Shown piece after piece: positions 1-64,000 of a stretch of 64,000 bases of DNA. The notes under the pieces are model-generated. The model saw only the letters and a program-made list of their open reading frames with translations, was not told the origin of the DNA and ran no database searches. Within the stretch, counting starts at the first letter, position 1; each line of letters begins with the position of its first letter. Both the position numbers and the translations under genes were made by a program. The DNA comes from Chromatiales bacterium (GTDB taxonomy: Bacteria; Pseudomonadota; Gammaproteobacteria; Chromatiales; Chromatiaceae), in contig JAQYVP010000084.1 of the NCBI GenBank assembly GCA_030145485.1, positions 1,900-65,899 of the forward strand, in the 5' to 3' direction.

Positions 1-15
1 TGGAGTAGAAACACA

Positions 16-990
16 ATGCAACGACATGACTGGAGTATGGAAGAGATCGGAGACCTCTTTGGCTTGCCTTTTAATGATCTGCTGTTTCAGGCGCAGACGA
101 TTCATCGCCGGCATTTTGATGCCAACCAGGTGCAGGTCAGTACACTGCTCAGTATCAAAACGGGTGCCTGTCCGGAGGATTGCGGTTACTGCTCCCAGAG
201 TGCTTCCAGCAATACGACCCTGGAACGGGAGAAGCTGCTGCCGCTGGTTGAGGTGATCAGCGCGGCAGTAGCAGCGAAACAGAACGGTTCGACGCGTTTC
301 TGCATGGGGGCGGCATGGCGCAACCCGACCGATAAAAATCTCGACCGGGTTATCGAGATGATCGGTGCAGTGCAGGATCTCGGCATGGAGACCTGTGTTA
401 CCCTGGGTATGCTGACGCAACCGCAGGCGCAACGTCTCAAACAGTCCGGGCTGGATTACTACAATCACAATCTCGATACTTCGCCTGAATTTTACGGCAA
501 TGTCATCACAACCCGCACTTTCCAGGATCGCCTCGATACCCTGGCGCACGTCCGTGATGCAGGCATCAATGTCTGTTCGGGAGGGATTCTTGGCATGGGC
601 GAGCAGCGTCGTGACAGGGTGCGCCTGCTTCAGGAATTGGTCAATCAGCCACAGCATCCCGAGTCCGTGCCCATCAATATGCTGGTCAAAGTCGAAGGAA
701 CCCCGCTGGAGAATACAGATGTGCTGGATCCGCTGGAGTTCGTGCGCACCATTGCTGTTGCGCGCATCCTGATGCCGGAGTCTTATGTGCGGCTCTCTGC
801 AGGGCGTACTGAAATGAGTGACGAGACCCAGGCGCTGTGTTTCCTCGCCGGCGCCAACTCGATATTTTACGGAGAGCGCCTGTTGACCACGGACAATCCA
901 GAAGAGAGCCGTGATCAGCAGTTGTTTCAGCGCCTGGGCTTGAATATGGAGCAGATCGAAGCACAGAAGAAAGTCTGCTGTCATGGCTGA
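16..990 (+). CDS. bioB: Biotin synthase (radical SAM)
   Basis: 324-aa ORF with the [10 protein letters not shown] radical-SAM cluster motif. End-to-end resemblance to E. coli BioB. First gene of a bioBFHCD run. Confidence 0.95.
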
Positions 991-2152
991 AAGGTTGATG
1001 GCAAGGCTGCAGCTGCAGCTGGCTGAAAAGCATGCACGCAATCTCTATCGTCAGCGAAGGATCATAGATTCACCACAGCAGGTTGATTTGTCGAGTGAAG
1101 GCAAGCAACTGCTGAGTTTCTGCTCCAATGACTACCTCGGGCTGGCGAATCATCCTGATATAACCCGGGCCATGAAACGTGGTATCAATCACTGGGGTGT
1201 TGGCAGCGGCGCAGCGCATCTGATTAGCGGCCATACTGCGGCGCATCATGCGCTTGAAGAGGAGCTGGCGGCGTGGCTTGGACGGCAACGTGTGCTGTTG
1301 TTTTCAAGCGGCTACATGGCCAACATCGGCGCTATCACTGCACTCACGGCGCGTGGTGACCAGCTGTTTGAAGACCGGCTCAATCATGCCTCCCTGATCG
1401 ATGGCGGTCTGGCCAGCGCTGCCGCCTTTCACCGCTACCACCATGCAGATATCAACATGCTGGAACAGCAGCTGGGTACCGTCAGCAAGGGTTGCAGCAT
1501 GGTCATCAGTGATGGGGTTTTCAGCATGGATGGTGATATTGCGCCATTGACGCAGCTGACAGCCTGTTGTGAGGGGCACGATGCTCTACTGATGATCGAT
1601 GATGCACATGGCATCGGAGTTTTGGGTGAACAGGGCAGGGGATGTACAGACGGTTATACGCAACAGCAGGTTCCTGTCCTGATGGCCACCCTGGGAAAAG
1701 CCTTCGGTGTTTTCGGGGCTTTTGTGGCGGGCAGTGAGACTCTCATCGAGACGCTGATCCAGGATGCCCGCAGCTGGGTCTATACCACGGCGCCGCCGGC
1801 TGCGATGGCGGAGGCGCTGCGTGAAGCGTTGAAAATCGTGATCAGTGATGCGTGGCGTCGTGCGCATCTACGCCAACTCATCAGCCGCTTTCGTCATGGC
1901 GCCGGGCAGCTCGGGCTGCCACTGATGCCGAGTGAGACGCCCATCCAGCCTCTGCTTGTTGGTGAAGCCGATCGCGCCCTGCGCTGGAGCCATGCTCTTG
2001 AGGCGCGTGGCATCCTGGTGAGTGCGATTCGCCCGCCCACAGTGCCGTGGCAGAGCGCGCGCCTGCGCATCACATTTTCAGCTTTGCATACCGATGCACA
2101 AGTCGATCAGCTACTGGACGCACTGGATCAGATACAGCGGCAGGATCATTGA
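983..2152 (+). CDS. bioF: 8-amino-7-oxononanoate synthase
   Basis: 389-aa class-II PLP enzyme ([13 protein letters not shown] lysine region). Start overlaps the bioB stop. Position in the bio operon supports the call. Confidence 0.9.
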
Positions 2153-2916
2153 TGGCGCTTTACTGTGAAACCAAGGGGACTGGCCGCCCGCTGGTGCTGT
2201 TGCATGGCTGGGGTATGAATGCTGCTGTGTGGCTACCACTGCTTCCCCGGTTGCAACAGCAGTGGGAGGTAACGATCATCGAGTTGCCGGGCCATGGCGG
2301 TAGTGATTCACTGCCGCTGGATAGCAGCATCGACGATTGGGCTGATGCCTGTCTGCGGGAGGCGCCACCGCAGGCAGTGTGGATAGGCTGGTCACTGGGG
2401 GCGCAGATCGCACTGCAGGCTGCCTTGCGGCAACCGCAACGCCTGATATCCCTGCTGATGCTTGCGGGAACCCCCTGTTTCGTACGCCGCAGCGACTGGT
2501 CATGTGGTATGGATGCCTCTGATTTACAACAGTTTGGCGATGCACTCACAGCGAGTCCGGTGCAGACATTGATACGCTTTCTTGGGCTGCAGGTGCGAGG
2601 CGCGCAACAGCCGGAAGAGGTTTTACGTCAGCTCAAGGCGAGCATCTCTTTACGGCCGGCGGCATCGACACATGCATTGCAGACAGGGCTGCAGTTGCTG
2701 TTGCACACGGATCAGCGCTCACAGCTGCATGAACTTGAGACGCCCTCTTTATGGCTCTACGGTGAAAAGGACAAGCTGGTTGTATCATCGACAGCGGACT
2801 GCACCAGGAAGTTGCTGACAGATGCACAAATAGAGGTGATCGATGGTGCCGGACATGCTCCTTTTTTATCCCATCCTGAACGATGCATGCAGGCTCTGGA
2901 GTCCTTGAATGATTGA
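2152..2916 (+). CDS. bioH: Pimeloyl-ACP methyl ester carboxylesterase (alpha/beta hydrolase)
   Basis: LVLLHGWG oxyanion region and GWSLGA nucleophile elbow. The ATG at 2152 overlaps the bioF TGA (TGATG). The ORF-track start at 2047 is upstream read-through in the same frame. Confidence 0.8.
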   Translation: MALYCETKGTGRPLVLLHGWGMNAAVWLPLLPRLQQQWEVTIIELPGHGGSDSLPLDSSIDDWADACLREAPPQAVWIGWSLGAQIALQAALRQPQRLISLLMLAGTPCFVRRSDWSCGMDASDLQQFGDALTASPVQTLIRFLGLQVRGAQQPEEVLRQLKASISLRPAASTHALQTGLQLLLHTDQRSQLHELETPSLWLYGEKDKLVVSSTADCTRKLLTDAQIEVIDGAGHAPFLSHPERCMQALESLND

Positions 2917-3778
2917 CAAACACCATGCGCGTCGCGCCTTTTCGCGTGCAGCAGAAGCTTACGATGAAGCCGCTGTGCTGCAGCGCGAGATCGGCCGACG
3001 CATGCTGCAACGGCTAGAGTATATTCGACTGCAGCCTAAAATGATCGTCGACATCGGCGCCGGAACCGGTGAGGCAAGCGCCAGTTTGCTCAAACGTTAT
3101 CCGAAGGCATCAGTGATTGCACTCGATTTCGCCATGCCGATGCTGCAGCGCGCCAGGCGGCGCGGCCGTTTTCTGCGGCGTCCGCTACCGCTGTGCGCAG
3201 ACCTGGAGCAGCTGCCACTGGCTGCCCACAGTGTGGATATCATCTACTCCAATGCCGCATTGCAGTGGTGCTCGGATCTCGCCTCGACTTTCAGGGAGTT
3301 TCGCCGGGTACTGCGTCCCGGAGGCGTGCTGATGTTCACCACCTTTGGCCCGGATACGCTCAAGGAGCTGCGCAGCGCATGGGCGCAGGTCGACGCGGGA
3401 ACCCACGTGAACTCTTTTGTGGACATGCATGATATCGGCGACATGCTGGTCGAAGCACAGTTTGCTGAGCCTGTCATCGATGCCGAGCAGATCACCATGA
3501 CTTATGAGAGTGTTGATCAGCTGATGCGCGATATCAAGAGCATTGGCGCGCACAATGCCGTGAGCGGGCGCAGCAAAGGATTGACAGGGAAAAGCCGCAT
3601 GCAGCAGTTTCGTGCTGCCTACGAACAGTATCGCAGTGAAGGATGCATCCCCTCGACCTGGGAGGTTGTATACGGGCATGCGTGGGCGCCGCAGCAGGTG
3701 ACAGAGGGCGGTGTAACGACGATACCAGTGGAGAGTTTGTCTATTTCGCGGCCAGAAGGCCGCTCCTACGGCAAATGA
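2909..3778 (+). CDS. bioC: Malonyl-ACP O-methyltransferase
   Basis: SAM-binding motif VDIGAGTG. 8-nt overlap with bioH. Position in the bio operon supports the call. Confidence 0.85.
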   Translation: MIDKHHARRAFSRAAEAYDEAAVLQREIGRRMLQRLEYIRLQPKMIVDIGAGTGEASASLLKRYPKASVIALDFAMPMLQRARRRGRFLRRPLPLCADLEQLPLAAHSVDIIYSNAALQWCSDLASTFREFRRVLRPGGVLMFTTFGPDTLKELRSAWAQVDAGTHVNSFVDMHDIGDMLVEAQFAEPVIDAEQITMTYESVDQLMRDIKSIGAHNAVSGRSKGLTGKSRMQQFRAAYEQYRSEGCIPSTWEVVYGHAWAPQQVTEGGVTTIPVESLSISRPEGRSYGK

Positions 3779-3789
3779 CGACAACAGGC

Positions 3790-3814
3790 GTAGGAGTGGT
3801 CATCTGACCACGAT
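3790..3814 (+). repeat. REP unit (GTAGGAGYGGTCWTCTGACCRCGAT family)
   Basis: GTAGGAGTGGTCATCTGACCACGAT with internal dyad GGTC..TCTGACC. Located in the 45-bp bioC-bioD spacer. Confidence 0.8.
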
Positions 3815-3823
3815 GAGAAAGAG

Positions 3824-4495
3824 ATGAGCGGCTATTTCATTACAGGCACGGATACCGGGGTAGGCAAGACGATCGTCACCCTTGCTGTGATGGAGTTGCT
3901 CAAGCGCCGGGGTTTCGAGGTTGCAGGTATGAAGCCCGTTGCCTCGGGCTGTGATCCCTCTGCGGCCGGGTTGCGTAATCATGATGCAATGCAAATCATG
4001 CCGGCCTGTTCAAGCGTATTGCCATACTCACAGGTCAACCCTTATGCTTTTGAGCCTGCGATTGCGCCGCATATTGCAGCAGCACGCAGCGGCAAGGCTA
4101 TCAGCGTGGCGAAGATTGTCTCTGTTTACCATGAACTTGAAGAGACGGCTGACAGAGTGGTGGTTGAAGGTGTCGGGGGCTGGCAGGTGCCGCTTGGTGA
4201 CGAGGCAATGCTTCCGGATCTGGCGAACAGACTGGAACTGCCGGTGATCCTGGTCGTTGGTTTACGGCTTGGCTGCATCAATCATGCACTGCTGACAGCT
4301 GCGGCAATCAACTCTTCGCGACTGGAGTTTGCCGGCTGGGTAGCGAATCAGCTGCAGCCCGGCCTGGAGGCAATGGACGATATCATCGAAACCTTGCTGG
4401 GACGTATCGATGCGCCGCTGCTTGGAGTGCTTCCCTGGAGTGAGGAGGTGGTGCCGGGAGAGATGGCCGACTATTTGGAGAAGTTTCCGGAATGA
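3824..4495 (+). CDS. bioD: Dethiobiotin synthetase
   Basis: N-terminal P-loop GTDTGVGKT, 223 aa, last gene of the bio operon. Confidence 0.9.
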   Translation: MSGYFITGTDTGVGKTIVTLAVMELLKRRGFEVAGMKPVASGCDPSAAGLRNHDAMQIMPACSSVLPYSQVNPYAFEPAIAPHIAAARSGKAISVAKIVSVYHELEETADRVVVEGVGGWQVPLGDEAMLPDLANRLELPVILVVGLRLGCINHALLTAAAINSSRLEFAGWVANQLQPGLEAMDDIIETLLGRIDAPLLGVLPWSEEVVPGEMADYLEKFPE

Positions 4496-4501
4496 AGTTT
4501 T

Positions 4502-4568
4502 TTCGCGGTCAGAAGACCTACAATGATGTGTCACATTCAGGATGCAGGTGTGCTCATCTGACCACGAA
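4502..4568. repeat. Inverted REP pair (BIME-like)
   Basis: TTCGCGGTCAGAAGACCTAC (reverse unit) and GCAGGTGTGCTCATCTGACCACGAA (forward unit), separated by about 22 nt. Lies between convergent bioD and hprK. Confidence 0.75.
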
Positions 4569-4625
4569 GGATAAGCGATACGCATCCACCTGCTTCAGGT
4601 GCAATGCGCTTCGCTTATTGACACC

Positions 4626-5582
4626 CTACAGCTCTTCCTCTGCTGCTGTCTCTTCGATAGCGATTCGCTGGCGGGCGACGAAGTCCTCGCTGGCATCATA
4701 GCCTGCCTGGCGCAGGATATAGTTACGCACCGCTGTCTCCATGAGTATCGCCATGTTGCGTCCCGGCGCCACGGGGATGGTTACCAGGGGAATCTCCAGT
4801 CCCAGCACATTGCGTGTGGAGTAGCTTCCGGTGAGGCGGTCCATCTTAGCGAGGCTTTCGTCATCGAGTCGCGCCAGATGAATGATCAGGCGCAGATACT
4901 TGCTGCGCTTGATCGCGGTATTGCCGAACATGCTGCGTACATTGAGCAAGCCCAGTCCGCGGACTTCGATAAAATCCTGTAATAGAGGAGGGCAACTGCC
5001 ACTGACGATATCCGGTGCGATACGCGCAAATTCCGGCGCGTCATCAGCAATCAGACGATGGCCCCGGGCGACCAGTTCCAGGGCGAGTTCACTCTTGCCG
5101 ATAGCGACCATGCCGGATAACAGCACTCCGATTCCCAGCACTTCGAGAAAAACCCCGTGCATGGTTTCACGCTCTGCAAGTTCCTGGGAGAGATAATATT
5201 GCAGGTTGTTGAGAACCCTCTGATCATCCTCCGGACTTGCCAGCAGAGGCGTGTCGGTATTGCTGGCTGCCTCGATCAAATAGTCGGGAACATCAATGCC
5301 GTCGGTGCAGATAACTGCGGCTGGTTCCGGGATAAAGAGTTGCCGGATGGTGTCCGCACGTGTTCTGCCTGCAAGCCTTTCCAGATAGTTCAATTCAGCA
5401 TTGCCGATCAGCTGGATGCGGTTCGGATGGATAAAATTCAGGGAGCCGACCAGGGTCTGCCCACTGCGACTTTTCTCCTCATCCAGAAGAGGTTTGTCAC
5501 TGCCATCGATGCCTGCAAGCCAGCTGATCTCAAGACGCTGGGCTACCGCCTGCATGAAGCTTCCAATGGTAGAACGGCTCAT
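4626..5582 (-). CDS. hprK: HPr kinase/phosphorylase
   Basis: 318 aa with a P-loop-like segment GMVAIGKSELALELV and the typical C-terminal kinase domain. Lies downstream of ptsN. Confidence 0.85.
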   Translation of the reverse strand: MSRSTIGSFMQAVAQRLEISWLAGIDGSDKPLLDEEKSRSGQTLVGSLNFIHPNRIQLIGNAELNYLERLAGRTRADTIRQLFIPEPAAVICTDGIDVPDYLIEAASNTDTPLLASPEDDQRVLNNLQYYLSQELAERETMHGVFLEVLGIGVLLSGMVAIGKSELALELVARGHRLIADDAPEFARIAPDIVSGSCPPLLQDFIEVRGLGLLNVRSMFGNTAIKRSKYLRLIIHLARLDDESLAKMDRLTGSYSTRNVLGLEIPLVTIPVAPGRNMAILMETAVRNYILRQAGYDASEDFVARQRIAIEETAAEEEL

Positions 5583-6043
5583 GCGATTTTGCGTTGCTGT
5601 ATGCCGGTAAGAATAGAATAAATCTCTTCCTGAGTTGAGGCTGAACGCAATTGATCACGAATATCAGCATCGTTGAACATCTTTGCAAGTGCAGCCAGCA
5701 GGCGTAAATACTCCTCGTTTGCTCCGGCCGGCACCAGCATGGCAAAAATAATGTCGACAGGATCTTCATCCGGGGCATCAAAATCAACACCCTGAGCGAG
5801 GCGAATAAAAACAGCCCTGGGTGTATCGATGCCCTGCAAGCGCGCATGCGGTAGTGCTATTCCGTATCCCAGAGCTGTGCTTCCAAGCTCTTCACGTGCA
5901 CGCAGTTTGTTGACAATAGTTTGCGGTGAGGCATCGGGATCCTCCAGCAAGGCCGCGATCTTGTCGATGAGTTCGTCTTTCTCGCCTGGCGCGGCATCCA
6001 GTATGATGCCGTTGCCATTGAGTAGTGAGGCAGGAATGGTCAT
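5579..6043 (-). CDS. ptsN: Nitrogen-PTS EIIA (EIIA-Ntr)
   Basis: 154 aa with the phosphorylatable His region GIALPHARL. Sits in the conserved rpoN-hpf-ptsN order. Confidence 0.9.
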   Translation of the reverse strand: MTIPASLLNGNGIILDAAPGEKDELIDKIAALLEDPDASPQTIVNKLRAREELGSTALGYGIALPHARLQGIDTPRAVFIRLAQGVDFDAPDEDPVDIIFAMLVPAGANEEYLRLLAALAKMFNDADIRDQLRSASTQEEIYSILTGIQQRKIA

Positions 6044-6333
6044 TAACGGTGACTCTGCAACTTCTCTTTGTATTTCATTAACTGGCGGTCAAGTTTATCA
6101 ACCAGGGCGTCGATGGCGGCATACATATCTTCATTTTCAGTCTCGGCAAAGATATCCTGCCCACTGACATGGAAGTTGGCTTCAGCCAACTGGCGTTGTT
6201 TCTCAATACCCAGAATGACGTTGACCCGGGTGACGCTGTCGAAATGCCGCTCCAGCTTTTCAAATTTACTAATGACGTAATTGCGCATTGAATCGGTAAT
6301 ATCCAGATGACGACCAGTTAGATTGACTTGCAT
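6043..6333 (-). CDS. hpf: Ribosome hibernation promoting factor / sigma-54 modulation protein (short form)
   Basis: 96-aa ORF MQVNLTGRHLDITDSMR..., typical of the HPF/YfiA family. Lies immediately downstream of rpoN. Confidence 0.9.
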   Translation of the reverse strand: MQVNLTGRHLDITDSMRNYVISKFEKLERHFDSVTRVNVILGIEKQRQLAEANFHVSGQDIFAETENEDMYAAIDALVDKLDRQLMKYKEKLQSHR

Positions 6334-6457
6334 GTTGTTGTCCTCTTGTTGTCATGAACCTACGAAAAAATCGATAGGATGGGGGTTCGGGGGAAGGATC
6401 GGGAAAGTGTCTGTGATAACTCATTGAATTGCAACCCTTCCCCCGTAAAAAAACTTG

Positions 6458-7897
6458 CTAGATCATGCGTTTGCGATCACTCGATGACGGAATTGCCATC
6501 GAATCACGATATTTTGCCACAGTACGACGGGCAATGGAGATTCCCTGCTCTTTCAGCAGAGAGGTAATTCTGTTGTCGCTCAATGGTTTTTCAGGCTCTT
6601 CCAGGTGAATCATTTTTTTGATTCTGGCGCGAACAGCGGTTGACGAGTGATTCCCTGAAGATTCATTTCCAACATGGCTGGAGAAGAAATACCTGAATTC
6701 AAAGATACCAAGGGGCGTCAGCATATATTTGTTGGTTACAGCACGGGAAATTGTGGATTCGTGCAACTCGAGTTCATCGGCCAGTTCCCGCATCACCATC
6801 GGCCTCATTGCTTCCGCTCCCCTGTCAAGAAAGGCCTGCTGCCGGGTGACGATGCTTTGCGCCACTCTCAGCAGGGTCTCGCGGCGACTTTGCAGGCTTT
6901 TTAACAACCAGCGGGCCTCCTGGAGATGGTCGCGCATCAACTGGTTGCCATGGCTGCGGTCACCGCGTTTAATCAGGCAGGCATAGCCGCTGTTGATGCG
7001 TAAAGCAGGGGCGTTTTCGGTGTTGCTCTCGACGACCCAACGGTCATTGTGGCGAATGACAGTGACATCCGGGATGACATAGTCGTTGCTCTTTTTCGAG
7101 ATGCTCTGTCCCGGGCGGGGATTGCATGAGCGAATCAGCTGCAGAGCTGTTTTCAGGGACTGCTTGTCCAGCCCGGTGCGCAAGCGCAGCATCAGGGTGT
7201 TGTTTTCAGCAAGAAGATCGAACCAGTTTTCGATCACTGCAATGGCCTGCTGACGCAGGGGAGTATCTGCAGCCAATTGATGAAGTTGAATGCCCAGGGT
7301 TTCACGCAAATCACGCGCACCGACCCCGGCCGGGTCAAAACTCTGAATTCTCTTCAGCACATCTTCGACCAGTTGCGGAGTCATCAGCCGAGAGTCAAAG
7401 CTCTCCGCTGTTTCATCTGTATCACCGATAAAATAGCCATCGTCATTGATCTCCTCGATGAGGCGTTCTGCTATCTGCTGTTCGATATCAGTAAAGGATG
7501 CAAGGCAGGTTTGCCATAACAGATGGTCGTACAGTCCCGTTTCCGCGGCAGCAGAGGAGATGTCCCACTCGGATTCCTGTGAGGTGTCGCGACTGCGTGG
7601 CGGAGAAATGTCATAAATAGACGACCAGTCGGCATCGACAGGCAGCTCATCGGGGATTTTATCGTCACTCGAATTGAGTTCCAGGGTGGAGGGATCGGTG
7701 ATTTCGTCAACACTCTCCGCTTCAAATGGCTGTTCATCGATGGCTTCATCGACTTCCAGCATAAGATTCTCTTCGAGAGCCTGTTGAATTTCGGCATTCA
7801 GCTCCAGGGTAGAGAGTTGCAGCAGACGTATGGCCTGCTGCAGTTGCGGGGTCATGGTCAATTGATGGCCAAGACGAATTTGAAGGCTTTGCTTCAC
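6458..7897 (-). CDS. rpoN: RNA polymerase sigma-54 factor
   Basis: 479 aa with a Gln/Leu-rich region I, an acidic region II and the C-terminal RpoN box ARRTVAKYR. Confidence 0.97.
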   Translation of the reverse strand: MKQSLQIRLGHQLTMTPQLQQAIRLLQLSTLELNAEIQQALEENLMLEVDEAIDEQPFEAESVDEITDPSTLELNSSDDKIPDELPVDADWSSIYDISPPRSRDTSQESEWDISSAAAETGLYDHLLWQTCLASFTDIEQQIAERLIEEINDDGYFIGDTDETAESFDSRLMTPQLVEDVLKRIQSFDPAGVGARDLRETLGIQLHQLAADTPLRQQAIAVIENWFDLLAENNTLMLRLRTGLDKQSLKTALQLIRSCNPRPGQSISKKSNDYVIPDVTVIRHNDRWVVESNTENAPALRINSGYACLIKRGDRSHGNQLMRDHLQEARWLLKSLQSRRETLLRVAQSIVTRQQAFLDRGAEAMRPMVMRELADELELHESTISRAVTNKYMLTPLGIFEFRYFFSSHVGNESSGNHSSTAVRARIKKMIHLEEPEKPLSDNRITSLLKEQGISIARRTVAKYRDSMAIPSSSDRKRMI

Positions 7898-7986
7898 TGT
7901 TTTTTAAATTATTTATGTATGCTGGTTATTAATATTTTAGCTGATACAGCAGATTTTGCTACTGACTTGCCTCAATTCTTTGTTTA

Positions 7987-8018
7987 GGGATGAGGTATTT
8001 TAATAAATACCACATCCC
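7987..8018 (-). other. Strong hairpin immediately after the lptB stop codon
   Basis: GGGATGAGGTATTT-TAAT-AAATACCACATCCC (13 of 14 paired). There is no U-tract, so it is more likely an RNA-stability or processing element than a terminator. rpoN follows. Confidence 0.4.
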
Positions 8019-8807
8019 TTACATCTGAAAGTCATGTCCGAGATAGACATCGCGTACATCCGGATTATTCAGTAATGTTTGTGGTTCTCCATGTGCAAGC
8101 ACCTCACCTTCGTTGATGATATAGGCCCTGTCACAGATGCCCAGTGTTTCGCGTACATTGTGGTCGGTGATCAAAATACCGATGCCCTCCGCAGAGAGCT
8201 CCCTGATGATATTCTGTATATCCGCGACGGAAATCGGGTCGATGCCGGCAAAAGGTTCATCAAGCAGTATGAAGGAGGGTTCCATTGTCAATGAGCGGGC
8301 AATCTCGAGACGCCGCCTCTCTCCACCCGAGAGGCTCATGGCCAGGTTGCTGCGCAGTGCGGAGAGTCCAAACTGTTTCAGCAGACTGTCGCAGATATCC
8401 TTGCGCTGATGTTTTTCCAGTTCAGGGCGCAGTTCCAGGATCGTCAGCAGGTTATCTTCAACACGCATGCGGCGAAACACCGATGGCTCCTGGGAGAGAT
8501 AGCCGATGCCGAGATTGGCGCGGCGATGAATGGGCAACTGCGTAATATCTTTATTACCCAGCATGACTCTGCCGCCATCGACGGGAACGAGGCCCACGAT
8601 CATATAAAAACTGGTGGTTTTGCCGGCGCCGTTGGGACCCAGCAAACCGACAACCTCGCCACGCTCGACGTCGATGGAGACATCCTTCACGACTGTGCGT
8701 TTGCTGTATCGTTTTAGCAGGGATATGGCGCTGAGTTTCTCCATGGGCTGGTGCTCCATCAATGCAATATTTTCGGGTTCAGTGAGCTTGTCAGCGTTCA
8801 TGGCCAT
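8019..8807 (-). CDS. lptB: LPS export ABC transporter ATPase
   Basis: Walker A GPNGAGKTT, signature LSGGERRR, Walker B ILLDEP. An internal Met (start near 8744) would match the E. coli LptB length better. Confidence 0.92.
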   Translation of the reverse strand: MAMNADKLTEPENIALMEHQPMEKLSAISLLKRYSKRTVVKDVSIDVERGEVVGLLGPNGAGKTTSFYMIVGLVPVDGGRVMLGNKDITQLPIHRRANLGIGYLSQEPSVFRRMRVEDNLLTILELRPELEKHQRKDICDSLLKQFGLSALRSNLAMSLSGGERRRLEIARSLTMEPSFILLDEPFAGIDPISVADIQNIIRELSAEGIGILITDHNVRETLGICDRAYIINEGEVLAHGEPQTLLNNPDVRDVYLGHDFQM

Positions 8808-8879
8808 TCCCTGCGTACTGCGCCTTGCTGCGAAACACCACAGGAGCGCTGAATCCCAAATTATTACATTGATGGAGCA

Positions 8880-9617
8880 CTACCGTTCCTCGAGCCGAAT
8901 GGTCGTATGCACGCGCTCACGGGCGTTTGCCTTTTTACCGGCAATCACAGTCATGTGTTTCAAATCAAAAATAATCCGGTCGTTGGTGACCTTGCTGCCA
9001 TCCTGCTCGATGCGGGCGTTGCCGGTCATAACCAGCTGCTCCTTTTTCATGTCATAGTCGATGTTGCGGGCTTCTCCGGTGAGAGGCGGCTCCTTGCCAT
9101 TGCTCTTTTTGGTATGTTTGATGTGAATGGGTGAGCCGCGCATTTTAATATGCTCGTTGTGCATATCGTAATCTGCTACAAGCGCATCTCCACTGGTATG
9201 GTTGCCTTCCAGGTCATGATGTTCGAATTGAAGCGGTTCACCTTTGAGTTGCAGCAGTCGCTGCTTGACATGGTAGGTGACAACGGAGGCTTTGCCGCTG
9301 GATGAGCCCTCGACTCCCGACTGCTGAAAGATGACGGGATTGCCGGTTGCTGTGATCAGGCTGTTGTTGTGCTTGTCACGCGAGAGCTTTAGTTGATCAC
9401 AAAAGAGCGAGATCTCCCCCTGTGTCAGTTTGACGTTGCCGCTGTAGAGGATAGATGCGGTTGCATCATCATGCTCGACACTGTCGGCCAAGATATTGAC
9501 CGGCAGTTTCATCTCTGCTTGCAGCTGTGTTGCAGCAAACAGCATGCAAGCGAGAAAAACAGAGAGTAGTTTAGGGAGACTCTGAATAAATCGAAAGGAC
9601 ACCTTATTCAATGACAT
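8880..9617 (-). CDS. lptA: Periplasmic LPS transport protein LptA (OstA-like)
   Basis: Signal-peptide-like N-terminus followed by a beta-rich OstA-type sequence. Lies between lptC and lptB. Start chosen at the Met of MSLNKV. Confidence 0.75.
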   Translation of the reverse strand: MSLNKVSFRFIQSLPKLLSVFLACMLFAATQLQAEMKLPVNILADSVEHDDATASILYSGNVKLTQGEISLFCDQLKLSRDKHNNSLITATGNPVIFQQSGVEGSSSGKASVVTYHVKQRLLQLKGEPLQFEHHDLEGNHTSGDALVADYDMHNEHIKMRGSPIHIKHTKKSNGKEPPLTGEARNIDYDMKKEQLVMTGNARIEQDGSKVTNDRIIFDLKHMTVIAGKKANARERVHTTIRLEER

Positions 9618-10170
9618 GGGAGCCGCGCACATTTGAGAGAATACGCACCTGCACTGGTTTTTTCAGGTGGATGTCCACACCGGTTCCGGAGAGCAGGTGA
9701 CCACCGTTCAGAACCGTTGCAGGCGCCATGCTGTATGCCAGGCTGTTTTCATAATCAATGATCATGTCCCTGCTGATCGTCTCGATAGCGGGGGAGGTAT
9801 CGCTCGCGTCCTGCTTGAGAAAGACGGAGCCGTAGAGCATCAGGAGTTTGTTTTTTTGATCTATCCAGCCGTGATCGGCTTGTGTGTACCAGTTGGGGGC
9901 ATCAGCCGGAGTCATGATCAGATGAATATTGTCCAGCTCGGTCGATCTGTCGATGTAATGGCGCAGTTCGTCGGCGATAATATGATGCAGGTGATGACCG
10001 CTGGAGTCGGTATGGGTCAGTTGCAGATTGCGTATGCGGATATCGGGATAATCCTGATGAACAACACTGCCCGTAACTGATGATTTTGTCTGCCGGTCCA
10101 GATGCGTGACATAGCTGCCGATTGCCAGCATGACAGCGATCAGCACAATGAGGCGCAGCCAGCTCTTCAT
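9604..10170 (-). CDS. lptC: LPS export protein LptC
   Basis: 188 aa with an N-terminal membrane anchor. Conserved position between kdsC and lptA; overlaps the kdsC stop. Confidence 0.7.
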   Translation of the reverse strand: MKSWLRLIVLIAVMLAIGSYVTHLDRQTKSSVTGSVVHQDYPDIRIRNLQLTHTDSSGHHLHHIIADELRHYIDRSTELDNIHLIMTPADAPNWYTQADHGWIDQKNKLLMLYGSVFLKQDASDTSPAIETISRDMIIDYENSLAYSMAPATVLNGGHLLSGTGVDIHLKKPVQVRILSNVRGSHVIE

Positions 10171-27463: not shown

Positions 27464-28449
27464 TTATATGCTCCTCAGCACTTCAATGTAGTTTGCCCGT
27501 TCATAGGCTGCAGGGTCCGCGGCATGCTGCTGGCTGACGGAGCCTTTCAGCTGTTCGACGGATTCATACTCACGCTCTTCCATCCATTGCTGCATTTGCA
27601 GGAGAATCGTTGCCAGGTATTCCGGGGAGTTTTTCAGCAGGGTTGCGCACAGGTGGGTGACATCCGCGCCGGCGAGCAGCAGCCGCATGGCGTCATCCGC
27701 GTTGTGGATGCCGCCGGTTGCGGCCAGGGTCAGATCGACCTTGTTGTGCAGCATGGCGATCCAGCGCATTGCCAGCAGTGATTCACCCGAGTGGGAGAGC
27801 TGCAGTTGCGGGGTGACATCGAGACTCTCCAGGTCGATCCCCGGCTGGTAGAAGCGATTGAACAGCGACACGCCGTCGGCGCCTGCTGATTCAAGACGCC
27901 TGACCATGTTGGCGACTGAGCTGAAGTAGGGTGATATCTTGACGACCACCGGAATTTCAAGACAGCATTTGACCGCCTTGAGGGTATCGATATAGCGCTG
28001 CTCCACCTCTTCGCCGCTCTCATCGATATCAGCGGCGACATAGTAGACGTTGAGCTCGAGCGCATCGGCGCCGGTTTGCTGGATTTCGAGGGCGTGATCG
28101 ACCCAACCGCCAGCCGAGACACCGTTGAGGCTGGCAATGACAGGAATATCCAGCGACTGTTTGAGCAGGTTCAGCTGCGCCAGGTAGTTGTCGATGATTG
28201 AACCGTGCTGCTCCGGGAAGGGGCGGTAGCTGTCGGCTTCGGCATGTCCGATATCCTGGTTGTAGAGGAAAGTATCGAAAAGCTCATCCTCGACACGAAT
28301 CTCCTCTTCGAACAGCGAGTACATGACAAGGGCCGATGCGCCGGCGTCCTCGAGGCGTTTTGCAGAGTCAATATGGCGTGACAGCGGTGAGGCGGACGGT
28401 ACCAGCGGGTTTTTCAGTGTCAGTCCAAGGTATTGTGTTGATAGATCCA

Positions 28450-28450
<1 letters not shown>
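27464..28450 (-). CDS. Dihydroorotate dehydrogenase-like TIM-barrel flavoprotein (non-canonical)
   Basis: Class-1 DHOD-like fold. The region that is ELNLSCPN in true DHODs reads ELNVYYVAAD, so there is no catalytic Cys or Ser. The ATG shares one nucleotide with the PFOR TGA. Confidence 0.75.
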
Positions 28451-32046
<3,596 letters not shown>

Positions 32047-32260
32047 TGCGGGAGATCCATGTTTATGCAAAAGCTGAGGTAAAGATGTTAGTCGAAACTG
32101 ACTGTGGCGGCTATTGTTAATACAGTGGTTTCCCTGATTTGAGTCAATGGAAGTGGTGGCCAATATGTTGCTGCCGCAAAGAGTGATTCAGCAACAACCC
32201 CTGAAATGATGATAACTGCTAGAATAGGCGAAATCTGTATCAGGATATCTGTTAAAAATA

Positions 32261-34138
32261 GTGAACGATTCATCACAATCACAACAGTTTACACTGCTGG
32301 AGAACATTAGTGATCCGGTTGAATTGCGCCAGCTCGATGAAGAGCAGCTGCTGCTGTTGTGTGATGAATTGCGTCAATTTCTGATTCATAGCATCTCCAG
32401 AACCGGCGGGCATCTTGGCGCGGGGCTTGGCGTGGTCGAACTGACAGTTGCTTTGCATGCTGTTTTTCAGACACCGGATGACCGCATTGTGTGGGATGTC
32501 GGACACCAGGCCTACCCGCATAAAATTCTTACCGGCAGGCGCGAGATGATGAGCCGCCTGCGCATCAAGGATGGTCTCTCCGGGTTCCCGAGGCGTGAAG
32601 AGTCCTCCTACGATACCTTTGGAACCGGCCACTCGAGTACATCCATCAGCGCCGCACTGGGTATGGCAATTGCCTCCCGTCAGGCGCGCAATAATCGTCA
32701 TGCAATTGCAGTGATTGGTGACGGCGCCCTCACAGGAGGGATGTCATTCGAAGCATTGAACCATGCCGGATCGATCCGTGATATCGATCTGCTGGTGATT
32801 CTCAATGACAATGACATGTCGATTTCCCACCCAGTCGGCGCTGTCAGCACCTATCTTTCGCGTGTGCTCTCGAGCCGCTTTTACAACAAGGTGAAAAACA
32901 AGGGGCGTTCGGTGTTGCAACGTACGCCCAATCTGCGTGATTTTGCCGATCGCTGGGAAGAACACATGAAGGGAATGGTGCTGCCCGGAACACTTTGGGA
33001 GGAGTTGGGTTTCAACTATATTGGCCCGGTTGATGGACATGATTTGCCGATGCTGATGGATACGCTCTCCAATATGAAGACAATGAAAGGTCCGCGTTTT
33101 TTGCATGTTGTCACGCAGAAAGGCAAGGGCTATGAGCCTGCCGAGCAGAAACCGGTCACATTTCACGGTGTGACGCCTTTTAATCCGCTGACAGGAAAAC
33201 TTGAAAAGAAAACCGGAGGCAAGAGTTATACAGAGGTATTCAGTGACTGGATCTGCGTTGCTGCACGTAGCGATGAACGCCTGCATGCAGTGACTCCGGC
33301 AATGTGCGAGGGCTCTGGACTGGTGGCTTTTGCAGAAGAATTTCCGCAGCGTTACCACGACGTCGGTATTGCCGAGCAGCATGCGCTGACATTTGCCGCT
33401 GGCATGGCCTGTGAAGGCCTCAAGCCTGTCGTTGCCATCTATTCGACCTTCCTTCAGCGCGCCTATGACCAACTGATCCACGATGTTGCGCTGCAAAACC
33501 TGGATGTCACATTTGCTGTCGACCGCGCGGGAGAAGTGGGGGCTGATGGCGCCACACATGCCGGGGTTTTTGATTTGAGCTTCAGCAGAACGGTGCCGAA
33601 CATGGTTGTCATGGCGCCAGCGGATGAGGCCGAGTGTCGACGTATGCTGCAGAGCGCCTATGAATATGCGGGGCCGGCGCTGGTGCGTTATCCCCGCGGC
33701 AGTGGCCCGGGCGCGATCGAGGCTGAAGCACTGGAGACCCTGCCGCTTGGTCGGGGCGAGGTGCTGCGCCAGGGAGAGCAGGTTGCCATCCTGGCATTTG
33801 GAAGCATGGTGACTGTGGCGCTGCAGGTGGCGCAAACACTCAATGCGAGTGTTGCCAATATGCGCTTCATCAAGCCACTGGACGAAGAGTTGGTCAAAGA
33901 ACTGGCTTCATCGCATCAGCTACTGGTCTCTATCGAGGAGAACGTGGTACAGGGCGGGGCTGGCTCTGCAATTTCCGAGTACCTCAATCATGCAGGGATT
34001 AGCTGCAGATTGCTGCAGCTGGGGTTGCCCGACTACTTCATTGAACATGCGACGCAACAGCAGCAATTGCAGCAGGCTGGACTCGATGAGCAGGGAATAG
34101 AACGGCAAATCAGGGAGGTGTTGGAGTTGCAGGAGTAG
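32261..34138 (+). CDS. dxs: 1-deoxy-D-xylulose-5-phosphate synthase
   Basis: 625 aa, GTG start. [13 protein letters not shown], the GDGAL.GG TPP motif and a transketolase-like C-terminus. Confidence 0.97.
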
Positions 34139-34150
34139 GGTTTTTAATTG

Positions 34151-34512
34151 TTTTATCCACAGATGAACACAGATACACACGGATTAGTCGATAAATCATG
34201 TGACATCTCAATAGCACCGTGCAGGAAGTAGGATTGGGAGTCTGCATTTCAACGCAGGGGGCGTGGGAACGAGGATGCAGATAGTTACAAAATCCGTAAC
34301 TATTCAGCACCCGTGGGATCGTCACTGCTACAGGGTATATCTTCCGGAAAATGCCGTGAATACATCCATGTAGGCTCGCTTCGGCATCCCTGCCTCCGAC
34401 GTTTCCTCCAGGTACACCCTGTAGCAATGACTCATTTGCTCGTTTTAGAAGATGCTAAATCGTTACCAAAATTCTTTTATCCATGTTTATCTGTGTTCAT
34501 CTGTGGATAATC
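34151..34512. mobile_element. Family C element with about 32-bp terminal inverted repeats and a nested insertion
   Basis: Left end TTATCCACAGATGAACACAGATACACACGGAT. The right end is its reverse complement with 2-3 mismatches. The interior (about 34198-34430) resembles the D/F families (CTCAATAGCACCGTGCAGGAAGTAGGATTGGGA...). Confidence 0.7.
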
Positions 34513-34543
34513 AATCCCCCACCCCGGAGAGTTCGAAATCACG

Positions 34544-34572
34544 AAAAAAGGCGGCATCACAGCCGCCTTTTT
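34544..34572 (-). terminator. Rho-independent terminator of cbbP
   Basis: GGCGGC-6 nt loop-GCCGCC stem flanked by A-run and T-run. On the minus strand the stem is followed by TTTTTT, 22 nt after the stop codon. Confidence 0.8.
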
Positions 34573-34593
34573 CTATGTGGACGCTATCAGTGT

Positions 34594-35466
34594 TTAATGC
34601 GCTTCATCCATCAAATGCTCCATGATCGGAGCGAGGATGATCTCCATGGCAAAGCCCATCTTTCCACCGGGAACAACGATCGAGTTGCGTCGTGACATGA
34701 ACGAATTAGAGATCATGGCGAGCAACGAGGGGAAATGAATATTGAATTTCTGCGGATCAGCAAAGCGGATGACCACGAAACTCTCATCAGGCGTCGGGAT
34801 GTCGCGTGTAATGAAAGGGTGTGATGTATCCACAGTCGGGACACGCTGAAAGTTGATGTCAGTGCGTGAAAACTGAGGGGTGATGTGATTGATGTAATCC
34901 GGCATACGACGCAGGATGGTGTCGACAGTCGCCTCCGCAGAGTAACCACGCTCGGCGGCATCACGATGAATTTTCTGAATCCATTCAAGATTGACGATAG
35001 GCACGACGCCAATACCCAGGTCGACATATTTTGCAGGGTTGTGTTCATCTGTCTTGACAAGCCCGTGCAGGCCTTCATAAAAAAGCAGGTCTGTGCCGGC
35101 GGGAATCTCTTCCCAGGGGGTGAACTCACCGGGGTTTTTATCGATGCCAAGGCGCTCATTGTGCTCGGCGGCCTCTTCGACGCTGTGAAGATAGTAGCGT
35201 TTGGCGCCACCGCCGGTTTTACCATAAACATTGAAAAGCTCTTCGATCTTGTCGAAGCGATTGGCCTCGGGGCCGAAATGGCTGAGATGATCCTCTTCCA
35301 TTTTCACCTTCATCTCTGCACGGTCGTAGCGGTGAAAACTGTCACCTTCAATAACGGCAGGATTGATGTTTTCACGCTCAAAAATATGTTCGAAAGCGCG
35401 TTTAACGGTAGTCGTACCGGCGCCCGAAGATCCGGTTACTGCAACAACGGGGTGCTTCTTAGACAT
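34594..35466 (-). CDS. cbbP: Phosphoribulokinase
   Basis: 290 aa; P-loop VTGSSGAGTTT and overall PRK-family sequence. Confidence 0.93.
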   Translation of the reverse strand: MSKKHPVVAVTGSSGAGTTTVKRAFEHIFERENINPAVIEGDSFHRYDRAEMKVKMEEDHLSHFGPEANRFDKIEELFNVYGKTGGGAKRYYLHSVEEAAEHNERLGIDKNPGEFTPWEEIPAGTDLLFYEGLHGLVKTDEHNPAKYVDLGIGVVPIVNLEWIQKIHRDAAERGYSAEATVDTILRRMPDYINHITPQFSRTDINFQRVPTVDTSHPFITRDIPTPDESFVVIRFADPQKFNIHFPSLLAMISNSFMSRRNSIVVPGGKMGFAMEIILAPIMEHLMDEAH

Positions 35467-35628
35467 ACAAAAGTCCTCTTCTGAAACGGATAAAATGGAG
35501 AGTAAATTGGAAAACAGTCGTGCTTTCCAATGTATTCACAACTAAAAAATTATACCACAATCACAGAGGCAGCTTCCTAGTAATCCAAGTGGCCAACATC
35601 TTTAGAAATAAGTCAAATTTCAAAAATG

Positions 35629-35740
35629 ACTCTCGCAAAGGCGCAAAGCTTCCGCGTCCTGCTAACGCACCTGACCTGCATCCATGTAGGCCAAGCTCGC
35701 CAAGAAAAACCTTTGCATTCTTGGCATCTTGGCGAGAGAA
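35629..35740 (+). repeat. Repeat family G, copy G1 (about 112 bp)
   Basis: TCTCGCAAAG.CGCAAAGCTTCCGCGTCCTGCT.ACGC.CCTGACCT.CATCCATGTAGGCCAAG...CCTTTGC...GCGAGAGAA. Hairpin-forming, with termini in inverted orientation. Confidence 0.8.
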
Positions 35741-35783
35741 AAATGATCTCCTTCATGCCTCGTCAGTCTGAGATATGGTCTCA

Positions 35784-36146
35784 CTAGACAATAATTGCTG
35801 CGATGACATCTCTCTCTTCATCCAGCAGCAGGTTGTAGGTTCTTGCTGCCGCGGCTGAGTGCATGATTTCAACACCAATACCGAGGGAGATCAGTTCGCC
35901 ATAGTGCTGCATTGGTGGAAATACCTGGGTCTCTCCTGTCCCCAATAACAGGATATCCGGATTTCGTTCAGCGATGAACCCGATGTGTTTGGATTGCAAT
36001 TCAGCGATGTCTTCGATTTCCCAGAGGGTGCAGCTTTGCGGGGTGATGATAATGCTGTGCCGATAGCATTGCCCGCTGACGTGAATCTCCCCCGCTTGAT
36101 AACTTTCGATAGCGAATCTACCGCTGTGTATATGGTTAAATTTCAT
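35784..36146 (-). CDS. Mth938/DUF498-family protein (NDUFAF3-like)
   Basis: 120 aa; LLLGTGE and the C-terminal M.SAAAARTYN pattern typical of this family. Confidence 0.6.
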   Translation of the reverse strand: MKFNHIHSGRFAIESYQAGEIHVSGQCYRHSIIITPQSCTLWEIEDIAELQSKHIGFIAERNPDILLLGTGETQVFPPMQHYGELISLGIGVEIMHSAAAARTYNLLLDEERDVIAAIIV

Positions 36147-36238
36147 GAATCTTCAATTTCTGTGTTTACGTGATTGAATTTTTCCGGACACTCCGGTAGT
36201 TTGTCATCTTTCATGCTGATTATATCAAGAGGTTTTGA

Positions 36239-37441
36239 GTGTCTACACCTGAAATGGGAGAGTTTCGCCGTATCAAGCGGCTTCCGCCCTATGTATTTGC
36301 GATAGTAAATGCACTCAAGGCGGAAGCGCGTGCGCGGGGTGAGGACATCATTGATTTTGGCATGGGGAACCCTGATCAGCCGACCCCACAGCATATTGTC
36401 GACAAACTGACGGAGGCGGCGAATCGCAAGGACACGCATCGCTATTCCCAGTCAAAAGGGATACCGCGTCTGCGCAAAGCCATCTGCAACTGGTATAAGA
36501 ATCGCTTTGACGTGGATCTCGATCCTGAAACCCAGGCGATTGTCACTATAGGCTCCAAGGAGGGGTTGGCGCATCTGGCGCTGGCCTGTATGGGGCCGGG
36601 CGACTCTGTGCTGGTACCTAATCCCGCCTATCCCATTCATCCCTGGGGATTTGTTATCTCCGGAGCGGATGTGCGCCACGTTCCGATGACGCCGGACGTC
36701 GATTTTTTCGAAGAGTTGAAAAATGCGATTGTCGACTCCTGGCCGCTGCCGAAGATGCTGGTCATCAACTTCCCCGGAAATCCAACAACCCATTGCGTCG
36801 AACTCGATTTTTTTGAACGCGTTATCGAGATTGCCAAAGAGCACAATATCTGGGTGGTTCATGATATCGCCTATGCAGATATCGTCTTTGATGGTTACAA
36901 GGCGCCATCTATTCTACAGGTTCCCGGGGCAGATGAGATTGCGGTAGAATTCTTTTCTCTCTCCAAGAGTTATAATATGCCGGGCTGGCGCGTTGGCTTT
37001 ATGTGTGGCAACAAGACACTGGTCGGCGCACTGGCGCAGATTAAATCCTATCTCGACTACGGCACTTTCACTCCGATTCAGGTTGCTGCAATTACCGCGC
37101 TCGAGGGGCCGCAGGATTGTGTCGATGAAATCCGCAACATGTATCAGTGTCGGCGTGATGTGTTGTGCGAAGGATTGAATGCGATTGGCTGGAAGGTGGA
37201 AAAGCCGAAGGCAACCATGTTCGTGTGGGCCAGGATTCCGCAACACTACCAGCATCTGGGGTCTCTGGAGTTTTGCAAGAAGCTGATCAGTGACGCGCGG
37301 GTGGCGGTCTCTCCGGGGATAGGCTTCGGCCAGCATGGGGATGATCATGTGCGTTTCAGCCTGATCGAAAATGAACAAAGAACCCGCCAGGCGATGCGCG
37401 GCATTCGTGAAATGTTTCGCCAGGATGGTGTCGATACATAG
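36239..37441 (+). CDS. Class-I PLP aminotransferase (alanine/aspartate aminotransferase type)
   Basis: RLPPYVF, GNPD, NPGNPT and [14 protein letters not shown] (PLP lysine) motifs. GTG at 36239, with an alternative ATG at 36254. Lies upstream of hom, as in many proteobacteria. Confidence 0.85.
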
Positions 37442-37480
37442 CGAGACCATGTCTCAGTCTGGCAAGGCATGAAAAAAGTT

Positions 37481-37593
37481 TTCTCTCGCAAAGACGCAAA
37501 GCTTCCGCGTCCTGCTTACGCTCCTGACCTACATCCATGTAGGCCAAGAACGCCAGGAAAAACCTTTGCGCCCTTGGCGGTCTTAGCGAGAGA
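37481..37593 (+). repeat. Repeat family G, copy G2
   Basis: Same orientation as G1 and roughly 85-90 percent identical by eye. Lies directly after the aminotransferase stop. Confidence 0.8.
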
Positions 37594-37653
37594 ATTTTTT
37601 GTAAAACCTGACTCATCTGTATAGATGTTGGTCACTCAAGAATTACTAGAGGA

Positions 37654-38967
37654 ATGACGTTGAAGAGAGTAAATATTGGTCTGCTTGGACTGGGAACGGT
37701 CGGTGGTGGAACTCTGAACGTGCTGGTGCGCAATGCAGAGGAGATCAGCAGACGCACTGGCAACGAGCTGCGCGTCACCTGTGCGGCAGCGAAAAGCTAT
37801 GATCCGCAACAGCTGGATGGCATCGCAGATGTCAGCGTCTATGATGATGCACAACAGGTCGTCTCTGATCCTGATGTCGATATCGTGGTGGAATTGATTG
37901 GCGGTTACTCTCCGGCGCGAGAGTTCGTCCTCGAAGCGATTCGTCATGGCAAACATGTTGTGACTGCCAACAAGGCGCTGATCGCCACACATGGCGAAGA
38001 GATCTTTGCGGCTGCGCGTGACAAAGGAGTTACGGTCGCCTTCGAGGCTGCTGTTGCCGGCGGCATTCCGATTATCAAGACGCTGCGTGAGGGACTGGCC
38101 GCCAACCGCATCGAGTGGATTGCCGGCATCATCAACGGCACCGGAAACTTTATCCTCTCGGAGATGCGCGACAAGGGTCGCGATTTTTCTGATGTACTGC
38201 AAGAGGCGCAGCAGCTTGGTTATGCCGAGGTCGATCCGACCTTCGATGTAGAGGGAATCGACGCGGCCCACAAGCTGGCGATCATGGCGTCGCTGGCTTT
38301 CGGCATGCCGCTCAAATTTGATGAAACCTTTACCGAGGGTATCACCAGGATCGAACCTCGCGACGTCACCTATGCCGGTGAACTGGGCTATCGCATCAAG
38401 CATCTTGGCATCACCAAACGCACCGCAGCCGGTGTCGAGCTGCGTGTGCATCCTACCCTGATTCCCGAGGGGCGGCTGCTGGCGAATGTCAATGGAGTCA
38501 TGAATGCTGTGCTGGTAAAGAGCGATATGGTCGGCCCGACTCTCTATTATGGTGCCGGTGCAGGCTCTTTGCCGACAGCATCCGCGGTGGTTGCAGACAT
38601 CATCGATGTCGCACGCACTATGGACTGCCCTGAGAGTCGCGTGCCTTGCCAGGGGTTTCAGGACGGGGCCATAGAGGATATCCCGGTCGTTCCCATGGAT
38701 GAGATTGAAACATCCTATTATCTGCGGCTCAGTGTCAGGGATGTTCCGGGAGTGATGGCCGAGATCTCCACGCTGCTGGCGAATGCCGGTATCAGTATCG
38801 AGGCGATGCACCAGTATGAGTCTCACAGCGAAAATGGCCGCGTGCCACTGGTGATGCTGACTCACCACATGCGTGAAAAAGTCATGAATGAAACCATCCG
38901 GCAGCTGGAGTTACTGGATGTCGTGGAAGGTGAAGTGGTGCGTATCCGTATGGAGCATTTGAGTTAA
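37654..38967 (+). CDS. hom: Homoserine dehydrogenase
   Basis: 437 aa; N-terminal Rossmann GLGTVGGG, catalytic domain and C-terminal ACT domain. Confidence 0.95.
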   Translation: MTLKRVNIGLLGLGTVGGGTLNVLVRNAEEISRRTGNELRVTCAAAKSYDPQQLDGIADVSVYDDAQQVVSDPDVDIVVELIGGYSPAREFVLEAIRHGKHVVTANKALIATHGEEIFAAARDKGVTVAFEAAVAGGIPIIKTLREGLAANRIEWIAGIINGTGNFILSEMRDKGRDFSDVLQEAQQLGYAEVDPTFDVEGIDAAHKLAIMASLAFGMPLKFDETFTEGITRIEPRDVTYAGELGYRIKHLGITKRTAAGVELRVHPTLIPEGRLLANVNGVMNAVLVKSDMVGPTLYYGAGAGSLPTASAVVADIIDVARTMDCPESRVPCQGFQDGAIEDIPVVPMDEIETSYYLRLSVRDVPGVMAEISTLLANAGISIEAMHQYESHSENGRVPLVMLTHHMREKVMNETIRQLELLDVVEGEVVRIRMEHLS

Positions 38968-38998
38968 TCAACCGGCCTGTTAATTATTTCTAAAATTG

Positions 38999-39060
38999 AA
39001 CCACGGAACACACGGAAAAGAAAAACAAGAAATTCCGTGTTGTCTGTGTGTTCCGTGGTT
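38999..39060. repeat. Family B palindromic element (62 bp)
   Basis: AACCACGGAACACACGGAA ... TTCCGTGTTGTCTGTGTGTTCCGTGGTT forms a long imperfect hairpin directly after the hom stop. Its architecture parallels the family A core. Confidence 0.7.
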
Positions 39061-39108
39061 AAAATGTTTTTATATCGCATCCGGCGATGTTGCTGACTTC
39101 GAATCACC

Positions 39109-40065
39109 ATGCTGACCCAGTATATAGTTGCGCCAGGCCTGTTTGAGCCGCCGGATCCCGAATTTGACGGCCATTTTCCCCATCTCGACATGCTCTTGTC
39201 GAGAAGCGATCATCTCGTTGAAAAAGATGACGATTTTGAATCGCTTTTGTGCTCTCACTTTGATGTTGCGCCACCGCCAGAGCAGGATCTTCCATCGGCC
39301 TCGCTGATGTTGTCTGGAGAGGGAGGGGAGTCGCTATCGGACAACTGGGCAGTTGTGGCTCCGGTGCGCCTGCATGTGGATCGGGATCGGCTGCTGCTGA
39401 TTCCGTTGCCACTCGAAGAGATTGAATGCTCGGATGTCGACAGGCTGCGTGAGGCGTTCAATCAGCACTTCAGCGATGACGGGGTTGAATTGATTACAGA
39501 TTTCCCCCGCAACTGGTACCTGCGCCTGCAGCAATCGCGTCAGCTGACAACCTCGTCACTGGCGCAGGTTGCCGGGCGCACTATTGATCCTTTTCTTCCC
39601 GGTGGAGCCGATGCGCGATGGCTGCGCAGGCTGCTGAACGAGTCACAGATGCTGCTGCATAGCCTCGATATTCCAGGTTTCAACAGCCTGTGGATATGGG
39701 GAGTCGGTGAGTTGCCGCAGGTAGTGTGTTGTCCTTTCGGGGAACTCTCGGGTGACAATCTTCTCTTGCGCGGGCTGCAGAACAACGCGGTTTCAGGCTG
39801 TCGGGGCAGAGACCGTATGATGGTTAAGGAAGCACCTCTGCAGGCTGTAGCATCGGGGGATCAGCAGCATTGGTTGCAGGCGATGGAGGATCTTGATGCC
39901 ACTGTCGAAGAACTGATGCAGGAGTTATCCAGAGGCGGCATCCGTAAAATCATCCTCCAGGACGGCAGCGGCAACAGCTTTCATTTTCGCGCATTGATGC
40001 GCTTTCGCCTGTGGCGCAGAGACTTTAATCCTGAACAATCCGTCCGCAAGGGTGTCAAAAAATAG
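39109..40065 (+). CDS. Conserved hypothetical protein
   Basis: 318-aa ORF with normal codon texture and no motif I can name. Lies upstream of mrcB. Confidence 0.5.
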   Translation: MLTQYIVAPGLFEPPDPEFDGHFPHLDMLLSRSDHLVEKDDDFESLLCSHFDVAPPPEQDLPSASLMLSGEGGESLSDNWAVVAPVRLHVDRDRLLLIPLPLEEIECSDVDRLREAFNQHFSDDGVELITDFPRNWYLRLQQSRQLTTSSLAQVAGRTIDPFLPGGADARWLRRLLNESQMLLHSLDIPGFNSLWIWGVGELPQVVCCPFGELSGDNLLLRGLQNNAVSGCRGRDRMMVKEAPLQAVASGDQQHWLQAMEDLDATVEELMQELSRGGIRKIILQDGSGNSFHFRALMRFRLWRRDFNPEQSVRKGVKK

Positions 40066-40143
40066 CTAAAAAGAGTATCATTGTTTGCTTATTTTGCTCG
40101 CGTTGCAGCTTGTCACCTCTGCTGTAGATCCGGAAATCTCATC

Positions 40144-42768
40144 ATGGCCGCCAAATCCAGAAAAACGACTGCGAAGTCTGACCGCTCCGGAAGAAAGGCG
40201 CCGACTCTATTCGGGGCGAAGAAAAAGCGTGCGCCAACGAGAAAAAAGCGGGCTTCGACAACGAAAAAACGGGTATCTACAAAGAGCCGGAAAAAGGCTA
40301 AAATAAAAAATAAAAAATCCGTTAAATCAAGGAGAAAACGTCGTAAATCATCATTTACCAAACGGTTTTTAAAATTTATGCTGATCCTTCTGTTCATTGC
40401 TGCAGTTCCTTTGGGCTCATACATGGTGCAGCTCTCGGACGAGATTACCACCAGTTTCGAGGGACAGCGCTGGGCTGTTCCTGCACGTGTCTACTCGCGT
40501 TCCATGGAGCTTTATAGCGGGGCCCCGGTATCCAGGGAGCGTCTTGTTAGCGAGTTGAAGTATCTTGGCTATCGGAAAGTCAGCCAGCCCAACACCACAG
40601 GAACCTGGGCAATGAACGGCGAACGCCTGCTGCTTCGCAGCCGCCCTTTTACATTCTGGGATGGCGCCGAGCCCGAGCGCGCACTGGATATCCGTGTTGG
40701 CGGTGGAAAGATCAAAGCCGTCATAAATCATACTAGCGGAAAAGAGATCGACCTGGTGCGCCTCGAGCCACTCGAAATCGGCAGTATCTATCCACGTGAC
40801 AATGAAGACCGCGTGATTCTGTCGCCGGATGATATCCCCGAGTTGCTCAAGAAGACTCTGATTACCATCGAGGACCGGAGCTACTACGAGCATTTCGGCA
40901 TCGATCCGCGCGGCATCACGCGGGCAGCCGTTTCGACCCTGGTCAAGGGGCGGCGTCAGGGTGGCAGCACCATTACTCAGCAACTGGTCAAGAACTACTT
41001 CCTGACACCCAGGCGCGACCTCAAACGCAAGAGTAAAGAGGCGCTGATGGCGATCATACTCGATGCGAAGTATGACAAGGAGGATATCCTCGCTGCCTAT
41101 GCCAACGAAATCTACCTTGGACAGGATGGCAATCGCGAAATCCATGGCTTTGGCCTGGCCAGTGAATTTTTCTTCGGTGTACCGTTGGCCGAGCTCCAAA
41201 TTCACCAGATTGCACTGATGGTGGGACTTATCAAGGCTCCATCCACCTATAACCCCAGGCGAAACCCGGAAAATGCAATGAAACGCCGCAACCTGGTTCT
41301 GGATGTTCTTGCCGAGCAGGGAGTGATCAGTGAGGGCAGCGCTGCTGTCGCCAAGGAGAAGTCTCTGGGCGTGGTGAAAAAGAAATCCAGCGGCCAGGGT
41401 GGGCGTTTTCCTGCTTTTATGGATCTTGTGAAACGTCAGTTGCGGCGTGATTACCAGCCTGAAGATTTAAGCTCTGAAGGGCTGCACATTTTCACTACGA
41501 TGGATCCCTGGGTGCAGAAAACTGCCGAGAATAATGTCCTCAAGCGTCTTCAGCGGCTGGAGAAGCAAAAAGGGCTGCCGAGAGGTAAGCTGGAGGTGGC
41601 TGCAATCATAGCCACCCCGCAGGATGGCGAGGTTCTGGCTGTCATTGGCGGGCGCAAAGCCGGTTATGCAGGGTTTAACCGCGCACTGGATGCGACGCGC
41701 CAGATTGGCTCTCTGGTGAAGCCGGCAGTCTATTTGACAGCGCTGCAATATCCCGACCGCTATGCGCTCTCCACGCCGCTGGATGACAGCAAGGTGGTGC
41801 TGCACAATCGTGGCAGCAAGAGTTGGAGTCCCTCCAACTATGATCACAAGAGTCACGGCGATGTGCCTCTGGAGCTGGCGCTGGCGAAATCCTATAACCA
41901 GGCGACGGTGCGTCTGGGTATGGATATCGGGGTTGAGCGGGTCGTGAAAACCTTGCATGCGCTGGGCATGAGCAGCGAGCCTGATCCGTTGCCGTCCCTG
42001 CTGCTGGGTGCAGTGAACATGACGCCGCTGGAGGTGACACAACTCTATCAGACGATCGCGTCCGGTGGCTATCGCTCGCCACTGCGTGCAATCCGTGAAG
42101 TGATGGGGCCGGGGGACAAGGCCCTGAAGCGTTATCCTTTGACCATCAAACGCACAGTACCGGCCGGACCGGTCTATCTGCTCTCCAAGGCGATGCAGTC
42201 GGTGGTGAGCCGGGGGACATCCCGCTACCTGCTGAGTGCATTGCCGAAATCGCTGCATCTTGCCGGCAAGACCGGCACCACTGATAATTTGCGCGACAGC
42301 TGGTTTGCAGGGTTTTCATCGGACTATGTCACGGTGGTGTGGGTCGGACGTGATGATAACAAGCCGGCTGGTCTCTCCGGTTCCAGCGGCGCCCTGCGTG
42401 TGTGGGCAGATATGATGAAGCCATTAAAGCCTTCTCCACTGGACCTGGTGATTCCGGCCACCATCGAGATGGCCAGGGTTGATCCCGGCAACGGCATGCT
42501 GTTCAATCCGGTGTGTGGCGGCAAGGGTGTGGAAAAGCCTTTTCTCAGAGGCTATACCCCCTATGAAGAGGCATACTGTGGTTCTGATCATCTGATGGCA
42601 CCGGTTTCCGGGCAGAGGAGTTCAAACCAGGCGAGGCGGCCGGGAAGAGGAACCGGGGAGAGTGATGGTCATCCTGATTTTAATGGTGATTCATGGGATA
42701 ATAATCGATCCAGACCGTCGAAAAAGAGTAATGACGGGCTGGGTGGATTTTTAAGGGGTATTTTCTAG
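40144..42768 (+). CDS. mrcB: Bifunctional penicillin-binding protein 1B (glycosyltransferase/transpeptidase)
   Basis: GT51 motifs EDRSYYEH and GGSTITQQ; transpeptidase motifs SLVKP, SYN-like and KTGTT. Long Lys/Arg-rich cytoplasmic tail before the TM helix. Start set at the ATG of MAAKSRK; the ORF-track start is TTG. Confidence 0.93.
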   Translation: MAAKSRKTTAKSDRSGRKAPTLFGAKKKRAPTRKKRASTTKKRVSTKSRKKAKIKNKKSVKSRRKRRKSSFTKRFLKFMLILLFIAAVPLGSYMVQLSDEITTSFEGQRWAVPARVYSRSMELYSGAPVSRERLVSELKYLGYRKVSQPNTTGTWAMNGERLLLRSRPFTFWDGAEPERALDIRVGGGKIKAVINHTSGKEIDLVRLEPLEIGSIYPRDNEDRVILSPDDIPELLKKTLITIEDRSYYEHFGIDPRGITRAAVSTLVKGRRQGGSTITQQLVKNYFLTPRRDLKRKSKEALMAIILDAKYDKEDILAAYANEIYLGQDGNREIHGFGLASEFFFGVPLAELQIHQIALMVGLIKAPSTYNPRRNPENAMKRRNLVLDVLAEQGVISEGSAAVAKEKSLGVVKKKSSGQGGRFPAFMDLVKRQLRRDYQPEDLSSEGLHIFTTMDPWVQKTAENNVLKRLQRLEKQKGLPRGKLEVAAIIATPQDGEVLAVIGGRKAGYAGFNRALDATRQIGSLVKPAVYLTALQYPDRYALSTPLDDSKVVLHNRGSKSWSPSNYDHKSHGDVPLELALAKSYNQATVRLGMDIGVERVVKTLHALGMSSEPDPLPSLLLGAVNMTPLEVTQLYQTIASGGYRSPLRAIREVMGPGDKALKRYPLTIKRTVPAGPVYLLSKAMQSVVSRGTSRYLLSALPKSLHLAGKTGTTDNLRDSWFAGFSSDYVTVVWVGRDDNKPAGLSGSSGALRVWADMMKPLKPSPLDLVIPATIEMARVDPGNGMLFNPVCGGKGVEKPFLRGYTPYEEAYCGSDHLMAPVSGQRSSNQARRPGRGTGESDGHPDFNGDSWDNNRSRPSKKSNDGLGGFLRGIF

Positions 42769-43373
42769 TGAAAACATTGATTCTATTGGCGCTGATATTG
42801 TTTGTTATTCAATTGAGCGGCTGTACTAATTCCACGCCACGCGTCAAGCCGGCGCCTGTTTATCAGCATGGAGAACGTGTTGGAGGAGGTTCCACGAATG
42901 CACTCGAGATGCCTGAAATCGGAACAGAAGATGGTGGTGAATTTGGCCAGGAGCCAGGGGAGCAGTATCGGGTCAGCGAACTCGCAGACGAGGTTCCGCA
43001 GGCGCCGACAGACTCTCCCGTGACGGACCTGGGCGGTAGCTCTACAGCCATCGGGGGGGAGCAGGTTGCCTATGCAGGGTCGGCTGAATCCGGCGCATCC
43101 ATGGGCAAGGCGGCGAACTCACTGCTGGAGAAGGCTGAAGCCCAGCAGCAGGCTGGTGATCTCAGCGGCGCGGCATCCACACTGGAGCGGGCTGTACGTA
43201 TCGAATCACGCAATCCACTGCTGTGGAATCGTCTCGCAAATGTGCGGCTGGAGCAGGGGCACAGTGATCTGGCAGTCGAGTTTGCATCAAAATCGAATGA
43301 ATTTGCAGGCTCTGATGAGGCTCTGAAGCAGAATAACTCCCAGATTATCAACAAGGCGGATGCTCCGAGGTGA
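42768..43373 (+). CDS. Lipoprotein with disordered linker and C-terminal TPR (LpoP-like candidate PBP1B activator)
   Basis: Lipobox LSGC, a Gly/Glu/Pro-rich linker and a C-terminal TPR-like helical pair. Start overlaps the mrcB stop. Confidence 0.5.
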   Translation: MKTLILLALILFVIQLSGCTNSTPRVKPAPVYQHGERVGGGSTNALEMPEIGTEDGGEFGQEPGEQYRVSELADEVPQAPTDSPVTDLGGSSTAIGGEQVAYAGSAESGASMGKAANSLLEKAEAQQQAGDLSGAASTLERAVRIESRNPLLWNRLANVRLEQGHSDLAVEFASKSNEFAGSDEALKQNNSQIINKADAPR

Positions 43374-43406
43374 TTTTGCGGCTAATCTCCTTTTACGCGG
43401 TGACGC

Positions 43407-44480
43407 ATGTCGGTTAATCTGCTCGACCTGGATCGAGGTGGACTTGAGTCGCTGTGCGTGAAGCTTGGCTTCAAAGCCTACCAGGGACGCAACCTGCTGA
43501 AGTGGATTCACAAGCATGGCGTGATCGAGTTTGACGCCATGACCGATCTGCCGAAGCGGCTGCGTGAAGCGCTTCGGCAGCACGCGGAGATTCGCCTGCC
43601 TAAGATCGTTTTTGAACAACCCTCCCTGGACGGCACCATCAAGCGGCTGCTCGAGATAGAGGGTGGGCAGCGCATCGAGACGGTCTTTATTCCGGAGGAG
43701 AACAGAGGCACCCTGTGCGTCTCGTCCCAGGTCGGGTGTGCGCTGGATTGCTCATTTTGCTCTACAGCGCAGCAGGGTTTTAATCGCAATCTGAGTGTCA
43801 GTGAGATTATCGGACAGTTGTGGTTAGCCGTGCATCTGCTGAATGAACAACAGACCGTGACGAATGTGGTCATGATGGGGATGGGGGAGCCGCTGGTGAA
43901 TTTTGATGCGGTTGTTTCGGCGATGGATATTATGCAGGATGATCTCGCCTACCAGCTCTCCAAACATAAGCTGACGCTGAGTACTTCGGGTATCGTTCCG
44001 GCAATAAAATCGTTGCGCCGGGTTACCGATGTGTGCCTTGCTGTTTCACTGCATGCAGCAGAGAATCAACTGCGTGACGAGTTGGTGCCCATCAATAAAA
44101 AATACCCCCTGGAGCAGCTGATTCCTGCCTGCAGGGAGTACATCAAGGATGACAAGCGGCGCAAGATCACCTGGGAATATGTGATGCTGGAAGGGATCAA
44201 CGACAGCAATCGTGATGCCCGCGCACTGATCCGGCTACTCGAGGGGATTCCCTCCAAGGTCAATCTGATTCCCTTCAATCCGTTTCCTGGTACGGCATAT
44301 CGCTGCTCCTCTGCTGAACGGATCGAAGAGTTTCGTCAGAGACTAAGGCGATCGGGAATGATTGCAACCACGCGCAAAACCCGCGGAAACGACATCGATG
44401 CAGCGTGCGGCCAGTTGGTTGGCAAGGTGTTTGATAAAAGCAACCGACAGCTGCGCATGTCAATGAGGGTCGGTCGATGA
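43407..44480 (+). CDS. rlmN: 23S rRNA/tRNA adenine-C2 methyltransferase (radical SAM)
   Basis: CALDCSFC radical-SAM motif, MGMGEPL, 357 aa. Confidence 0.93.
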
Positions 44481-45049
44481 AGTTGGTCTTTCGCTACTCT
44501 TTGCCGTTGCTGCTGTTGATGCTGGCTGCCTGTGAAACCACCGGTGGCCGTGATCCGGCTACGAATATGATTCGTTATTCAAGTGACAGTCCGGCTGCCG
44601 CTTATGTGAACCTTGCCAAAGCATACCTGGAGCAGGGAGACATAGTTGCCGCACTGGATAATGCAACAGCAGCTGTCAAGGCTGATCGTCATCATGTTGA
44701 AGCGCAGGTGGTGCTGGCATTGATCTACCAGCGCATGAATGATGCGCAATTGGCCGAAAAACATTATGCCAGAGCCAGGAAACTGGCTCCCAATGACCCA
44801 CTGGTGGCGAATGCCTACGGGACTTTTTTGTGTACACAGCGGCGCTATAGCGAAGCTGATTCAGAATTTAACATGGCTGCGACTAGCGTCATGAATCCCT
44901 CTCCATGGGTCGCCTCGACCAATGCCGGTTTGTGCCAGGAGAGCAGTGGTCGATATGCTTTGGCTAAAGCCAGCCTGCGCCAGGCGTTGCAGCAAAACCC
45001 GGACTATACGCCAGCCAGGAATGCTCTCAAGAGACTCGCGAAACGATAA
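44477..45049 (+). CDS. pilF: Type IV pilus biogenesis/stability TPR lipoprotein
   Basis: Lipobox LAAC and TPR repeats. Conserved position between rlmN and rodZ. Confidence 0.65.
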
Positions 45050-45226
45050 ATGAATTGATGAAGTGAGGAGTGGCGAAAGAGTGACAAGATGCCAGCTGCA
45101 ACTCCCTGATATTTAGCTATTTTCTTATAAAAAACTGACTGGAATGATCTGCTTGATGTGCGCATCGATAGTTCAGATCTTCCCGGAAACATCGATTCCT
45201 GTGAGGAATCATCAGGATTAAAACAC

Positions 45227-46330
45227 ATGACAGAGATTGACGAGAACGAGAGTGACATCACAGAGGATGAAACTGCCGGCTCACAATTAAAGGCGGCGCG
45301 AGAAGCCGCGAATATGACAATTGAGCAGGCTGCAGAGAGGCTGCATCTACTCAGGGAGACGGTCATTGCACTGGAGGAGAAGGATACATCCAAACTCCCG
45401 TCGCGCGTCTTTACATTGGGCTATCTGAAAAACTACGCGCGCATACTTGACTTGCCGGAGTCGCATTTCGAGGGACTTTTCAATGAAGAGTTGTATGAGA
45501 ACGCAGATATCAGGAGCCTGCAGCAGCCGCGTGCACCTGAACTACGCATCCGCAGACATCAGCCGGTTGCCGCTGGCCATCTATTTGTCAAATTGATTAC
45601 AGCACTGGTTGTGATCGCACTCATTGCACTGCCGCTTCTGTGGTGGAAGGGTGTCATCGAGCTGCCGGATTTGAGTAGTGTGCCATTTCTTCCAACCACT
45701 GAAAAACAGGGCAGTGACGAGACAAGTGGCGATGGCGGCTCTGAAACGCTCTCATTGTCCATCGGAGATGAGCCGGTCGCTCAAACTGAATCACTGCAGA
45801 ATGAGACCACCGAAGCGGATGACCGGCTGAAAGAAAGTGATGATGACAATGTTCTTGAGTTGTCGCTGGGGACCGAGGCTGATGATACAACTACAGAAGA
45901 TGATATAACTACACAAGCAGAGAACGACAATGATATCAGTACAGATACCGCAGAGGCATCAGCAGAAACCTCTGCACAAACCTCTGTAGAATCATCGATG
46001 TCATCCCAAACTACCGGCATGACATCTGTAAGTGATGATGTCGTTGCAACTGATTCCAGCACTGAGACGCAATCAGGCAGCGAGCACAAAGTGACACTTG
46101 ATTTTAGCGATAACTGCTGGGTGAATGTCAATGATGCCGAAGGTAAGATTGTTCTGTTTGGAGATATACCGGCCGGTTCGAGCAAAACGCTCGAAGGAAA
46201 AGCGCCATTTACCTTTGTGCTGGGAAATGCGGAAAAGGTAAAGGTCTCTATTGATGGACGTGCTTACGATATTGCACCGCATATGAAGGGCGGTGTAGCG
46301 CGTTTCTCCCTGGGTGAGCCGGTCGAATGA
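45227..46330 (+). CDS. rodZ: Cytoskeleton protein RodZ
   Basis: N-terminal HTH (GSQLKAAREAANMTIEQAAERL), a TM helix, a long acidic Ser/Thr/Asp-rich linker and a C-terminal beta domain. Start set at an internal ATG. Confidence 0.75.
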   Translation: MTEIDENESDITEDETAGSQLKAAREAANMTIEQAAERLHLLRETVIALEEKDTSKLPSRVFTLGYLKNYARILDLPESHFEGLFNEELYENADIRSLQQPRAPELRIRRHQPVAAGHLFVKLITALVVIALIALPLLWWKGVIELPDLSSVPFLPTTEKQGSDETSGDGGSETLSLSIGDEPVAQTESLQNETTEADDRLKESDDDNVLELSLGTEADDTTTEDDITTQAENDNDISTDTAEASAETSAQTSVESSMSSQTTGMTSVSDDVVATDSSTETQSGSEHKVTLDFSDNCWVNVNDAEGKIVLFGDIPAGSSKTLEGKAPFTFVLGNAEKVKVSIDGRAYDIAPHMKGGVARFSLGEPVE

Positions 46331-47589
46331 AAAAGCTCCAGTCTGTTCGTGGCATGCACGATATTCTGCCGGGTGAATCCCGTTTGTGGCAGTTTGTCGA
46401 AGAGACTGCGAAATCCGTTTTTGATAGCTTTGGATATCAGCAGATTCGCACCCCGGTGATGGAGCAGAGCGCTCTGTTTCAGCGTGCAATCGGTGAGATT
46501 ACCGATATTGTTGAAAAAGAGATGTACAGTTTCGATGATCGCAATGGAGATAGCCTGACACTGCGCCCGGAGGGGACCGCCGGTGTTGTGCGCGCCTGTA
46601 TCGAACATGGACTGCTGCACAACCAAAGGCAGCGTTTATGGTATCAGGGAGCGATGTTTCGTCACGAACGCCCGCAAAAGGGGCGTTACCGGCAGTTTCA
46701 CCAAATGGGTGTCGAGGCATTCGGTATGCAGGGTCCGGATATCGATCTGGAGATCCTGCTGATGACAGCGGGATTGTGGCGGAAACTGGGTGTCGATGGG
46801 GCTGAATTGCAGTTGAATACCCTGGGAACACCGCAGGAGCGGGCAGTTTACCGCCAACATCTGGTTGACTATTTGTCACGCCATCGTGATAGTCTGGATG
46901 ATGAGAGTCAACGTCGCCTCTCAAGCAATCCGCTGCGCATACTGGATTCCAAGAATCCCGAGGTCCGGCAGGTGGTCAGTGATGCCCCGCTGCTGATGGA
47001 GTATCTCGGCGAGGAGTCACGCCGTCACTTTGAGCAGTTGTGTGAGGGATTGCAGCAGGCTGGTGTAAACTATACTGTCAATCCGAGGCTGGTGCGTGGT
47101 CTGGATTATTATGTCCTCACTGTGTTTGAGTGGGTCAGTGATCGACTTGGCGCACAGGGAACGATTTGTGCTGGCGGACGCTATGACGGTCTGGTTGAAC
47201 AGCTTGGTGGCAAAGCGACAGCGGCGATTGGTTTTGGCATGGGGTTGGAGCGGATTATCTCGCTGCTGGAGGAGAGCTCGGCTGCCAATGTGGAGAAGCG
47301 TGCGAATTTCTACTTTGTCGCCTCGGCTGATACAGAGATCAAAGCACAGCTGATTGCAAACAAACTGCGCCGGGATATAGAGAGTGTGCGGATTCTGGCG
47401 AATTGCGGTGGCGGAAATTTCAAATCGCAGTTTAAAAAAGCCGATCGCAGCGGTGCAGATTTTGCCCTGATCCTGGGGGAAGATGAGTTGCAGCGAGGCG
47501 TGGTCGGTGTGAAATCACTGCGCGAAGATAGCGTGCAGAAAGAAGTTTTAGTTGATGATTTATCGAATTATCTGGAAGGTTTAATCTAA
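46327..47589 (+). CDS. hisS: Histidyl-tRNA synthetase
   Basis: 420 aa; class-II aaRS motifs (LRPEGT, FRHERPQKGRYRQF, GGGRYD). Confidence 0.97.
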   Translation: MKKLQSVRGMHDILPGESRLWQFVEETAKSVFDSFGYQQIRTPVMEQSALFQRAIGEITDIVEKEMYSFDDRNGDSLTLRPEGTAGVVRACIEHGLLHNQRQRLWYQGAMFRHERPQKGRYRQFHQMGVEAFGMQGPDIDLEILLMTAGLWRKLGVDGAELQLNTLGTPQERAVYRQHLVDYLSRHRDSLDDESQRRLSSNPLRILDSKNPEVRQVVSDAPLLMEYLGEESRRHFEQLCEGLQQAGVNYTVNPRLVRGLDYYVLTVFEWVSDRLGAQGTICAGGRYDGLVEQLGGKATAAIGFGMGLERIISLLEESSAANVEKRANFYFVASADTEIKAQLIANKLRRDIESVRILANCGGGNFKSQFKKADRSGADFALILGEDELQRGVVGVKSLREDSVQKEVLVDDLSNYLEGLI

Positions 47590-48215
47590 TGAATGAGATC
47601 CTCAGTGATGATGAACAGGTCGAGCGTATCAAGGCCTGGTGGAAAGCGAATGGAAATTCGATTATTGCCGGTGTGGTGATTGGCCTGGGTGGCTTTTTTG
47701 CATGGCAATGGTGGGGTGGTTATCAGGACAAGCTGGCAGGGGAGGGCGCCGAGGCATATGAGCTATTTGCGCAAACCGCCTTCGGCAATGATGTTAAAAA
47801 AACCGATGATGCCATGGCGCAGCTGCAGTCAAATTTTGGCGATACCAGTTATTCTCAATTTGCCGCCATGGAACTGGCCAGGCAGCAGGTCAGTGCGGGC
47901 TCACTGGAAGCTGCAGAAAAAACCCTGGATAATCTGCTCAAATCAGCTGGCAGTGCTCTAAAACCCCTGCTGCAGACACGCCTTGCGCGTCTGCTGGTGG
48001 CTCAAAAGCGCCTCGATGAAGCCGCTAAATTACTGGATTCCATCAACAGTGACGCCTATGCCGCAGAGACTGCAGCGATTCGTGGTGAAATCGCCTATCA
48101 GCAGGGAGATATGACAGCAGCCCGGGCAGCGCTGCAAGAGGCGCAACAAAAAGGTAGCAACGATGAGATCATCAACTACCTCCTCGAAGCGATCGGGCCT
48201 CAGGAGTCGTCATGA
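47589..48215 (+). CDS. yfgM: YfgM-family membrane-anchored TPR-like protein
   Basis: N-terminal TM helix after a short cytoplasmic segment, then a helical periplasmic domain. Conserved hisS-yfgM-bamB order. Confidence 0.7.
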   Translation: MNEILSDDEQVERIKAWWKANGNSIIAGVVIGLGGFFAWQWWGGYQDKLAGEGAEAYELFAQTAFGNDVKKTDDAMAQLQSNFGDTSYSQFAAMELARQQVSAGSLEAAEKTLDNLLKSAGSALKPLLQTRLARLLVAQKRLDEAAKLLDSINSDAYAAETAAIRGEIAYQQGDMTAARAALQEAQQKGSNDEIINYLLEAIGPQESS

Positions 48216-49360
48216 AAACATTGATACGATTGATTCTGCTAACAGCTGCTCTGTTCTCGAGTGGCTGCAGCTTTTTTGGCTTTGAGAAATCTGCTGTCGA
48301 TGTGGCGGAGCTGGTTCCGCTGGCAGGGTTGCAGAAGGCGCGTGTGGTGTGGAACAGCAAGCTTGGAAAGGGAGCTGACGGCAAAGGCGTCAAGCTGGTG
48401 GCCTCTCTGGATGGCGCAACTCTCTATGTGGCGCATTTCGATGGCAAGGTCGAGGCTGTGAGTACTTCCAGCGGCGCATCCTTGTGGAAAACAGATCTGG
48501 ATGTTGAAATTAGCGGCGGGCCTGGCGTTGGTGATGGCCTTGTTATCTCGGGCACTACCGAGGGGACAGTCATTGCGTTGAGCCAGTCAACAGGCAATGA
48601 GAGCTGGCGCACCACTGTTTCAACGGATGTTCCGGCTGTTCCGGTATCGGCTCGCGGCGTTGTCGTAATTCATACCAATGATGGCAAGCTCTATGGTCTT
48701 GATGCTGCAACAGGTGGGCAGCTGTGGTTGTTTCACCGTGCAACTCCGGTGTTGAGCCTGCGCGGCACAGGCACACCGATTATCGAAGGCAGCAGCCTCT
48801 ATGCGGGCCTCGATGGTGGCAAACTGGTGAAGCTGGATCTGATGAGCGGCCACCCCGCATGGGAAACTCCGATCACTTACGCCAGCGGTCGCACCGAACT
48901 CGATCGCGTGGTGGATATCGACGGCTTGCTGGTATTGGGCCCGTCGATGCTTTATGTGGTGACTTACCAGGGAGATATGGCGGCGGTCAGCAAGTCGGAT
49001 GGCAAGGTCAAGTGGCGCACTGCTTACTCCTCCTACCAGGGCGTCATCAGCGACGGCAGGGCGCTCTATGCTTCAGATGCAAATGGCCACATTGCAGCTG
49101 TCAATCCCACAAATGGAGAGCTTCTGTGGCAGCAAAAAGCGCTCTCCGGACGCCGCTTGTCGCCTCCTGTGATGGCAGGCAACCTGATTGCGGTGGCAGA
49201 TCTGGAAGGCTATGTGCACTGGCTCTCACCCGATGATGGCTCGATCGTAGCACGTGTCGAGGCGGTCTCCTCGGGCGTACGTGCGCCACTCGTCTCCCAT
49301 GGCGCTACTGTCTATGTCTATGGCGACAAGGGCGACCTTGCAGCAGTGACCGCGCAATAG
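48212..49360 (+). CDS. bamB: Outer-membrane protein assembly factor BamB
   Basis: Lipobox FSSGC and PQQ-like beta-propeller repeats (G.L.A.D...G...W). Confidence 0.85.
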   Translation: MKTLIRLILLTAALFSSGCSFFGFEKSAVDVAELVPLAGLQKARVVWNSKLGKGADGKGVKLVASLDGATLYVAHFDGKVEAVSTSSGASLWKTDLDVEISGGPGVGDGLVISGTTEGTVIALSQSTGNESWRTTVSTDVPAVPVSARGVVVIHTNDGKLYGLDAATGGQLWLFHRATPVLSLRGTGTPIIEGSSLYAGLDGGKLVKLDLMSGHPAWETPITYASGRTELDRVVDIDGLLVLGPSMLYVVTYQGDMAAVSKSDGKVKWRTAYSSYQGVISDGRALYASDANGHIAAVNPTNGELLWQQKALSGRRLSPPVMAGNLIAVADLEGYVHWLSPDDGSIVARVEAVSSGVRAPLVSHGATVYVYGDKGDLAAVTAQ

Positions 49361-49370
49361 GAGAGGCCGG

Positions 49371-50756
49371 GTGCTTGCTGTTATCGCGCTGATTGGCCGT
49401 CCCAATGTCGGCAAATCAACACTCTTCAATCGTCTCACCCGAACCCGTGATGCCCTGGTTGCAGATCAGCCGGGCCTGACGCGTGACCGCCAGTATGGTG
49501 TTGGCCGCATCGGCGAGTTTCCCTATGTGGTGGTTGATACAGGCGGCCTCAGTGGTGAGACAGAGGGTATTGATCCGCTGATGGAGCAGCAGGTGTGGCA
49601 GGCGATCGATGAGGCGGATCATATTCTGTTTATGGTCGATGCCCGCGATGGCCGTAATTCCGCGGATGAGCAGATCGCAGAACGTCTGCGCCGTACCGGC
49701 AAGGCGATCACCCTGGTGGTGAACAAGTGCGACAGCCTGGATGTGGAGATGGCGAAGGCCGAATTCTATGGCTTGAGCGGCTTCGAGCCGGTTGGAATTA
49801 CTGCCGCCCATGGGCGTGGCGTCAACTCACTGATGGAGGTTGTGCTTGCGACCCTGCCTCCTCCAGAGCCTGAAGATGAAGAGAAAAAAGGCATCAAGGT
49901 TGCCGTTGTCGGTCGTCCCAATGTGGGCAAGTCGACGCTCATCAATCGCCTAATAGGTGAGGAGCGGCTGGTTGCATTTGATCTTCCCGGCACCACCAGG
50001 GACAGTATTCCTGTCCCTTTCGAGCTCAATGGTCAGCGTTTCACCCTCATAGATACCGCGGGAGTCAGAAAGCGCGGTCGCATCAGCGAGGCAATCGAAA
50101 AATTCAGCGTCGTCAAGACCCTGCAGGCGATCGAGGAGTCCAACGTGGTGCTGATGCTGCTCGATGCCCAACAGGGAGTGACCGAGCAGGATACGCATCT
50201 TGCAGGACATGTCCTCGACAGCGGACGGGCTCTGGTGATGGTGGTGAATAAATGGGATGGACTGTCGTCGCCGCAGCGTGAAAAAGTGAAGGAGGAGCTC
50301 AAGCGGCGCCTCTATTTCCTGGATTTCGCCAGCTGGCATTTTGTTTCGGCCCTGCATGGCAGCGGTGTCGGGCTGCTGCTGAAAAATGTGCAGCATGCCT
50401 ATGCCAATGCGGTGCGGGATTTCAAGACCAGCTATCTGACCGAGATCCTCGAGAGCATCGTCACCGAGCATCAACCGCCAATGGCGCGTGGCAGACGCAT
50501 CAAGCTGCGCTATGCGCACCAGGGTGGTAAAAACCCGCCGCGCATTATCGTCCACGGTAAACAGACCGATGCGGTTCCCGCCTCATACCGACGCTATATG
50601 GCGAAGCGCTTCCACAAGGTTCTGCAACTCAGCGGCACCCCTCTGAGGGTTGAATTTCGCACCGGTGGAAATCCCTTCAAAGAGAAGCACAAACGCAGCA
50701 GCAAACTCACACCCGGTCAAAAATACAGACTCAGGAAAAACAGCAGTCGTGACTAA
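49371..50756 (+). CDS. der: Ribosome-associated GTPase Der/EngA
   Basis: Two tandem GTPase domains (GRPNVGKST twice, DTAG/DTGG, NKxD) plus a KH-like C-terminus. GTG start. Confidence 0.97.
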   Translation: MLAVIALIGRPNVGKSTLFNRLTRTRDALVADQPGLTRDRQYGVGRIGEFPYVVVDTGGLSGETEGIDPLMEQQVWQAIDEADHILFMVDARDGRNSADEQIAERLRRTGKAITLVVNKCDSLDVEMAKAEFYGLSGFEPVGITAAHGRGVNSLMEVVLATLPPPEPEDEEKKGIKVAVVGRPNVGKSTLINRLIGEERLVAFDLPGTTRDSIPVPFELNGQRFTLIDTAGVRKRGRISEAIEKFSVVKTLQAIEESNVVLMLLDAQQGVTEQDTHLAGHVLDSGRALVMVVNKWDGLSSPQREKVKEELKRRLYFLDFASWHFVSALHGSGVGLLLKNVQHAYANAVRDFKTSYLTEILESIVTEHQPPMARGRRIKLRYAHQGGKNPPRIIVHGKQTDAVPASYRRYMAKRFHKVLQLSGTPLRVEFRTGGNPFKEKHKRSSKLTPGQKYRLRKNSSRD

Positions 50757-50798
50757 TTTGTATGGCAGGATGCTGAATAATCACGTTCCAGCAACTCC

Positions 50799-51665
50799 TT
50801 AGTTGTATAGAAATTCTGACCAGCGTCCATTGTTAAGCAGTTCTCTTTTTAAATCGCTCCAGGCTTGCACAGACCCTGCCTTTTTTGCCATGATTCTATC
50901 TGTCGCATCAGCCGTTTTTTGCAAGCCGGCGAGATAGACGTAGGTATTGGGTTGGTTCAGCAATTCCCATGCTTCATCGATGTGCGAGCTGATAGATTGT
51001 TCCAGAGCATCTTTTTCATCGGAGAGAGGTCTATCAGATAAAGCATTGAATGCTTTGAAAGTCTCTTCATCGTAGTAGTTGGAGAGGTCGTTATTCTGGT
51101 CGTTCATATACAACAGATCCATGCCATTGCGCGCTCCGTAGAACAGCCGTACCTGGCCTTTCCATTCGACACCTTTCTGGTAGATACGCTGTATAAGAGA
51201 GCGGAAAGGGGCGATGCCTGTTCCTGTGCCAATCATCAGCAGATTAGCCTCAGTGGAGGCTGGGATTTTGAATATGCTTTTATAGGGGCCTGTTAGACTG
51301 AGTTTCTGCCCAGGGCGAGCGTCGCACAAATAATTTGAAGCAATACCCGGGTATTGTTCACCGTTGAATTCATCAATATAGAAACAACGGCGCACCAGGA
51401 TCGAGATCTCTATATCTTCTTGCAGTGGTCTGTTTTGAGCATTTGTAATGGAATAGCGACGCAAATGCGGTCGGCTGCCAAAAGCCTTGTCTCCATCGAC
51501 AACGATGCCTATGGTCTGCCCGGCAAGAGCACGAAAGGCTGGATCATCAACAACCATTTTGATTTCTCGTACTTCATCGGTTTCCGGGGAAGTAATCCGC
51601 GTGGTCTCCACCAGAACAGCTTTCACCGTTGAATTGAGATCCGGCTCATTTAAATTTACATTCAT
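50799..51665 (-). CDS. Plant-type ferredoxin-NADP+ reductase-like flavoenzyme
   Basis: FAD motif RRYSITN, NAD(P)-binding MIGTGTGIAPFRS, aromatic residue near the C-terminus (FLYN). Start set at the Met of MNVNLN. Confidence 0.75.
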   Translation of the reverse strand: MNVNLNEPDLNSTVKAVLVETTRITSPETDEVREIKMVVDDPAFRALAGQTIGIVVDGDKAFGSRPHLRRYSITNAQNRPLQEDIEISILVRRCFYIDEFNGEQYPGIASNYLCDARPGQKLSLTGPYKSIFKIPASTEANLLMIGTGTGIAPFRSLIQRIYQKGVEWKGQVRLFYGARNGMDLLYMNDQNNDLSNYYDEETFKAFNALSDRPLSDEKDALEQSISSHIDEAWELLNQPNTYVYLAGLQKTADATDRIMAKKAGSVQAWSDLKRELLNNGRWSEFLYN

Positions 51666-51769
51666 GATTTTAGGTTCCACAATTGATTCATATGCCAACA
51701 TACGTTGAGCAACAAGTCCCACGAAAAGAATAAACCTCACAATGAACAAAGTCCACTGTTGAACATCCA

Positions 51770-51940
51770 GGAGGCTGTCCGAGAATACGAAGACCTACTG
51801 CGGCAACACCCTTTTGGCCAGATTATCCGTCTTCAGCGTTGCAGCAAGAGTTACATAACGCTGCTATGCACTTCTTGCTGCGCTTTGAATACGAACAACA
51901 TAGCAGCACGATATTGGTGACATATTTTTTGGAGAACTGC
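51770..51940 (+). mobile_element. MITE family E, copy E3
   Basis: Central segment GCAGCAAGAGTTACATAACGCTGCT and right terminus GACATATTTTTTGGAGAACTGC match E1. The right end abuts the LysR stop codon, sharing one nucleotide with it. Confidence 0.7.
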
Positions 51941-52884
51941 TAACTCTGATCCGTTTCGTGCAGATGCCGGGTAAAAAATACGGGGTCGGCCATGTCGATG
52001 AAGGCCTTCGTCTGCGGATTGAGAAATTTGCCGCGACGTACGACCACTCCGTATGAGCGTTTGGGGATATAGGCATCCAGTGGACGCGCAGCCAGCAATT
52101 CATCACCTGTCAGGCATACGCCTGATACGATCGATATCCCCATCTCCAGGGCCACATACTTTTTGATGATCTCCCAGCCACCCGCCTCCAGTGACACCTT
52201 GAACTTTAGTCCATGCTGACTGAAAACCAGCTCCAGCATACGCCAGGTCGCCAGGTGTCGGGGCGGAAGAATCAGGCCGTAAGCACAGATATCCTTGAGG
52301 ATGAGGTTTTTTTTTGTTGCCAACGGGTGATCGGGTGGTGTAATCAGGACAGGGCTGTAGGCCATGGAGGGGCGGTAGATGATGTCGTCCGGCACATCCA
52401 GCATGGAGCCCACCGCCAGATCTGCTTTATCTGCACGCAGCATGGACATGCCATCCCGCCCGGTGACATTGTGCAGCTTCAGTTGAATTCCTGGGTAGGC
52501 GGCGGAAAAGCGTTTGATGAATTTCGGCAGGATATAGAGAATAGTGGATTCACCGGCGGCGATGTTCAGCTGCCCATGATCCAGCCGTCCGAAATGGGCA
52601 TGAAAATTATCCTCCAGACCTTCGATGCCATCAACCAGTGGTTGGGCTATCTGTAGCAGCACCATTCCTTCAGGTGTCAGAGATATTTTTGGCCCGCGGC
52701 GTTCAAACAGAGTGATTTCCATCTCCCGTTCCAGCGCCTGAATCTGCAGGGTTACCGTAGGCTGGCTCTGGAACAATGCCTCTGCCGCCTGGGAGACGCT
52801 GCCTGTTTTTGCCGCCATGCAGAAGGCGCGCAACTGCTTCAGATGGTTTTGCTTGTAGTACAGCTGTCCGGATTTCCCGCTCAT
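51940..52884 (-). CDS. LysR-family transcriptional regulator
   Basis: N-terminal wHTH (LRAFCMAAKTGSVSQAAEALFQSQPTVTLQIQALE) plus a LysR substrate domain. Divergent from rnfB. Confidence 0.9.
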   Translation of the reverse strand: MSGKSGQLYYKQNHLKQLRAFCMAAKTGSVSQAAEALFQSQPTVTLQIQALEREMEITLFERRGPKISLTPEGMVLLQIAQPLVDGIEGLEDNFHAHFGRLDHGQLNIAAGESTILYILPKFIKRFSAAYPGIQLKLHNVTGRDGMSMLRADKADLAVGSMLDVPDDIIYRPSMAYSPVLITPPDHPLATKKNLILKDICAYGLILPPRHLATWRMLELVFSQHGLKFKVSLEAGGWEIIKKYVALEMGISIVSGVCLTGDELLAARPLDAYIPKRSYGVVVRRGKFLNPQTKAFIDMADPVFFTRHLHETDQS

Positions 52885-53014
52885 AGATCGACTGCTCTTC
52901 CTGGTAGTATTAAAAAATTGAATACATTAAATTTAAACTATATTCTTGATTAATGCTATGACTATCGACTAAATTCTGATACATGCGTAATGGTTTATCT
53001 GGTATACGGAGACT

Positions 53015-53893
53015 ATGTTCGCCATCGACATTTCAAATATCGGCGTAACTATCGCTTTCATGAGCGTGCTGGGACTCGTTTTGTCGGGAGTGCTTGCAAT
53101 TGCCAACCGCAAGCTGTGGGTTTACGAGGATCCGCGTATCGATGAAGTTGAAGAACTGCTGCCTAAAACCAATTGCGGCGCCTGTGGTACTGCCGGCTGC
53201 CGCCCCTTTGCCGAGGCGCTTATTCAGGGGGAGTTGACTCCGGCCAACTGCACCGTCAGCTCCAGCGAGGAGATCGACGAGATCGCAGAATATCTGGGTG
53301 TAGAGGCTGGTGATGTCGTGAAACGGGTCGCCAGGCTCGCCTGTGCCGGAGGCGCCCATGTTGCTCGACAGAGGGCTCACTATGATGGACTTGAATCCTG
53401 CCGCGCTGCCGCCATGGTCGCCGGAGGACCCAAGAGCTGCAGCTGGGGTTGCCTGGGCATGGCGGACTGCGAAGATGTATGCGACCTCGATGCCATCACC
53501 ATGGATCAGCATGGCCTCCCTGTTGTGAACACAGCAAAATGTACCGCCTGTGAGGATTGTGTGGACATTTGCCCCAAAGGGTTGTTTTCCATTCAGCCGA
53601 TAACCCATCGGCTGTGGGTGGCCTGTAATAATTTGCTGCACGATGAAGAGGCGGAATCAGAGTGTGAAGTGGCATGCACGGGCTGCGAAAAATGTGCAAA
53701 GGATGCACCCGATGGTCTGATAGAGATCCGGGATAACCTTGCCCGCATCGATTATTCAAAAAACAGTCTGGCTTCCCCGATACCCATCGAGCGCTGCCCC
53801 ACCGGCGCTATCGTGTGGCTGGATGAAGTGAAAGGGATGCGAAAAGGCATCGAGGCCAAGCACATCATCCGTGAAGAAGCCCTTCCACTGTAG
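53015..53893 (+). CDS. rnfB: Rnf complex subunit B, extended polyferredoxin form
   Basis: N-terminal TM helix; RnfB-type CGACGTAGCRPFAEA cluster domain; several further Cys clusters including the canonical CTACEDCVDICP. 292 aa. Confidence 0.85.
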   Translation: MFAIDISNIGVTIAFMSVLGLVLSGVLAIANRKLWVYEDPRIDEVEELLPKTNCGACGTAGCRPFAEALIQGELTPANCTVSSSEEIDEIAEYLGVEAGDVVKRVARLACAGGAHVARQRAHYDGLESCRAAAMVAGGPKSCSWGCLGMADCEDVCDLDAITMDQHGLPVVNTAKCTACEDCVDICPKGLFSIQPITHRLWVACNNLLHDEEAESECEVACTGCEKCAKDAPDGLIEIRDNLARIDYSKNSLASPIPIERCPTGAIVWLDEVKGMRKGIEAKHIIREEALPL

Positions 53894-53914
53894 ATTTAAG
53901 CGAGGATTAATTCC

Positions 53915-56900
53915 ATGAATTTTGGCAAAAAAGCACCCAAGAGTTTCAAGTATCCTGGCAAGCGCATGGCGATGGACGGCAACACAGCGGTGATCATGTG
54001 TGAGCGCGAAGCATCTGATGCGGCCGGCGCCTATCCCATCACGCCGTCTACGCAGATGGGTGAATACTGGGCCGAGGAGACAGCCAAGGGTCATGTGAAT
54101 ATCTCCAACCGCGCACTGATTTTCGTCGAACCGGAGTCTGAACATGCGGCAGCGGCAGTTACCGCAGGTATGTCCATGACTGGTCTGCGTGCCGCCAATT
54201 TCTCCTCTTCCCAGGGGGTGGCGTTCATGCATGAATCCCTGTATGCCGCAGCGGGAAAACGCTTGCCCTATGTGCTTAATATGGGTTGCCGCGCGATTAC
54301 CAAGGCCAGTCTCAATGTGCATTGCGGGCATGATGATTTTCACTGTGTCGATGATACGGGTTTCTTCCAGCTGTTCGCCAACGATGCCCAGGGGGCGGCA
54401 GATCTGAATTTGATCGGACGCAAGATTGCCGAATATGCGCTCACTCCCGCTGTGGTGGCGCAGGACGGTTTCCTCACCACCCATCTGATTGAACCGCTGC
54501 AGGTGCCGGAGCGTGAACTTATCGATGAGTATCTGGGGCGTCCGGATGACGAGATCGAATGCCCCACACCTGCCCAGCGTATATTGTTCGGTCCGAAGCG
54601 CAGGCGTATACCTGCAATCTGGGATGTGGACAAGCCGATGTTGTCGGGTTCCGTGCAGAACCAGGATGCCTTTATGCAGACTACGGCAGCCCAACGACCC
54701 TATTTCTACGATCATATTGGCAGCATCGCCGAGCAGATGATGGAGGAGTTTTATGAGCTTACCGGGCGCCGTTATGGCCGTATCACCACCTGGAATACGG
54801 ATAAAGCTGACTATGTGATCGTCGGTATGGGCTCCATGCTGGTGCAGGCCCAGGCTGTAGCTGAGTATCTGAAAAAGAGCCGCAAGCTGAAGGTGGGCGT
54901 CCTGGATGTCACCATGTTCCGGCCATTCCCCGGCGATCTTATCAGCAAGGCGCTGAAGGGTAAGAGAGGTGTGGCGGTTCTGGAGCGTACGGATCAGCCG
55001 TTGGCGGAAGATCTGCCTCTGATGCGCGAGGTGCGCGCTGCTATCTCCAAGAGTATCGAAAATGGCCAGAGCGAAGCTGAGCTTCCTTGGCCGGAGTATG
55101 CAACCTATGGCGGGTTCAAGGATTTCCCGCAACTCTACTCCGGCGCCTATGGTCTGGGTTCACGTGATCTGCAGCCGGAAGGCATCATCGGCGCCATCGA
55201 GAACATGCTGCCGGATGGCGGCAGGAAAAAGTTCTACTATCTGGGCATAGATTTCGTGCGTGAGCCTGCAAATCCAAAGCAGGAAGTCTATATCCAGGAT
55301 CTGCAGGAAGCCTATCCGAATATCGGCAGTCTCAGCATTCGGGGTTCTGAAAATCCCGATCTCATGCCGGAAAACTCCATCACGGTGCGCATGCACTCTG
55401 TTGGCGGTTGGGGCGCCATCACTACCGGCAAGAACCTGGCGATGACCCTGTATGATCTGCTTGGTTTCGAGATCCGCGCCAATCCAAAATATGGTTCGGA
55501 AAAGAAAGGCCAGCCGACGACCTATTACCTGGCTGCTGCGCCCGAGCGCATCCCGCTCAATTGTGAGTATCATTTTGTGGATGTGGTCATCTCACCTGAT
55601 CCCAACGTATTCGGCCATTCCGACCCGCTTTCCGGTCTGAAAAAGGGAGGGGTGTTTATCATCCAGTCCACTCTCAGCGAGGAGGAGTTGTGGGCCAGTT
55701 TTTCGCGCCGGGCGCAGCAGTTCATTATTGACAACGAGATTAAGGTATTCAGCATCGATGGATTCAAGATAGCACGTGAGGAGGCCAGCAACCCGGAGCT
55801 GCAACTGCGTATGCAGGGCAACGCATTTCAGGGAGCCTTCTTTGCCGCCTCCCCATTGATGGAGATGGCGGGGCTGGACGAAAAGAAACTGTTCGCCACT
55901 ATTGAAACACAGCTAAACGCCAAATTCGGCGCCAAGGGTAAGCGTGTAGTGGAAGACAACCTGCGGGTGGTGAGAAGGGGATTTGATGAAGCCAGGGAGA
56001 TTAGCCACAGCCAGGCGGTTACCAGCCAGCAGCAACAGATAAAGAGCGCATCACTGCCGGTGATGCTCAAGCATATGCCCGAGGGTGATGGTGGGATCAG
56101 TGATGTCCATCGTTTCTGGGAGCAGACAGGTAGTTTCTATGCGTCTGGCCAGGGTTCGGAGAACCTGGCCGATCCGTTCCAGGCTTTGTCGCTCATTCCC
56201 GCCGCTACCGGCGTTTTTCGGGATATGACCAACATCCGTTTTGACTACCCGCAGTGGATCGCTGAAAACTGCACCGCCTGCGGCGACTGCTACACCCTTT
56301 GTCCGGACAGCTCTATTCCGGGACTGGTGAATTCCGTGAGCGAGGTTTTCAACACGGCAATTGTGCGGGTGGAAACCGGAGGTATACCCACGCAGTATCT
56401 GCGACGCGGCAGTCGTGAGGTGGAAAAACGCCTGCGTGAGCTGCTCAATGAAGCGGGTGAAGAGGCTGAAGTACGCACCCTGCTGGATCAGGCGGTGCTT
56501 GAACACCTCGCTGCAGCAGATGTGCAGGAAGAGAAGAAGGCGCTCATGGAGCAGGAGTTCGCACGTTTTCTGGAAGCCCTTGGCGGGTTTGATTTCTCCA
56601 TAACCAAGCCCTACTGGAACGTCAAGGAGAAGAAGAGCAAAGGCTCGGGCGGTCTGTTTTCCATCACCATCAACCCATACACCTGCAAGGGGTGCATGGA
56701 GTGTGTGGATGTGTGTGATGATGATGCGCTTCGCGCTACGCCGCAGGATCAGGATGCAGTGGAGAAACTGCGCGCAGACTGGAAACTGTGGCTGGATTTG
56801 CCAACCACCAGTGAGGCCTACAGCCGCATCGATGATCTGGATGAAAAAATCGGCGCCCTGGAAACCCTGCTGCTGGACAAGGAGGCCTACCAGTCTATGG

Positions 56901-58843
56901 TGTGCGGCGACGGCGCCTGTGTGGGTTGTGGTGAAAAGACTATCATCCATCTGTTCACCGGAACGGTCTCCAAACTCATGCAGCCGCGTGTGGCGCGGCA
57001 GCTTGCCACACTGGATGATCTCATCGGGCGTCTTGAGCAGCACATCCGTTTGAAGCTGGCTGAAGGTGTGGATCTGACAGATACATCAGCGCTGCTGCAT
57101 GCCGCTGATGAAGCCGAAGGTGATCTCTCCCTGGCTAGGTTGTCAGACTCCCTGGATCCCGGCCATGAATCAACCCTGGTCGACAAGAGCTGGCTGAAAT
57201 GGGCGACAGGGGTGCTGGAGCAACTGCGGGATCTGCGCTGGTGTTATGTGGAAGGCCCGACCGGAAACGGCAGGGCGGCCATGGGTATCGTCAATTCAAC
57301 AGGCTGTACCTCCGTGTGGGGATCCACCTATCCATTCAATCCCTATCCTTTTCCCTGGGCCAGTCATCTGTTCCAGGATAGTCCCTCCATGGCGATGGGG
57401 CTGTTTGAAGGCCATATGGCAAAGATGGCTGATGGCTTCAGGGCAATCCGCATGGCGGAACTGGAGCTGAACGGCAAATACAACTCTGCGGAACATGAGG
57501 CCTGGTTCCAGCAGTTCAACTGGAAGGATTTCTCTCAGGATGAGTGGGAGTTGTGTCCGCCTGTCGTCTCTATTGGTGGCGACGGGGCGATGTATGATAT
57601 CGGCTTCCAAAATCTCTCACGCGCATTGGCTTCCGGCATGCCGATCAAGGTGCTGGTGCTGGATACCCAGGTCTATTCCAATACCGGTGGCCAGGCCTGT
57701 ACTTCCGGTTTCATTTCCCAGGTGGCGGATATGAGCCCCTATGGCAAGGCGATGAAAGGCAAAGAGGAGATCCGCAAGGAGATCTCTCTCATCGGCCTGG
57801 CGCATCGCACCAGTTTTGTGCTGCAGGGAGCGATCAACAATGTGACGCATCTGCTGGAAGGCTTTATCGACGGTCTCAACAGCCGCCGTCCCGCATTGTT
57901 CAATATCTATGCTGTGTGCCAGCCCGAGCATGGCGTCGCAGATGATGCTTCCGCCCGCCAGTCAAAAATGGCTGTAGAGTCACGCGCTTATCCATTGATG
58001 CGCTTCGACCCGGACGCCGGTGTGACCATCGAGGAGTGTCTGGAGTTGGAGGGCAATCCCGCCATGGAGCAGGACTGGCCTGATTATGCGCTCAATTTTG
58101 TGGATGAGAGTGGTAAGGAGTGCAGTATGAAGCTGCCTATGACCTTTGCCGATTTTGCCGCCACCGAAGGGCGTTTCCGCAAGCAGTTCCGGATTGCGCC
58201 GCCGGATACCTGGAGTGACGAGATGGCGCCGTTGCATGAATATCTGGATATGGACGAGGATGATCGGCAGGAGAGTTTTCCCTATATCTGGGGCGTGGAT
58301 GGCAAAAATCGTCTCATCCGTATTATCTGTTCTGCTGAAATGGTGCTCGCTTGTGAGGAGCGGCGCTCCTTCTGGCATCAGCTCAAAGGCATCGCAGGTG
58401 AACTCAACCTGGTGGATGTGGATTCGCTGGTGCAGCAGGCCAAGGTGGAGATGGCAAATCGCCTCAGCTCCACGCTGCTTTCACTGGCGGCTTCCGGCGA
58501 TGCCGGCGCCTTGACAGATGGCTTTTCAACAGAGACTATGGCAGTGCCTGGCGGCAATGGAAGCGCAGGCGGGAACGGGGCGGAAGCACCGGATTACGAG
58601 CCTGTGTGGATAGAGACGCCTGAATGCACGGCTTGTGACGAGTGCACCGAAATTGCTCCCAAAACTTTTGTCTACAATGACGACAAGCTGGCGACGGTGA
58701 GCAATCCCAAGGGAGGCAGTTATAAAGATATCGTACGCGCCGCCGAGAAATGCACCGCCGGCTGTCTGCATCCGGGAACCCCCTGGAACATGGCGGAAAA
58801 AGATATCGACAAGCTGATCAAGCGCGCCGAAAAATATCAATAA
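53915..58843 (+). CDS. Giant 2-oxoacid(pyruvate):ferredoxin oxidoreductase with C-terminal ferredoxin domain
   Basis: 1642 aa. Contains YPITPST, a gamma-domain GGWG region, a split ferredoxin domain (CTACGDCYTLCP ... CKGCMECVDVCD), CVGCGE, the TPP motif GGDGAMYDIGF...SNTGGQ, and a terminal CTACDEC...C ferredoxin module. Confidence 0.9.
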   Translation: MNFGKKAPKSFKYPGKRMAMDGNTAVIMCEREASDAAGAYPITPSTQMGEYWAEETAKGHVNISNRALIFVEPESEHAAAAVTAGMSMTGLRAANFSSSQGVAFMHESLYAAAGKRLPYVLNMGCRAITKASLNVHCGHDDFHCVDDTGFFQLFANDAQGAADLNLIGRKIAEYALTPAVVAQDGFLTTHLIEPLQVPERELIDEYLGRPDDEIECPTPAQRILFGPKRRRIPAIWDVDKPMLSGSVQNQDAFMQTTAAQRPYFYDHIGSIAEQMMEEFYELTGRRYGRITTWNTDKADYVIVGMGSMLVQAQAVAEYLKKSRKLKVGVLDVTMFRPFPGDLISKALKGKRGVAVLERTDQPLAEDLPLMREVRAAISKSIENGQSEAELPWPEYATYGGFKDFPQLYSGAYGLGSRDLQPEGIIGAIENMLPDGGRKKFYYLGIDFVREPANPKQEVYIQDLQEAYPNIGSLSIRGSENPDLMPENSITVRMHSVGGWGAITTGKNLAMTLYDLLGFEIRANPKYGSEKKGQPTTYYLAAAPERIPLNCEYHFVDVVISPDPNVFGHSDPLSGLKKGGVFIIQSTLSEEELWASFSRRAQQFIIDNEIKVFSIDGFKIAREEASNPELQLRMQGNAFQGAFFAASPLMEMAGLDEKKLFATIETQLNAKFGAKGKRVVEDNLRVVRRGFDEAREISHSQAVTSQQQQIKSASLPVMLKHMPEGDGGISDVHRFWEQTGSFYASGQGSENLADPFQALSLIPAATGVFRDMTNIRFDYPQWIAENCTACGDCYTLCPDSSIPGLVNSVSEVFNTAIVRVETGGIPTQYLRRGSREVEKRLRELLNEAGEEAEVRTLLDQAVLEHLAAADVQEEKKALMEQEFARFLEALGGFDFSITKPYWNVKEKKSKGSGGLFSITINPYTCKGCMECVDVCDDDALRATPQDQDAVEKLRADWKLWLDLPTTSEAYSRIDDLDEKIGALETLLLDKEAYQSMVCGDGACVGCGEKTIIHLFTGTVSKLMQPRVARQLATLDDLIGRLEQHIRLKLAEGVDLTDTSALLHAADEAEGDLSLARLSDSLDPGHESTLVDKSWLKWATGVLEQLRDLRWCYVEGPTGNGRAAMGIVNSTGCTSVWGSTYPFNPYPFPWASHLFQDSPSMAMGLFEGHMAKMADGFRAIRMAELELNGKYNSAEHEAWFQQFNWKDFSQDEWELCPPVVSIGGDGAMYDIGFQNLSRALASGMPIKVLVLDTQVYSNTGGQACTSGFISQVADMSPYGKAMKGKEEIRKEISLIGLAHRTSFVLQGAINNVTHLLEGFIDGLNSRRPALFNIYAVCQPEHGVADDASARQSKMAVESRAYPLMRFDPDAGVTIEECLELEGNPAMEQDWPDYALNFVDESGKECSMKLPMTFADFAATEGRFRKQFRIAPPDTWSDEMAPLHEYLDMDEDDRQESFPYIWGVDGKNRLIRIICSAEMVLACEERRSFWHQLKGIAGELNLVDVDSLVQQAKVEMANRLSSTLLSLAASGDAGALTDGFSTETMAVPGGNGSAGGNGAEAPDYEPVWIETPECTACDECTEIAPKTFVYNDDKLATVSNPKGGSYKDIVRAAEKCTAGCLHPGTPWNMAEKDIDKLIKRAEKYQ

Positions 58844-58860
58844 CAACACAGGCTACAGGT

Positions 58861-60201
58861 ATGGGCATTTTCAATTTATTTGGCGCAGGCACATTCAGGC
58901 ATGGCGTGCATCCACCGTCACATAAGGCGGCGACTGCACATCAGCCAATCCGGCGATTGCCTTTTCCTGACCACCTGGTTATCCCTCTCAACCAGCACAT
59001 CGGCAAGCCGGCAAAACTGCTGGTGAAAAAAGGGCAGGAGGTGGTGCGTGGCGAACCTCTCGCCAGTGCAGACGGCTTTGTCTCGGTTCCCATTCATGCT
59101 CCGGCCACGGGCCGCATCCGCGATATCAGGCTCATGCCCTCCGCCAGGGGGGAGCAGGCCATGGCGATTATTCTGCATGTCTATGCAGCGGCCACGCAGG
59201 AGGTGTTGTGGCGCAACCCTGTGGATCCTGGCGCACTGGATCCACAGGGGATGATTCAGGCCATTCAGGATACGGGTATGGTGGGACTGGGTGGCGCCGC
59301 ATTCCCCTCCCATGTGAAGCTCTCCATTCCTGAAGAGAAGAGCGTCGATACACTGGTCGTCAATGGTTGTGAATGTGAGCCATACCTGAGCTGCGATCAC
59401 CGCACCATGCTGGAGCATCCACGCGAGCTGATGCGCGGCATTCGTTATGCGATGCAGGCTACCGGAGTCAGCAAGGCGATTGTGGGTGTGGAAGAGAATA
59501 AGATGGATGCAGTGAAACTGCTGCGTGAGCACCTGCATGCGCAGAGCGATATCAGCGTGGAAGCTGTAGAGACGAAATACCCCCAGGGATCGGAAAAGAT
59601 GCTGATCAAATCCCTCATGGGACGGGAAGTTCCTGCCGGAGGAATTCCCCTGGATATCGGCGTAGTCGTGAATAACGTGGGCACCCTGGCTGCCCTCGGC
59701 AAGCTGCTCCCTGTTGGCGAAGGATTGACAGAACGTGTGGTGACGGTTACGGGACCGGGTGTCGAAAAACCGGGCAACTATATTATTCCTCTCGGTACTC
59801 CTATCGGCTATGTACTGAAACAGGTTGGATATATTGGAGGGGAGAATGAATTCATACTGGGCGGCCCCATGATGGGTCCTTCGGTTTCAGACATGGAAAC
59901 CCCTGTGACCAAGGGTACCTCCGGTCTGCTGGTTTTGAATGAACCTGAAATTGAACAGGAGACCCGCCGCATCTGGCCATGCATCAAATGCGGCCGCTGT
60001 CTCAACGCATGCCCCATGCACCTCAATCCGGCGTATCTGGGACTGTTGGCCGCCAAGCGGGAGTATGAAGAGATGGCGCAAACGTATCACCTCAATGACT
60101 GCTTCGAGTGCGGCTGCTGCTCTTATGTCTGCCCCTCCAATATCCCGCTGGTGCAGCACTTCCGCATCGCCAAGGCGATCAACCGCGAACAGGCAGCCTG
60201 A
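58861..60201 (+). CDS. rnfC: Rnf complex subunit C
   Basis: GLGGAAFP NADH/FMN region and two 4Fe-4S motifs (CIKCGRCLNACP, CFECGCCSYVCP). Start set at the Met of MGIFNLFG. Confidence 0.9.
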   Translation: MGIFNLFGAGTFRHGVHPPSHKAATAHQPIRRLPFPDHLVIPLNQHIGKPAKLLVKKGQEVVRGEPLASADGFVSVPIHAPATGRIRDIRLMPSARGEQAMAIILHVYAAATQEVLWRNPVDPGALDPQGMIQAIQDTGMVGLGGAAFPSHVKLSIPEEKSVDTLVVNGCECEPYLSCDHRTMLEHPRELMRGIRYAMQATGVSKAIVGVEENKMDAVKLLREHLHAQSDISVEAVETKYPQGSEKMLIKSLMGREVPAGGIPLDIGVVVNNVGTLAALGKLLPVGEGLTERVVTVTGPGVEKPGNYIIPLGTPIGYVLKQVGYIGGENEFILGGPMMGPSVSDMETPVTKGTSGLLVLNEPEIEQETRRIWPCIKCGRCLNACPMHLNPAYLGLLAAKREYEEMAQTYHLNDCFECGCCSYVCPSNIPLVQHFRIAKAINREQAA

Positions 60202-61238
60202 TGGCTAAAAAACCTGCCATCGAGTTGCGCACAACGCCGCATATTCATGCGCCGCAGGATGTGATAATGATCATGCGCAACGTAGTGTATGCCTCCCTTC
60301 CCATGGCGGCCTGGGCTGTCTGGCAATATGGCTTGAGCGCCCTGATGCTGCTGCTTGTTGTCGTTGCCAGCTGCATGCTGAGCGAGCGCGTGCTCAATGC
60401 GAAACAGGGCAACACTCTGGGTGACTGGTCAGCCGCTATTACCGGTATCCTGCTGTTTCTCACTCTGCCTCCAGGTTTCCCCCTGTGGATGGGCGTCATC
60501 GCCGGGTTTAGTGCGATTGGCCTGGGCAAGGCGTTGTTTGGCGGGCTGGGGATGAATGTTTTCAACCCTGCGCTGGTGGGACGCGCCTTTGTACAGGCCG
60601 CCTTTCCGGTGGCCATCACCAGTTGGACGCCGGCGTTCTTTGATGGCCGCTTTACCACCCTGATTCCTTCGACGCTGACGGCGCCTTTCATGATCCCGCC
60701 AGAGACGGGCGAATGGAATATGCAGGTGGCGGTGGACGCATTCACAGGCGCCACCCCGCTTGGGTTGCAAAAGTTTGACGCTGTAAGCACTCCTGTGCTG
60801 GATTTACTCACCGGTATGACAGCGGGTTCCGCCGGCGAGTCTGCAGCATTGATCATCCTCGTGTGCGGTCTCTATCTGGCATTTCGCGGCATGCTGGACT
60901 GGCGCATACCTGTTGCGGTTATGGCTGGAACCGCAATCACCGCTGCGGTATTCCATTTCATCGACCCGGTGGCTTATCCTGACGCCATGTTCATGCTGTT
61001 TTCCGGCGGACTCATGTTGGGCGCCTGGTTCATGGCGTCGGACATGGTCGGTTCGCCCGTAACGCCCGCAGGTGTGATCATCTACGGGCTGCTGATAGGG
61101 TTCGTTACCGTCATTATCCGCCTGTTTGGCGGACTGACCGAGGGTGTCATGTATGCCATACTGCTGGGCAATGCCGTCACTCCTCTCATCGATCAAGTCA
61201 CACAGCCACGGGTATTTGGCCACAGGAAATCTTCATGA
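60201..61238 (+). CDS. rnfD: Rnf complex subunit D
   Basis: Polytopic NqrB/RnfD family with the TGATPL flavinylation motif. The ATG overlaps the rnfC TGA. Confidence 0.9.
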   Translation: MAKKPAIELRTTPHIHAPQDVIMIMRNVVYASLPMAAWAVWQYGLSALMLLLVVVASCMLSERVLNAKQGNTLGDWSAAITGILLFLTLPPGFPLWMGVIAGFSAIGLGKALFGGLGMNVFNPALVGRAFVQAAFPVAITSWTPAFFDGRFTTLIPSTLTAPFMIPPETGEWNMQVAVDAFTGATPLGLQKFDAVSTPVLDLLTGMTAGSAGESAALIILVCGLYLAFRGMLDWRIPVAVMAGTAITAAVFHFIDPVAYPDAMFMLFSGGLMLGAWFMASDMVGSPVTPAGVIIYGLLIGFVTVIIRLFGGLTEGVMYAILLGNAVTPLIDQVTQPRVFGHRKSS

Positions 61239-61924
61239 GCACTGCTGAGCAGCAGCTGCAGGTTCCTCAGAGCCCCAGCATCTCCATGATGGTGGTGCTC
61301 AGCAGCATCGCCATGGTGTCGGGGTTTCTGGTGGTGTTGGTCTCCCAGTTGACTGCTCCAATCATCGCCGAGAATCAACGCAGGGCGATCGAACGGGCGC
61401 TGGTTCAGGTAATCCCCGGTTCAGTCAGTCATGAGGAATTTCTGTTGCAGGATGGAAAGCTGCTGCCTGCAGAAGATTCGGCTGCGGGTGAAAGCGTCTA
61501 TGCAGGCTATGACGCCAATGGCGAACTGGTGGGCATTGCAGCGCGCGCCGCCGCCCAGGGCTATGCGGATATGATTCACCTGCTGTATGGCTATGACCCG
61601 GCCTGTGAATGTATTCGCGGGATTAAAGTGCTGAAGATGGCGGAAACTCCCGGGTTAGGGGACAAAATCATCAAGGATGCCGATTTCCTGGCCAATTTTG
61701 ATGCACTTGATGCCAGTGTGGATATGCAGCAAATGGCACTGGTGAATCCTATTATCATGGTCAAACACGGCAGCAAGCAGCATCCATGGGAGATAGATGC
61801 GATATCCGGCGCCACTATCTCCGCCAAGGCTGTAGGCAAAGCTTTGAACCAGTCGGCGCAGGCGCTGCTGCCGCAACTGCTGCCGCTCATGCAGCAGTTG
61901 GAACGGCAGGAGCAGCAGCCATGA
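61235..61924 (+). CDS. rnfG: Rnf complex subunit G
   Basis: N-terminal anchor and an FMN-binding domain with the SGATISAKAV motif. Confidence 0.82.
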   Translation: MSTAEQQLQVPQSPSISMMVVLSSIAMVSGFLVVLVSQLTAPIIAENQRRAIERALVQVIPGSVSHEEFLLQDGKLLPAEDSAAGESVYAGYDANGELVGIAARAAAQGYADMIHLLYGYDPACECIRGIKVLKMAETPGLGDKIIKDADFLANFDALDASVDMQQMALVNPIIMVKHGSKQHPWEIDAISGATISAKAVGKALNQSAQALLPQLLPLMQQLERQEQQP

Positions 61925-62580
61925 GTCAACGCAGGAGTGATCCACATATTACCTGGGATAGCTTTTCCGAAGGACTATGGAGAAACAACCCGGTGTTTGT
62001 CATGCTGCTGGGGATGTGTCCGGTGCTGGCCGTGACCAATTCTGCCATGAATGCTCTGGCGATGGGGCTGGCAACCACTTTCGTACTGGTGGCTTCCGGT
62101 TACCTGGTGTCACTGTTGAGCCGATTCATTCCTCGCCAGGTGCGCATCGCCACCTACATCGTCATCATCGCCACCTTTGTCACCATCATCGACTATGTGA
62201 TCCAGGCAATCTCTCTTGATCTCTACAATTCACTGGGCGCTTTCATCCAGCTGATCGTGGTGAACTGCATGATTCTGGGACGGGCGGAAGCCTATGCATC
62301 CAAAAACCGCCCCATGAAATCAGTGGTGAATGCACTGGGTATGGGAGCCGGTTTTACCTTTGCCCTGCTGTGTTTGGGAGGCGTACGCGAATTGCTGGGC
62401 ACCGGCGCCCTGTTTGGCTTTGATCTGTTTGGTCCGCAATTTCAGCCATGGGTGGTGATGGTTCTGCCTCCCGGCGGCTTCCTGGTTCTGGGAGCCTGGC
62501 TGCTGCTGTTTGACTGGTTGAAGCAGCGCCGCGAGCAGAAACAACTGGCAATATCCGGAGAGCAAACCAATGCAGTCTGA
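61921..62580 (+). CDS. rnfE: Rnf complex subunit E
   Basis: GLWRNNPVFVMLLGMCP signature of RnfE/NqrD. ATGA overlap with rnfG. Confidence 0.9.
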   Translation: MSQRRSDPHITWDSFSEGLWRNNPVFVMLLGMCPVLAVTNSAMNALAMGLATTFVLVASGYLVSLLSRFIPRQVRIATYIVIIATFVTIIDYVIQAISLDLYNSLGAFIQLIVVNCMILGRAEAYASKNRPMKSVVNALGMGAGFTFALLCLGGVRELLGTGALFGFDLFGPQFQPWVVMVLPPGGFLVLGAWLLLFDWLKQRREQKQLAISGEQTNAV

Positions 62581-63154
62581 TTCCCTTATATTTATCTTTT
62601 TGAATACTGTACTGGCGAATAACTTCGTACTAGCGATGTTCCTGGGTCTGTGTCCTTTTCTGGGGGTATCCGGCAAGCTCAACACGGCTGTCCCCATGGG
62701 TATCGCCACTATGTTCGTCATGCTGGTGAGTTCAGTCTGTGCATTTGCCATCAACAAGGTGCTGGTTGCCCTGGATATTGAATTTTTACGCCTGATCGCT
62801 TACATCGCCATCATCGCTAGCGCCGTACAGCTGGTTGAGATGGGACTCAAAAAATACAGCCCCACTCTGTTCCGCTCTCTGGGGATTTTTCTGCCGCTGA
62901 TTACGACCAACTGCGCCATCCTTGGTCTGGCACTGTTTCAGACCTTCAAGGAGTACAATTTCAGCCAGTCACTGGTTTATGCCGTAGGAGCAGGGATCGG
63001 GTTTATCCTGGCGATTACGTTGATGGCGGGGTTGCGGGAAAAACTTCTCTTATCCACTTTGCCCAGCGTCACACAGGGTGCGGCACTGAGTCTTATGCTG
63101 GGAGGATTGCTTTCGCTCACTTTTATGGGTTTTGCAGGCTTGGGAAATCTCTGA
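62570..63154 (+). CDS. rnfA: Rnf complex subunit A
   Basis: NNFVLAMFLGLCPFLGVS signature of RnfA/NqrE. 11-nt overlap with rnfE. Confidence 0.9.
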   Translation: MQSDSLIFIFLNTVLANNFVLAMFLGLCPFLGVSGKLNTAVPMGIATMFVMLVSSVCAFAINKVLVALDIEFLRLIAYIAIIASAVQLVEMGLKKYSPTLFRSLGIFLPLITTNCAILGLALFQTFKEYNFSQSLVYAVGAGIGFILAITLMAGLREKLLLSTLPSVTQGAALSLMLGGLLSLTFMGFAGLGNL

Positions 63155-63156
63155 AT

Positions 63157-63345
63157 ATGTGGCAATATGTGATCGCGATGATCCTTGTGCCTGTGCTGCT
63201 CATCGGCTGGCTGATCATCCAGCAGTTGGGGCGGCGCTCTGCCAAAGCGCACCCGGAGATGGGCGCCTATCGGGAAGAGGGAGGCGGCTGCGGAAAGAGT
63301 TGCGGCTGTCATGGCGGCAGCTGTAAGAATAAGAACAAGGAGTGA
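63157..63345 (+). CDS. Small membrane-anchored Cys-rich protein (resembles FeoB-associated Cys-rich family)
   Basis: 62 aa; one N-terminal TM helix, then GGGCGKSCGCHGGSCKNKNKE. The ATG lies 2 nt after the rnfA stop. Confidence 0.5.
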   Translation: MWQYVIAMILVPVLLIGWLIIQQLGRRSAKAHPEMGAYREEGGGCGKSCGCHGGSCKNKNKE

Positions 63346-63362
63346 GTAATAAGATGAATAGC

Positions 63363-63503
63363 AGCAATTCTCAATGTACCAATATAGTGCCAACACCTAA
63401 AAAGACTTTTACCACGAAGGACACGAAGATCACGAAGAATCAACAGAGTATTAAAGGTCTTCGTGTCCTTCGTGGTGAGCTTCTCTCTACATTTAGAATT
63501 GCT
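63363..63503 (+). mobile_element. MITE family A, copy A3 (141 bp)
   Basis: Same termini and core. Perfect 10-bp duplication GATGAATAGC at 63353-63362 and 63504-63513, which includes the ppsR ATG. Confidence 0.9.
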
Positions 63504-63504
63504 G

Positions 63505-64000
63505 ATGAATAGCTCTGAAACTGACAAGAATGCGGCTGTTCGCACGGTCTTTTTTGTGTCGGACGGCACGGGATTGACGGCGGAGTCTTATGGCAAGAGC
63601 TTGCTGGCGCAGTTTCCCGAACTGGAGTTTGTCACTGTCACCCTGGCATTTGTGGATACGCAGGAGAAGGCGAGGCTGGCCGGTGACCAGATTAACATGG
63701 AAAAGACCCGCTCAGGGTTCAGGCCTGTGGTTTTCAGCACTCTGGTTGATGAGGTTGAACAGGCGATTATCGAATGCTGCAGCGCCTGTGTGATCAACCT
63801 GTTTCATGCATTTCTCGGCCCGCTGGAAAACTGTTTTGGTGTGGAATCGGCGCATACCCAGGGAATGTCGCGTACGGTCCTTGGAGACAAAAGTTACCTG
63901 CTGCGGCTGGATGCTATCGATTATTCGCTGGCCCATGATGATGGTGTGCGCCCGGATCAATACTACGAGGCGGACGTAATCCTGGTGGGTGTCTCGCGCT
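63505..64000 (+). CDS. ppsR: PEP synthase regulatory protein (pyruvate, water dikinase kinase/phosphorylase), 5' partial in window
   Basis: Hand translation MNSSETDKNAAVRTVFFVSDGTGLTAE...IDYSLAHDDG...VILVGVSR matches the PpsR/DUF299 family. It runs off the window end and is absent from the ORF track for that reason. Confidence 0.85.
   Translation, partial: MNSSETDKNAAVRTVFFVSDGTGLTAESYGKSLLAQFPELEFVTVTLAFVDTQEKARLAGDQINMEKTRSGFRPVVFSTLVDEVEQAIIECCSACVINLFHAFLGPLENCFGVESAHTQGMSRTVLGDKSYLLRLDAIDYSLAHDDGVRPDQYYEADVILVGVSR

What the first reader, a model, noticed from the sequence alone, without database searches (positions are those of the whole stretch)
53015..63345. Rnf ion-pump operon split open by a giant PFOR-ferredoxin fusion (rnfB - OFOR - rnfCDGEA - Cys-rich ORF)
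Seen in sequence: eight co-directional genes are packed with gaps of 2-21 nt or overlapping stop/start codons. The junctions are 21 nt (rnfB to OFOR), 17 nt (OFOR to rnfC), TGATG at rnfC/D, ATGA at D/G and G/E, an 11-nt overlap at E/A, and 2 nt to the last ORF. The only non-Rnf enzyme, a 1642-aa 2-oxoacid:ferredoxin oxidoreductase, sits between rnfB and rnfC. Established knowledge: Rnf couples NADH-ferredoxin electron transfer to an ion gradient, and RnfB is the ferredoxin-facing subunit. PFOR working as pyruvate synthase needs low-potential ferredoxin. The described rnf orders are ABCDGE(H) and CDGEAB, and I do not know of a described locus with the ferredoxin-consuming enzyme embedded between B and C. 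Inference: this may be a dedicated, possibly physically coupled module in which ion-motive force drives NADH-dependent reductive carboxylation of acetyl-CoA or another acyl-CoA. Electrons would pass from the extended RnfB polyferredoxin to the ferredoxin domain fused to the OFOR. Context fits a pyruvate-synthesis role: ppsR is immediately downstream, and a divergent LysR regulator and an FNR lie upstream.
Basis: partly seen in the sequence, partly recalled or inferred. Interest (0 to 1): 0.85.

Follow-up and report, generated by a model that had tools for sequence, protein, structure and literature searches.

The report
Rnf operon with built-in pyruvate oxidoreductase
The window carries a real, tightly packed operon in which a giant pyruvate:ferredoxin-oxidoreductase-like enzyme with its own tethered ferredoxin sits inside the genes of the Rnf membrane ion pump; the layout is conserved in hundreds of bacteria and was noted in print in 2014, but its function has never been tested.

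Summary
The arrangement is not rare. In 80 species genomes, rnfB lies directly upstream in 74 of 74 assessable loci and rnfC directly downstream in 68 of 69. These are mostly sulfur- and iron-oxidising Gamma- and Betaproteobacteria. All 80 metagenome loci with more distant relatives are also rnf-linked. So are relatives that lack the fused ferredoxin in Calditrichota, Cloacimonadota and Krumholzibacteriota (Latescibacterota only up to a cut rnfC), and a fused one in Gemmatimonadota. The whole "long PFOR" family therefore travels with Rnf. The enzyme keeps the residues that align with the PFOR pyruvate-contact residues, the TPP motif and Cys for three clusters. It adds two helical inserts, a C-terminal domain, a disordered linker and a single-cluster ferredoxin domain. 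A plant-type ferredoxin-NADP reductase and the small membrane Cys protein are conserved companions; ppsR is not. The 2014 Solemya velum symbiont genome paper already reported PFOR genes between rnfB2 and rnfC2. Functional coupling is well supported. Verdict: new member of a known but uncharacterised operon type; moderate interest.

The parts
50799..51749 (-). Plant-type ferredoxin-NADP+ reductase-like gene (316 aa). It is a conserved companion of the operon.
   Evidence: Pfam NAD_binding_1 and FAD_binding_6. NCBIfam PetH-type FNR at 148-150 bits and BoxA at 125 bits, all below the equivalog cut-offs. In other genomes it lies directly downstream of rnfA or the small ORF on the same strand. That holds for 26 of 61 genome loci and 15 of 27 metagenome loci with enough flank. 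In one layout it sits between rnfA and rnfB.
51940..52884 (-). Divergent LysR-family regulator (314 aa).
   Evidence: Pfam HTH_1 plus LysR_substrate. The best NCBIfam hit is the CysB family, below its cut-off. An orthologue (>50% identity) lies divergently upstream of rnfB in 26 of the 80 genome loci.
52885..53014 (.). 130-bp AT-rich divergent intergenic region, presumed to be the control region for lysR and the rnf operon.
   Evidence: Sequence read. One sigma-70-like match for the minus strand at 52964-52937. No function was tested.
53015..53893 (+). rnfB, long polyferredoxin type (292 aa). It has an N-terminal membrane helix, an 'FeS' domain and further Fe-S motifs. Its 20 invariant Cys are enough for five clusters.
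   Evidence: Pfam FeS PF04060 and Fer4_7. It aligns end to end with Acetobacterium woodii RnfB (9ERI_B, E 1.4e-47) and Clostridium tetanomorphum RnfB (7ZC6_B, 6.6e-43). All 20 Cys are 100% conserved in 120 orthologues.
53915..58843 (+). Long PFOR-like 2-oxoacid:ferredoxin oxidoreductase (1642 aa), fused to a ferredoxin.
   Evidence: Pfam POR_N, PFOR_II, POR, TPP_enzyme_C and Fer4_13. The best PDB match is Moorella PFOR 6CIN (E 2.5e-83), aligned in four blocks. TIGR02176 scores 402 bits against a cut-off of 911. T43, R126 and N1256 are invariant in the family. They align with the residues that I recall as the PFOR pyruvate contacts. The GGDG...YSNTGGQ TPP motif is also invariant. So are Cys 786/789/792/796, 924/927/930/934 and 1002/1005/1131/1335.
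56318..56638 (+). Insert 1 of the OFOR (aa ~802-908), between the two Cys motifs of the dicluster ferredoxin domain.
   Evidence: It falls in the gap in the alignment to 6CIN. The model predicts four helices with pLDDT 72-85 (model residues 49-130). No separate structural match was found.
56957..57283 (+). Insert 2 of the OFOR (aa ~1015-1123), ahead of the TPP-binding domain.
   Evidence: It falls in the gap in the alignment to 6CIN. The model predicts long helices, including one of 45 residues, with pLDDT up to 92.
58016..58471 (+). C-terminal alpha/beta domain specific to the long family (aa ~1368-1519).
   Evidence: It has no counterpart in 6CIN or 1B0P beyond their residue ~1107. The model has pLDDT 80-89 and a mix of strands and helices.
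58472..58591 (+). Flexible Gly/Ala/Ser-rich linker (aa ~1520-1559).
   Evidence: Its sequence is variable in the family consensus. pLDDT is below 50.
58607..58840 (+). Fused single-cluster ferredoxin domain (aa ~1565-1642), with CxxCxxC...C ligands C1571, C1574, C1577 and C1613.
   Evidence: Pfam Fer4_13 at 1569-1619. It matches Desulfovibrio africanus ferredoxin I (1DAX, E 9.6e-6). The Cys are invariant. The same domain is present in distant relatives at 33-50% identity.
58861..60201 (+). rnfC (446 aa), with NADH/FMN-binding and 2x[4Fe-4S] motifs.
   Evidence: TIGR01945 scores 512 bits against a cut-off of 246. Pfam RnfC_N, Complex1_51K, SLBB and Fer4.
60201..61238 (+). rnfD (345 aa).
   Evidence: TIGR01946 scores 281 bits against 207. 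The TGAT flavin-attachment motif is visible in the translation. The start overlaps the rnfC stop as TGATG.
61235..61924 (+). rnfG (229 aa).
   Evidence: Pfam FMN_bind. TIGR01947 scores 99.7 bits against a cut-off of 102. The SGAT motif is in the translation.
61921..62580 (+). rnfE (219 aa).
   Evidence: TIGR01948 scores 241 bits against 213. The paired Cys motifs (GMCPV, VNCMI) are in the translation.
62570..63154 (+). rnfA (194 aa).
   Evidence: TIGR01943 scores 232.7 bits against 229.3. The paired Cys motifs (GLCPF, TNCAI) are in the translation.
63157..63345 (+). Small membrane protein (62 aa): one TM helix, an HPE(F/L)GP motif and a 4-Cys tail. It is a conserved last gene of this rnf lineage.
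   Evidence: No Pfam or NCBIfam hit. Its 18 database homologues carry no Pfam domain. The only source-given names among them are 'chemotaxis protein' and 'hypothetical protein'. A Cys-containing small ORF follows rnfA in 64 of 65 genome loci scanned. About eight of these picks look like wrong-frame artefacts. ORFs with the same architecture follow rnfA in Gemmatimonadota, Krumholzibacteriota and Cloacimonadota loci.
63411..63476 (.). REP-like perfect 18-bp inverted repeat marking the 3' boundary of the operon, ahead of ppsR (which starts at 63505).
   Evidence: Coordinates. The unit occurs 9 times in the window against 0.04 expected, at three sites. The 63340-63510 stretch folds at -62 kcal/mol, z = -9.2.

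Best explanation
The locus encodes one functional unit: an Rnf ferredoxin:NAD+ ion pump with its own 2-oxoacid oxidoreductase.

The 1642-aa enzyme is a PFOR-type, TPP- and Fe-S-dependent enzyme that most likely acts on pyruvate. It carries its redox partner as a single-cluster ferredoxin domain on a disordered ~40-residue tether. The proposed electron path runs from TPP through the three internal clusters to the tethered ferredoxin. From there it goes to the five-cluster RnfB, and through RnfA/E, G, D and C to NAD+.

The net reaction would be pyruvate + CoA + NAD+ <-> acetyl-CoA + CO2 + NADH, coupled to H+ or Na+ translocation. That would be an energy-conserving, oxygen-sensitive equivalent of pyruvate dehydrogenase, and it would be reversible in principle.

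The adjacent plant-type FNR would link the same ferredoxin to NADP(H). The small Cys-rich membrane protein would be an accessory or maturation subunit, in the position that NqrM holds in nqr operons. The LysR protein would be the local regulator.

Shown here: gene content, cofactor motifs, the tether architecture and cross-phylum gene-order conservation. Inferred: the substrate, the electron path, any physical docking and the direction. I lean towards the oxidative direction (pyruvate feeding Rnf) as the commoner physiological mode, with reversal possible when acetate or acetyl-CoA must be assimilated.
For: - Tight operon with overlapping stops and starts, and no internal signals above chance.
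- In 80 species genomes, rnfB lies directly upstream in 74 of 74 loci and rnfC directly downstream in 68 of 69. rnfCDGEA is in order in 63 of 63.
- All 80 metagenome loci, with OFOR identity down to 33% by best tblastn segment (mostly 44-64%), are rnf-linked. This includes a second layout, OFOR-rnfCDGEA-FNR-rnfB.
- Long PFORs that lack the fused ferredoxin still sit between rnfB and rnfC in Calditrichota, Cloacimonadota and Krumholzibacteriota. In Latescibacterota the cluster stops at a cut rnfC. A fused one in Gemmatimonadota does the same. These loci also carry a second kor-type OFOR, the small Cys ORF and ApbE in various combinations.
- Catalytic and cluster residues are invariant.
- The C-terminal domain matches D. 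africanus ferredoxin I.
- The linker is variable in sequence and predicted to be disordered.
- RnfB is of the structurally characterised A. woodii / C. tetanomorphum type, and its 20 Cys are invariant.
- The published reading for the Solemya velum symbiont is that pyruvate is the electron donor for Rnf2 (PMC4287430).
Against: - No transcript, protein, interaction or activity data exist for any member in the searchable literature. That library is limited to open-access papers.
- The OFOR scores far below the NCBIfam PFOR equivalog cut-off (402 bits against 911), so the substrate is inferred only from aligned residues.
- Many hosts are CBB autotrophs or phototrophs. Classical work on Chromatium (Buchanan, Bachofen and Arnon 1964, from my own knowledge) shows ferredoxin-dependent pyruvate synthesis there, so the reductive direction cannot be dismissed.
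- The structure model is only moderate (mean pLDDT 61) and says nothing about docking.
Confidence: 0.6

Rival explanations
1. The module works mainly in reverse. Ion-motive force drives NADH -> RnfB -> tethered ferredoxin -> PFOR, which reductively carboxylates acetyl-CoA to pyruvate. This would make it a dedicated pyruvate synthase for acetate or acetyl-CoA assimilation.
For: - The same anatomy supports it, because both PFOR and Rnf are reversible enzymes (established knowledge; Rnf reversal is reviewed in PMC12174285).
- The hosts include purple sulfur bacteria (Allochromatium, Thiocapsa, Marichromatium) and many autotrophs.
- A. vinosum photo-assimilates acetate (PMC3368242).
- Ferredoxin-dependent pyruvate synthesis is classical for Chromatium (my own knowledge).
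- In the window, ppsR follows the operon.
Against: - ppsR adjacency is found in none of the 80 related genome loci.
- The same module occurs in Cloacimonadota, Calditrichota, Latescibacterota and Krumholzibacteriota. I know these as mostly anaerobic organotrophs, for which oxidation of 2-oxoacids is the expected direction.
- No carboxylation-specific partner is conserved in the cluster. For example, there is no carbonic anhydrase, PEP synthase or pyruvate carboxylase.
- The thermodynamics are tight: about 180-200 mV uphill for two electrons (my own estimate).
Confidence: 0.25
2. Co-expression without a private electron wire. The OFOR simply supplies or draws on the general cellular ferredoxin pool, for example for nitrogenase or other ferredoxin-dependent enzymes. 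Rnf and FNR then balance that pool. The fused ferredoxin would be an internal or oxygen-protective domain rather than a shuttle to RnfB.
For: - Many hosts are diazotrophs with several rnf clusters. A. vinosum has three (PMC3368242), and the Solemya symbiont has two.
- A large part of the long-PFOR family lacks the fused ferredoxin yet keeps the rnf linkage. The fusion is therefore not required for the association.
- Some loci encode a free Fer4_13 ferredoxin nearby, as in L164.
Against: - Placement inside the operon is conserved across phyla, and that is hard to explain by loose pool-level coupling.
- The family-specific helical inserts and C-terminal domain are conserved in both subtypes. They are candidates for a docking surface.
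Confidence: 0.2
3. The enzyme is not a pyruvate enzyme. It would act on another 2-oxoacid, such as 2-oxoglutarate, 2-oxobutyrate or a branched-chain or aromatic 2-oxoacid, or on an unknown substrate.
For: - The score is less than half the PFOR equivalog cut-off.
- There are about 470 extra residues relative to the solved PFORs.
Against: - The residues that align with the known pyruvate-contact residues of PFOR (Thr in YPITPST, Arg in the R-A-I/L motif, Asn in YSNTGGQ) are invariant across the family.
- In FCB-group and Gemmatimonadota loci, a separate kor-type alpha/beta OFOR is encoded alongside. This suggests that the two enzymes divide the substrates between them.
Confidence: 0.15

Closest known systems
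rnf2 (rnfBCDGEA) operon of the Solemya velum gill symbiont (Dmytrenko et al. 2014, BMC Genomics, PMC4287430)
   Same: The paper states that PFOR genes lie between rnfB2 and rnfC2. Here the same symbiont is locus L050, with rnfB-OFOR-rnfCDGEA-small ORF-FNR and an OFOR 68% identical to the window's.
   Different: The paper gives it one sentence in a genome description, with no analysis of the enzyme and no experiments. It does not mention the fused ferredoxin, the inserts, the FNR and small-ORF companions, or the cross-phylum conservation.
Structurally solved Rnf complexes of Acetobacterium woodii (9ERI) and Clostridium tetanomorphum (7ZC6)
   Same: The six-subunit Rnf is the same. RnfB is of the same long polyferredoxin type and aligns over residues 9-270.
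   Different: From my own knowledge, those operons are rnfCDGEAB and use a free ferredoxin. Here the order is B...CDGEA, with an OFOR inserted. RnfB has 20 conserved Cys and lacks several Cys of the last A. woodii motifs and its extra C-terminal dicluster domain.
Homodimeric PFOR of Moorella thermoacetica (6CIN) and Desulfovibrio africanus (1B0P), with D. africanus ferredoxin I (1DAX) as a free ferredoxin
   Same: The domain order is the same, as are the TPP motif, the three [4Fe-4S] Cys sets and the aligned substrate-contact residues. The C-terminal domain is homologous to D. africanus ferredoxin I.
   Different: This enzyme is about 410-470 residues longer. It has a 106-aa helical insert inside the ferredoxin domain, a ~108-aa helical insert before the TPP domain, and a ~150-aa extra C-terminal domain. 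The ferredoxin is fused through a linker. It scores below the PFOR equivalog cut-off.
Rnf clusters that feed nitrogenase (Rhodobacter capsulatus rnf; Azotobacter vinelandii Rnf1)
   Same: They set the precedent for an Rnf encoded next to its ferredoxin-dependent partner system and running in the energy-consuming direction (review PMC12174285).
   Different: These use the order rnfABCDGE(H) with a short RnfB. 8AHX_B matches only the first ~90 residues of the window's RnfB. The partner is nitrogenase and ferredoxins, not an OFOR, and no enzyme lies inside the operon.
nqr operon accessory genes apbE and nqrM of Vibrio cholerae
   Same: A small single-helix, Cys-rich membrane protein and ApbE are encoded at the end of the operon of the homologous pump (PMC12174285). 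Here the order is rnfA-small ORF(-ApbE) in L164 and L165, and rnfA-small ORF in the window.
   Different: No sequence-level match to any Pfam or NCBIfam model, including NqrM, was obtained. The resemblance is in position and architecture only.

Membership tests
Rnf complex (RnfABCDGE-type ferredoxin:NAD+ oxidoreductase) | All six subunits present and recognised by family models | tested here: met
   RnfB, C, D, E and A score above the TIGRFAM cut-offs. RnfG scores 99.7 against 102 but has the FMN_bind Pfam domain.
Rnf complex (RnfABCDGE-type ferredoxin:NAD+ oxidoreductase) | Cofactor sites: flavin-attachment S/TGAT motifs in RnfG and RnfD, paired Cys in RnfA and RnfE, and Fe-S motifs in RnfB and RnfC | tested here: met
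   SGAT (RnfG), TGAT (RnfD), GLCPF/TNCAI (RnfA) and GMCPV/VNCMI (RnfE) are visible in the translations. RnfB has 20 invariant Cys. RnfC has Fer4 motifs.
Rnf complex (RnfABCDGE-type ferredoxin:NAD+ oxidoreductase) | Ion-translocating ferredoxin:NAD+ oxidoreductase activity | not testable with these tools
   This needs membrane biochemistry.
Pyruvate:ferredoxin oxidoreductase, single-chain type (NCBIfam TIGR02176) | Score above the curated equivalog cut-off | tested here: not met
   402 bits against a cut-off of 911, matched in 3 stretches.
Pyruvate:ferredoxin oxidoreductase, single-chain type (NCBIfam TIGR02176) | Domain order I-II-III-V-VI, with the TPP/Mg motif and Cys for three [4Fe-4S] clusters | tested here: met
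   Pfam domains. Alignment to 6CIN and 1B0P. The GGDG...YSNTGGQ motif and the 12 Cys are invariant.
Pyruvate:ferredoxin oxidoreductase, single-chain type (NCBIfam TIGR02176) | Pyruvate-contact residues (Thr of YPITPST, the Arg of domain I, Asn of YSNTGGQ) | tested here: met
   T43, R126 and N1256 are aligned and invariant. Their identification as contact residues rests on my knowledge of the D. africanus structure.
Pyruvate:ferredoxin oxidoreductase, single-chain type (NCBIfam TIGR02176) | Pyruvate/CoA-dependent ferredoxin reduction, or the reverse reaction | not testable with these tools
   This needs an enzyme assay.
rnfB-PFOR-rnfCDGEA operon type (Solemya velum symbiont rnf2) | PFOR-like gene between rnfB and rnfC of an rnfBCDGEA cluster, all on one strand | tested here: met
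   Window. L050 is the Solemya velum symbiont and has the same order. The description is in PMC4287430.
rnfB-PFOR-rnfCDGEA operon type (Solemya velum symbiont rnf2) | Orthology of the embedded enzyme (long form, ~1640 aa, with C-terminal Fer4_13) | tested here: met
   More than 100 clusters at 70-88% identity and 80 genome loci at 63-77% identity (best tblastn segment), nearly all ~1630-1690 aa where full length.
NqrM-type maturation factor (for the 62-aa ORF) | Match to the NqrM family model | tested here: not met
   No Pfam or NCBIfam hit, even at E <= 10. Its homologues carry no Pfam domain.
NqrM-type maturation factor (for the 62-aa ORF) | One TM helix plus a cytoplasmic 4-Cys cluster, encoded at the 3' end of the pump operon | tested here: met
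   Comparison with the nqr operon description in PMC12174285.
Plant-type ferredoxin-NADP+ reductase (for 50799-51749) | FAD-binding and NAD(P)-binding domains of the FNR fold, and similarity to PetH | tested here: inconclusive
   The domains are present. PetH-type models score 148-150 bits over residues 31-311, below cut-offs of 600-635. One of those two models (bifunc_CpcD_PetH) includes an extra CpcD domain.

The most novel reading that the evidence does not exclude
The long PFOR family would be a dedicated peripheral arm of a particular Rnf lineage. Its two helical inserts and extra C-terminal domain would dock the dimeric enzyme onto RnfB/RnfC. The result would be a membrane-bound, ion-translocating pyruvate:NAD+ oxidoreductase supercomplex. 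Its ferredoxin would be tethered, fused in Proteobacteria and Gemmatimonadota and separate elsewhere. The complex would replace pyruvate dehydrogenase under low oxygen while conserving about 35 kJ/mol. It could be run backwards as a pmf-driven, NADH-dependent pyruvate synthase. It would be ancient and shared by FCB-group phyla, Gemmatimonadota and sulfur- and iron-oxidising Proteobacteria.
Probability: 0.3. Interest if true: 0.75.

Novelty: new member of a known kind. Interest (0 to 1): 0.45.

Why it matters
If the coupling is real, many environmentally dominant bacteria have a previously uncharacterised way of handling the pyruvate/acetyl-CoA node. These include sulfur and iron oxidisers, purple sulfur bacteria, and the chemosynthetic symbionts of clams and tubeworms. 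The step would either conserve energy as an ion gradient or spend the gradient to fix CO2 into pyruvate. That would change carbon and energy budgets in models of these organisms. It would explain one of the multiple rnf clusters whose role the A. vinosum genome paper called 'entirely unclear'. It would also give structural biology a natural Rnf-partner complex with a tethered ferredoxin. The system can be tested directly in genetically tractable hosts that carry the operon (Allochromatium, Thiocapsa).

Tried and rejected
- **Internal promoters or terminators.** The consensus scan found nothing above shuffled expectation. This is a weak test.
- **Rfam.** The whole window gave no hits.
- **Riftia 'PFOR-like' gene.** I checked whether the 'PFOR-like' gene of the Riftia co-expression study is this enzyme. 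It is a small ferredoxin-like gene next to korAB(3), so it is unrelated.
- **Literature.** Searches for any characterisation found only the 2014 Solemya sentence. The terms covered Thiodiazotropha, Endoriftia, Allochromatium with Alvin_2673-2681 locus tags, Sideroxydans, Ferrigenium, Thiothrix, 'between rnfB' and rnfCDGEA. The library is open-access only, so absence is not proof.
- **Structure.** AlphaFold2 of residues 760-1642 gave a moderate model (pLDDT 61). Foldseek against the PDB returned only PFOR, OOR and OGOR TPP domains, so the inserts remain without a structural relative.
- **Small ORF.** Pfam, NCBIfam and a homologue search gave no family assignment and no useful name, so it cannot be filed as NqrM.
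- **ppsR context.** Rejected as evidence, because it is not conserved.
- **Wider upstream context.** rlmN, rodZ, hisS, bamB and der are housekeeping genes and uninformative here.
- **The one synteny exception.** L026 has a sensor kinase and a phosphoglycerate mutase inserted between the OFOR and rnfC. It is not a different system.

Full report
**1. Observation**

The ORF map and direct reading of the junctions confirm the finding. The genes are:

| Gene | Coordinates | Length |
|---|---|---|
| rnfB | 53015-53893 | 292 aa |
| OFOR | 53915-58843 | 1642 aa |
| rnfC | 58861-60201 | 446 aa |
| rnfD | 60201-61238 | 345 aa |
| rnfG | 61235-61924 | 229 aa |
| rnfE | 61921-62580 | 219 aa |
| rnfA | 62570-63154 | 194 aa |
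| small ORF | 63157-63345 | 62 aa |

The gaps are 21 nt and 17 nt, then TGATG, ATGA, ATGA, an 11-nt overlap and 2 nt. Pfam and NCBIfam recognise all six Rnf subunits. Five score above their curated cut-offs, and RnfG scores 99.7 against 102.

The large protein has POR_N, PFOR_II, POR, two Fer4 motifs, TPP_enzyme_C and a C-terminal Fer4_13 domain. A consensus scan finds no excess of promoter- or terminator-like sites inside the operon.

Downstream, a perfect 18-bp inverted repeat at 63411-63476 precedes ppsR, which starts at 63505. The repeat belongs to a REP-like family with three sites in the window. Upstream lie a divergent LysR gene (51940-52884) and an FNR-fold gene (50799-51749) on the minus strand. 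Beyond them are housekeeping genes: der, bamB, hisS, rodZ and rlmN.

**2. The enzyme**

Against solved structures, the best matches are the single-chain PFORs of Moorella thermoacetica (6CIN, E 2.5e-83) and Desulfovibrio africanus (1B0P). The alignment is broken into four blocks, and the gaps define family-specific additions:

- Residues ~802-908 lie between the two Cys motifs of the dicluster ferredoxin domain.
- Residues ~1015-1123 lie ahead of the TPP domain.
- Everything after ~1368 has no PFOR counterpart.

The TPP motif (GGDG...DTQVYSNTGGQ) is conserved. Cys 786/789/792/796, 924/927/930/934 and 1002/1005/1131/1335 are invariant in the family alignment. So are T43, R126 and N1256. These three align with the residues that I know as the pyruvate contacts of the D. 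africanus enzyme.

Residues 1565-1619 match D. africanus ferredoxin I (1DAX, E 9.6e-6), with invariant CxxCxxC...C ligands.

I modelled residues 760-1642 with AlphaFold2. The model is moderate: mean pLDDT 61, and low over the Fe-S parts. It predicts:

- insert 1 as four helices;
- insert 2 as long helices;
- residues ~1368-1519 as a well-defined alpha/beta domain (pLDDT 80-89);
- residues ~1520-1573 as disordered, a stretch that is also variable in sequence.

Foldseek returns only the TPP domains of PFOR, oxalate oxidoreductase and OGOR. The additions therefore have no solved relative. The protein scores 402 bits against the 911-bit cut-off of the NCBIfam PFOR equivalog. It is best described as PFOR-like, with pyruvate as the probable but untested substrate.

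**3. RnfB and the companion genes**

RnfB aligns over almost its whole length with the long polyferredoxin RnfB of Acetobacterium woodii (9ERI_B, 1.4e-47) and Clostridium tetanomorphum (7ZC6_B). Only its first ~90 residues match the short Azotobacter RnfB. Its 20 Cys are 100% conserved in 120 orthologues, which is enough for five clusters. Several Cys of the last A. woodii motifs are absent.

The 62-aa ORF has one TM helix, an HPE(F/L)GP motif and a 4-Cys tail. A Cys-containing small ORF follows rnfA in 64 of 65 genome loci scanned. About eight of those automated picks look like wrong-frame artefacts. ORFs with the same architecture follow rnfA in Gemmatimonadota, Krumholzibacteriota and Cloacimonadota loci. 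It matches no Pfam or NCBIfam model, and its homologues carry no Pfam domain and no useful name. In position and architecture it resembles NqrM of nqr operons (PMC12174285). This is an analogy, not a membership.

The FNR-fold gene is closest to plant- and cyanobacterial-type ferredoxin-NADP reductases.

**4. Distribution and synteny**

Homologues of the OFOR at 70-88% identity, nearly all ~1635-1685 aa where full length, fill the top of a 5.8-billion-protein search. Their source names include Thiodiazotropha, Sedimenticola, tubeworm and clam symbionts and Thiohalomonadaceae.

A scan of one genome per species found at least 579 genomes with a relative. The best 80 include:

- Sedimenticola and Thiodiazotropha, and Lamellibrachia and Solemya symbionts;
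- Allochromatium, Thiocapsa, Marichromatium, Ectothiorhodospira and Thiothrix;
- Sulfuritalea, Sulfurisoma, Thiobacillus, Gallionella/Ferrigenium and Hydrogenophilus;
- Rhodoferax and one Shewanella.

tblastn with the window's proteins gives the following counts:

| Feature | Loci showing it / assessable |
|---|---|
| rnfB directly upstream of the OFOR | 74 / 74 |
| rnfC directly downstream | 68 / 69 |
| rnfCDGEA in order | 63 / 63 |

The single exception, L026, has a sensor kinase and a phosphoglycerate mutase inserted between the OFOR and rnfC. The LysR gene lies divergently upstream in 26 loci. The FNR gene lies directly downstream on the same strand in 26 of 61 loci. ppsR is adjacent in none.

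A representative-level search with residues 800-1642 shows a large family of 1500-1700-aa forms, down to ~28% identity. Some have the C-terminal ferredoxin and some do not.

A metagenome scan seeded with distant ferredoxin-fused members returned 80 loci. Their OFOR identity to the window runs from 33% (one locus, L117) to 65% by best tblastn segment, and most lie at 44-64%. All 80 are rnf-linked. They come in two layouts: rnfB-OFOR-rnfCDGEA(-small ORF)(-FNR), and OFOR-rnfCDGEA-FNR-rnfB.

Look-ups of individual proteins show the same core in other phyla:

- Ferredoxin-less long PFORs in Calditrichota, Cloacimonadota and Krumholzibacteriota.
- Latescibacterota, where the cluster stops at a cut rnfC.
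- A ferredoxin-fused one in Gemmatimonadota.

Their layout is a kor-type alpha/beta OFOR (only the beta gene in the Cloacimonadota locus), a large unknown protein, rnfB, the long PFOR, rnfCDGEA, the small Cys ORF and ApbE. Some also carry a free Fer4_13 ferredoxin. The association of this PFOR family with this Rnf lineage is therefore a property of the family, not an accident of one genome.

**5. Literature**

The order rnfBCDGEA is described for Chlorobi/Bacteroidetes (PMC4014512). [quoted passage not shown] The A. vinosum genome paper lists three rnf clusters and calls their role 'entirely unclear' (PMC3368242). No other paper in the library mentions the locus tags of the nine-gene cluster. 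A 2025 Rnf/Nqr review does not discuss this arrangement. I found no experimental work on it.

**6. Mechanism**

The best-supported reading is a dedicated module. A PFOR-type enzyme exchanges electrons with Rnf through a tethered ferredoxin domain, or a separate ferredoxin in the lineages without the fusion. The net reaction is pyruvate + CoA + NAD+ <-> acetyl-CoA + CO2 + NADH, coupled to ion translocation. An FNR branch leads to NADP(H).

- **Shown:** gene content, cofactor motifs, tether architecture and conserved gene order.
- **Inferred:** substrate, electron path, docking and direction.

It fits the classical ferredoxin-dependent pyruvate synthesis of Chromatium (my own knowledge). But its only contextual support, ppsR, fails the conservation test.

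The same module occurs in phyla that I know mainly as anaerobic organotrophs. Together with the published suggestion, this leans towards oxidation of pyruvate feeding Rnf. That would be an energy-conserving substitute for pyruvate dehydrogenase under low oxygen. The evidence does not decide the question. I give the coupled-module reading 0.6 and the mainly reductive reading 0.25. Loose pool-level coupling gets 0.2 and a non-pyruvate substrate 0.15. The last two are not exclusive of the others.

**7. Novelty and verdict**

The locus is a further member of an operon type that is present in hundreds of public genomes and was remarked on in 2014. It is not a new arrangement. The following points seem not to have been described:

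- the embedded enzyme belongs to a distinct long PFOR family with its own inserts;
- in many lineages it carries a tethered ferredoxin;
- the family is Rnf-linked across phyla;
- a small Cys-rich membrane protein and an FNR are conserved companions.

No function has been tested in any member. Interest is moderate (0.45). The finding is unsurprising in principle to a specialist. It does offer a well-defined and widespread system in which the role of Rnf in autotrophs can be tested directly.

Noticed in passing
window 10741-10800, 12085-12145, 63411-63476: A REP-like palindromic element is built from ACGAAGGnCACGAAG units in inverted pairs. There are 9 matches against 0.04 expected. The copy after the rnf operon forms a very stable hairpin (region dG -62 kcal/mol, z = -9.2) without a T-run.
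   Followed up: partly
window 63157-63345; also L001-L080 after rnfA, L163 (~18.3-18.5 kb), L164 14807-15088, L165 18256-18432: An unannotated small protein family (one TM helix, an HPE(F/L)GP motif in Proteobacteria, and a 4-Cys tail) always follows rnfA in this Rnf lineage across phyla. It has no Pfam or NCBIfam model. One NCBI record names a homologue 'chemotaxis protein', which looks like a misannotation.
   Followed up: partly
L083, L095, L097, L098, L100, L111, L112, L115, L116, L118: An alternative operon layout, OFOR-rnfCDGEA-FNR-rnfB. rnfB has moved to the 3' end and the ferredoxin-NADP reductase gene lies inside the operon. The source organisms are unknown (metagenome contigs).
   Followed up: partly
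L161 852-8124, L162 2553-8049, L164 3-4897, L165 4267-8148: In FCB-group and Gemmatimonadota loci, a second, kor-type alpha/beta OFOR precedes rnfB. It is followed by a large protein of 338-1460 aa. The 1460-aa version has weak PFOR_II/POR matches and a C-terminal Fer4_13 domain. The 338-aa version has no Pfam match.
   Followed up: partly
L026 14920-20322: This is the only genome locus where the OFOR and rnfC are separated. A CHASE-domain histidine kinase and a cofactor-independent phosphoglycerate mutase are inserted, and rnfE and rnfA appear fragmented in this long-read MAG.
   Followed up: partly
L033 3184-8214: A Chromatiaceae MAG carries a second, divergent set of rnf genes (rnfA, rnfC and rnfE at 37-42% identity) immediately upstream of the rnfB-OFOR operon. 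Two different rnf clusters are therefore adjacent.
   Followed up: no
window 36239-50756: The upstream region holds a typical gammaproteobacterial housekeeping block: aminotransferase, homoserine dehydrogenase, PBP1-type transglycosylase/transpeptidase, rlmN, a TPR protein, rodZ, hisS, a yfgM-like gene, bamB and der. The rnf-OFOR operon sits in core chromosome, not in an obvious island, and GC is roughly even at 0.53-0.58 across the operon.
   Followed up: partly

What the first reader, a model, noticed from the sequence alone, without database searches (positions are those of the whole stretch)
53915..58843. Unusual architecture of the 1642-aa OFOR: split ferredoxin domain, relocated helical insert and fused terminal ferredoxin
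The canonical NifJ-type PFOR in this same window (28450-32046) serves as an internal comparator. The spacer between the two CxxCxxCxxxC(P/D) motifs of domain V is 126 aa here versus 45 aa in the canonical enzyme. The segment between CVGCGE and the TGC(S/T)S motif is 121 aa versus 20 aa. The C-terminus after the conserved C(Q/I)(P/A)(E/H)HG region is about 300 aa versus about 107 aa. It ends in a separate single-cluster ferredoxin module (PECTACDECTEIAP...EKCTAGCLHPG, nt ~58597-58790), preceded by a Gly/Ala/Ser-rich linker. The core catalytic motifs (YPITPST, GDG...SNTGGQ) are intact, so this is an active-looking but structurally expanded family member. The inference is that an enzyme carrying its own acceptor/donor ferredoxin forms a hard-wired electron path.
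Basis: partly seen in the sequence, partly recalled or inferred. Interest (0 to 1): 0.65.

Follow-up and report, generated by a model that had tools for sequence, protein, structure and literature searches.

The report
Rnf-operon oxoacid oxidoreductase with tethered ferredoxin
A giant, apparently active pyruvate-type oxidoreductase that carries its own ferredoxin on a flexible tether is encoded inside the operon of a membrane ion pump (Rnf) in hundreds of sulfur-oxidising bacteria, which suggests that the enzyme and the pump pass electrons directly to each other.

Summary
ORF 53915-58843 encodes a 1642-aa 2-oxoacid:ferredoxin oxidoreductase (OFOR). It has a 127-aa helical insert splitting the two-cluster ferredoxin domain, a 121-aa helical insert before the TGCTS motif, and a 302-aa tail. 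The tail ends, after an Ala/Gly-rich linker modelled as disordered, in a one-cluster ferredoxin whose model superposes on D. africanus ferredoxin I (TM 0.85). Catalytic and cluster residues are invariant in 80 orthologues.

The gene sits between rnfB and rnfC, and that order holds in every related locus with enough flank, across Gamma- and Betaproteobacteria; at least 590 species genomes carry a relative. Both inserts are ancestral to a deep "long-form" clade. Most of its divergent members have lost the TPP and proximal-cluster residues but keep the split ferredoxin domain. The five such members whose loci I read all follow rnfB; where DNA continues, rnfC comes next, often with a separate KorAB-type OFOR nearby.

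Best reading: a dedicated Rnf partner whose tethered ferredoxin shuttles electrons to RnfB. The "relocated" insert is not supported. The gene order was noted in 2014; I found no description of the architecture or the degenerate relatives. New variant of a known kind; no biochemistry.

The parts
53915..58843 (+). Long-form 2-oxoacid:ferredoxin oxidoreductase, 1642 aa
   Evidence: ORF and translation. Pfam POR_N, PFOR_II, POR, TPP_enzyme_C and Fer4_13. TIGR02176 scores 402 bits against a cutoff of 911. Best solved relative is 6CIN PFOR, E 2.5e-83.
54011..54739 (+). Domain I (POR_N, residues 33-275), with YPIT43PS, TPP-activating E76, substrate R126 and V135
   Evidence: The BLASTP alignment to the canonical PFOR maps these onto the D. 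africanus residues T31, E64, R114 and I123; the D. africanus numbering is from memory. All are 100% conserved in 80 orthologues.
54806..55054 (+). Domain II (PFOR_II, residues 298-380)
55403..55987 (+). Domain III (POR; CoA-binding gamma domain, residues 497-691)
   Evidence: Foldseek matches PorC-type chains with TMt 0.79-0.84.
56270..56302 (+). First CxxCxxCxxxC motif of the ferredoxin domain (C786, C789, C792, C796)
   Evidence: 100% conserved in 80 orthologues and in 66 of 70 distant long forms.
56303..56683 (+). Insert 1: 127 aa splitting the ferredoxin domain, predicted as four helices (808-821, 829-847, 853-867, 872-889)
   Evidence: In the AF2 model, 10-residue block pLDDT means across these helices are 84-92. 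Median length 128 aa across distant long forms against 46 aa in the canonical PFOR.
56684..56716 (+). Second CxxCxxCxxxC motif (C924, C927, C930, C934)
56918..56935 (+). CVGCGE: two ligands of the TPP-proximal [4Fe-4S] cluster (C1002, C1005)
   Evidence: The spacing matches the canonical C828, C831, C856 and C1087. 100% conserved.
56936..57298 (+). Insert 2: 121 aa, with one long helix (about 1006-1050) and further helices to about 1112
   Evidence: Median 121 aa in long forms against 20 aa in the canonical PFOR. No similarity to the canonical helical insert.
57299..57313 (+). TGCTS: third proximal-cluster ligand, C1131
57578..57694 (+). TPP/Mg-binding GDG(1222-1224)...SNTGGQ(1255-1260), followed by the invariant extra Cys C1262
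57917..57934 (+). CQPEHG: fourth proximal-cluster ligand, C1335
57935..58495 (+). Folded C-terminal extension (residues 1341-1527). The first ~90 aa align to the canonical PFOR C-terminus; the last ~100 aa (beta-hairpin plus two helices) are specific to long forms.
   Evidence: BLASTP aligns through residue 1429. AF2 pLDDT mostly 80-91 to about residue 1490, lower (60-63) near the linker. Residues up to about 1495 are present in essentially all long forms.
58496..58594 (+). Ala/Gly/Ser-rich flexible linker (residues 1528-1560)
   Evidence: Identity 0.31 and 17% gaps in orthologues. pLDDT 27-46. Median length 30 aa, composition 29% Ala and 21% Gly.
58595..58840 (+). Tethered mono-cluster ferredoxin module (ligands C1571, C1574, C1577, C1613) plus a conserved basic C-terminal helix (about 1631-1641)
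   Evidence: Fer4_13 hit. Alignment to 1DAX. The four Cys are invariant in near and far homologues. AF2 pLDDT 85.5. 1FXR match with TMt 0.85 and rmsd 0.8 A. Helix conservation.
53015..53893 (+). rnfB (292 aa, polyferredoxin type), ending 21 nt upstream of the OFOR
   Evidence: Pfam FeS plus Fer4. PDB 9ERI_B (A. woodii RnfB) 1.4e-47 and 7ZC6_B. TIGR01944 above its cutoff. Upstream of the OFOR in every related locus whose contig reaches far enough upstream.
58861..60201 (+). rnfC (446 aa), starting 17 nt after the OFOR stop
   Evidence: RnfC_N, Complex1_51K, SLBB and Fer4. Synteny.
60201..61238 (+). rnfD
   Evidence: Translation. Conserved position in the loci. The corresponding gene in L085 hits Pfam NQR2_RnfD_RnfE.
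61235..61924 (+). rnfG
   Evidence: The corresponding gene in L085 hits FMN_bind.
61921..62580 (+). rnfE (start inferred at the internal ATG that overlaps the rnfG stop)
62570..63154 (+). rnfA
63157..63345 (+). Conserved 62-aa membrane protein with a Cys-rich tail, probably the last gene of the operon
   Evidence: Conserved at the same position after rnfA in at least 30 loci. No NCBIfam family. A terminator-like hairpin lies at 63531-63549.
51940..52884 (-). Divergently transcribed LysR-family regulator
   Evidence: Pfam HTH_1 plus LysR_substrate. Same position and orientation in 18 of the related loci.

Best explanation
The 1642-aa protein is a catalytically competent TPP/[4Fe-4S] 2-oxoacid:ferredoxin oxidoreductase. 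Its substrate is most likely pyruvate or another small 2-oxoacid. It belongs to a deep 'long-form' clade and works as the dedicated redox partner of the Rnf complex encoded around it. The operon is rnfB, OFOR, rnfCDGEA and a small Cys-rich membrane ORF.

Proposed electron path: TPP site, then the proximal cluster (C1002, C1005, C1131, C1335), then the two clusters of the split ferredoxin domain (C786-796 and C924-934), then the C-terminal one-cluster ferredoxin (C1571, C1574, C1577, C1613). That ferredoxin hangs on a linker of about 30 residues that is modelled as disordered, and it delivers electrons to the RnfB polyferredoxin, and so to NAD+.

The assembly would then act as an ion-motive 2-oxoacid:NAD+ oxidoreductase. 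Run in reverse, it would be a membrane-potential-driven, NADH-dependent pyruvate synthase with little need for soluble ferredoxin. The two helical inserts and the folded tail are ancestral scaffold elements of the clade. They are inferred to serve docking or assembly, not catalysis.

Shown here: the architecture, residue conservation, the ferredoxin fold of the terminus, the modelled disorder of the linker, and the operon synteny. Inferred: the substrate, the direction of the reaction, the Fd-to-RnfB transfer, and any physical association.
For: - Core intact: T43, E76, R126, V135, GDG and SNTGGQ are 100% conserved in 80 orthologues, and all 12 core cluster Cys are 100% conserved.
- Terminal ferredoxin: Fer4_13 above the gathering score; end-to-end alignment to D. 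africanus Fd I; model pLDDT 85.5 with 1FXR TM 0.85 and rmsd 0.8 A; four Cys invariant in near and far homologues.
- Linker: variable and modelled as disordered.
- Synteny: rnfB-OFOR-rnfC(DGEA) holds in all of the 80 related loci where the flanks reach, across Sedimenticolaceae, Thiodiazotropha, Chromatiaceae, Thiothrix, animal symbionts and Rhodocyclaceae. Intergenic gaps are 21 and 17 nt in the window.
- Deeper relatives: the more distant long forms whose loci I read also follow rnfB and, where DNA continues, precede rnfC, including catalytically dead ones. This argues for a role tied to Rnf itself.
- Separate polypeptide: in some operons the tail plus ferredoxin module is a separate protein just upstream of rnfB.
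- Other partners: two intact long forms outside rnf operons sit next to GltD/NfnB-like NAD(P)H oxidoreductases, a comparable link to pyridine nucleotides.
- Separate role: the same window also has a canonical NifJ-type PFOR (TIGR02176, 1806 bits), so the long form probably has a distinct job.
Against: - No biochemical, expression or structural data for this protein were found.
- Operon membership shows co-expression, not contact.
- The AF2 model of residues 443-1642 is only moderate (pLDDT 70.7, pTM 0.60) and gives no inter-domain geometry. Cluster-to-cluster distances and the reach of the tether are therefore untested.
- The ferredoxin module is missing from many long forms, including some that are Rnf-linked, so it is not essential to the clade.
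- One intact long form is not next to any redox partner.
- The substrate is inferred from four aligned residues only.
Confidence: 0.6

Rival explanations
1. It is a stand-alone PFOR isoenzyme. It uses diffusible ferredoxin or flavodoxin like NifJ, and placement in the rnf operon gives only co-regulation, because Rnf consumes or regenerates the same ferredoxin pool. The terminal ferredoxin is then an extra internal cluster that extends the chain to the surface, or it protects or regulates the enzyme in the way domain VII does in D. africanus PFOR.
For: - All canonical catalytic and cluster residues are present.
- At least one intact long form is not adjacent to any redox partner.
- The ferredoxin module is dispensable in many clade members.
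- The 2014 S. velum symbiont genome paper read the arrangement simply as pyruvate being an electron donor for Rnf.
Against: - The position between rnfB and rnfC is strictly kept across at least two proteobacterial classes, and more distant long forms from Deltaproteobacteria and Calditrichota MAGs occupy the same position.
- The same position is kept by relatives that can no longer catalyse anything. Mere pool-sharing does not explain that.
- A linker of about 30 residues modelled as disordered fits a mobile carrier better than a fixed extra cluster.
Confidence: 0.25
2. Its main role is structural. It would be an Fe-S adaptor subunit that docks another OFOR (KorAB type) or another ferredoxin-dependent enzyme onto Rnf, as its degenerate relatives presumably do. 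Its own 2-oxoacid chemistry would be secondary or vestigial.
For: - 61 of 70 full-length distant representatives have lost the TPP residues (53 of them also the proximal-cluster residues) yet keep the eight Cys of the split ferredoxin domain and both inserts.
- Four of the five degenerate forms whose loci I read lie directly between rnfB and rnfC; the fifth follows rnfB but is followed by an IS element. Three of the five operons also encode a separate KorAB-type OFOR.
Against: - In this lineage every catalytic, TPP-binding and proximal-cluster residue is invariant over 80 orthologues at 64-77% identity. That indicates selection on catalysis.
- No KorAB genes occur in the window or in the 7-kb flanks of the 80 close loci.
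Confidence: 0.1
3. The enzyme is Rnf-coupled but acts on a different substrate, such as 2-oxoglutarate, a branched-chain or aromatic 2-oxoacid, or glyoxylate/oxalate. This rival concerns the substrate only and is compatible with the Rnf coupling proposed above.
For: - It scores far below the PFOR equivalog cutoff (402 against 911 bits).
- The domain IV region is divergent, with no EKR hit.
- Related operons carry KorAB-type (2-oxoglutarate-like) enzymes.
Against: - The residues that contact pyruvate in D. africanus PFOR are conserved or conservatively replaced: T31 to T43, R114 to R126, I123 to V135, N996 to N1256 (the D. africanus numbering is from memory).
- The closest solved relatives are all PFORs.
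Confidence: 0.25

Closest known systems
Homodimeric NifJ-type pyruvate:ferredoxin oxidoreductase (D. africanus 1B0P, M. thermoacetica 6CIN; TIGR02176)
   Same: Single-chain domain order I-II-III-(IV)-V-VI. TPP motif GDG...SNTGGQ. Three [4Fe-4S] clusters with the same ligand pattern. The residues aligned to the pyruvate-contacting positions are conserved.
   Different: About 23-29% identity, and 402 bits against the 911-bit cutoff. A 127-aa four-helix insert lies inside the ferredoxin domain and a 121-aa helical insert lies before TGCTS. The post-TGCSS helical region is shorter (88 against 119 aa). There is no EKR hit. The tail is 302 aa with a tethered ferredoxin. The gene is embedded in an rnf operon.
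Desulfovibrio africanus ferredoxin I and other mono-cluster [4Fe-4S]/[3Fe-4S] ferredoxins (Pfam Fer4_13)
   Same: The terminal module has the same CxxCxxC...C pattern, aligns over the whole length of Fd I, and its predicted fold superposes at 0.8 A.
   Different: It is not a free protein. It is fused through a flexible linker to a roughly 1500-aa enzyme and carries an additional conserved basic C-terminal helix.
Pyruvate:NADP+ oxidoreductase (PNO) of Euglena and Cryptosporidium, and NADH-dependent phenylglyoxylate dehydrogenase PadEFGHI (recalled from the literature; the Pad models appear in NCBIfam)
   Same: Concept: an OFOR that is fused or operonically coupled to a module passing its low-potential electrons to a pyridine nucleotide without free ferredoxin. 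Long forms outside rnf operons sit next to GltD/NfnB-like proteins.
   Different: Here the NAD-linked module would be the membrane-bound, ion-translocating Rnf complex, and the fused carrier is a ferredoxin. PNO instead has a flavodoxin/FNR-type reductase domain. No flavin or NAD(P)-binding domain is present in this protein.
Rnf complexes of A. woodii, C. tetanomorphum and A. vinelandii (9ERI, 7ZC6, 8AHX)
   Same: RnfB here is of the long polyferredoxin type, closest to the A. woodii and C. tetanomorphum RnfB. A full rnfBCDGEA set is present.
   Different: None of the Rnf chains matched here (9ERI, 7ZC6, 8AHX) is an OFOR, and to my knowledge none of those solved or characterised complexes includes an OFOR or a gene inserted between rnfB and rnfC. 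This operon also has an extra small Cys-rich membrane ORF.

Membership tests
2-oxoacid:ferredoxin oxidoreductase (OFOR) superfamily | The POR_N, PFOR_II, POR(gamma) and TPP_enzyme_C domains | tested here: met
   Pfam hits, all above their gathering scores.
2-oxoacid:ferredoxin oxidoreductase (OFOR) superfamily | TPP/Mg-binding GDG...N motif and the TPP-activating Glu | tested here: met
   GDG 1222-1224, SNTGGQ 1255-1260 and E76, invariant in 80 orthologues.
2-oxoacid:ferredoxin oxidoreductase (OFOR) superfamily | CoA-dependent 2-oxoacid oxidation or reductive carboxylation activity | not testable with these tools
   Needs an enzyme assay.
NifJ-type homodimeric PFOR (TIGR02176 equivalog) | Score at or above the curated equivalog cutoff | tested here: not met
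   402.1 bits against a cutoff of 911.35, matched in three broken stretches. The in-window NifJ scores 1805.9 bits.
NifJ-type homodimeric PFOR (TIGR02176 equivalog) | Twelve Cys ligating three [4Fe-4S] clusters in the canonical order | tested here: met
   C786/789/792/796, C924/927/930/934 and C1002/1005/1131/1335.
NifJ-type homodimeric PFOR (TIGR02176 equivalog) | Compact ferredoxin domain V (about 45-aa inter-motif spacer), a short CxGCGE-to-TGCSS segment, and domain IV (EKR) | tested here: not met
   Spacers of 127 and 121 aa against 46 and 20 aa. No EKR hit.
NifJ-type homodimeric PFOR (TIGR02176 equivalog) | Pyruvate-contacting residues (D. africanus T31, R114, I123, N996; numbering from memory) | tested here: met
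   T43, R126, V135 and N1256, from the alignment to the canonical PFOR. I123 is replaced by Val.
Mono-cluster ferredoxin (Pfam Fer4_13) | Profile match above the gathering score, with CxxCxxC plus a distal Cys | tested here: met
   29.3 bits against 24.5. C1571, C1574, C1577 and C1613 are invariant.
Mono-cluster ferredoxin (Pfam Fer4_13) | Ferredoxin fold | tested here: met
   AF2 pLDDT 85.5. Foldseek top hit 1FXR with TMt 0.85 and rmsd 0.8 A; the next hits are all mono-cluster ferredoxins.
Mono-cluster ferredoxin (Pfam Fer4_13) | Actual Fe-S cluster content and type ([4Fe-4S] or [3Fe-4S]) and its potential | not testable with these tools
   Needs EPR or metal analysis.
Rnf complex (as an accessory subunit) | Encoded within the rnf operon in conserved order | tested here: met
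   rnfB-OFOR-rnfCDGEA in all related loci with sufficient flanks, and in distant relatives.
Rnf complex (as an accessory subunit) | Physical association and electron transfer with RnfB | not testable with these tools
   Needs co-purification, cryo-EM or kinetics.
Pyruvate:NADP+ oxidoreductase (PNO-type fusion) | C-terminal flavodoxin/FNR-like NADPH-reductase domain | tested here: not met
   No flavodoxin, FAD_binding or NAD_binding hit in the protein. A separate plant-type FNR gene lies nearby instead.

The most novel reading that the evidence does not exclude
Long-form OFOR proteins are physical subunits of a distinct, widespread class of Rnf complexes. They would create a membrane-bound, ion-motive 2-oxoacid:NAD+ oxidoreductase, or in reverse a membrane-potential-driven NADH-dependent pyruvate synthase, that bypasses soluble ferredoxin. 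The clade-specific helical inserts and the tail would form the docking scaffold. In many lineages the subunit has decayed into a pseudo-enzyme that keeps only its two-cluster ferredoxin domain, and it would then wire a separate KorAB-type OFOR to Rnf.
Probability: 0.35. Interest if true: 0.85.

Novelty: new variant of a known kind. Interest (0 to 1): 0.68.

Why it matters
Rnf and PFOR are two central machines of low-potential electron metabolism. They are thought to communicate through a diffusible ferredoxin pool.

This gene family points to dedicated, possibly physical coupling in at least 590 species, mostly sulfur-oxidising, that include major animal symbionts and purple sulfur bacteria. 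If that is right, a membrane potential could drive CO2 fixation into pyruvate directly from NADH. In the other direction, pyruvate oxidation would pump ions without free ferredoxin. This bears on how these autotrophs and diazotrophs obtain low-potential electrons in the presence of oxygen.

The many catalytically dead relatives that remain next to rnfB give a natural experiment on what the non-catalytic scaffold does. The operon also gives structural biologists a concrete target: an Rnf with an extra subunit of about 180 kDa.

Tried and rejected
- **Relocated insert.** BLASTP of insert 2 (1008-1128) against the canonical PFOR found only E = 14 to the canonical helical region 909-975. Insert 1 and the tail gave nothing significant, and there are no internal repeats. 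Relocation is not supported.
- **Fold search with the 1200-residue model.** It returned PFORs but with TM of only about 0.3, because the domain arrangement without domains I and II is unreliable. It could not be used to place the inserts relative to the dimer interface or the cluster chain. The tools return no coordinates, so no cluster distances could be measured.
- **Literature.** Nine full-text searches found only one passing mention of the gene order (Dmytrenko 2014, PMC4287430) and an unexplained 'PFOR-like ferredoxin' in Endoriftia transcriptomics. The Biegel 2011 Rnf review is not held. Subscription journals are not covered, so a prior description cannot be excluded.
- **Artefact of a fused ORF or frameshift.** Rejected. 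At least 120 database clusters and 80 genome loci encode the same 1630-1690-aa protein.
- **KorAB genes near the close relatives.** None were found in the window or in the 7-kb flanks of the 80 loci.
- **Formal phylogeny of long against canonical forms.** Not built. The only support for a clade is that the top 150 representatives for residues 740-1642 include no full-length hit with canonical spacing. All but one of the 68 full-length representatives measured carry both inserts, and that exception still has insert 2.
Full report
**1.
Window 53915-58843 (+) is one uninterrupted ORF of 1642 codons.
- The two CxxCxxCxxxC motifs of the ferredoxin domain lie at residues 786-796 and 924-934. That is 127 aa apart, or 126 if the trailing P/D is counted. 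In the NifJ-type PFOR of the same window (28450-32046, minus strand, 1198 aa) the gap is 46 or 45 aa.
- CVGCGE (1002-1007) is 121 aa from TGCTS (1129), against 20 aa in the canonical enzyme.
- 302 aa follow CQPEHG (1335-1340), against 107 aa.
- Pfam finds POR_N 33-275, PFOR_II 298-380, POR 497-691, TPP_enzyme_C 1216-1272 and a C-terminal Fer4_13 at 1569-1619 above its gathering score. It finds no EKR domain.
- The protein scores 402 bits on the PFOR equivalog TIGR02176, whose cutoff is 911. The in-window NifJ scores 1806 bits end to end. The long protein is therefore an OFOR that lies outside the curated PFOR family.
- Aligned to D. africanus PFOR, insert 1 falls between Da707 and Da728 and insert 2 between Da824 and Da830. 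The solved PFORs lack both inserts.

**2. The enzyme core looks functional.**
The BLASTP alignment to the canonical PFOR maps D. africanus T31, E64, R114, I123 and N996 (numbering from my own knowledge) onto T43, E76, R126, V135 and N1256.
- In 80 orthologues of 64-77% identity taken from species genomes, these residues, GDG 1222-1224 and SNTGGQ 1255-1260 are 100% conserved.
- All 12 Cys of the three core clusters are also 100% conserved.
- The closest solved structures are the M. thermoacetica and D. africanus PFORs.

**3. The terminus is a real ferredoxin on a flexible tether.**
- Residues 1565-1619 align over the full length of D. africanus ferredoxin I (1DAX/1FXR) at E 1.2e-6, with all five Cys in register.
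- C1571, C1574, C1577 and C1613 are invariant in both near and distant relatives that carry the module.
- An AF2 model of residues 1545-1642 has mean pLDDT 85.5. Its best PDB match is 1FXR, with target TM 0.85 and rmsd 0.8 A. The next matches are the mono-cluster ferredoxins of Bacillus, Pyrococcus, Thermotoga and D. gigas.
- The preceding segment, 1528-1560, is the least conserved part of the protein (identity 0.31, 17% gaps). It is Ala/Gly-rich with a median length of 30 aa and is modelled with pLDDT 27-46. It looks like a flexible tether, not a rigid wire.
- A conserved basic helix ends the protein.

**4. The inserts and the tail.**
In the AF2 model of residues 443-1642 (pLDDT 70.7, pTM 0.60):
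- Insert 1 forms four helices; the 10-residue block pLDDT means across them are 84-92.
- Insert 2 forms one very long helix (about 1006-1050) plus further helices to about 1112.
- Residues 1342-1527 form a folded extension with pLDDT mostly 80-91 to about residue 1490 and lower (60-63) near the linker.

Insert 2 shows no sequence similarity to the canonical helical insert that follows TGCSS (E = 14). 'Relocation' is therefore unsupported. The global fold search was uninformative about domain packing, with TM about 0.3.

**5. Context is the main new result.**
- The gene lies 21 nt after rnfB (53015-53893) and 17 nt before rnfC (58861-60201). Next come rnfD, rnfG, rnfE and rnfA, a conserved 62-aa Cys-rich membrane ORF, and a terminator-like hairpin.
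- A scan of one genome per species found at least 590 genomes with a full-length relative.
- In the 80 loci retrieved, the order rnfB-OFOR-rnfC(DGEA) is kept wherever the flanks reach. The carriers include Sedimenticola, Ca. Thiodiazotropha, tubeworm and Solemya symbionts, Thiohalomonadaceae, Thiocapsa, Allochromatium, Thiothrix and betaproteobacterial Sulfuritalea and Sulfurisoma.
- A divergent LysR gene recurs in 18 loci and a plant-type FNR gene in about 25 loci.
- RnfB is of the long polyferredoxin type, closest to the A. woodii and C. tetanomorphum RnfB.
- The S. velum symbiont genome paper of 2014 already remarked that PFOR genes lie between rnfB2 and rnfC2. I found no description of the architecture.

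**6. The clade is deeper and stranger than the finding suggests.**
- A search of residues 740-1642 against 1.84 billion representatives returned many proteins of 1420-1690 aa at 28-52% identity.
- Of the 68 full-length ones measured, all but one carry both inserts. The medians are 128 and 121 aa, and every tail is at least 194 aa.
- Of the 70 full-length representatives classified, only 5 keep the TPP and proximal-cluster residues. Eight keep the proximal Cys but not the TPP residues. Fifty-three keep only the eight Cys of the split ferredoxin domain.
- Counting by 50%-identity clusters over-represents fast-evolving degenerate forms, but they are clearly numerous and phylogenetically broad. 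Named examples come from Methylococcaceae, Deltaproteobacteria and Calditrichota MAGs.
- All five degenerate forms whose loci I read follow rnfB. Four lie directly before rnfC. In the Methylococcaceae contig an IS1 transposase and short ORFs follow instead, with no rnfC in the DNA read.
- Three of those five operons also encode a KorAB-type two-subunit OFOR and a second long-form paralogue ending in Fer4_13. The operon of an intact 48%-identity form (P0128) also carries KorAB. One degenerate-form operon encodes a stand-alone 367-aa copy of the tail plus ferredoxin module upstream of rnfB.
- Two intact long forms outside rnf operons, from Leptospiraceae and Propionibacteriaceae, are followed by GltD/NfnB-like NAD(P)H oxidoreductases. 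One is solitary.
- The terminal ferredoxin is present in only a subset of long forms.

**7. Interpretation.**
That non-catalytic relatives persist in the same operon position is hard to explain by sharing a ferredoxin pool. It points to a role bound to Rnf itself.

For the window's protein, where every catalytic residue is under purifying selection, I propose a dedicated Rnf partner. Electrons would pass from TPP through the three core clusters to the tethered ferredoxin, which would deliver them to RnfB. The result would be an ion-motive 2-oxoacid:NAD+ oxidoreductase or, in reverse, a membrane-potential-driven pyruvate synthase.

Architecture, conservation, fold and synteny are shown. Substrate, direction, Fd-to-RnfB transfer and physical association are inferred. 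Rivals are a stand-alone isoenzyme that is merely co-regulated, a chiefly structural adaptor, and a different substrate.

**8. Comparison and novelty.**
- It works like a PFOR but fails the PFOR equivalog test and two architectural features of that family.
- Its terminus meets the sequence and fold tests for a mono-cluster ferredoxin.
- It resembles PNO and the NADH-dependent phenylglyoxylate dehydrogenase only in concept, as an OFOR coupled to a pyridine-nucleotide module.
- It is best filed as a new variant of a known kind: a widespread but uncharacterised long-form OFOR clade linked to Rnf.
- In Endoriftia transcriptomics, KorA(3), KorB(3) and a 'PFOR-like ferredoxin' have consecutive locus tags and all fall under sulfide limitation. 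This hints that related modules are expressed and co-regulated. I did not verify orthology.

Noticed in passing
Proteins P0122-P0270; loci L081, L082, L087, L088, L089: Most divergent long-form relatives are pseudo-enzymes. 53 of 70 full-length representatives have lost YPITPS, the TPP Glu, GDG...SNTGGQ and the proximal-cluster Cys, yet keep the eight Cys of the split ferredoxin domain and both inserts. All five whose loci I read follow rnfB, and four are directly followed by rnfC. Named sources are Methylococcaceae, Deltaproteobacteria and Calditrichota MAGs.
   Followed up: partly
L085 1987-4871; L087 1-2766; L088 9920-12807; L089 1569-4441: Distant rnf/long-form operons also carry a two-subunit KorAB-type OFOR (POR+POR_N of about 620-645 aa, then TPP_enzyme_C+PFO_beta_C of about 320 aa). 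None is present in the window or in the flanks of the 80 close loci.
   Followed up: partly
L082 23-1126; L087 2750-7132; L089 4474-7017: Upstream of rnfB, some operons encode a stand-alone 367-aa homologue of the OFOR tail plus ferredoxin module. Others encode a second degenerate long-form paralogue (847-1460 aa) that ends in the same Fer4_13 module.
   Followed up: partly
window 63157-63345 (+): A 62-aa ORF starts 3 nt after the rnfA stop. It has one predicted TM helix and a Cys-rich tail (GGGCGKSCGCHGGSC). It is conserved at the same position in at least 30 related loci and has no NCBIfam family. A terminator-like hairpin follows at 63531-63549.
   Followed up: partly
window 50799-51749 (-): A plant/cyanobacterial-type ferredoxin-NADP+ reductase homologue (PetH-like, about 150 bits). 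In about 25 of the 80 related loci the orthologue lies directly downstream of rnfA on the operon strand. Here it lies beyond the LysR gene on the other strand.
   Followed up: partly
window 51940-52884 (-): A LysR/CysB-like regulator is divergently transcribed from rnfB. It is conserved in the same position in 18 related loci and is a candidate operon regulator.
   Followed up: partly
window 54590-54613 (residues 226-233) and 57698-57700 (C1262): The basic motif GPKRRRIP in domain I is 97-100% conserved, even in the degenerate long forms, but is absent from the canonical PFOR. An extra Cys immediately after SNTGGQA is invariant in the 80 orthologues; the canonical PFOR has Ser there.
   Followed up: no
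L083 13446-16397; L084 12022-14041: Intact long-form OFORs of Leptospiraceae and Propionibacteriaceae are not in rnf operons. They are followed directly by GltD/NfnB-like proteins (Fer4_20 + Pyr_redox_2, with or without NAD_binding_1 and DHODB_Fe-S_bind), which suggests a soluble 2-oxoacid:NAD(P)+ system.
   Followed up: partly
L081 13053-13810: In the Methylococcaceae contig, the degenerate long form after rnfB is followed by an IS1-family transposase instead of rnfC. The operon there may be disrupted.
   Followed up: no
L038 11920-17322: About 5.4 kb separate the OFOR from rnfC in this one locus. In the others the gap is mostly tens to a few hundred nt (up to about 800 nt). This may be an insertion.
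   Followed up: no
PMC11636981, Supplementary Table: In Ca. Endoriftia persephone, KorA(3), KorB(3) and a 'PFOR-like ferredoxin' have consecutive locus tags (LOY14_RS16060 to RS16070) and all decrease under sulfide limitation. This may be the same KorAB plus Fer4_13-protein module seen in the distant operons. Orthology was not checked.
   Followed up: no
window 28450-32046 (-): The canonical NifJ-type PFOR (TIGR02176, 1806 bits) is encoded 22 kb away in the same window. The organism therefore keeps both a standard and a long-form enzyme. The mechanical ORF extends to a TTG at 32163, but the ATG at 32046 fits the family model.
   Followed up: partly

Follow-up and report, generated by a model that had tools for sequence, protein, structure and literature searches.

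[quoted passage not shown] (1997) in PMC12548453, insert at start codons and contain an internal ORF that is coupled to the host gene. As far as that summary goes, insertion at the start codon is the rule for MIRUs, and their ORF is provided with a built-in -4 overlap. A different kind of tolerated insertion is represented by the Rickettsia palindromic elements (RPEs), which are palindromic, mobile, ~150 bp long and translated in the frames of their host genes, inside which they are tolerated; their in-frame insertion adds residues to the host protein. Coupling of genes VII and IX of phage f1 takes place across a long hairpin whose end lies immediately in front of the downstream start, and initiation there requires that the upstream frame be translated through this hairpin (PMC12548453). 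The arrangement is an evolved phage feature with a -4 overlap. Among bacterial MITEs, Correia/NEMIS, ERIC, Chunjie and MITEAba12 are short, multi-copy, hairpin-forming elements with terminal inverted repeats (TIRs) and target duplications (TSDs) that are co-transcribed with operons, and for Chunjie the description in PMC3184786 likewise includes 9-bp direct repeats and a location inside an operon. The roles covered by a 2024 review of prokaryotic MITEs are promoters, IHF sites, RNase III/E cleavage, gene inactivation, sRNAs and terminators, and they do not include a relay of ribosomes through an upstream ORF (uORF) to a start codon that has lost the Shine-Dalgarno (SD) sequence (PMC10969869).

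In the 64,000-nucleotide stretch of DNA analysed here (the window), a MITE sits at the start of ppsR and shares features with each of these systems. Like MIRUs as summarised in PMC12548453, it is a short mobile repeat at a start codon inside an operon, and it contains an ORF that is read from upstream and ends overlapping the start of the host gene. A uORF relay at a start codon would therefore have a precedent in MIRUs. The ppsR case is nevertheless distinct: the MITE involved is of the ordinary TIR/TSD kind, makes 9-bp duplications and shows no start-codon preference (1/73 copies lies at such a position), most copies of the family would be unable to relay ribosomes, and the -8 junction derives from duplicated host sequence rather than from the element, unlike what is summarised for MIRUs. 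With Correia/NEMIS, ERIC, Chunjie and MITEAba12 the ppsR element has the general MITE properties in common, and it resembles RPEs in being a palindromic mobile element of similar length that is translated and tolerated. However, its insertion causes a +1 shift (151 nt) and gives rise to a separate overlapping ORF, leaving PpsR unchanged. As in f1, the downstream start is immediately preceded by the end of a long hairpin; at ppsR, the need for upstream translation is what we infer, and hairpin and upstream frame were delivered together by a transposon.

The features described below are on the + strand unless indicated. The insertion is located downstream of rnfD/G/E/A and of a small ORF (63157-63345) encoding a Cys-rich membrane protein of 62 aa, which is the final gene of the rnf operon. 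This ORF has no Pfam match and is kept at 60-70 aa in all related loci. The ppsR gene starts at 63505 and continues past the window end at 64000. The full ORF, present in L001, encodes 285 aa with a full-length match to the kinase/pyrophosphorylase family PF03618 (E=9e-71 over residues 15-271), and its product is the PEP synthase regulatory kinase/pyrophosphorylase. The ppsA gene begins 188 nt after ppsR. The MITE comprises 141 bp (63363-63503) and is flanked by two copies of GATGAATAGC that match at 10/10 positions, the upstream one (63353-63362) holding the original ppsR start codon and the downstream one (63504-63513) the start codon now in use. An AAGGAG motif at 63337-63342 is followed 11 nt downstream by ATG 63354, which opens a uORF of 52 codons plus TAG (63354-63512) spanning the entire MITE; the TGA of the small ORF is found 8 nt before this ATG. 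The uORF and ppsR share 8 nt (ATGAATAG), with the TAG (63510-63512) located two bases beyond ppsR ATG 63505 and falling in ppsR codons 2-3. Immediately before ATG 63505 there is only element sequence (TTTAGAATTGCTG), which has neither a purine-rich motif nor an SD. The initial annotation had reported the element with these ends, a perfect duplication containing the ppsR start, the 52-codon open frame and the loss of a ribosome-binding site (RBS) in front of ppsR, and each of these observations holds. It had further stated that the uORF stop overlaps the ppsR ATG; the two reading frames do overlap, but the stop codon itself does not physically lie on the ATG.

The element has TIRs, AGCAATTCTCAATGTA on the left (63363-63378) and TACATTTAGAATTGCT on the right (63488-63503), which agree at 15/16 positions and are conserved across copies. 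Its center is a perfect stem of 24 bp (63408-63431 paired with 63456-63479) made of 9-nt CACGAAGRN repeat units, and the insertion region folds with -66.7 kcal/mol (z = -7.65). The read-through frame is its sole ORF, and it contains neither a transposase gene nor a nuclease relic. The 52-codon peptide has no Pfam match, and an Rfam search returned only sub-threshold miRNA-hairpin noise. At least 73 full-length family copies, along with partial and longer variants that have the same ends, are present in the source genome, a 3.0-Mb MAG in 260 contigs that is 93% complete. Two of the additional copies are located in the window itself, at 10713-10851 (- strand, 88% identical) and at 12034-12175 (87% identical).

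The structure fitting the family best is Y-AGC...GCT-G between 9-bp direct repeats, with family-level ends of the ppsR copy probably at 63362-63504. The flanking 9-bp repeat is perfect in 21/73 copies, has at most one mismatch in 41/73 and at most three mismatches in 55/73, the chance expectation for the latter class being ~1.5 copies as estimated from shuffled pairings. Since the usual duplication of the family has 9 bp, with one additional base at either end, the 10-bp repeat at ppsR consists of a true duplication of 8-9 bp and 1-2 bases that match by chance. Deletion of 151 bp restores the same empty site wherever the element ends are set. The family occurs in 7/13 genomes of the genus (6/12 besides the source) and in 0/28 genomes outside the genus, and it was also detected in the MAGs Gammaproteobacteria Sva-25 and Pseudomonadota MAG098. 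A transposase-bearing parent IS was found neither adjoining half-elements nor between pairs of TIRs, which flank only ordinary genes or longer non-coding variants; this search concerns a draft genome, and MAGs often come without assembled IS elements. By all criteria tested save a known parent IS, the element is a prokaryotic MITE. A family-wide preference for start codons can be rejected: copies are mostly intergenic, and those near gene starts, apart from the one at ppsR, lie upstream of an intact RBS.

Relatives lacking the insertion, with which the initial annotation had proposed to compare the locus, could be found. L067 and L068 exhibit the same rnfA-small ORF-ppsR synteny as the window and encode PpsR proteins that are 94% identical, but have no MITE; their empty site reads ...AAAATGAATAGCTCTGAG... 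(longer stretch ...GGGGGAAAATGAATAGCTCTGAG...). In G008, a MITE-free genome of the same genus whose PpsR is 87% identical, ppsR begins with MNSPEFDK at the equivalent ATG. G008, L084 and L085 are MITE-free in other gene contexts, and the position of the ppsR start agrees in these three and in L067/L068. AAGGAG precedes the ppsR ATG by 10 nt in G008 and by 11 nt in L084, and GGGGGAG-type sites are found before ppsR in L085 and L074. The presence of AAGGAG at this distance in G008 and L084 indicates that the AAGGAG upstream of the MITE is the native ppsR RBS, as had been assumed in the initial annotation. Judging from these relatives, the ATG that was duplicated in the window represents the true ppsR start, and the insertion left the downstream ATG 63505 without an RBS. 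In MITE-free L067, the small ORF itself extends into the same ATGAATAG junction, and the overlap is thus a stop/start junction already without the MITE.

Related alleles were gathered from a protein collection and from the contigs of exact protein matches, while scans of genome and metagenome contig collections with PpsR peptides and with a junction-spanning 22-mer yielded no match. The protein collection contains PpsR homologues of 296-302 aa, whose extra N-terminal residues turned out to be translated element sequence. At least 11 assemblies carry the same insertion, identical in site, orientation and duplication, in alleles that have diverged, six of them complete and two partial. The complete ones are that of the window and L079-81 (the filled allele in JGI 3300059817-19 being identical to the window), L073 (GCA_029935875.1), L083 (GCA_029940435.1), L069 (ERZ976257), L082 (JGI 3300039392) and L066/L070 (ERZ27237539 and JGI 3300027822). 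The partial ones, L071/L072, are two Logan contigs that start within the element. Element copies at the ppsR site are 132, 141 or 150 bp long, the length differences among alleles occurring in steps of 9 nt, and have diverged from each other by 3-20%. They are mostly mutual nearest relatives, with identities of 91-97% as compared to at most 92% to paralogues.

Filled alleles have a flank haplotype in common, AAGGAGTGAGTAA(T)AAG...SSET(D/G)K, which differs from the flanks of empty alleles. This difference persists between nearly identical backgrounds: filled L083 and empty L067 are 97-100% identical over rnfA and ppsR, whereas a patch of ~300 bp around the element differs, and the same pattern is seen when filled L069 is compared with L074, which has no MITE. 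The simplest reading of these comparisons is a single old insertion that is still polymorphic, being present in some related marine lineages and absent from others, and that recombination moves between backgrounds as a patch of ~300 bp. Separate insertions in each lineage are rejected, as filled alleles share a flank haplotype unlike that of the empty allele in the same background. For the same reason, L067 cannot have arisen from a filled allele by simple precise excision.

In each of the eight filled alleles, six complete and two partial, the uORF lacks internal stops, terminates at the same TAG and retains the 8-nt overlap, whereas the remaining two frames across the element contain 2-8 stops. 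Insert plus duplication amount to 151, 160 or 142 nt and are thus always 1 modulo 3. The initial annotation had asked whether further family copies keep one frame open. The uORF frame is open in only 8/73 copies and is closed by three stops in the family consensus of 151 nt, which sets the family apart from repeats of the MIRU type, whose copies occupy start codons and bring an overlapping ORF along. In the ppsR copy, a TAA of the consensus is abolished by a T-to-A substitution, and the loop is shifted by a net 1 nt. When the copies were pasted in the same orientation into the ppsR site, 4/73 stopped at the ppsR start, 4/73 fused in frame with ppsR and 65/73 stopped more than 20 nt upstream; these 73 present-day copies have decayed and are an imperfect proxy for the elements that transposed when the insertion occurred. 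In E. coli, a gap of more than ~20 nt nearly abolishes coupling, and an overlap or a shorter gap is needed (PMC10666635). By this sequence comparison, the resident copy falls into a rare read-through class, as one would predict if insertions of any other class were lost.

Selection acting on the uORF after insertion is not demonstrated. The frame stayed open through ~48-55 substitutions, but at a stop-creating rate of 3-4% this has a chance probability of ~0.2 and is not significant; moreover, indels of repeat units preserve the frame automatically because the internal repeats are 9-nt units. A functional uORF peptide can be rejected, since its pN/pS of ~0.5-1.3 reflects nearly neutral evolution and it has no family match. 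Conservation of hairpin stability is likewise rejected, as minimum free energies range from -29 to -61 kcal/mol among alleles (-58/-61 kcal/mol in some, as compared to -29/-31 in L083 and L066). If anything is selected, it would be read-through itself.

We consider it probable, at roughly 0.6, that following insertion of the MITE at its start ppsR is translated by termination-reinitiation coupling combined with unfolding of the RNA. The MITE, a classical non-autonomous transposon, entered the first ppsR codons, duplicated G-ATG-AAT-AGC and parted ppsR from AAGGAG. In the proposed scenario, ribosomes would still load at AAGGAG and start at the old ATG 63354, possibly helped by coupling to the small ORF of the rnf operon that ends 8 nt upstream. 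While translating the uORF they would melt the element hairpin, terminate at TAG 63510-63512 and reinitiate at the ATG located 5 nt behind. The uORF peptide would be meaningless; what would matter is the act of translation. Three observations speak against this model. An SD before the downstream start is usual in coupled pairs of Gammaproteobacteria, albeit not strictly required, and the ppsR ATG has none. In E. coli, four out of five gene pairs lost 60-90% or all of their reinitiation once the SD was removed (PMC6728339). Initiation at the uORF ATG could be impeded by a stable helix that begins 9 nt further on, and the L066/L070 allele has AAGAAG, a weaker motif, in place of AAGGAG. The insertion probably lowers PpsR output instead of leaving it fully intact. 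A bypass of the kind known from T4 gene 60, with ribosomes hopping between the upstream and the downstream AGC, was also considered and is very unlikely, because the gap would measure 151 nt, no stop follows the take-off codon and the nascent chain would have three residues.

The statement of the initial annotation that ppsR can be reached only through the uORF or by internal initiation is too strong, as an element-borne -10 box and in-element GTGs provide conceivable routes. Initiation at ATG 63505 could be independent of the uORF, occurring either without an SD or on a leaderless mRNA made from a promoter in the right end of the element, although we regard this as unlikely. The putative box TAGAAT (63494-63499), which is part of the right TIR, matches TATAAT at 5/6 positions and lies 5 nt upstream of the first base of the ATG, a spacing that fits a transcription start there, and outward promoters are documented in other MITEs, e.g. 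Correia (PMC10969869). The downstream region, moreover, is A-rich and predicted to be unpaired. However, the box has neither a -35 nor an extended -10, a promoter and terminator scan of the + strand found nothing relevant, and in L066/L070 the box reads TGGAAT and has lost the key A2, yet the uORF is kept there. In addition, this alternative leaves unexplained why the resident copy belongs to the rare read-through class. Somewhat less probable still is an N-terminally extended PpsR that starts at an in-element GTG or ATG (63463, 63472 or 63475), as annotated by automatic callers (296-302 aa); public gene calls indeed use such starts (P0001, P0002, P0005, P0121, P0127-P0133). The ppsR frame is open for 39-117 nt upstream in all alleles and contains a conserved GTG GTG at -33/-30. 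Nevertheless, these GTGs have no SD, are buried in the 24-bp stem and are merely part of the CTTCGTGGTGAG arm of the family, the upstream limit of the frame and the chosen start vary between alleles, and the hydrophobic extension is missing from all MITE-free orthologues, which begin with MNS.

The two further alternatives concern the fate of the gene and of its transcript. The insertion might represent a tolerated loss-of-expression or strongly hypomorphic ppsR allele with the uORF as a meaningless by-product, a view that is compatible with loss of the SD, the strong hairpin directly before the ATG and a uORF maintenance that lacks statistical significance. MITE-free alleles in nearly identical backgrounds also fit this view, as in each background the insertion might be short-lived. 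We judge it improbable, to a degree similar to the extended protein. All eight filled alleles have an intact ppsR of 285 codons, with dN/dS of 0.06-0.10 among them over dS of 0.3-0.67. Such low values show strong purifying selection on ppsR in the presence of the MITE, and the gene is thus not inactivated, the outcome that the initial annotation had named as contradicting its reading. The divergence between the element copies indicates that the filled state is old, and the resident copy reads through to the start even though only ~5% of family copies would do so. Highly improbable, finally, is a primary effect at the RNA level, in which RNase III cleaves the 24-bp stem, parts ppsR-ppsA from the rnf transcript and sets its stability, translation being secondary. 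The stem is an uninterrupted helix, and RNase III is documented to cut Correia elements once they are transcribed (PMC10969869). However, the stem is not conserved, given the weak folds of L083 and L066, while the uORF is kept in both, and a cleaved leader would still be devoid of an SD and leave protein synthesis unexplained. Termination-reinitiation coupling through the uORF thus remains the reading that we prefer.

Going further, MITE and uORF might together form a selectively maintained expression allele, that is a mobile coupler or attenuator that sets the level of PpsR relative to the rnf operon and ppsA. Balancing or fluctuating selection would maintain such a cassette beside MITE-free alleles, and homologous recombination of the ~300-bp patch would pass it between species-level lineages. 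We put this forward tentatively and consider it unlikely.

Regardless of the mechanism, the locus is a natural experiment on a gene that survived a transposon hit on its start codon, and its main value is that natural alleles with and without the element can be compared as matched pairs, since wild backgrounds that are nearly identical contain both. On the practical side, the 11-17 N-terminal residues by which public gene calls extend PpsR derive from the element and appear to be spurious. A uORF relay, if confirmed, would add a translational route to the published list of effects of bacterial MITEs, and it would mean that ordinary MITE copies, filtered by chance, can achieve a 'harmless landing' of the MIRU type.

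The arms of the MITE consist of tandem repeats of the 9-nt unit CACGAAGRN and of its complement (63413-63439 and 63457-63474 in the window), and this holds throughout the family. Length varies in steps of 9-10 nt, both between ppsR alleles and within the family as a whole, forming the series 132/141/150 and 142/151/160. The window harbors two further family members at 10713-10851 (minus strand) and 12034-12175 (plus strand), which are inverted relative to each other and separated by 1.2 kb. In the genome comprising the window, longer non-coding elements of 220-430 bp were also detected, which share both ends with the MITE and differ in their interiors (C174:9059-9280, C155:14192-14508, C194:32730-33090, C224:7837-8266 and ~10 more); no transposase was found within or adjoining any of them. 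Inspection of the flanks of the 73 full MITE copies in this genome revealed T or C to the left of the AGC end in 67 cases and G to the right of the GCT end in 64, while the final base of the 9-bp target duplication is G in about half of the copies. These biases hint that the outermost bases are imperfect or that there is a weak target preference.

The junction between the Cys-rich small ORF and ppsR carries three different small inserts, depending on the lineage (equivalent to window ~63346-63504). The window has the MITE, contigs L074-L078 (L074:1354-1500) have a hairpin element that is unrelated to it, measures ~120 nt and contains CGCAAAG/CTTTGCG repeats, and contig L084 (1058-1200) has a REP-like palindrome (GGCGAAACGCATTGCGCC...). 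With either of the latter two inserts, ppsR retains its own SD sequence.

The small ORF itself also varies. In the MITE-free contig L067 (2296-2508, equivalent to window 63157-63512), an 8-nt tandem duplication (TTAGGACT) abolishes its TGA stop codon. The resulting 70-aa frame ends at the same TAG as the uORF, located within ATGAATAG, and the last 8 nt of the Cys-rich ORF are therefore shared with ppsR. The small ORF of the MITE-filled contigs L080 (1025-1219) and L081 (1189-1383) has a 6-nt tandem insertion, TAAGAA, within its Lys/Asn-rich tail (equivalent to window ~63320-63335) and thereby comprises 64 aa as compared to 62 aa in the window; elsewhere these contigs are identical to the window.

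In public gene calls, PpsR is 296-302 aa in length (P0001, P0002, P0005, P0121 and P0127-P0133). The additional N-terminal residues, e.g. MSFVVSFSLHLELL, correspond to translated MITE sequence (window 63463-63504), and the extended gene calls probably reflect misannotation of the start site.
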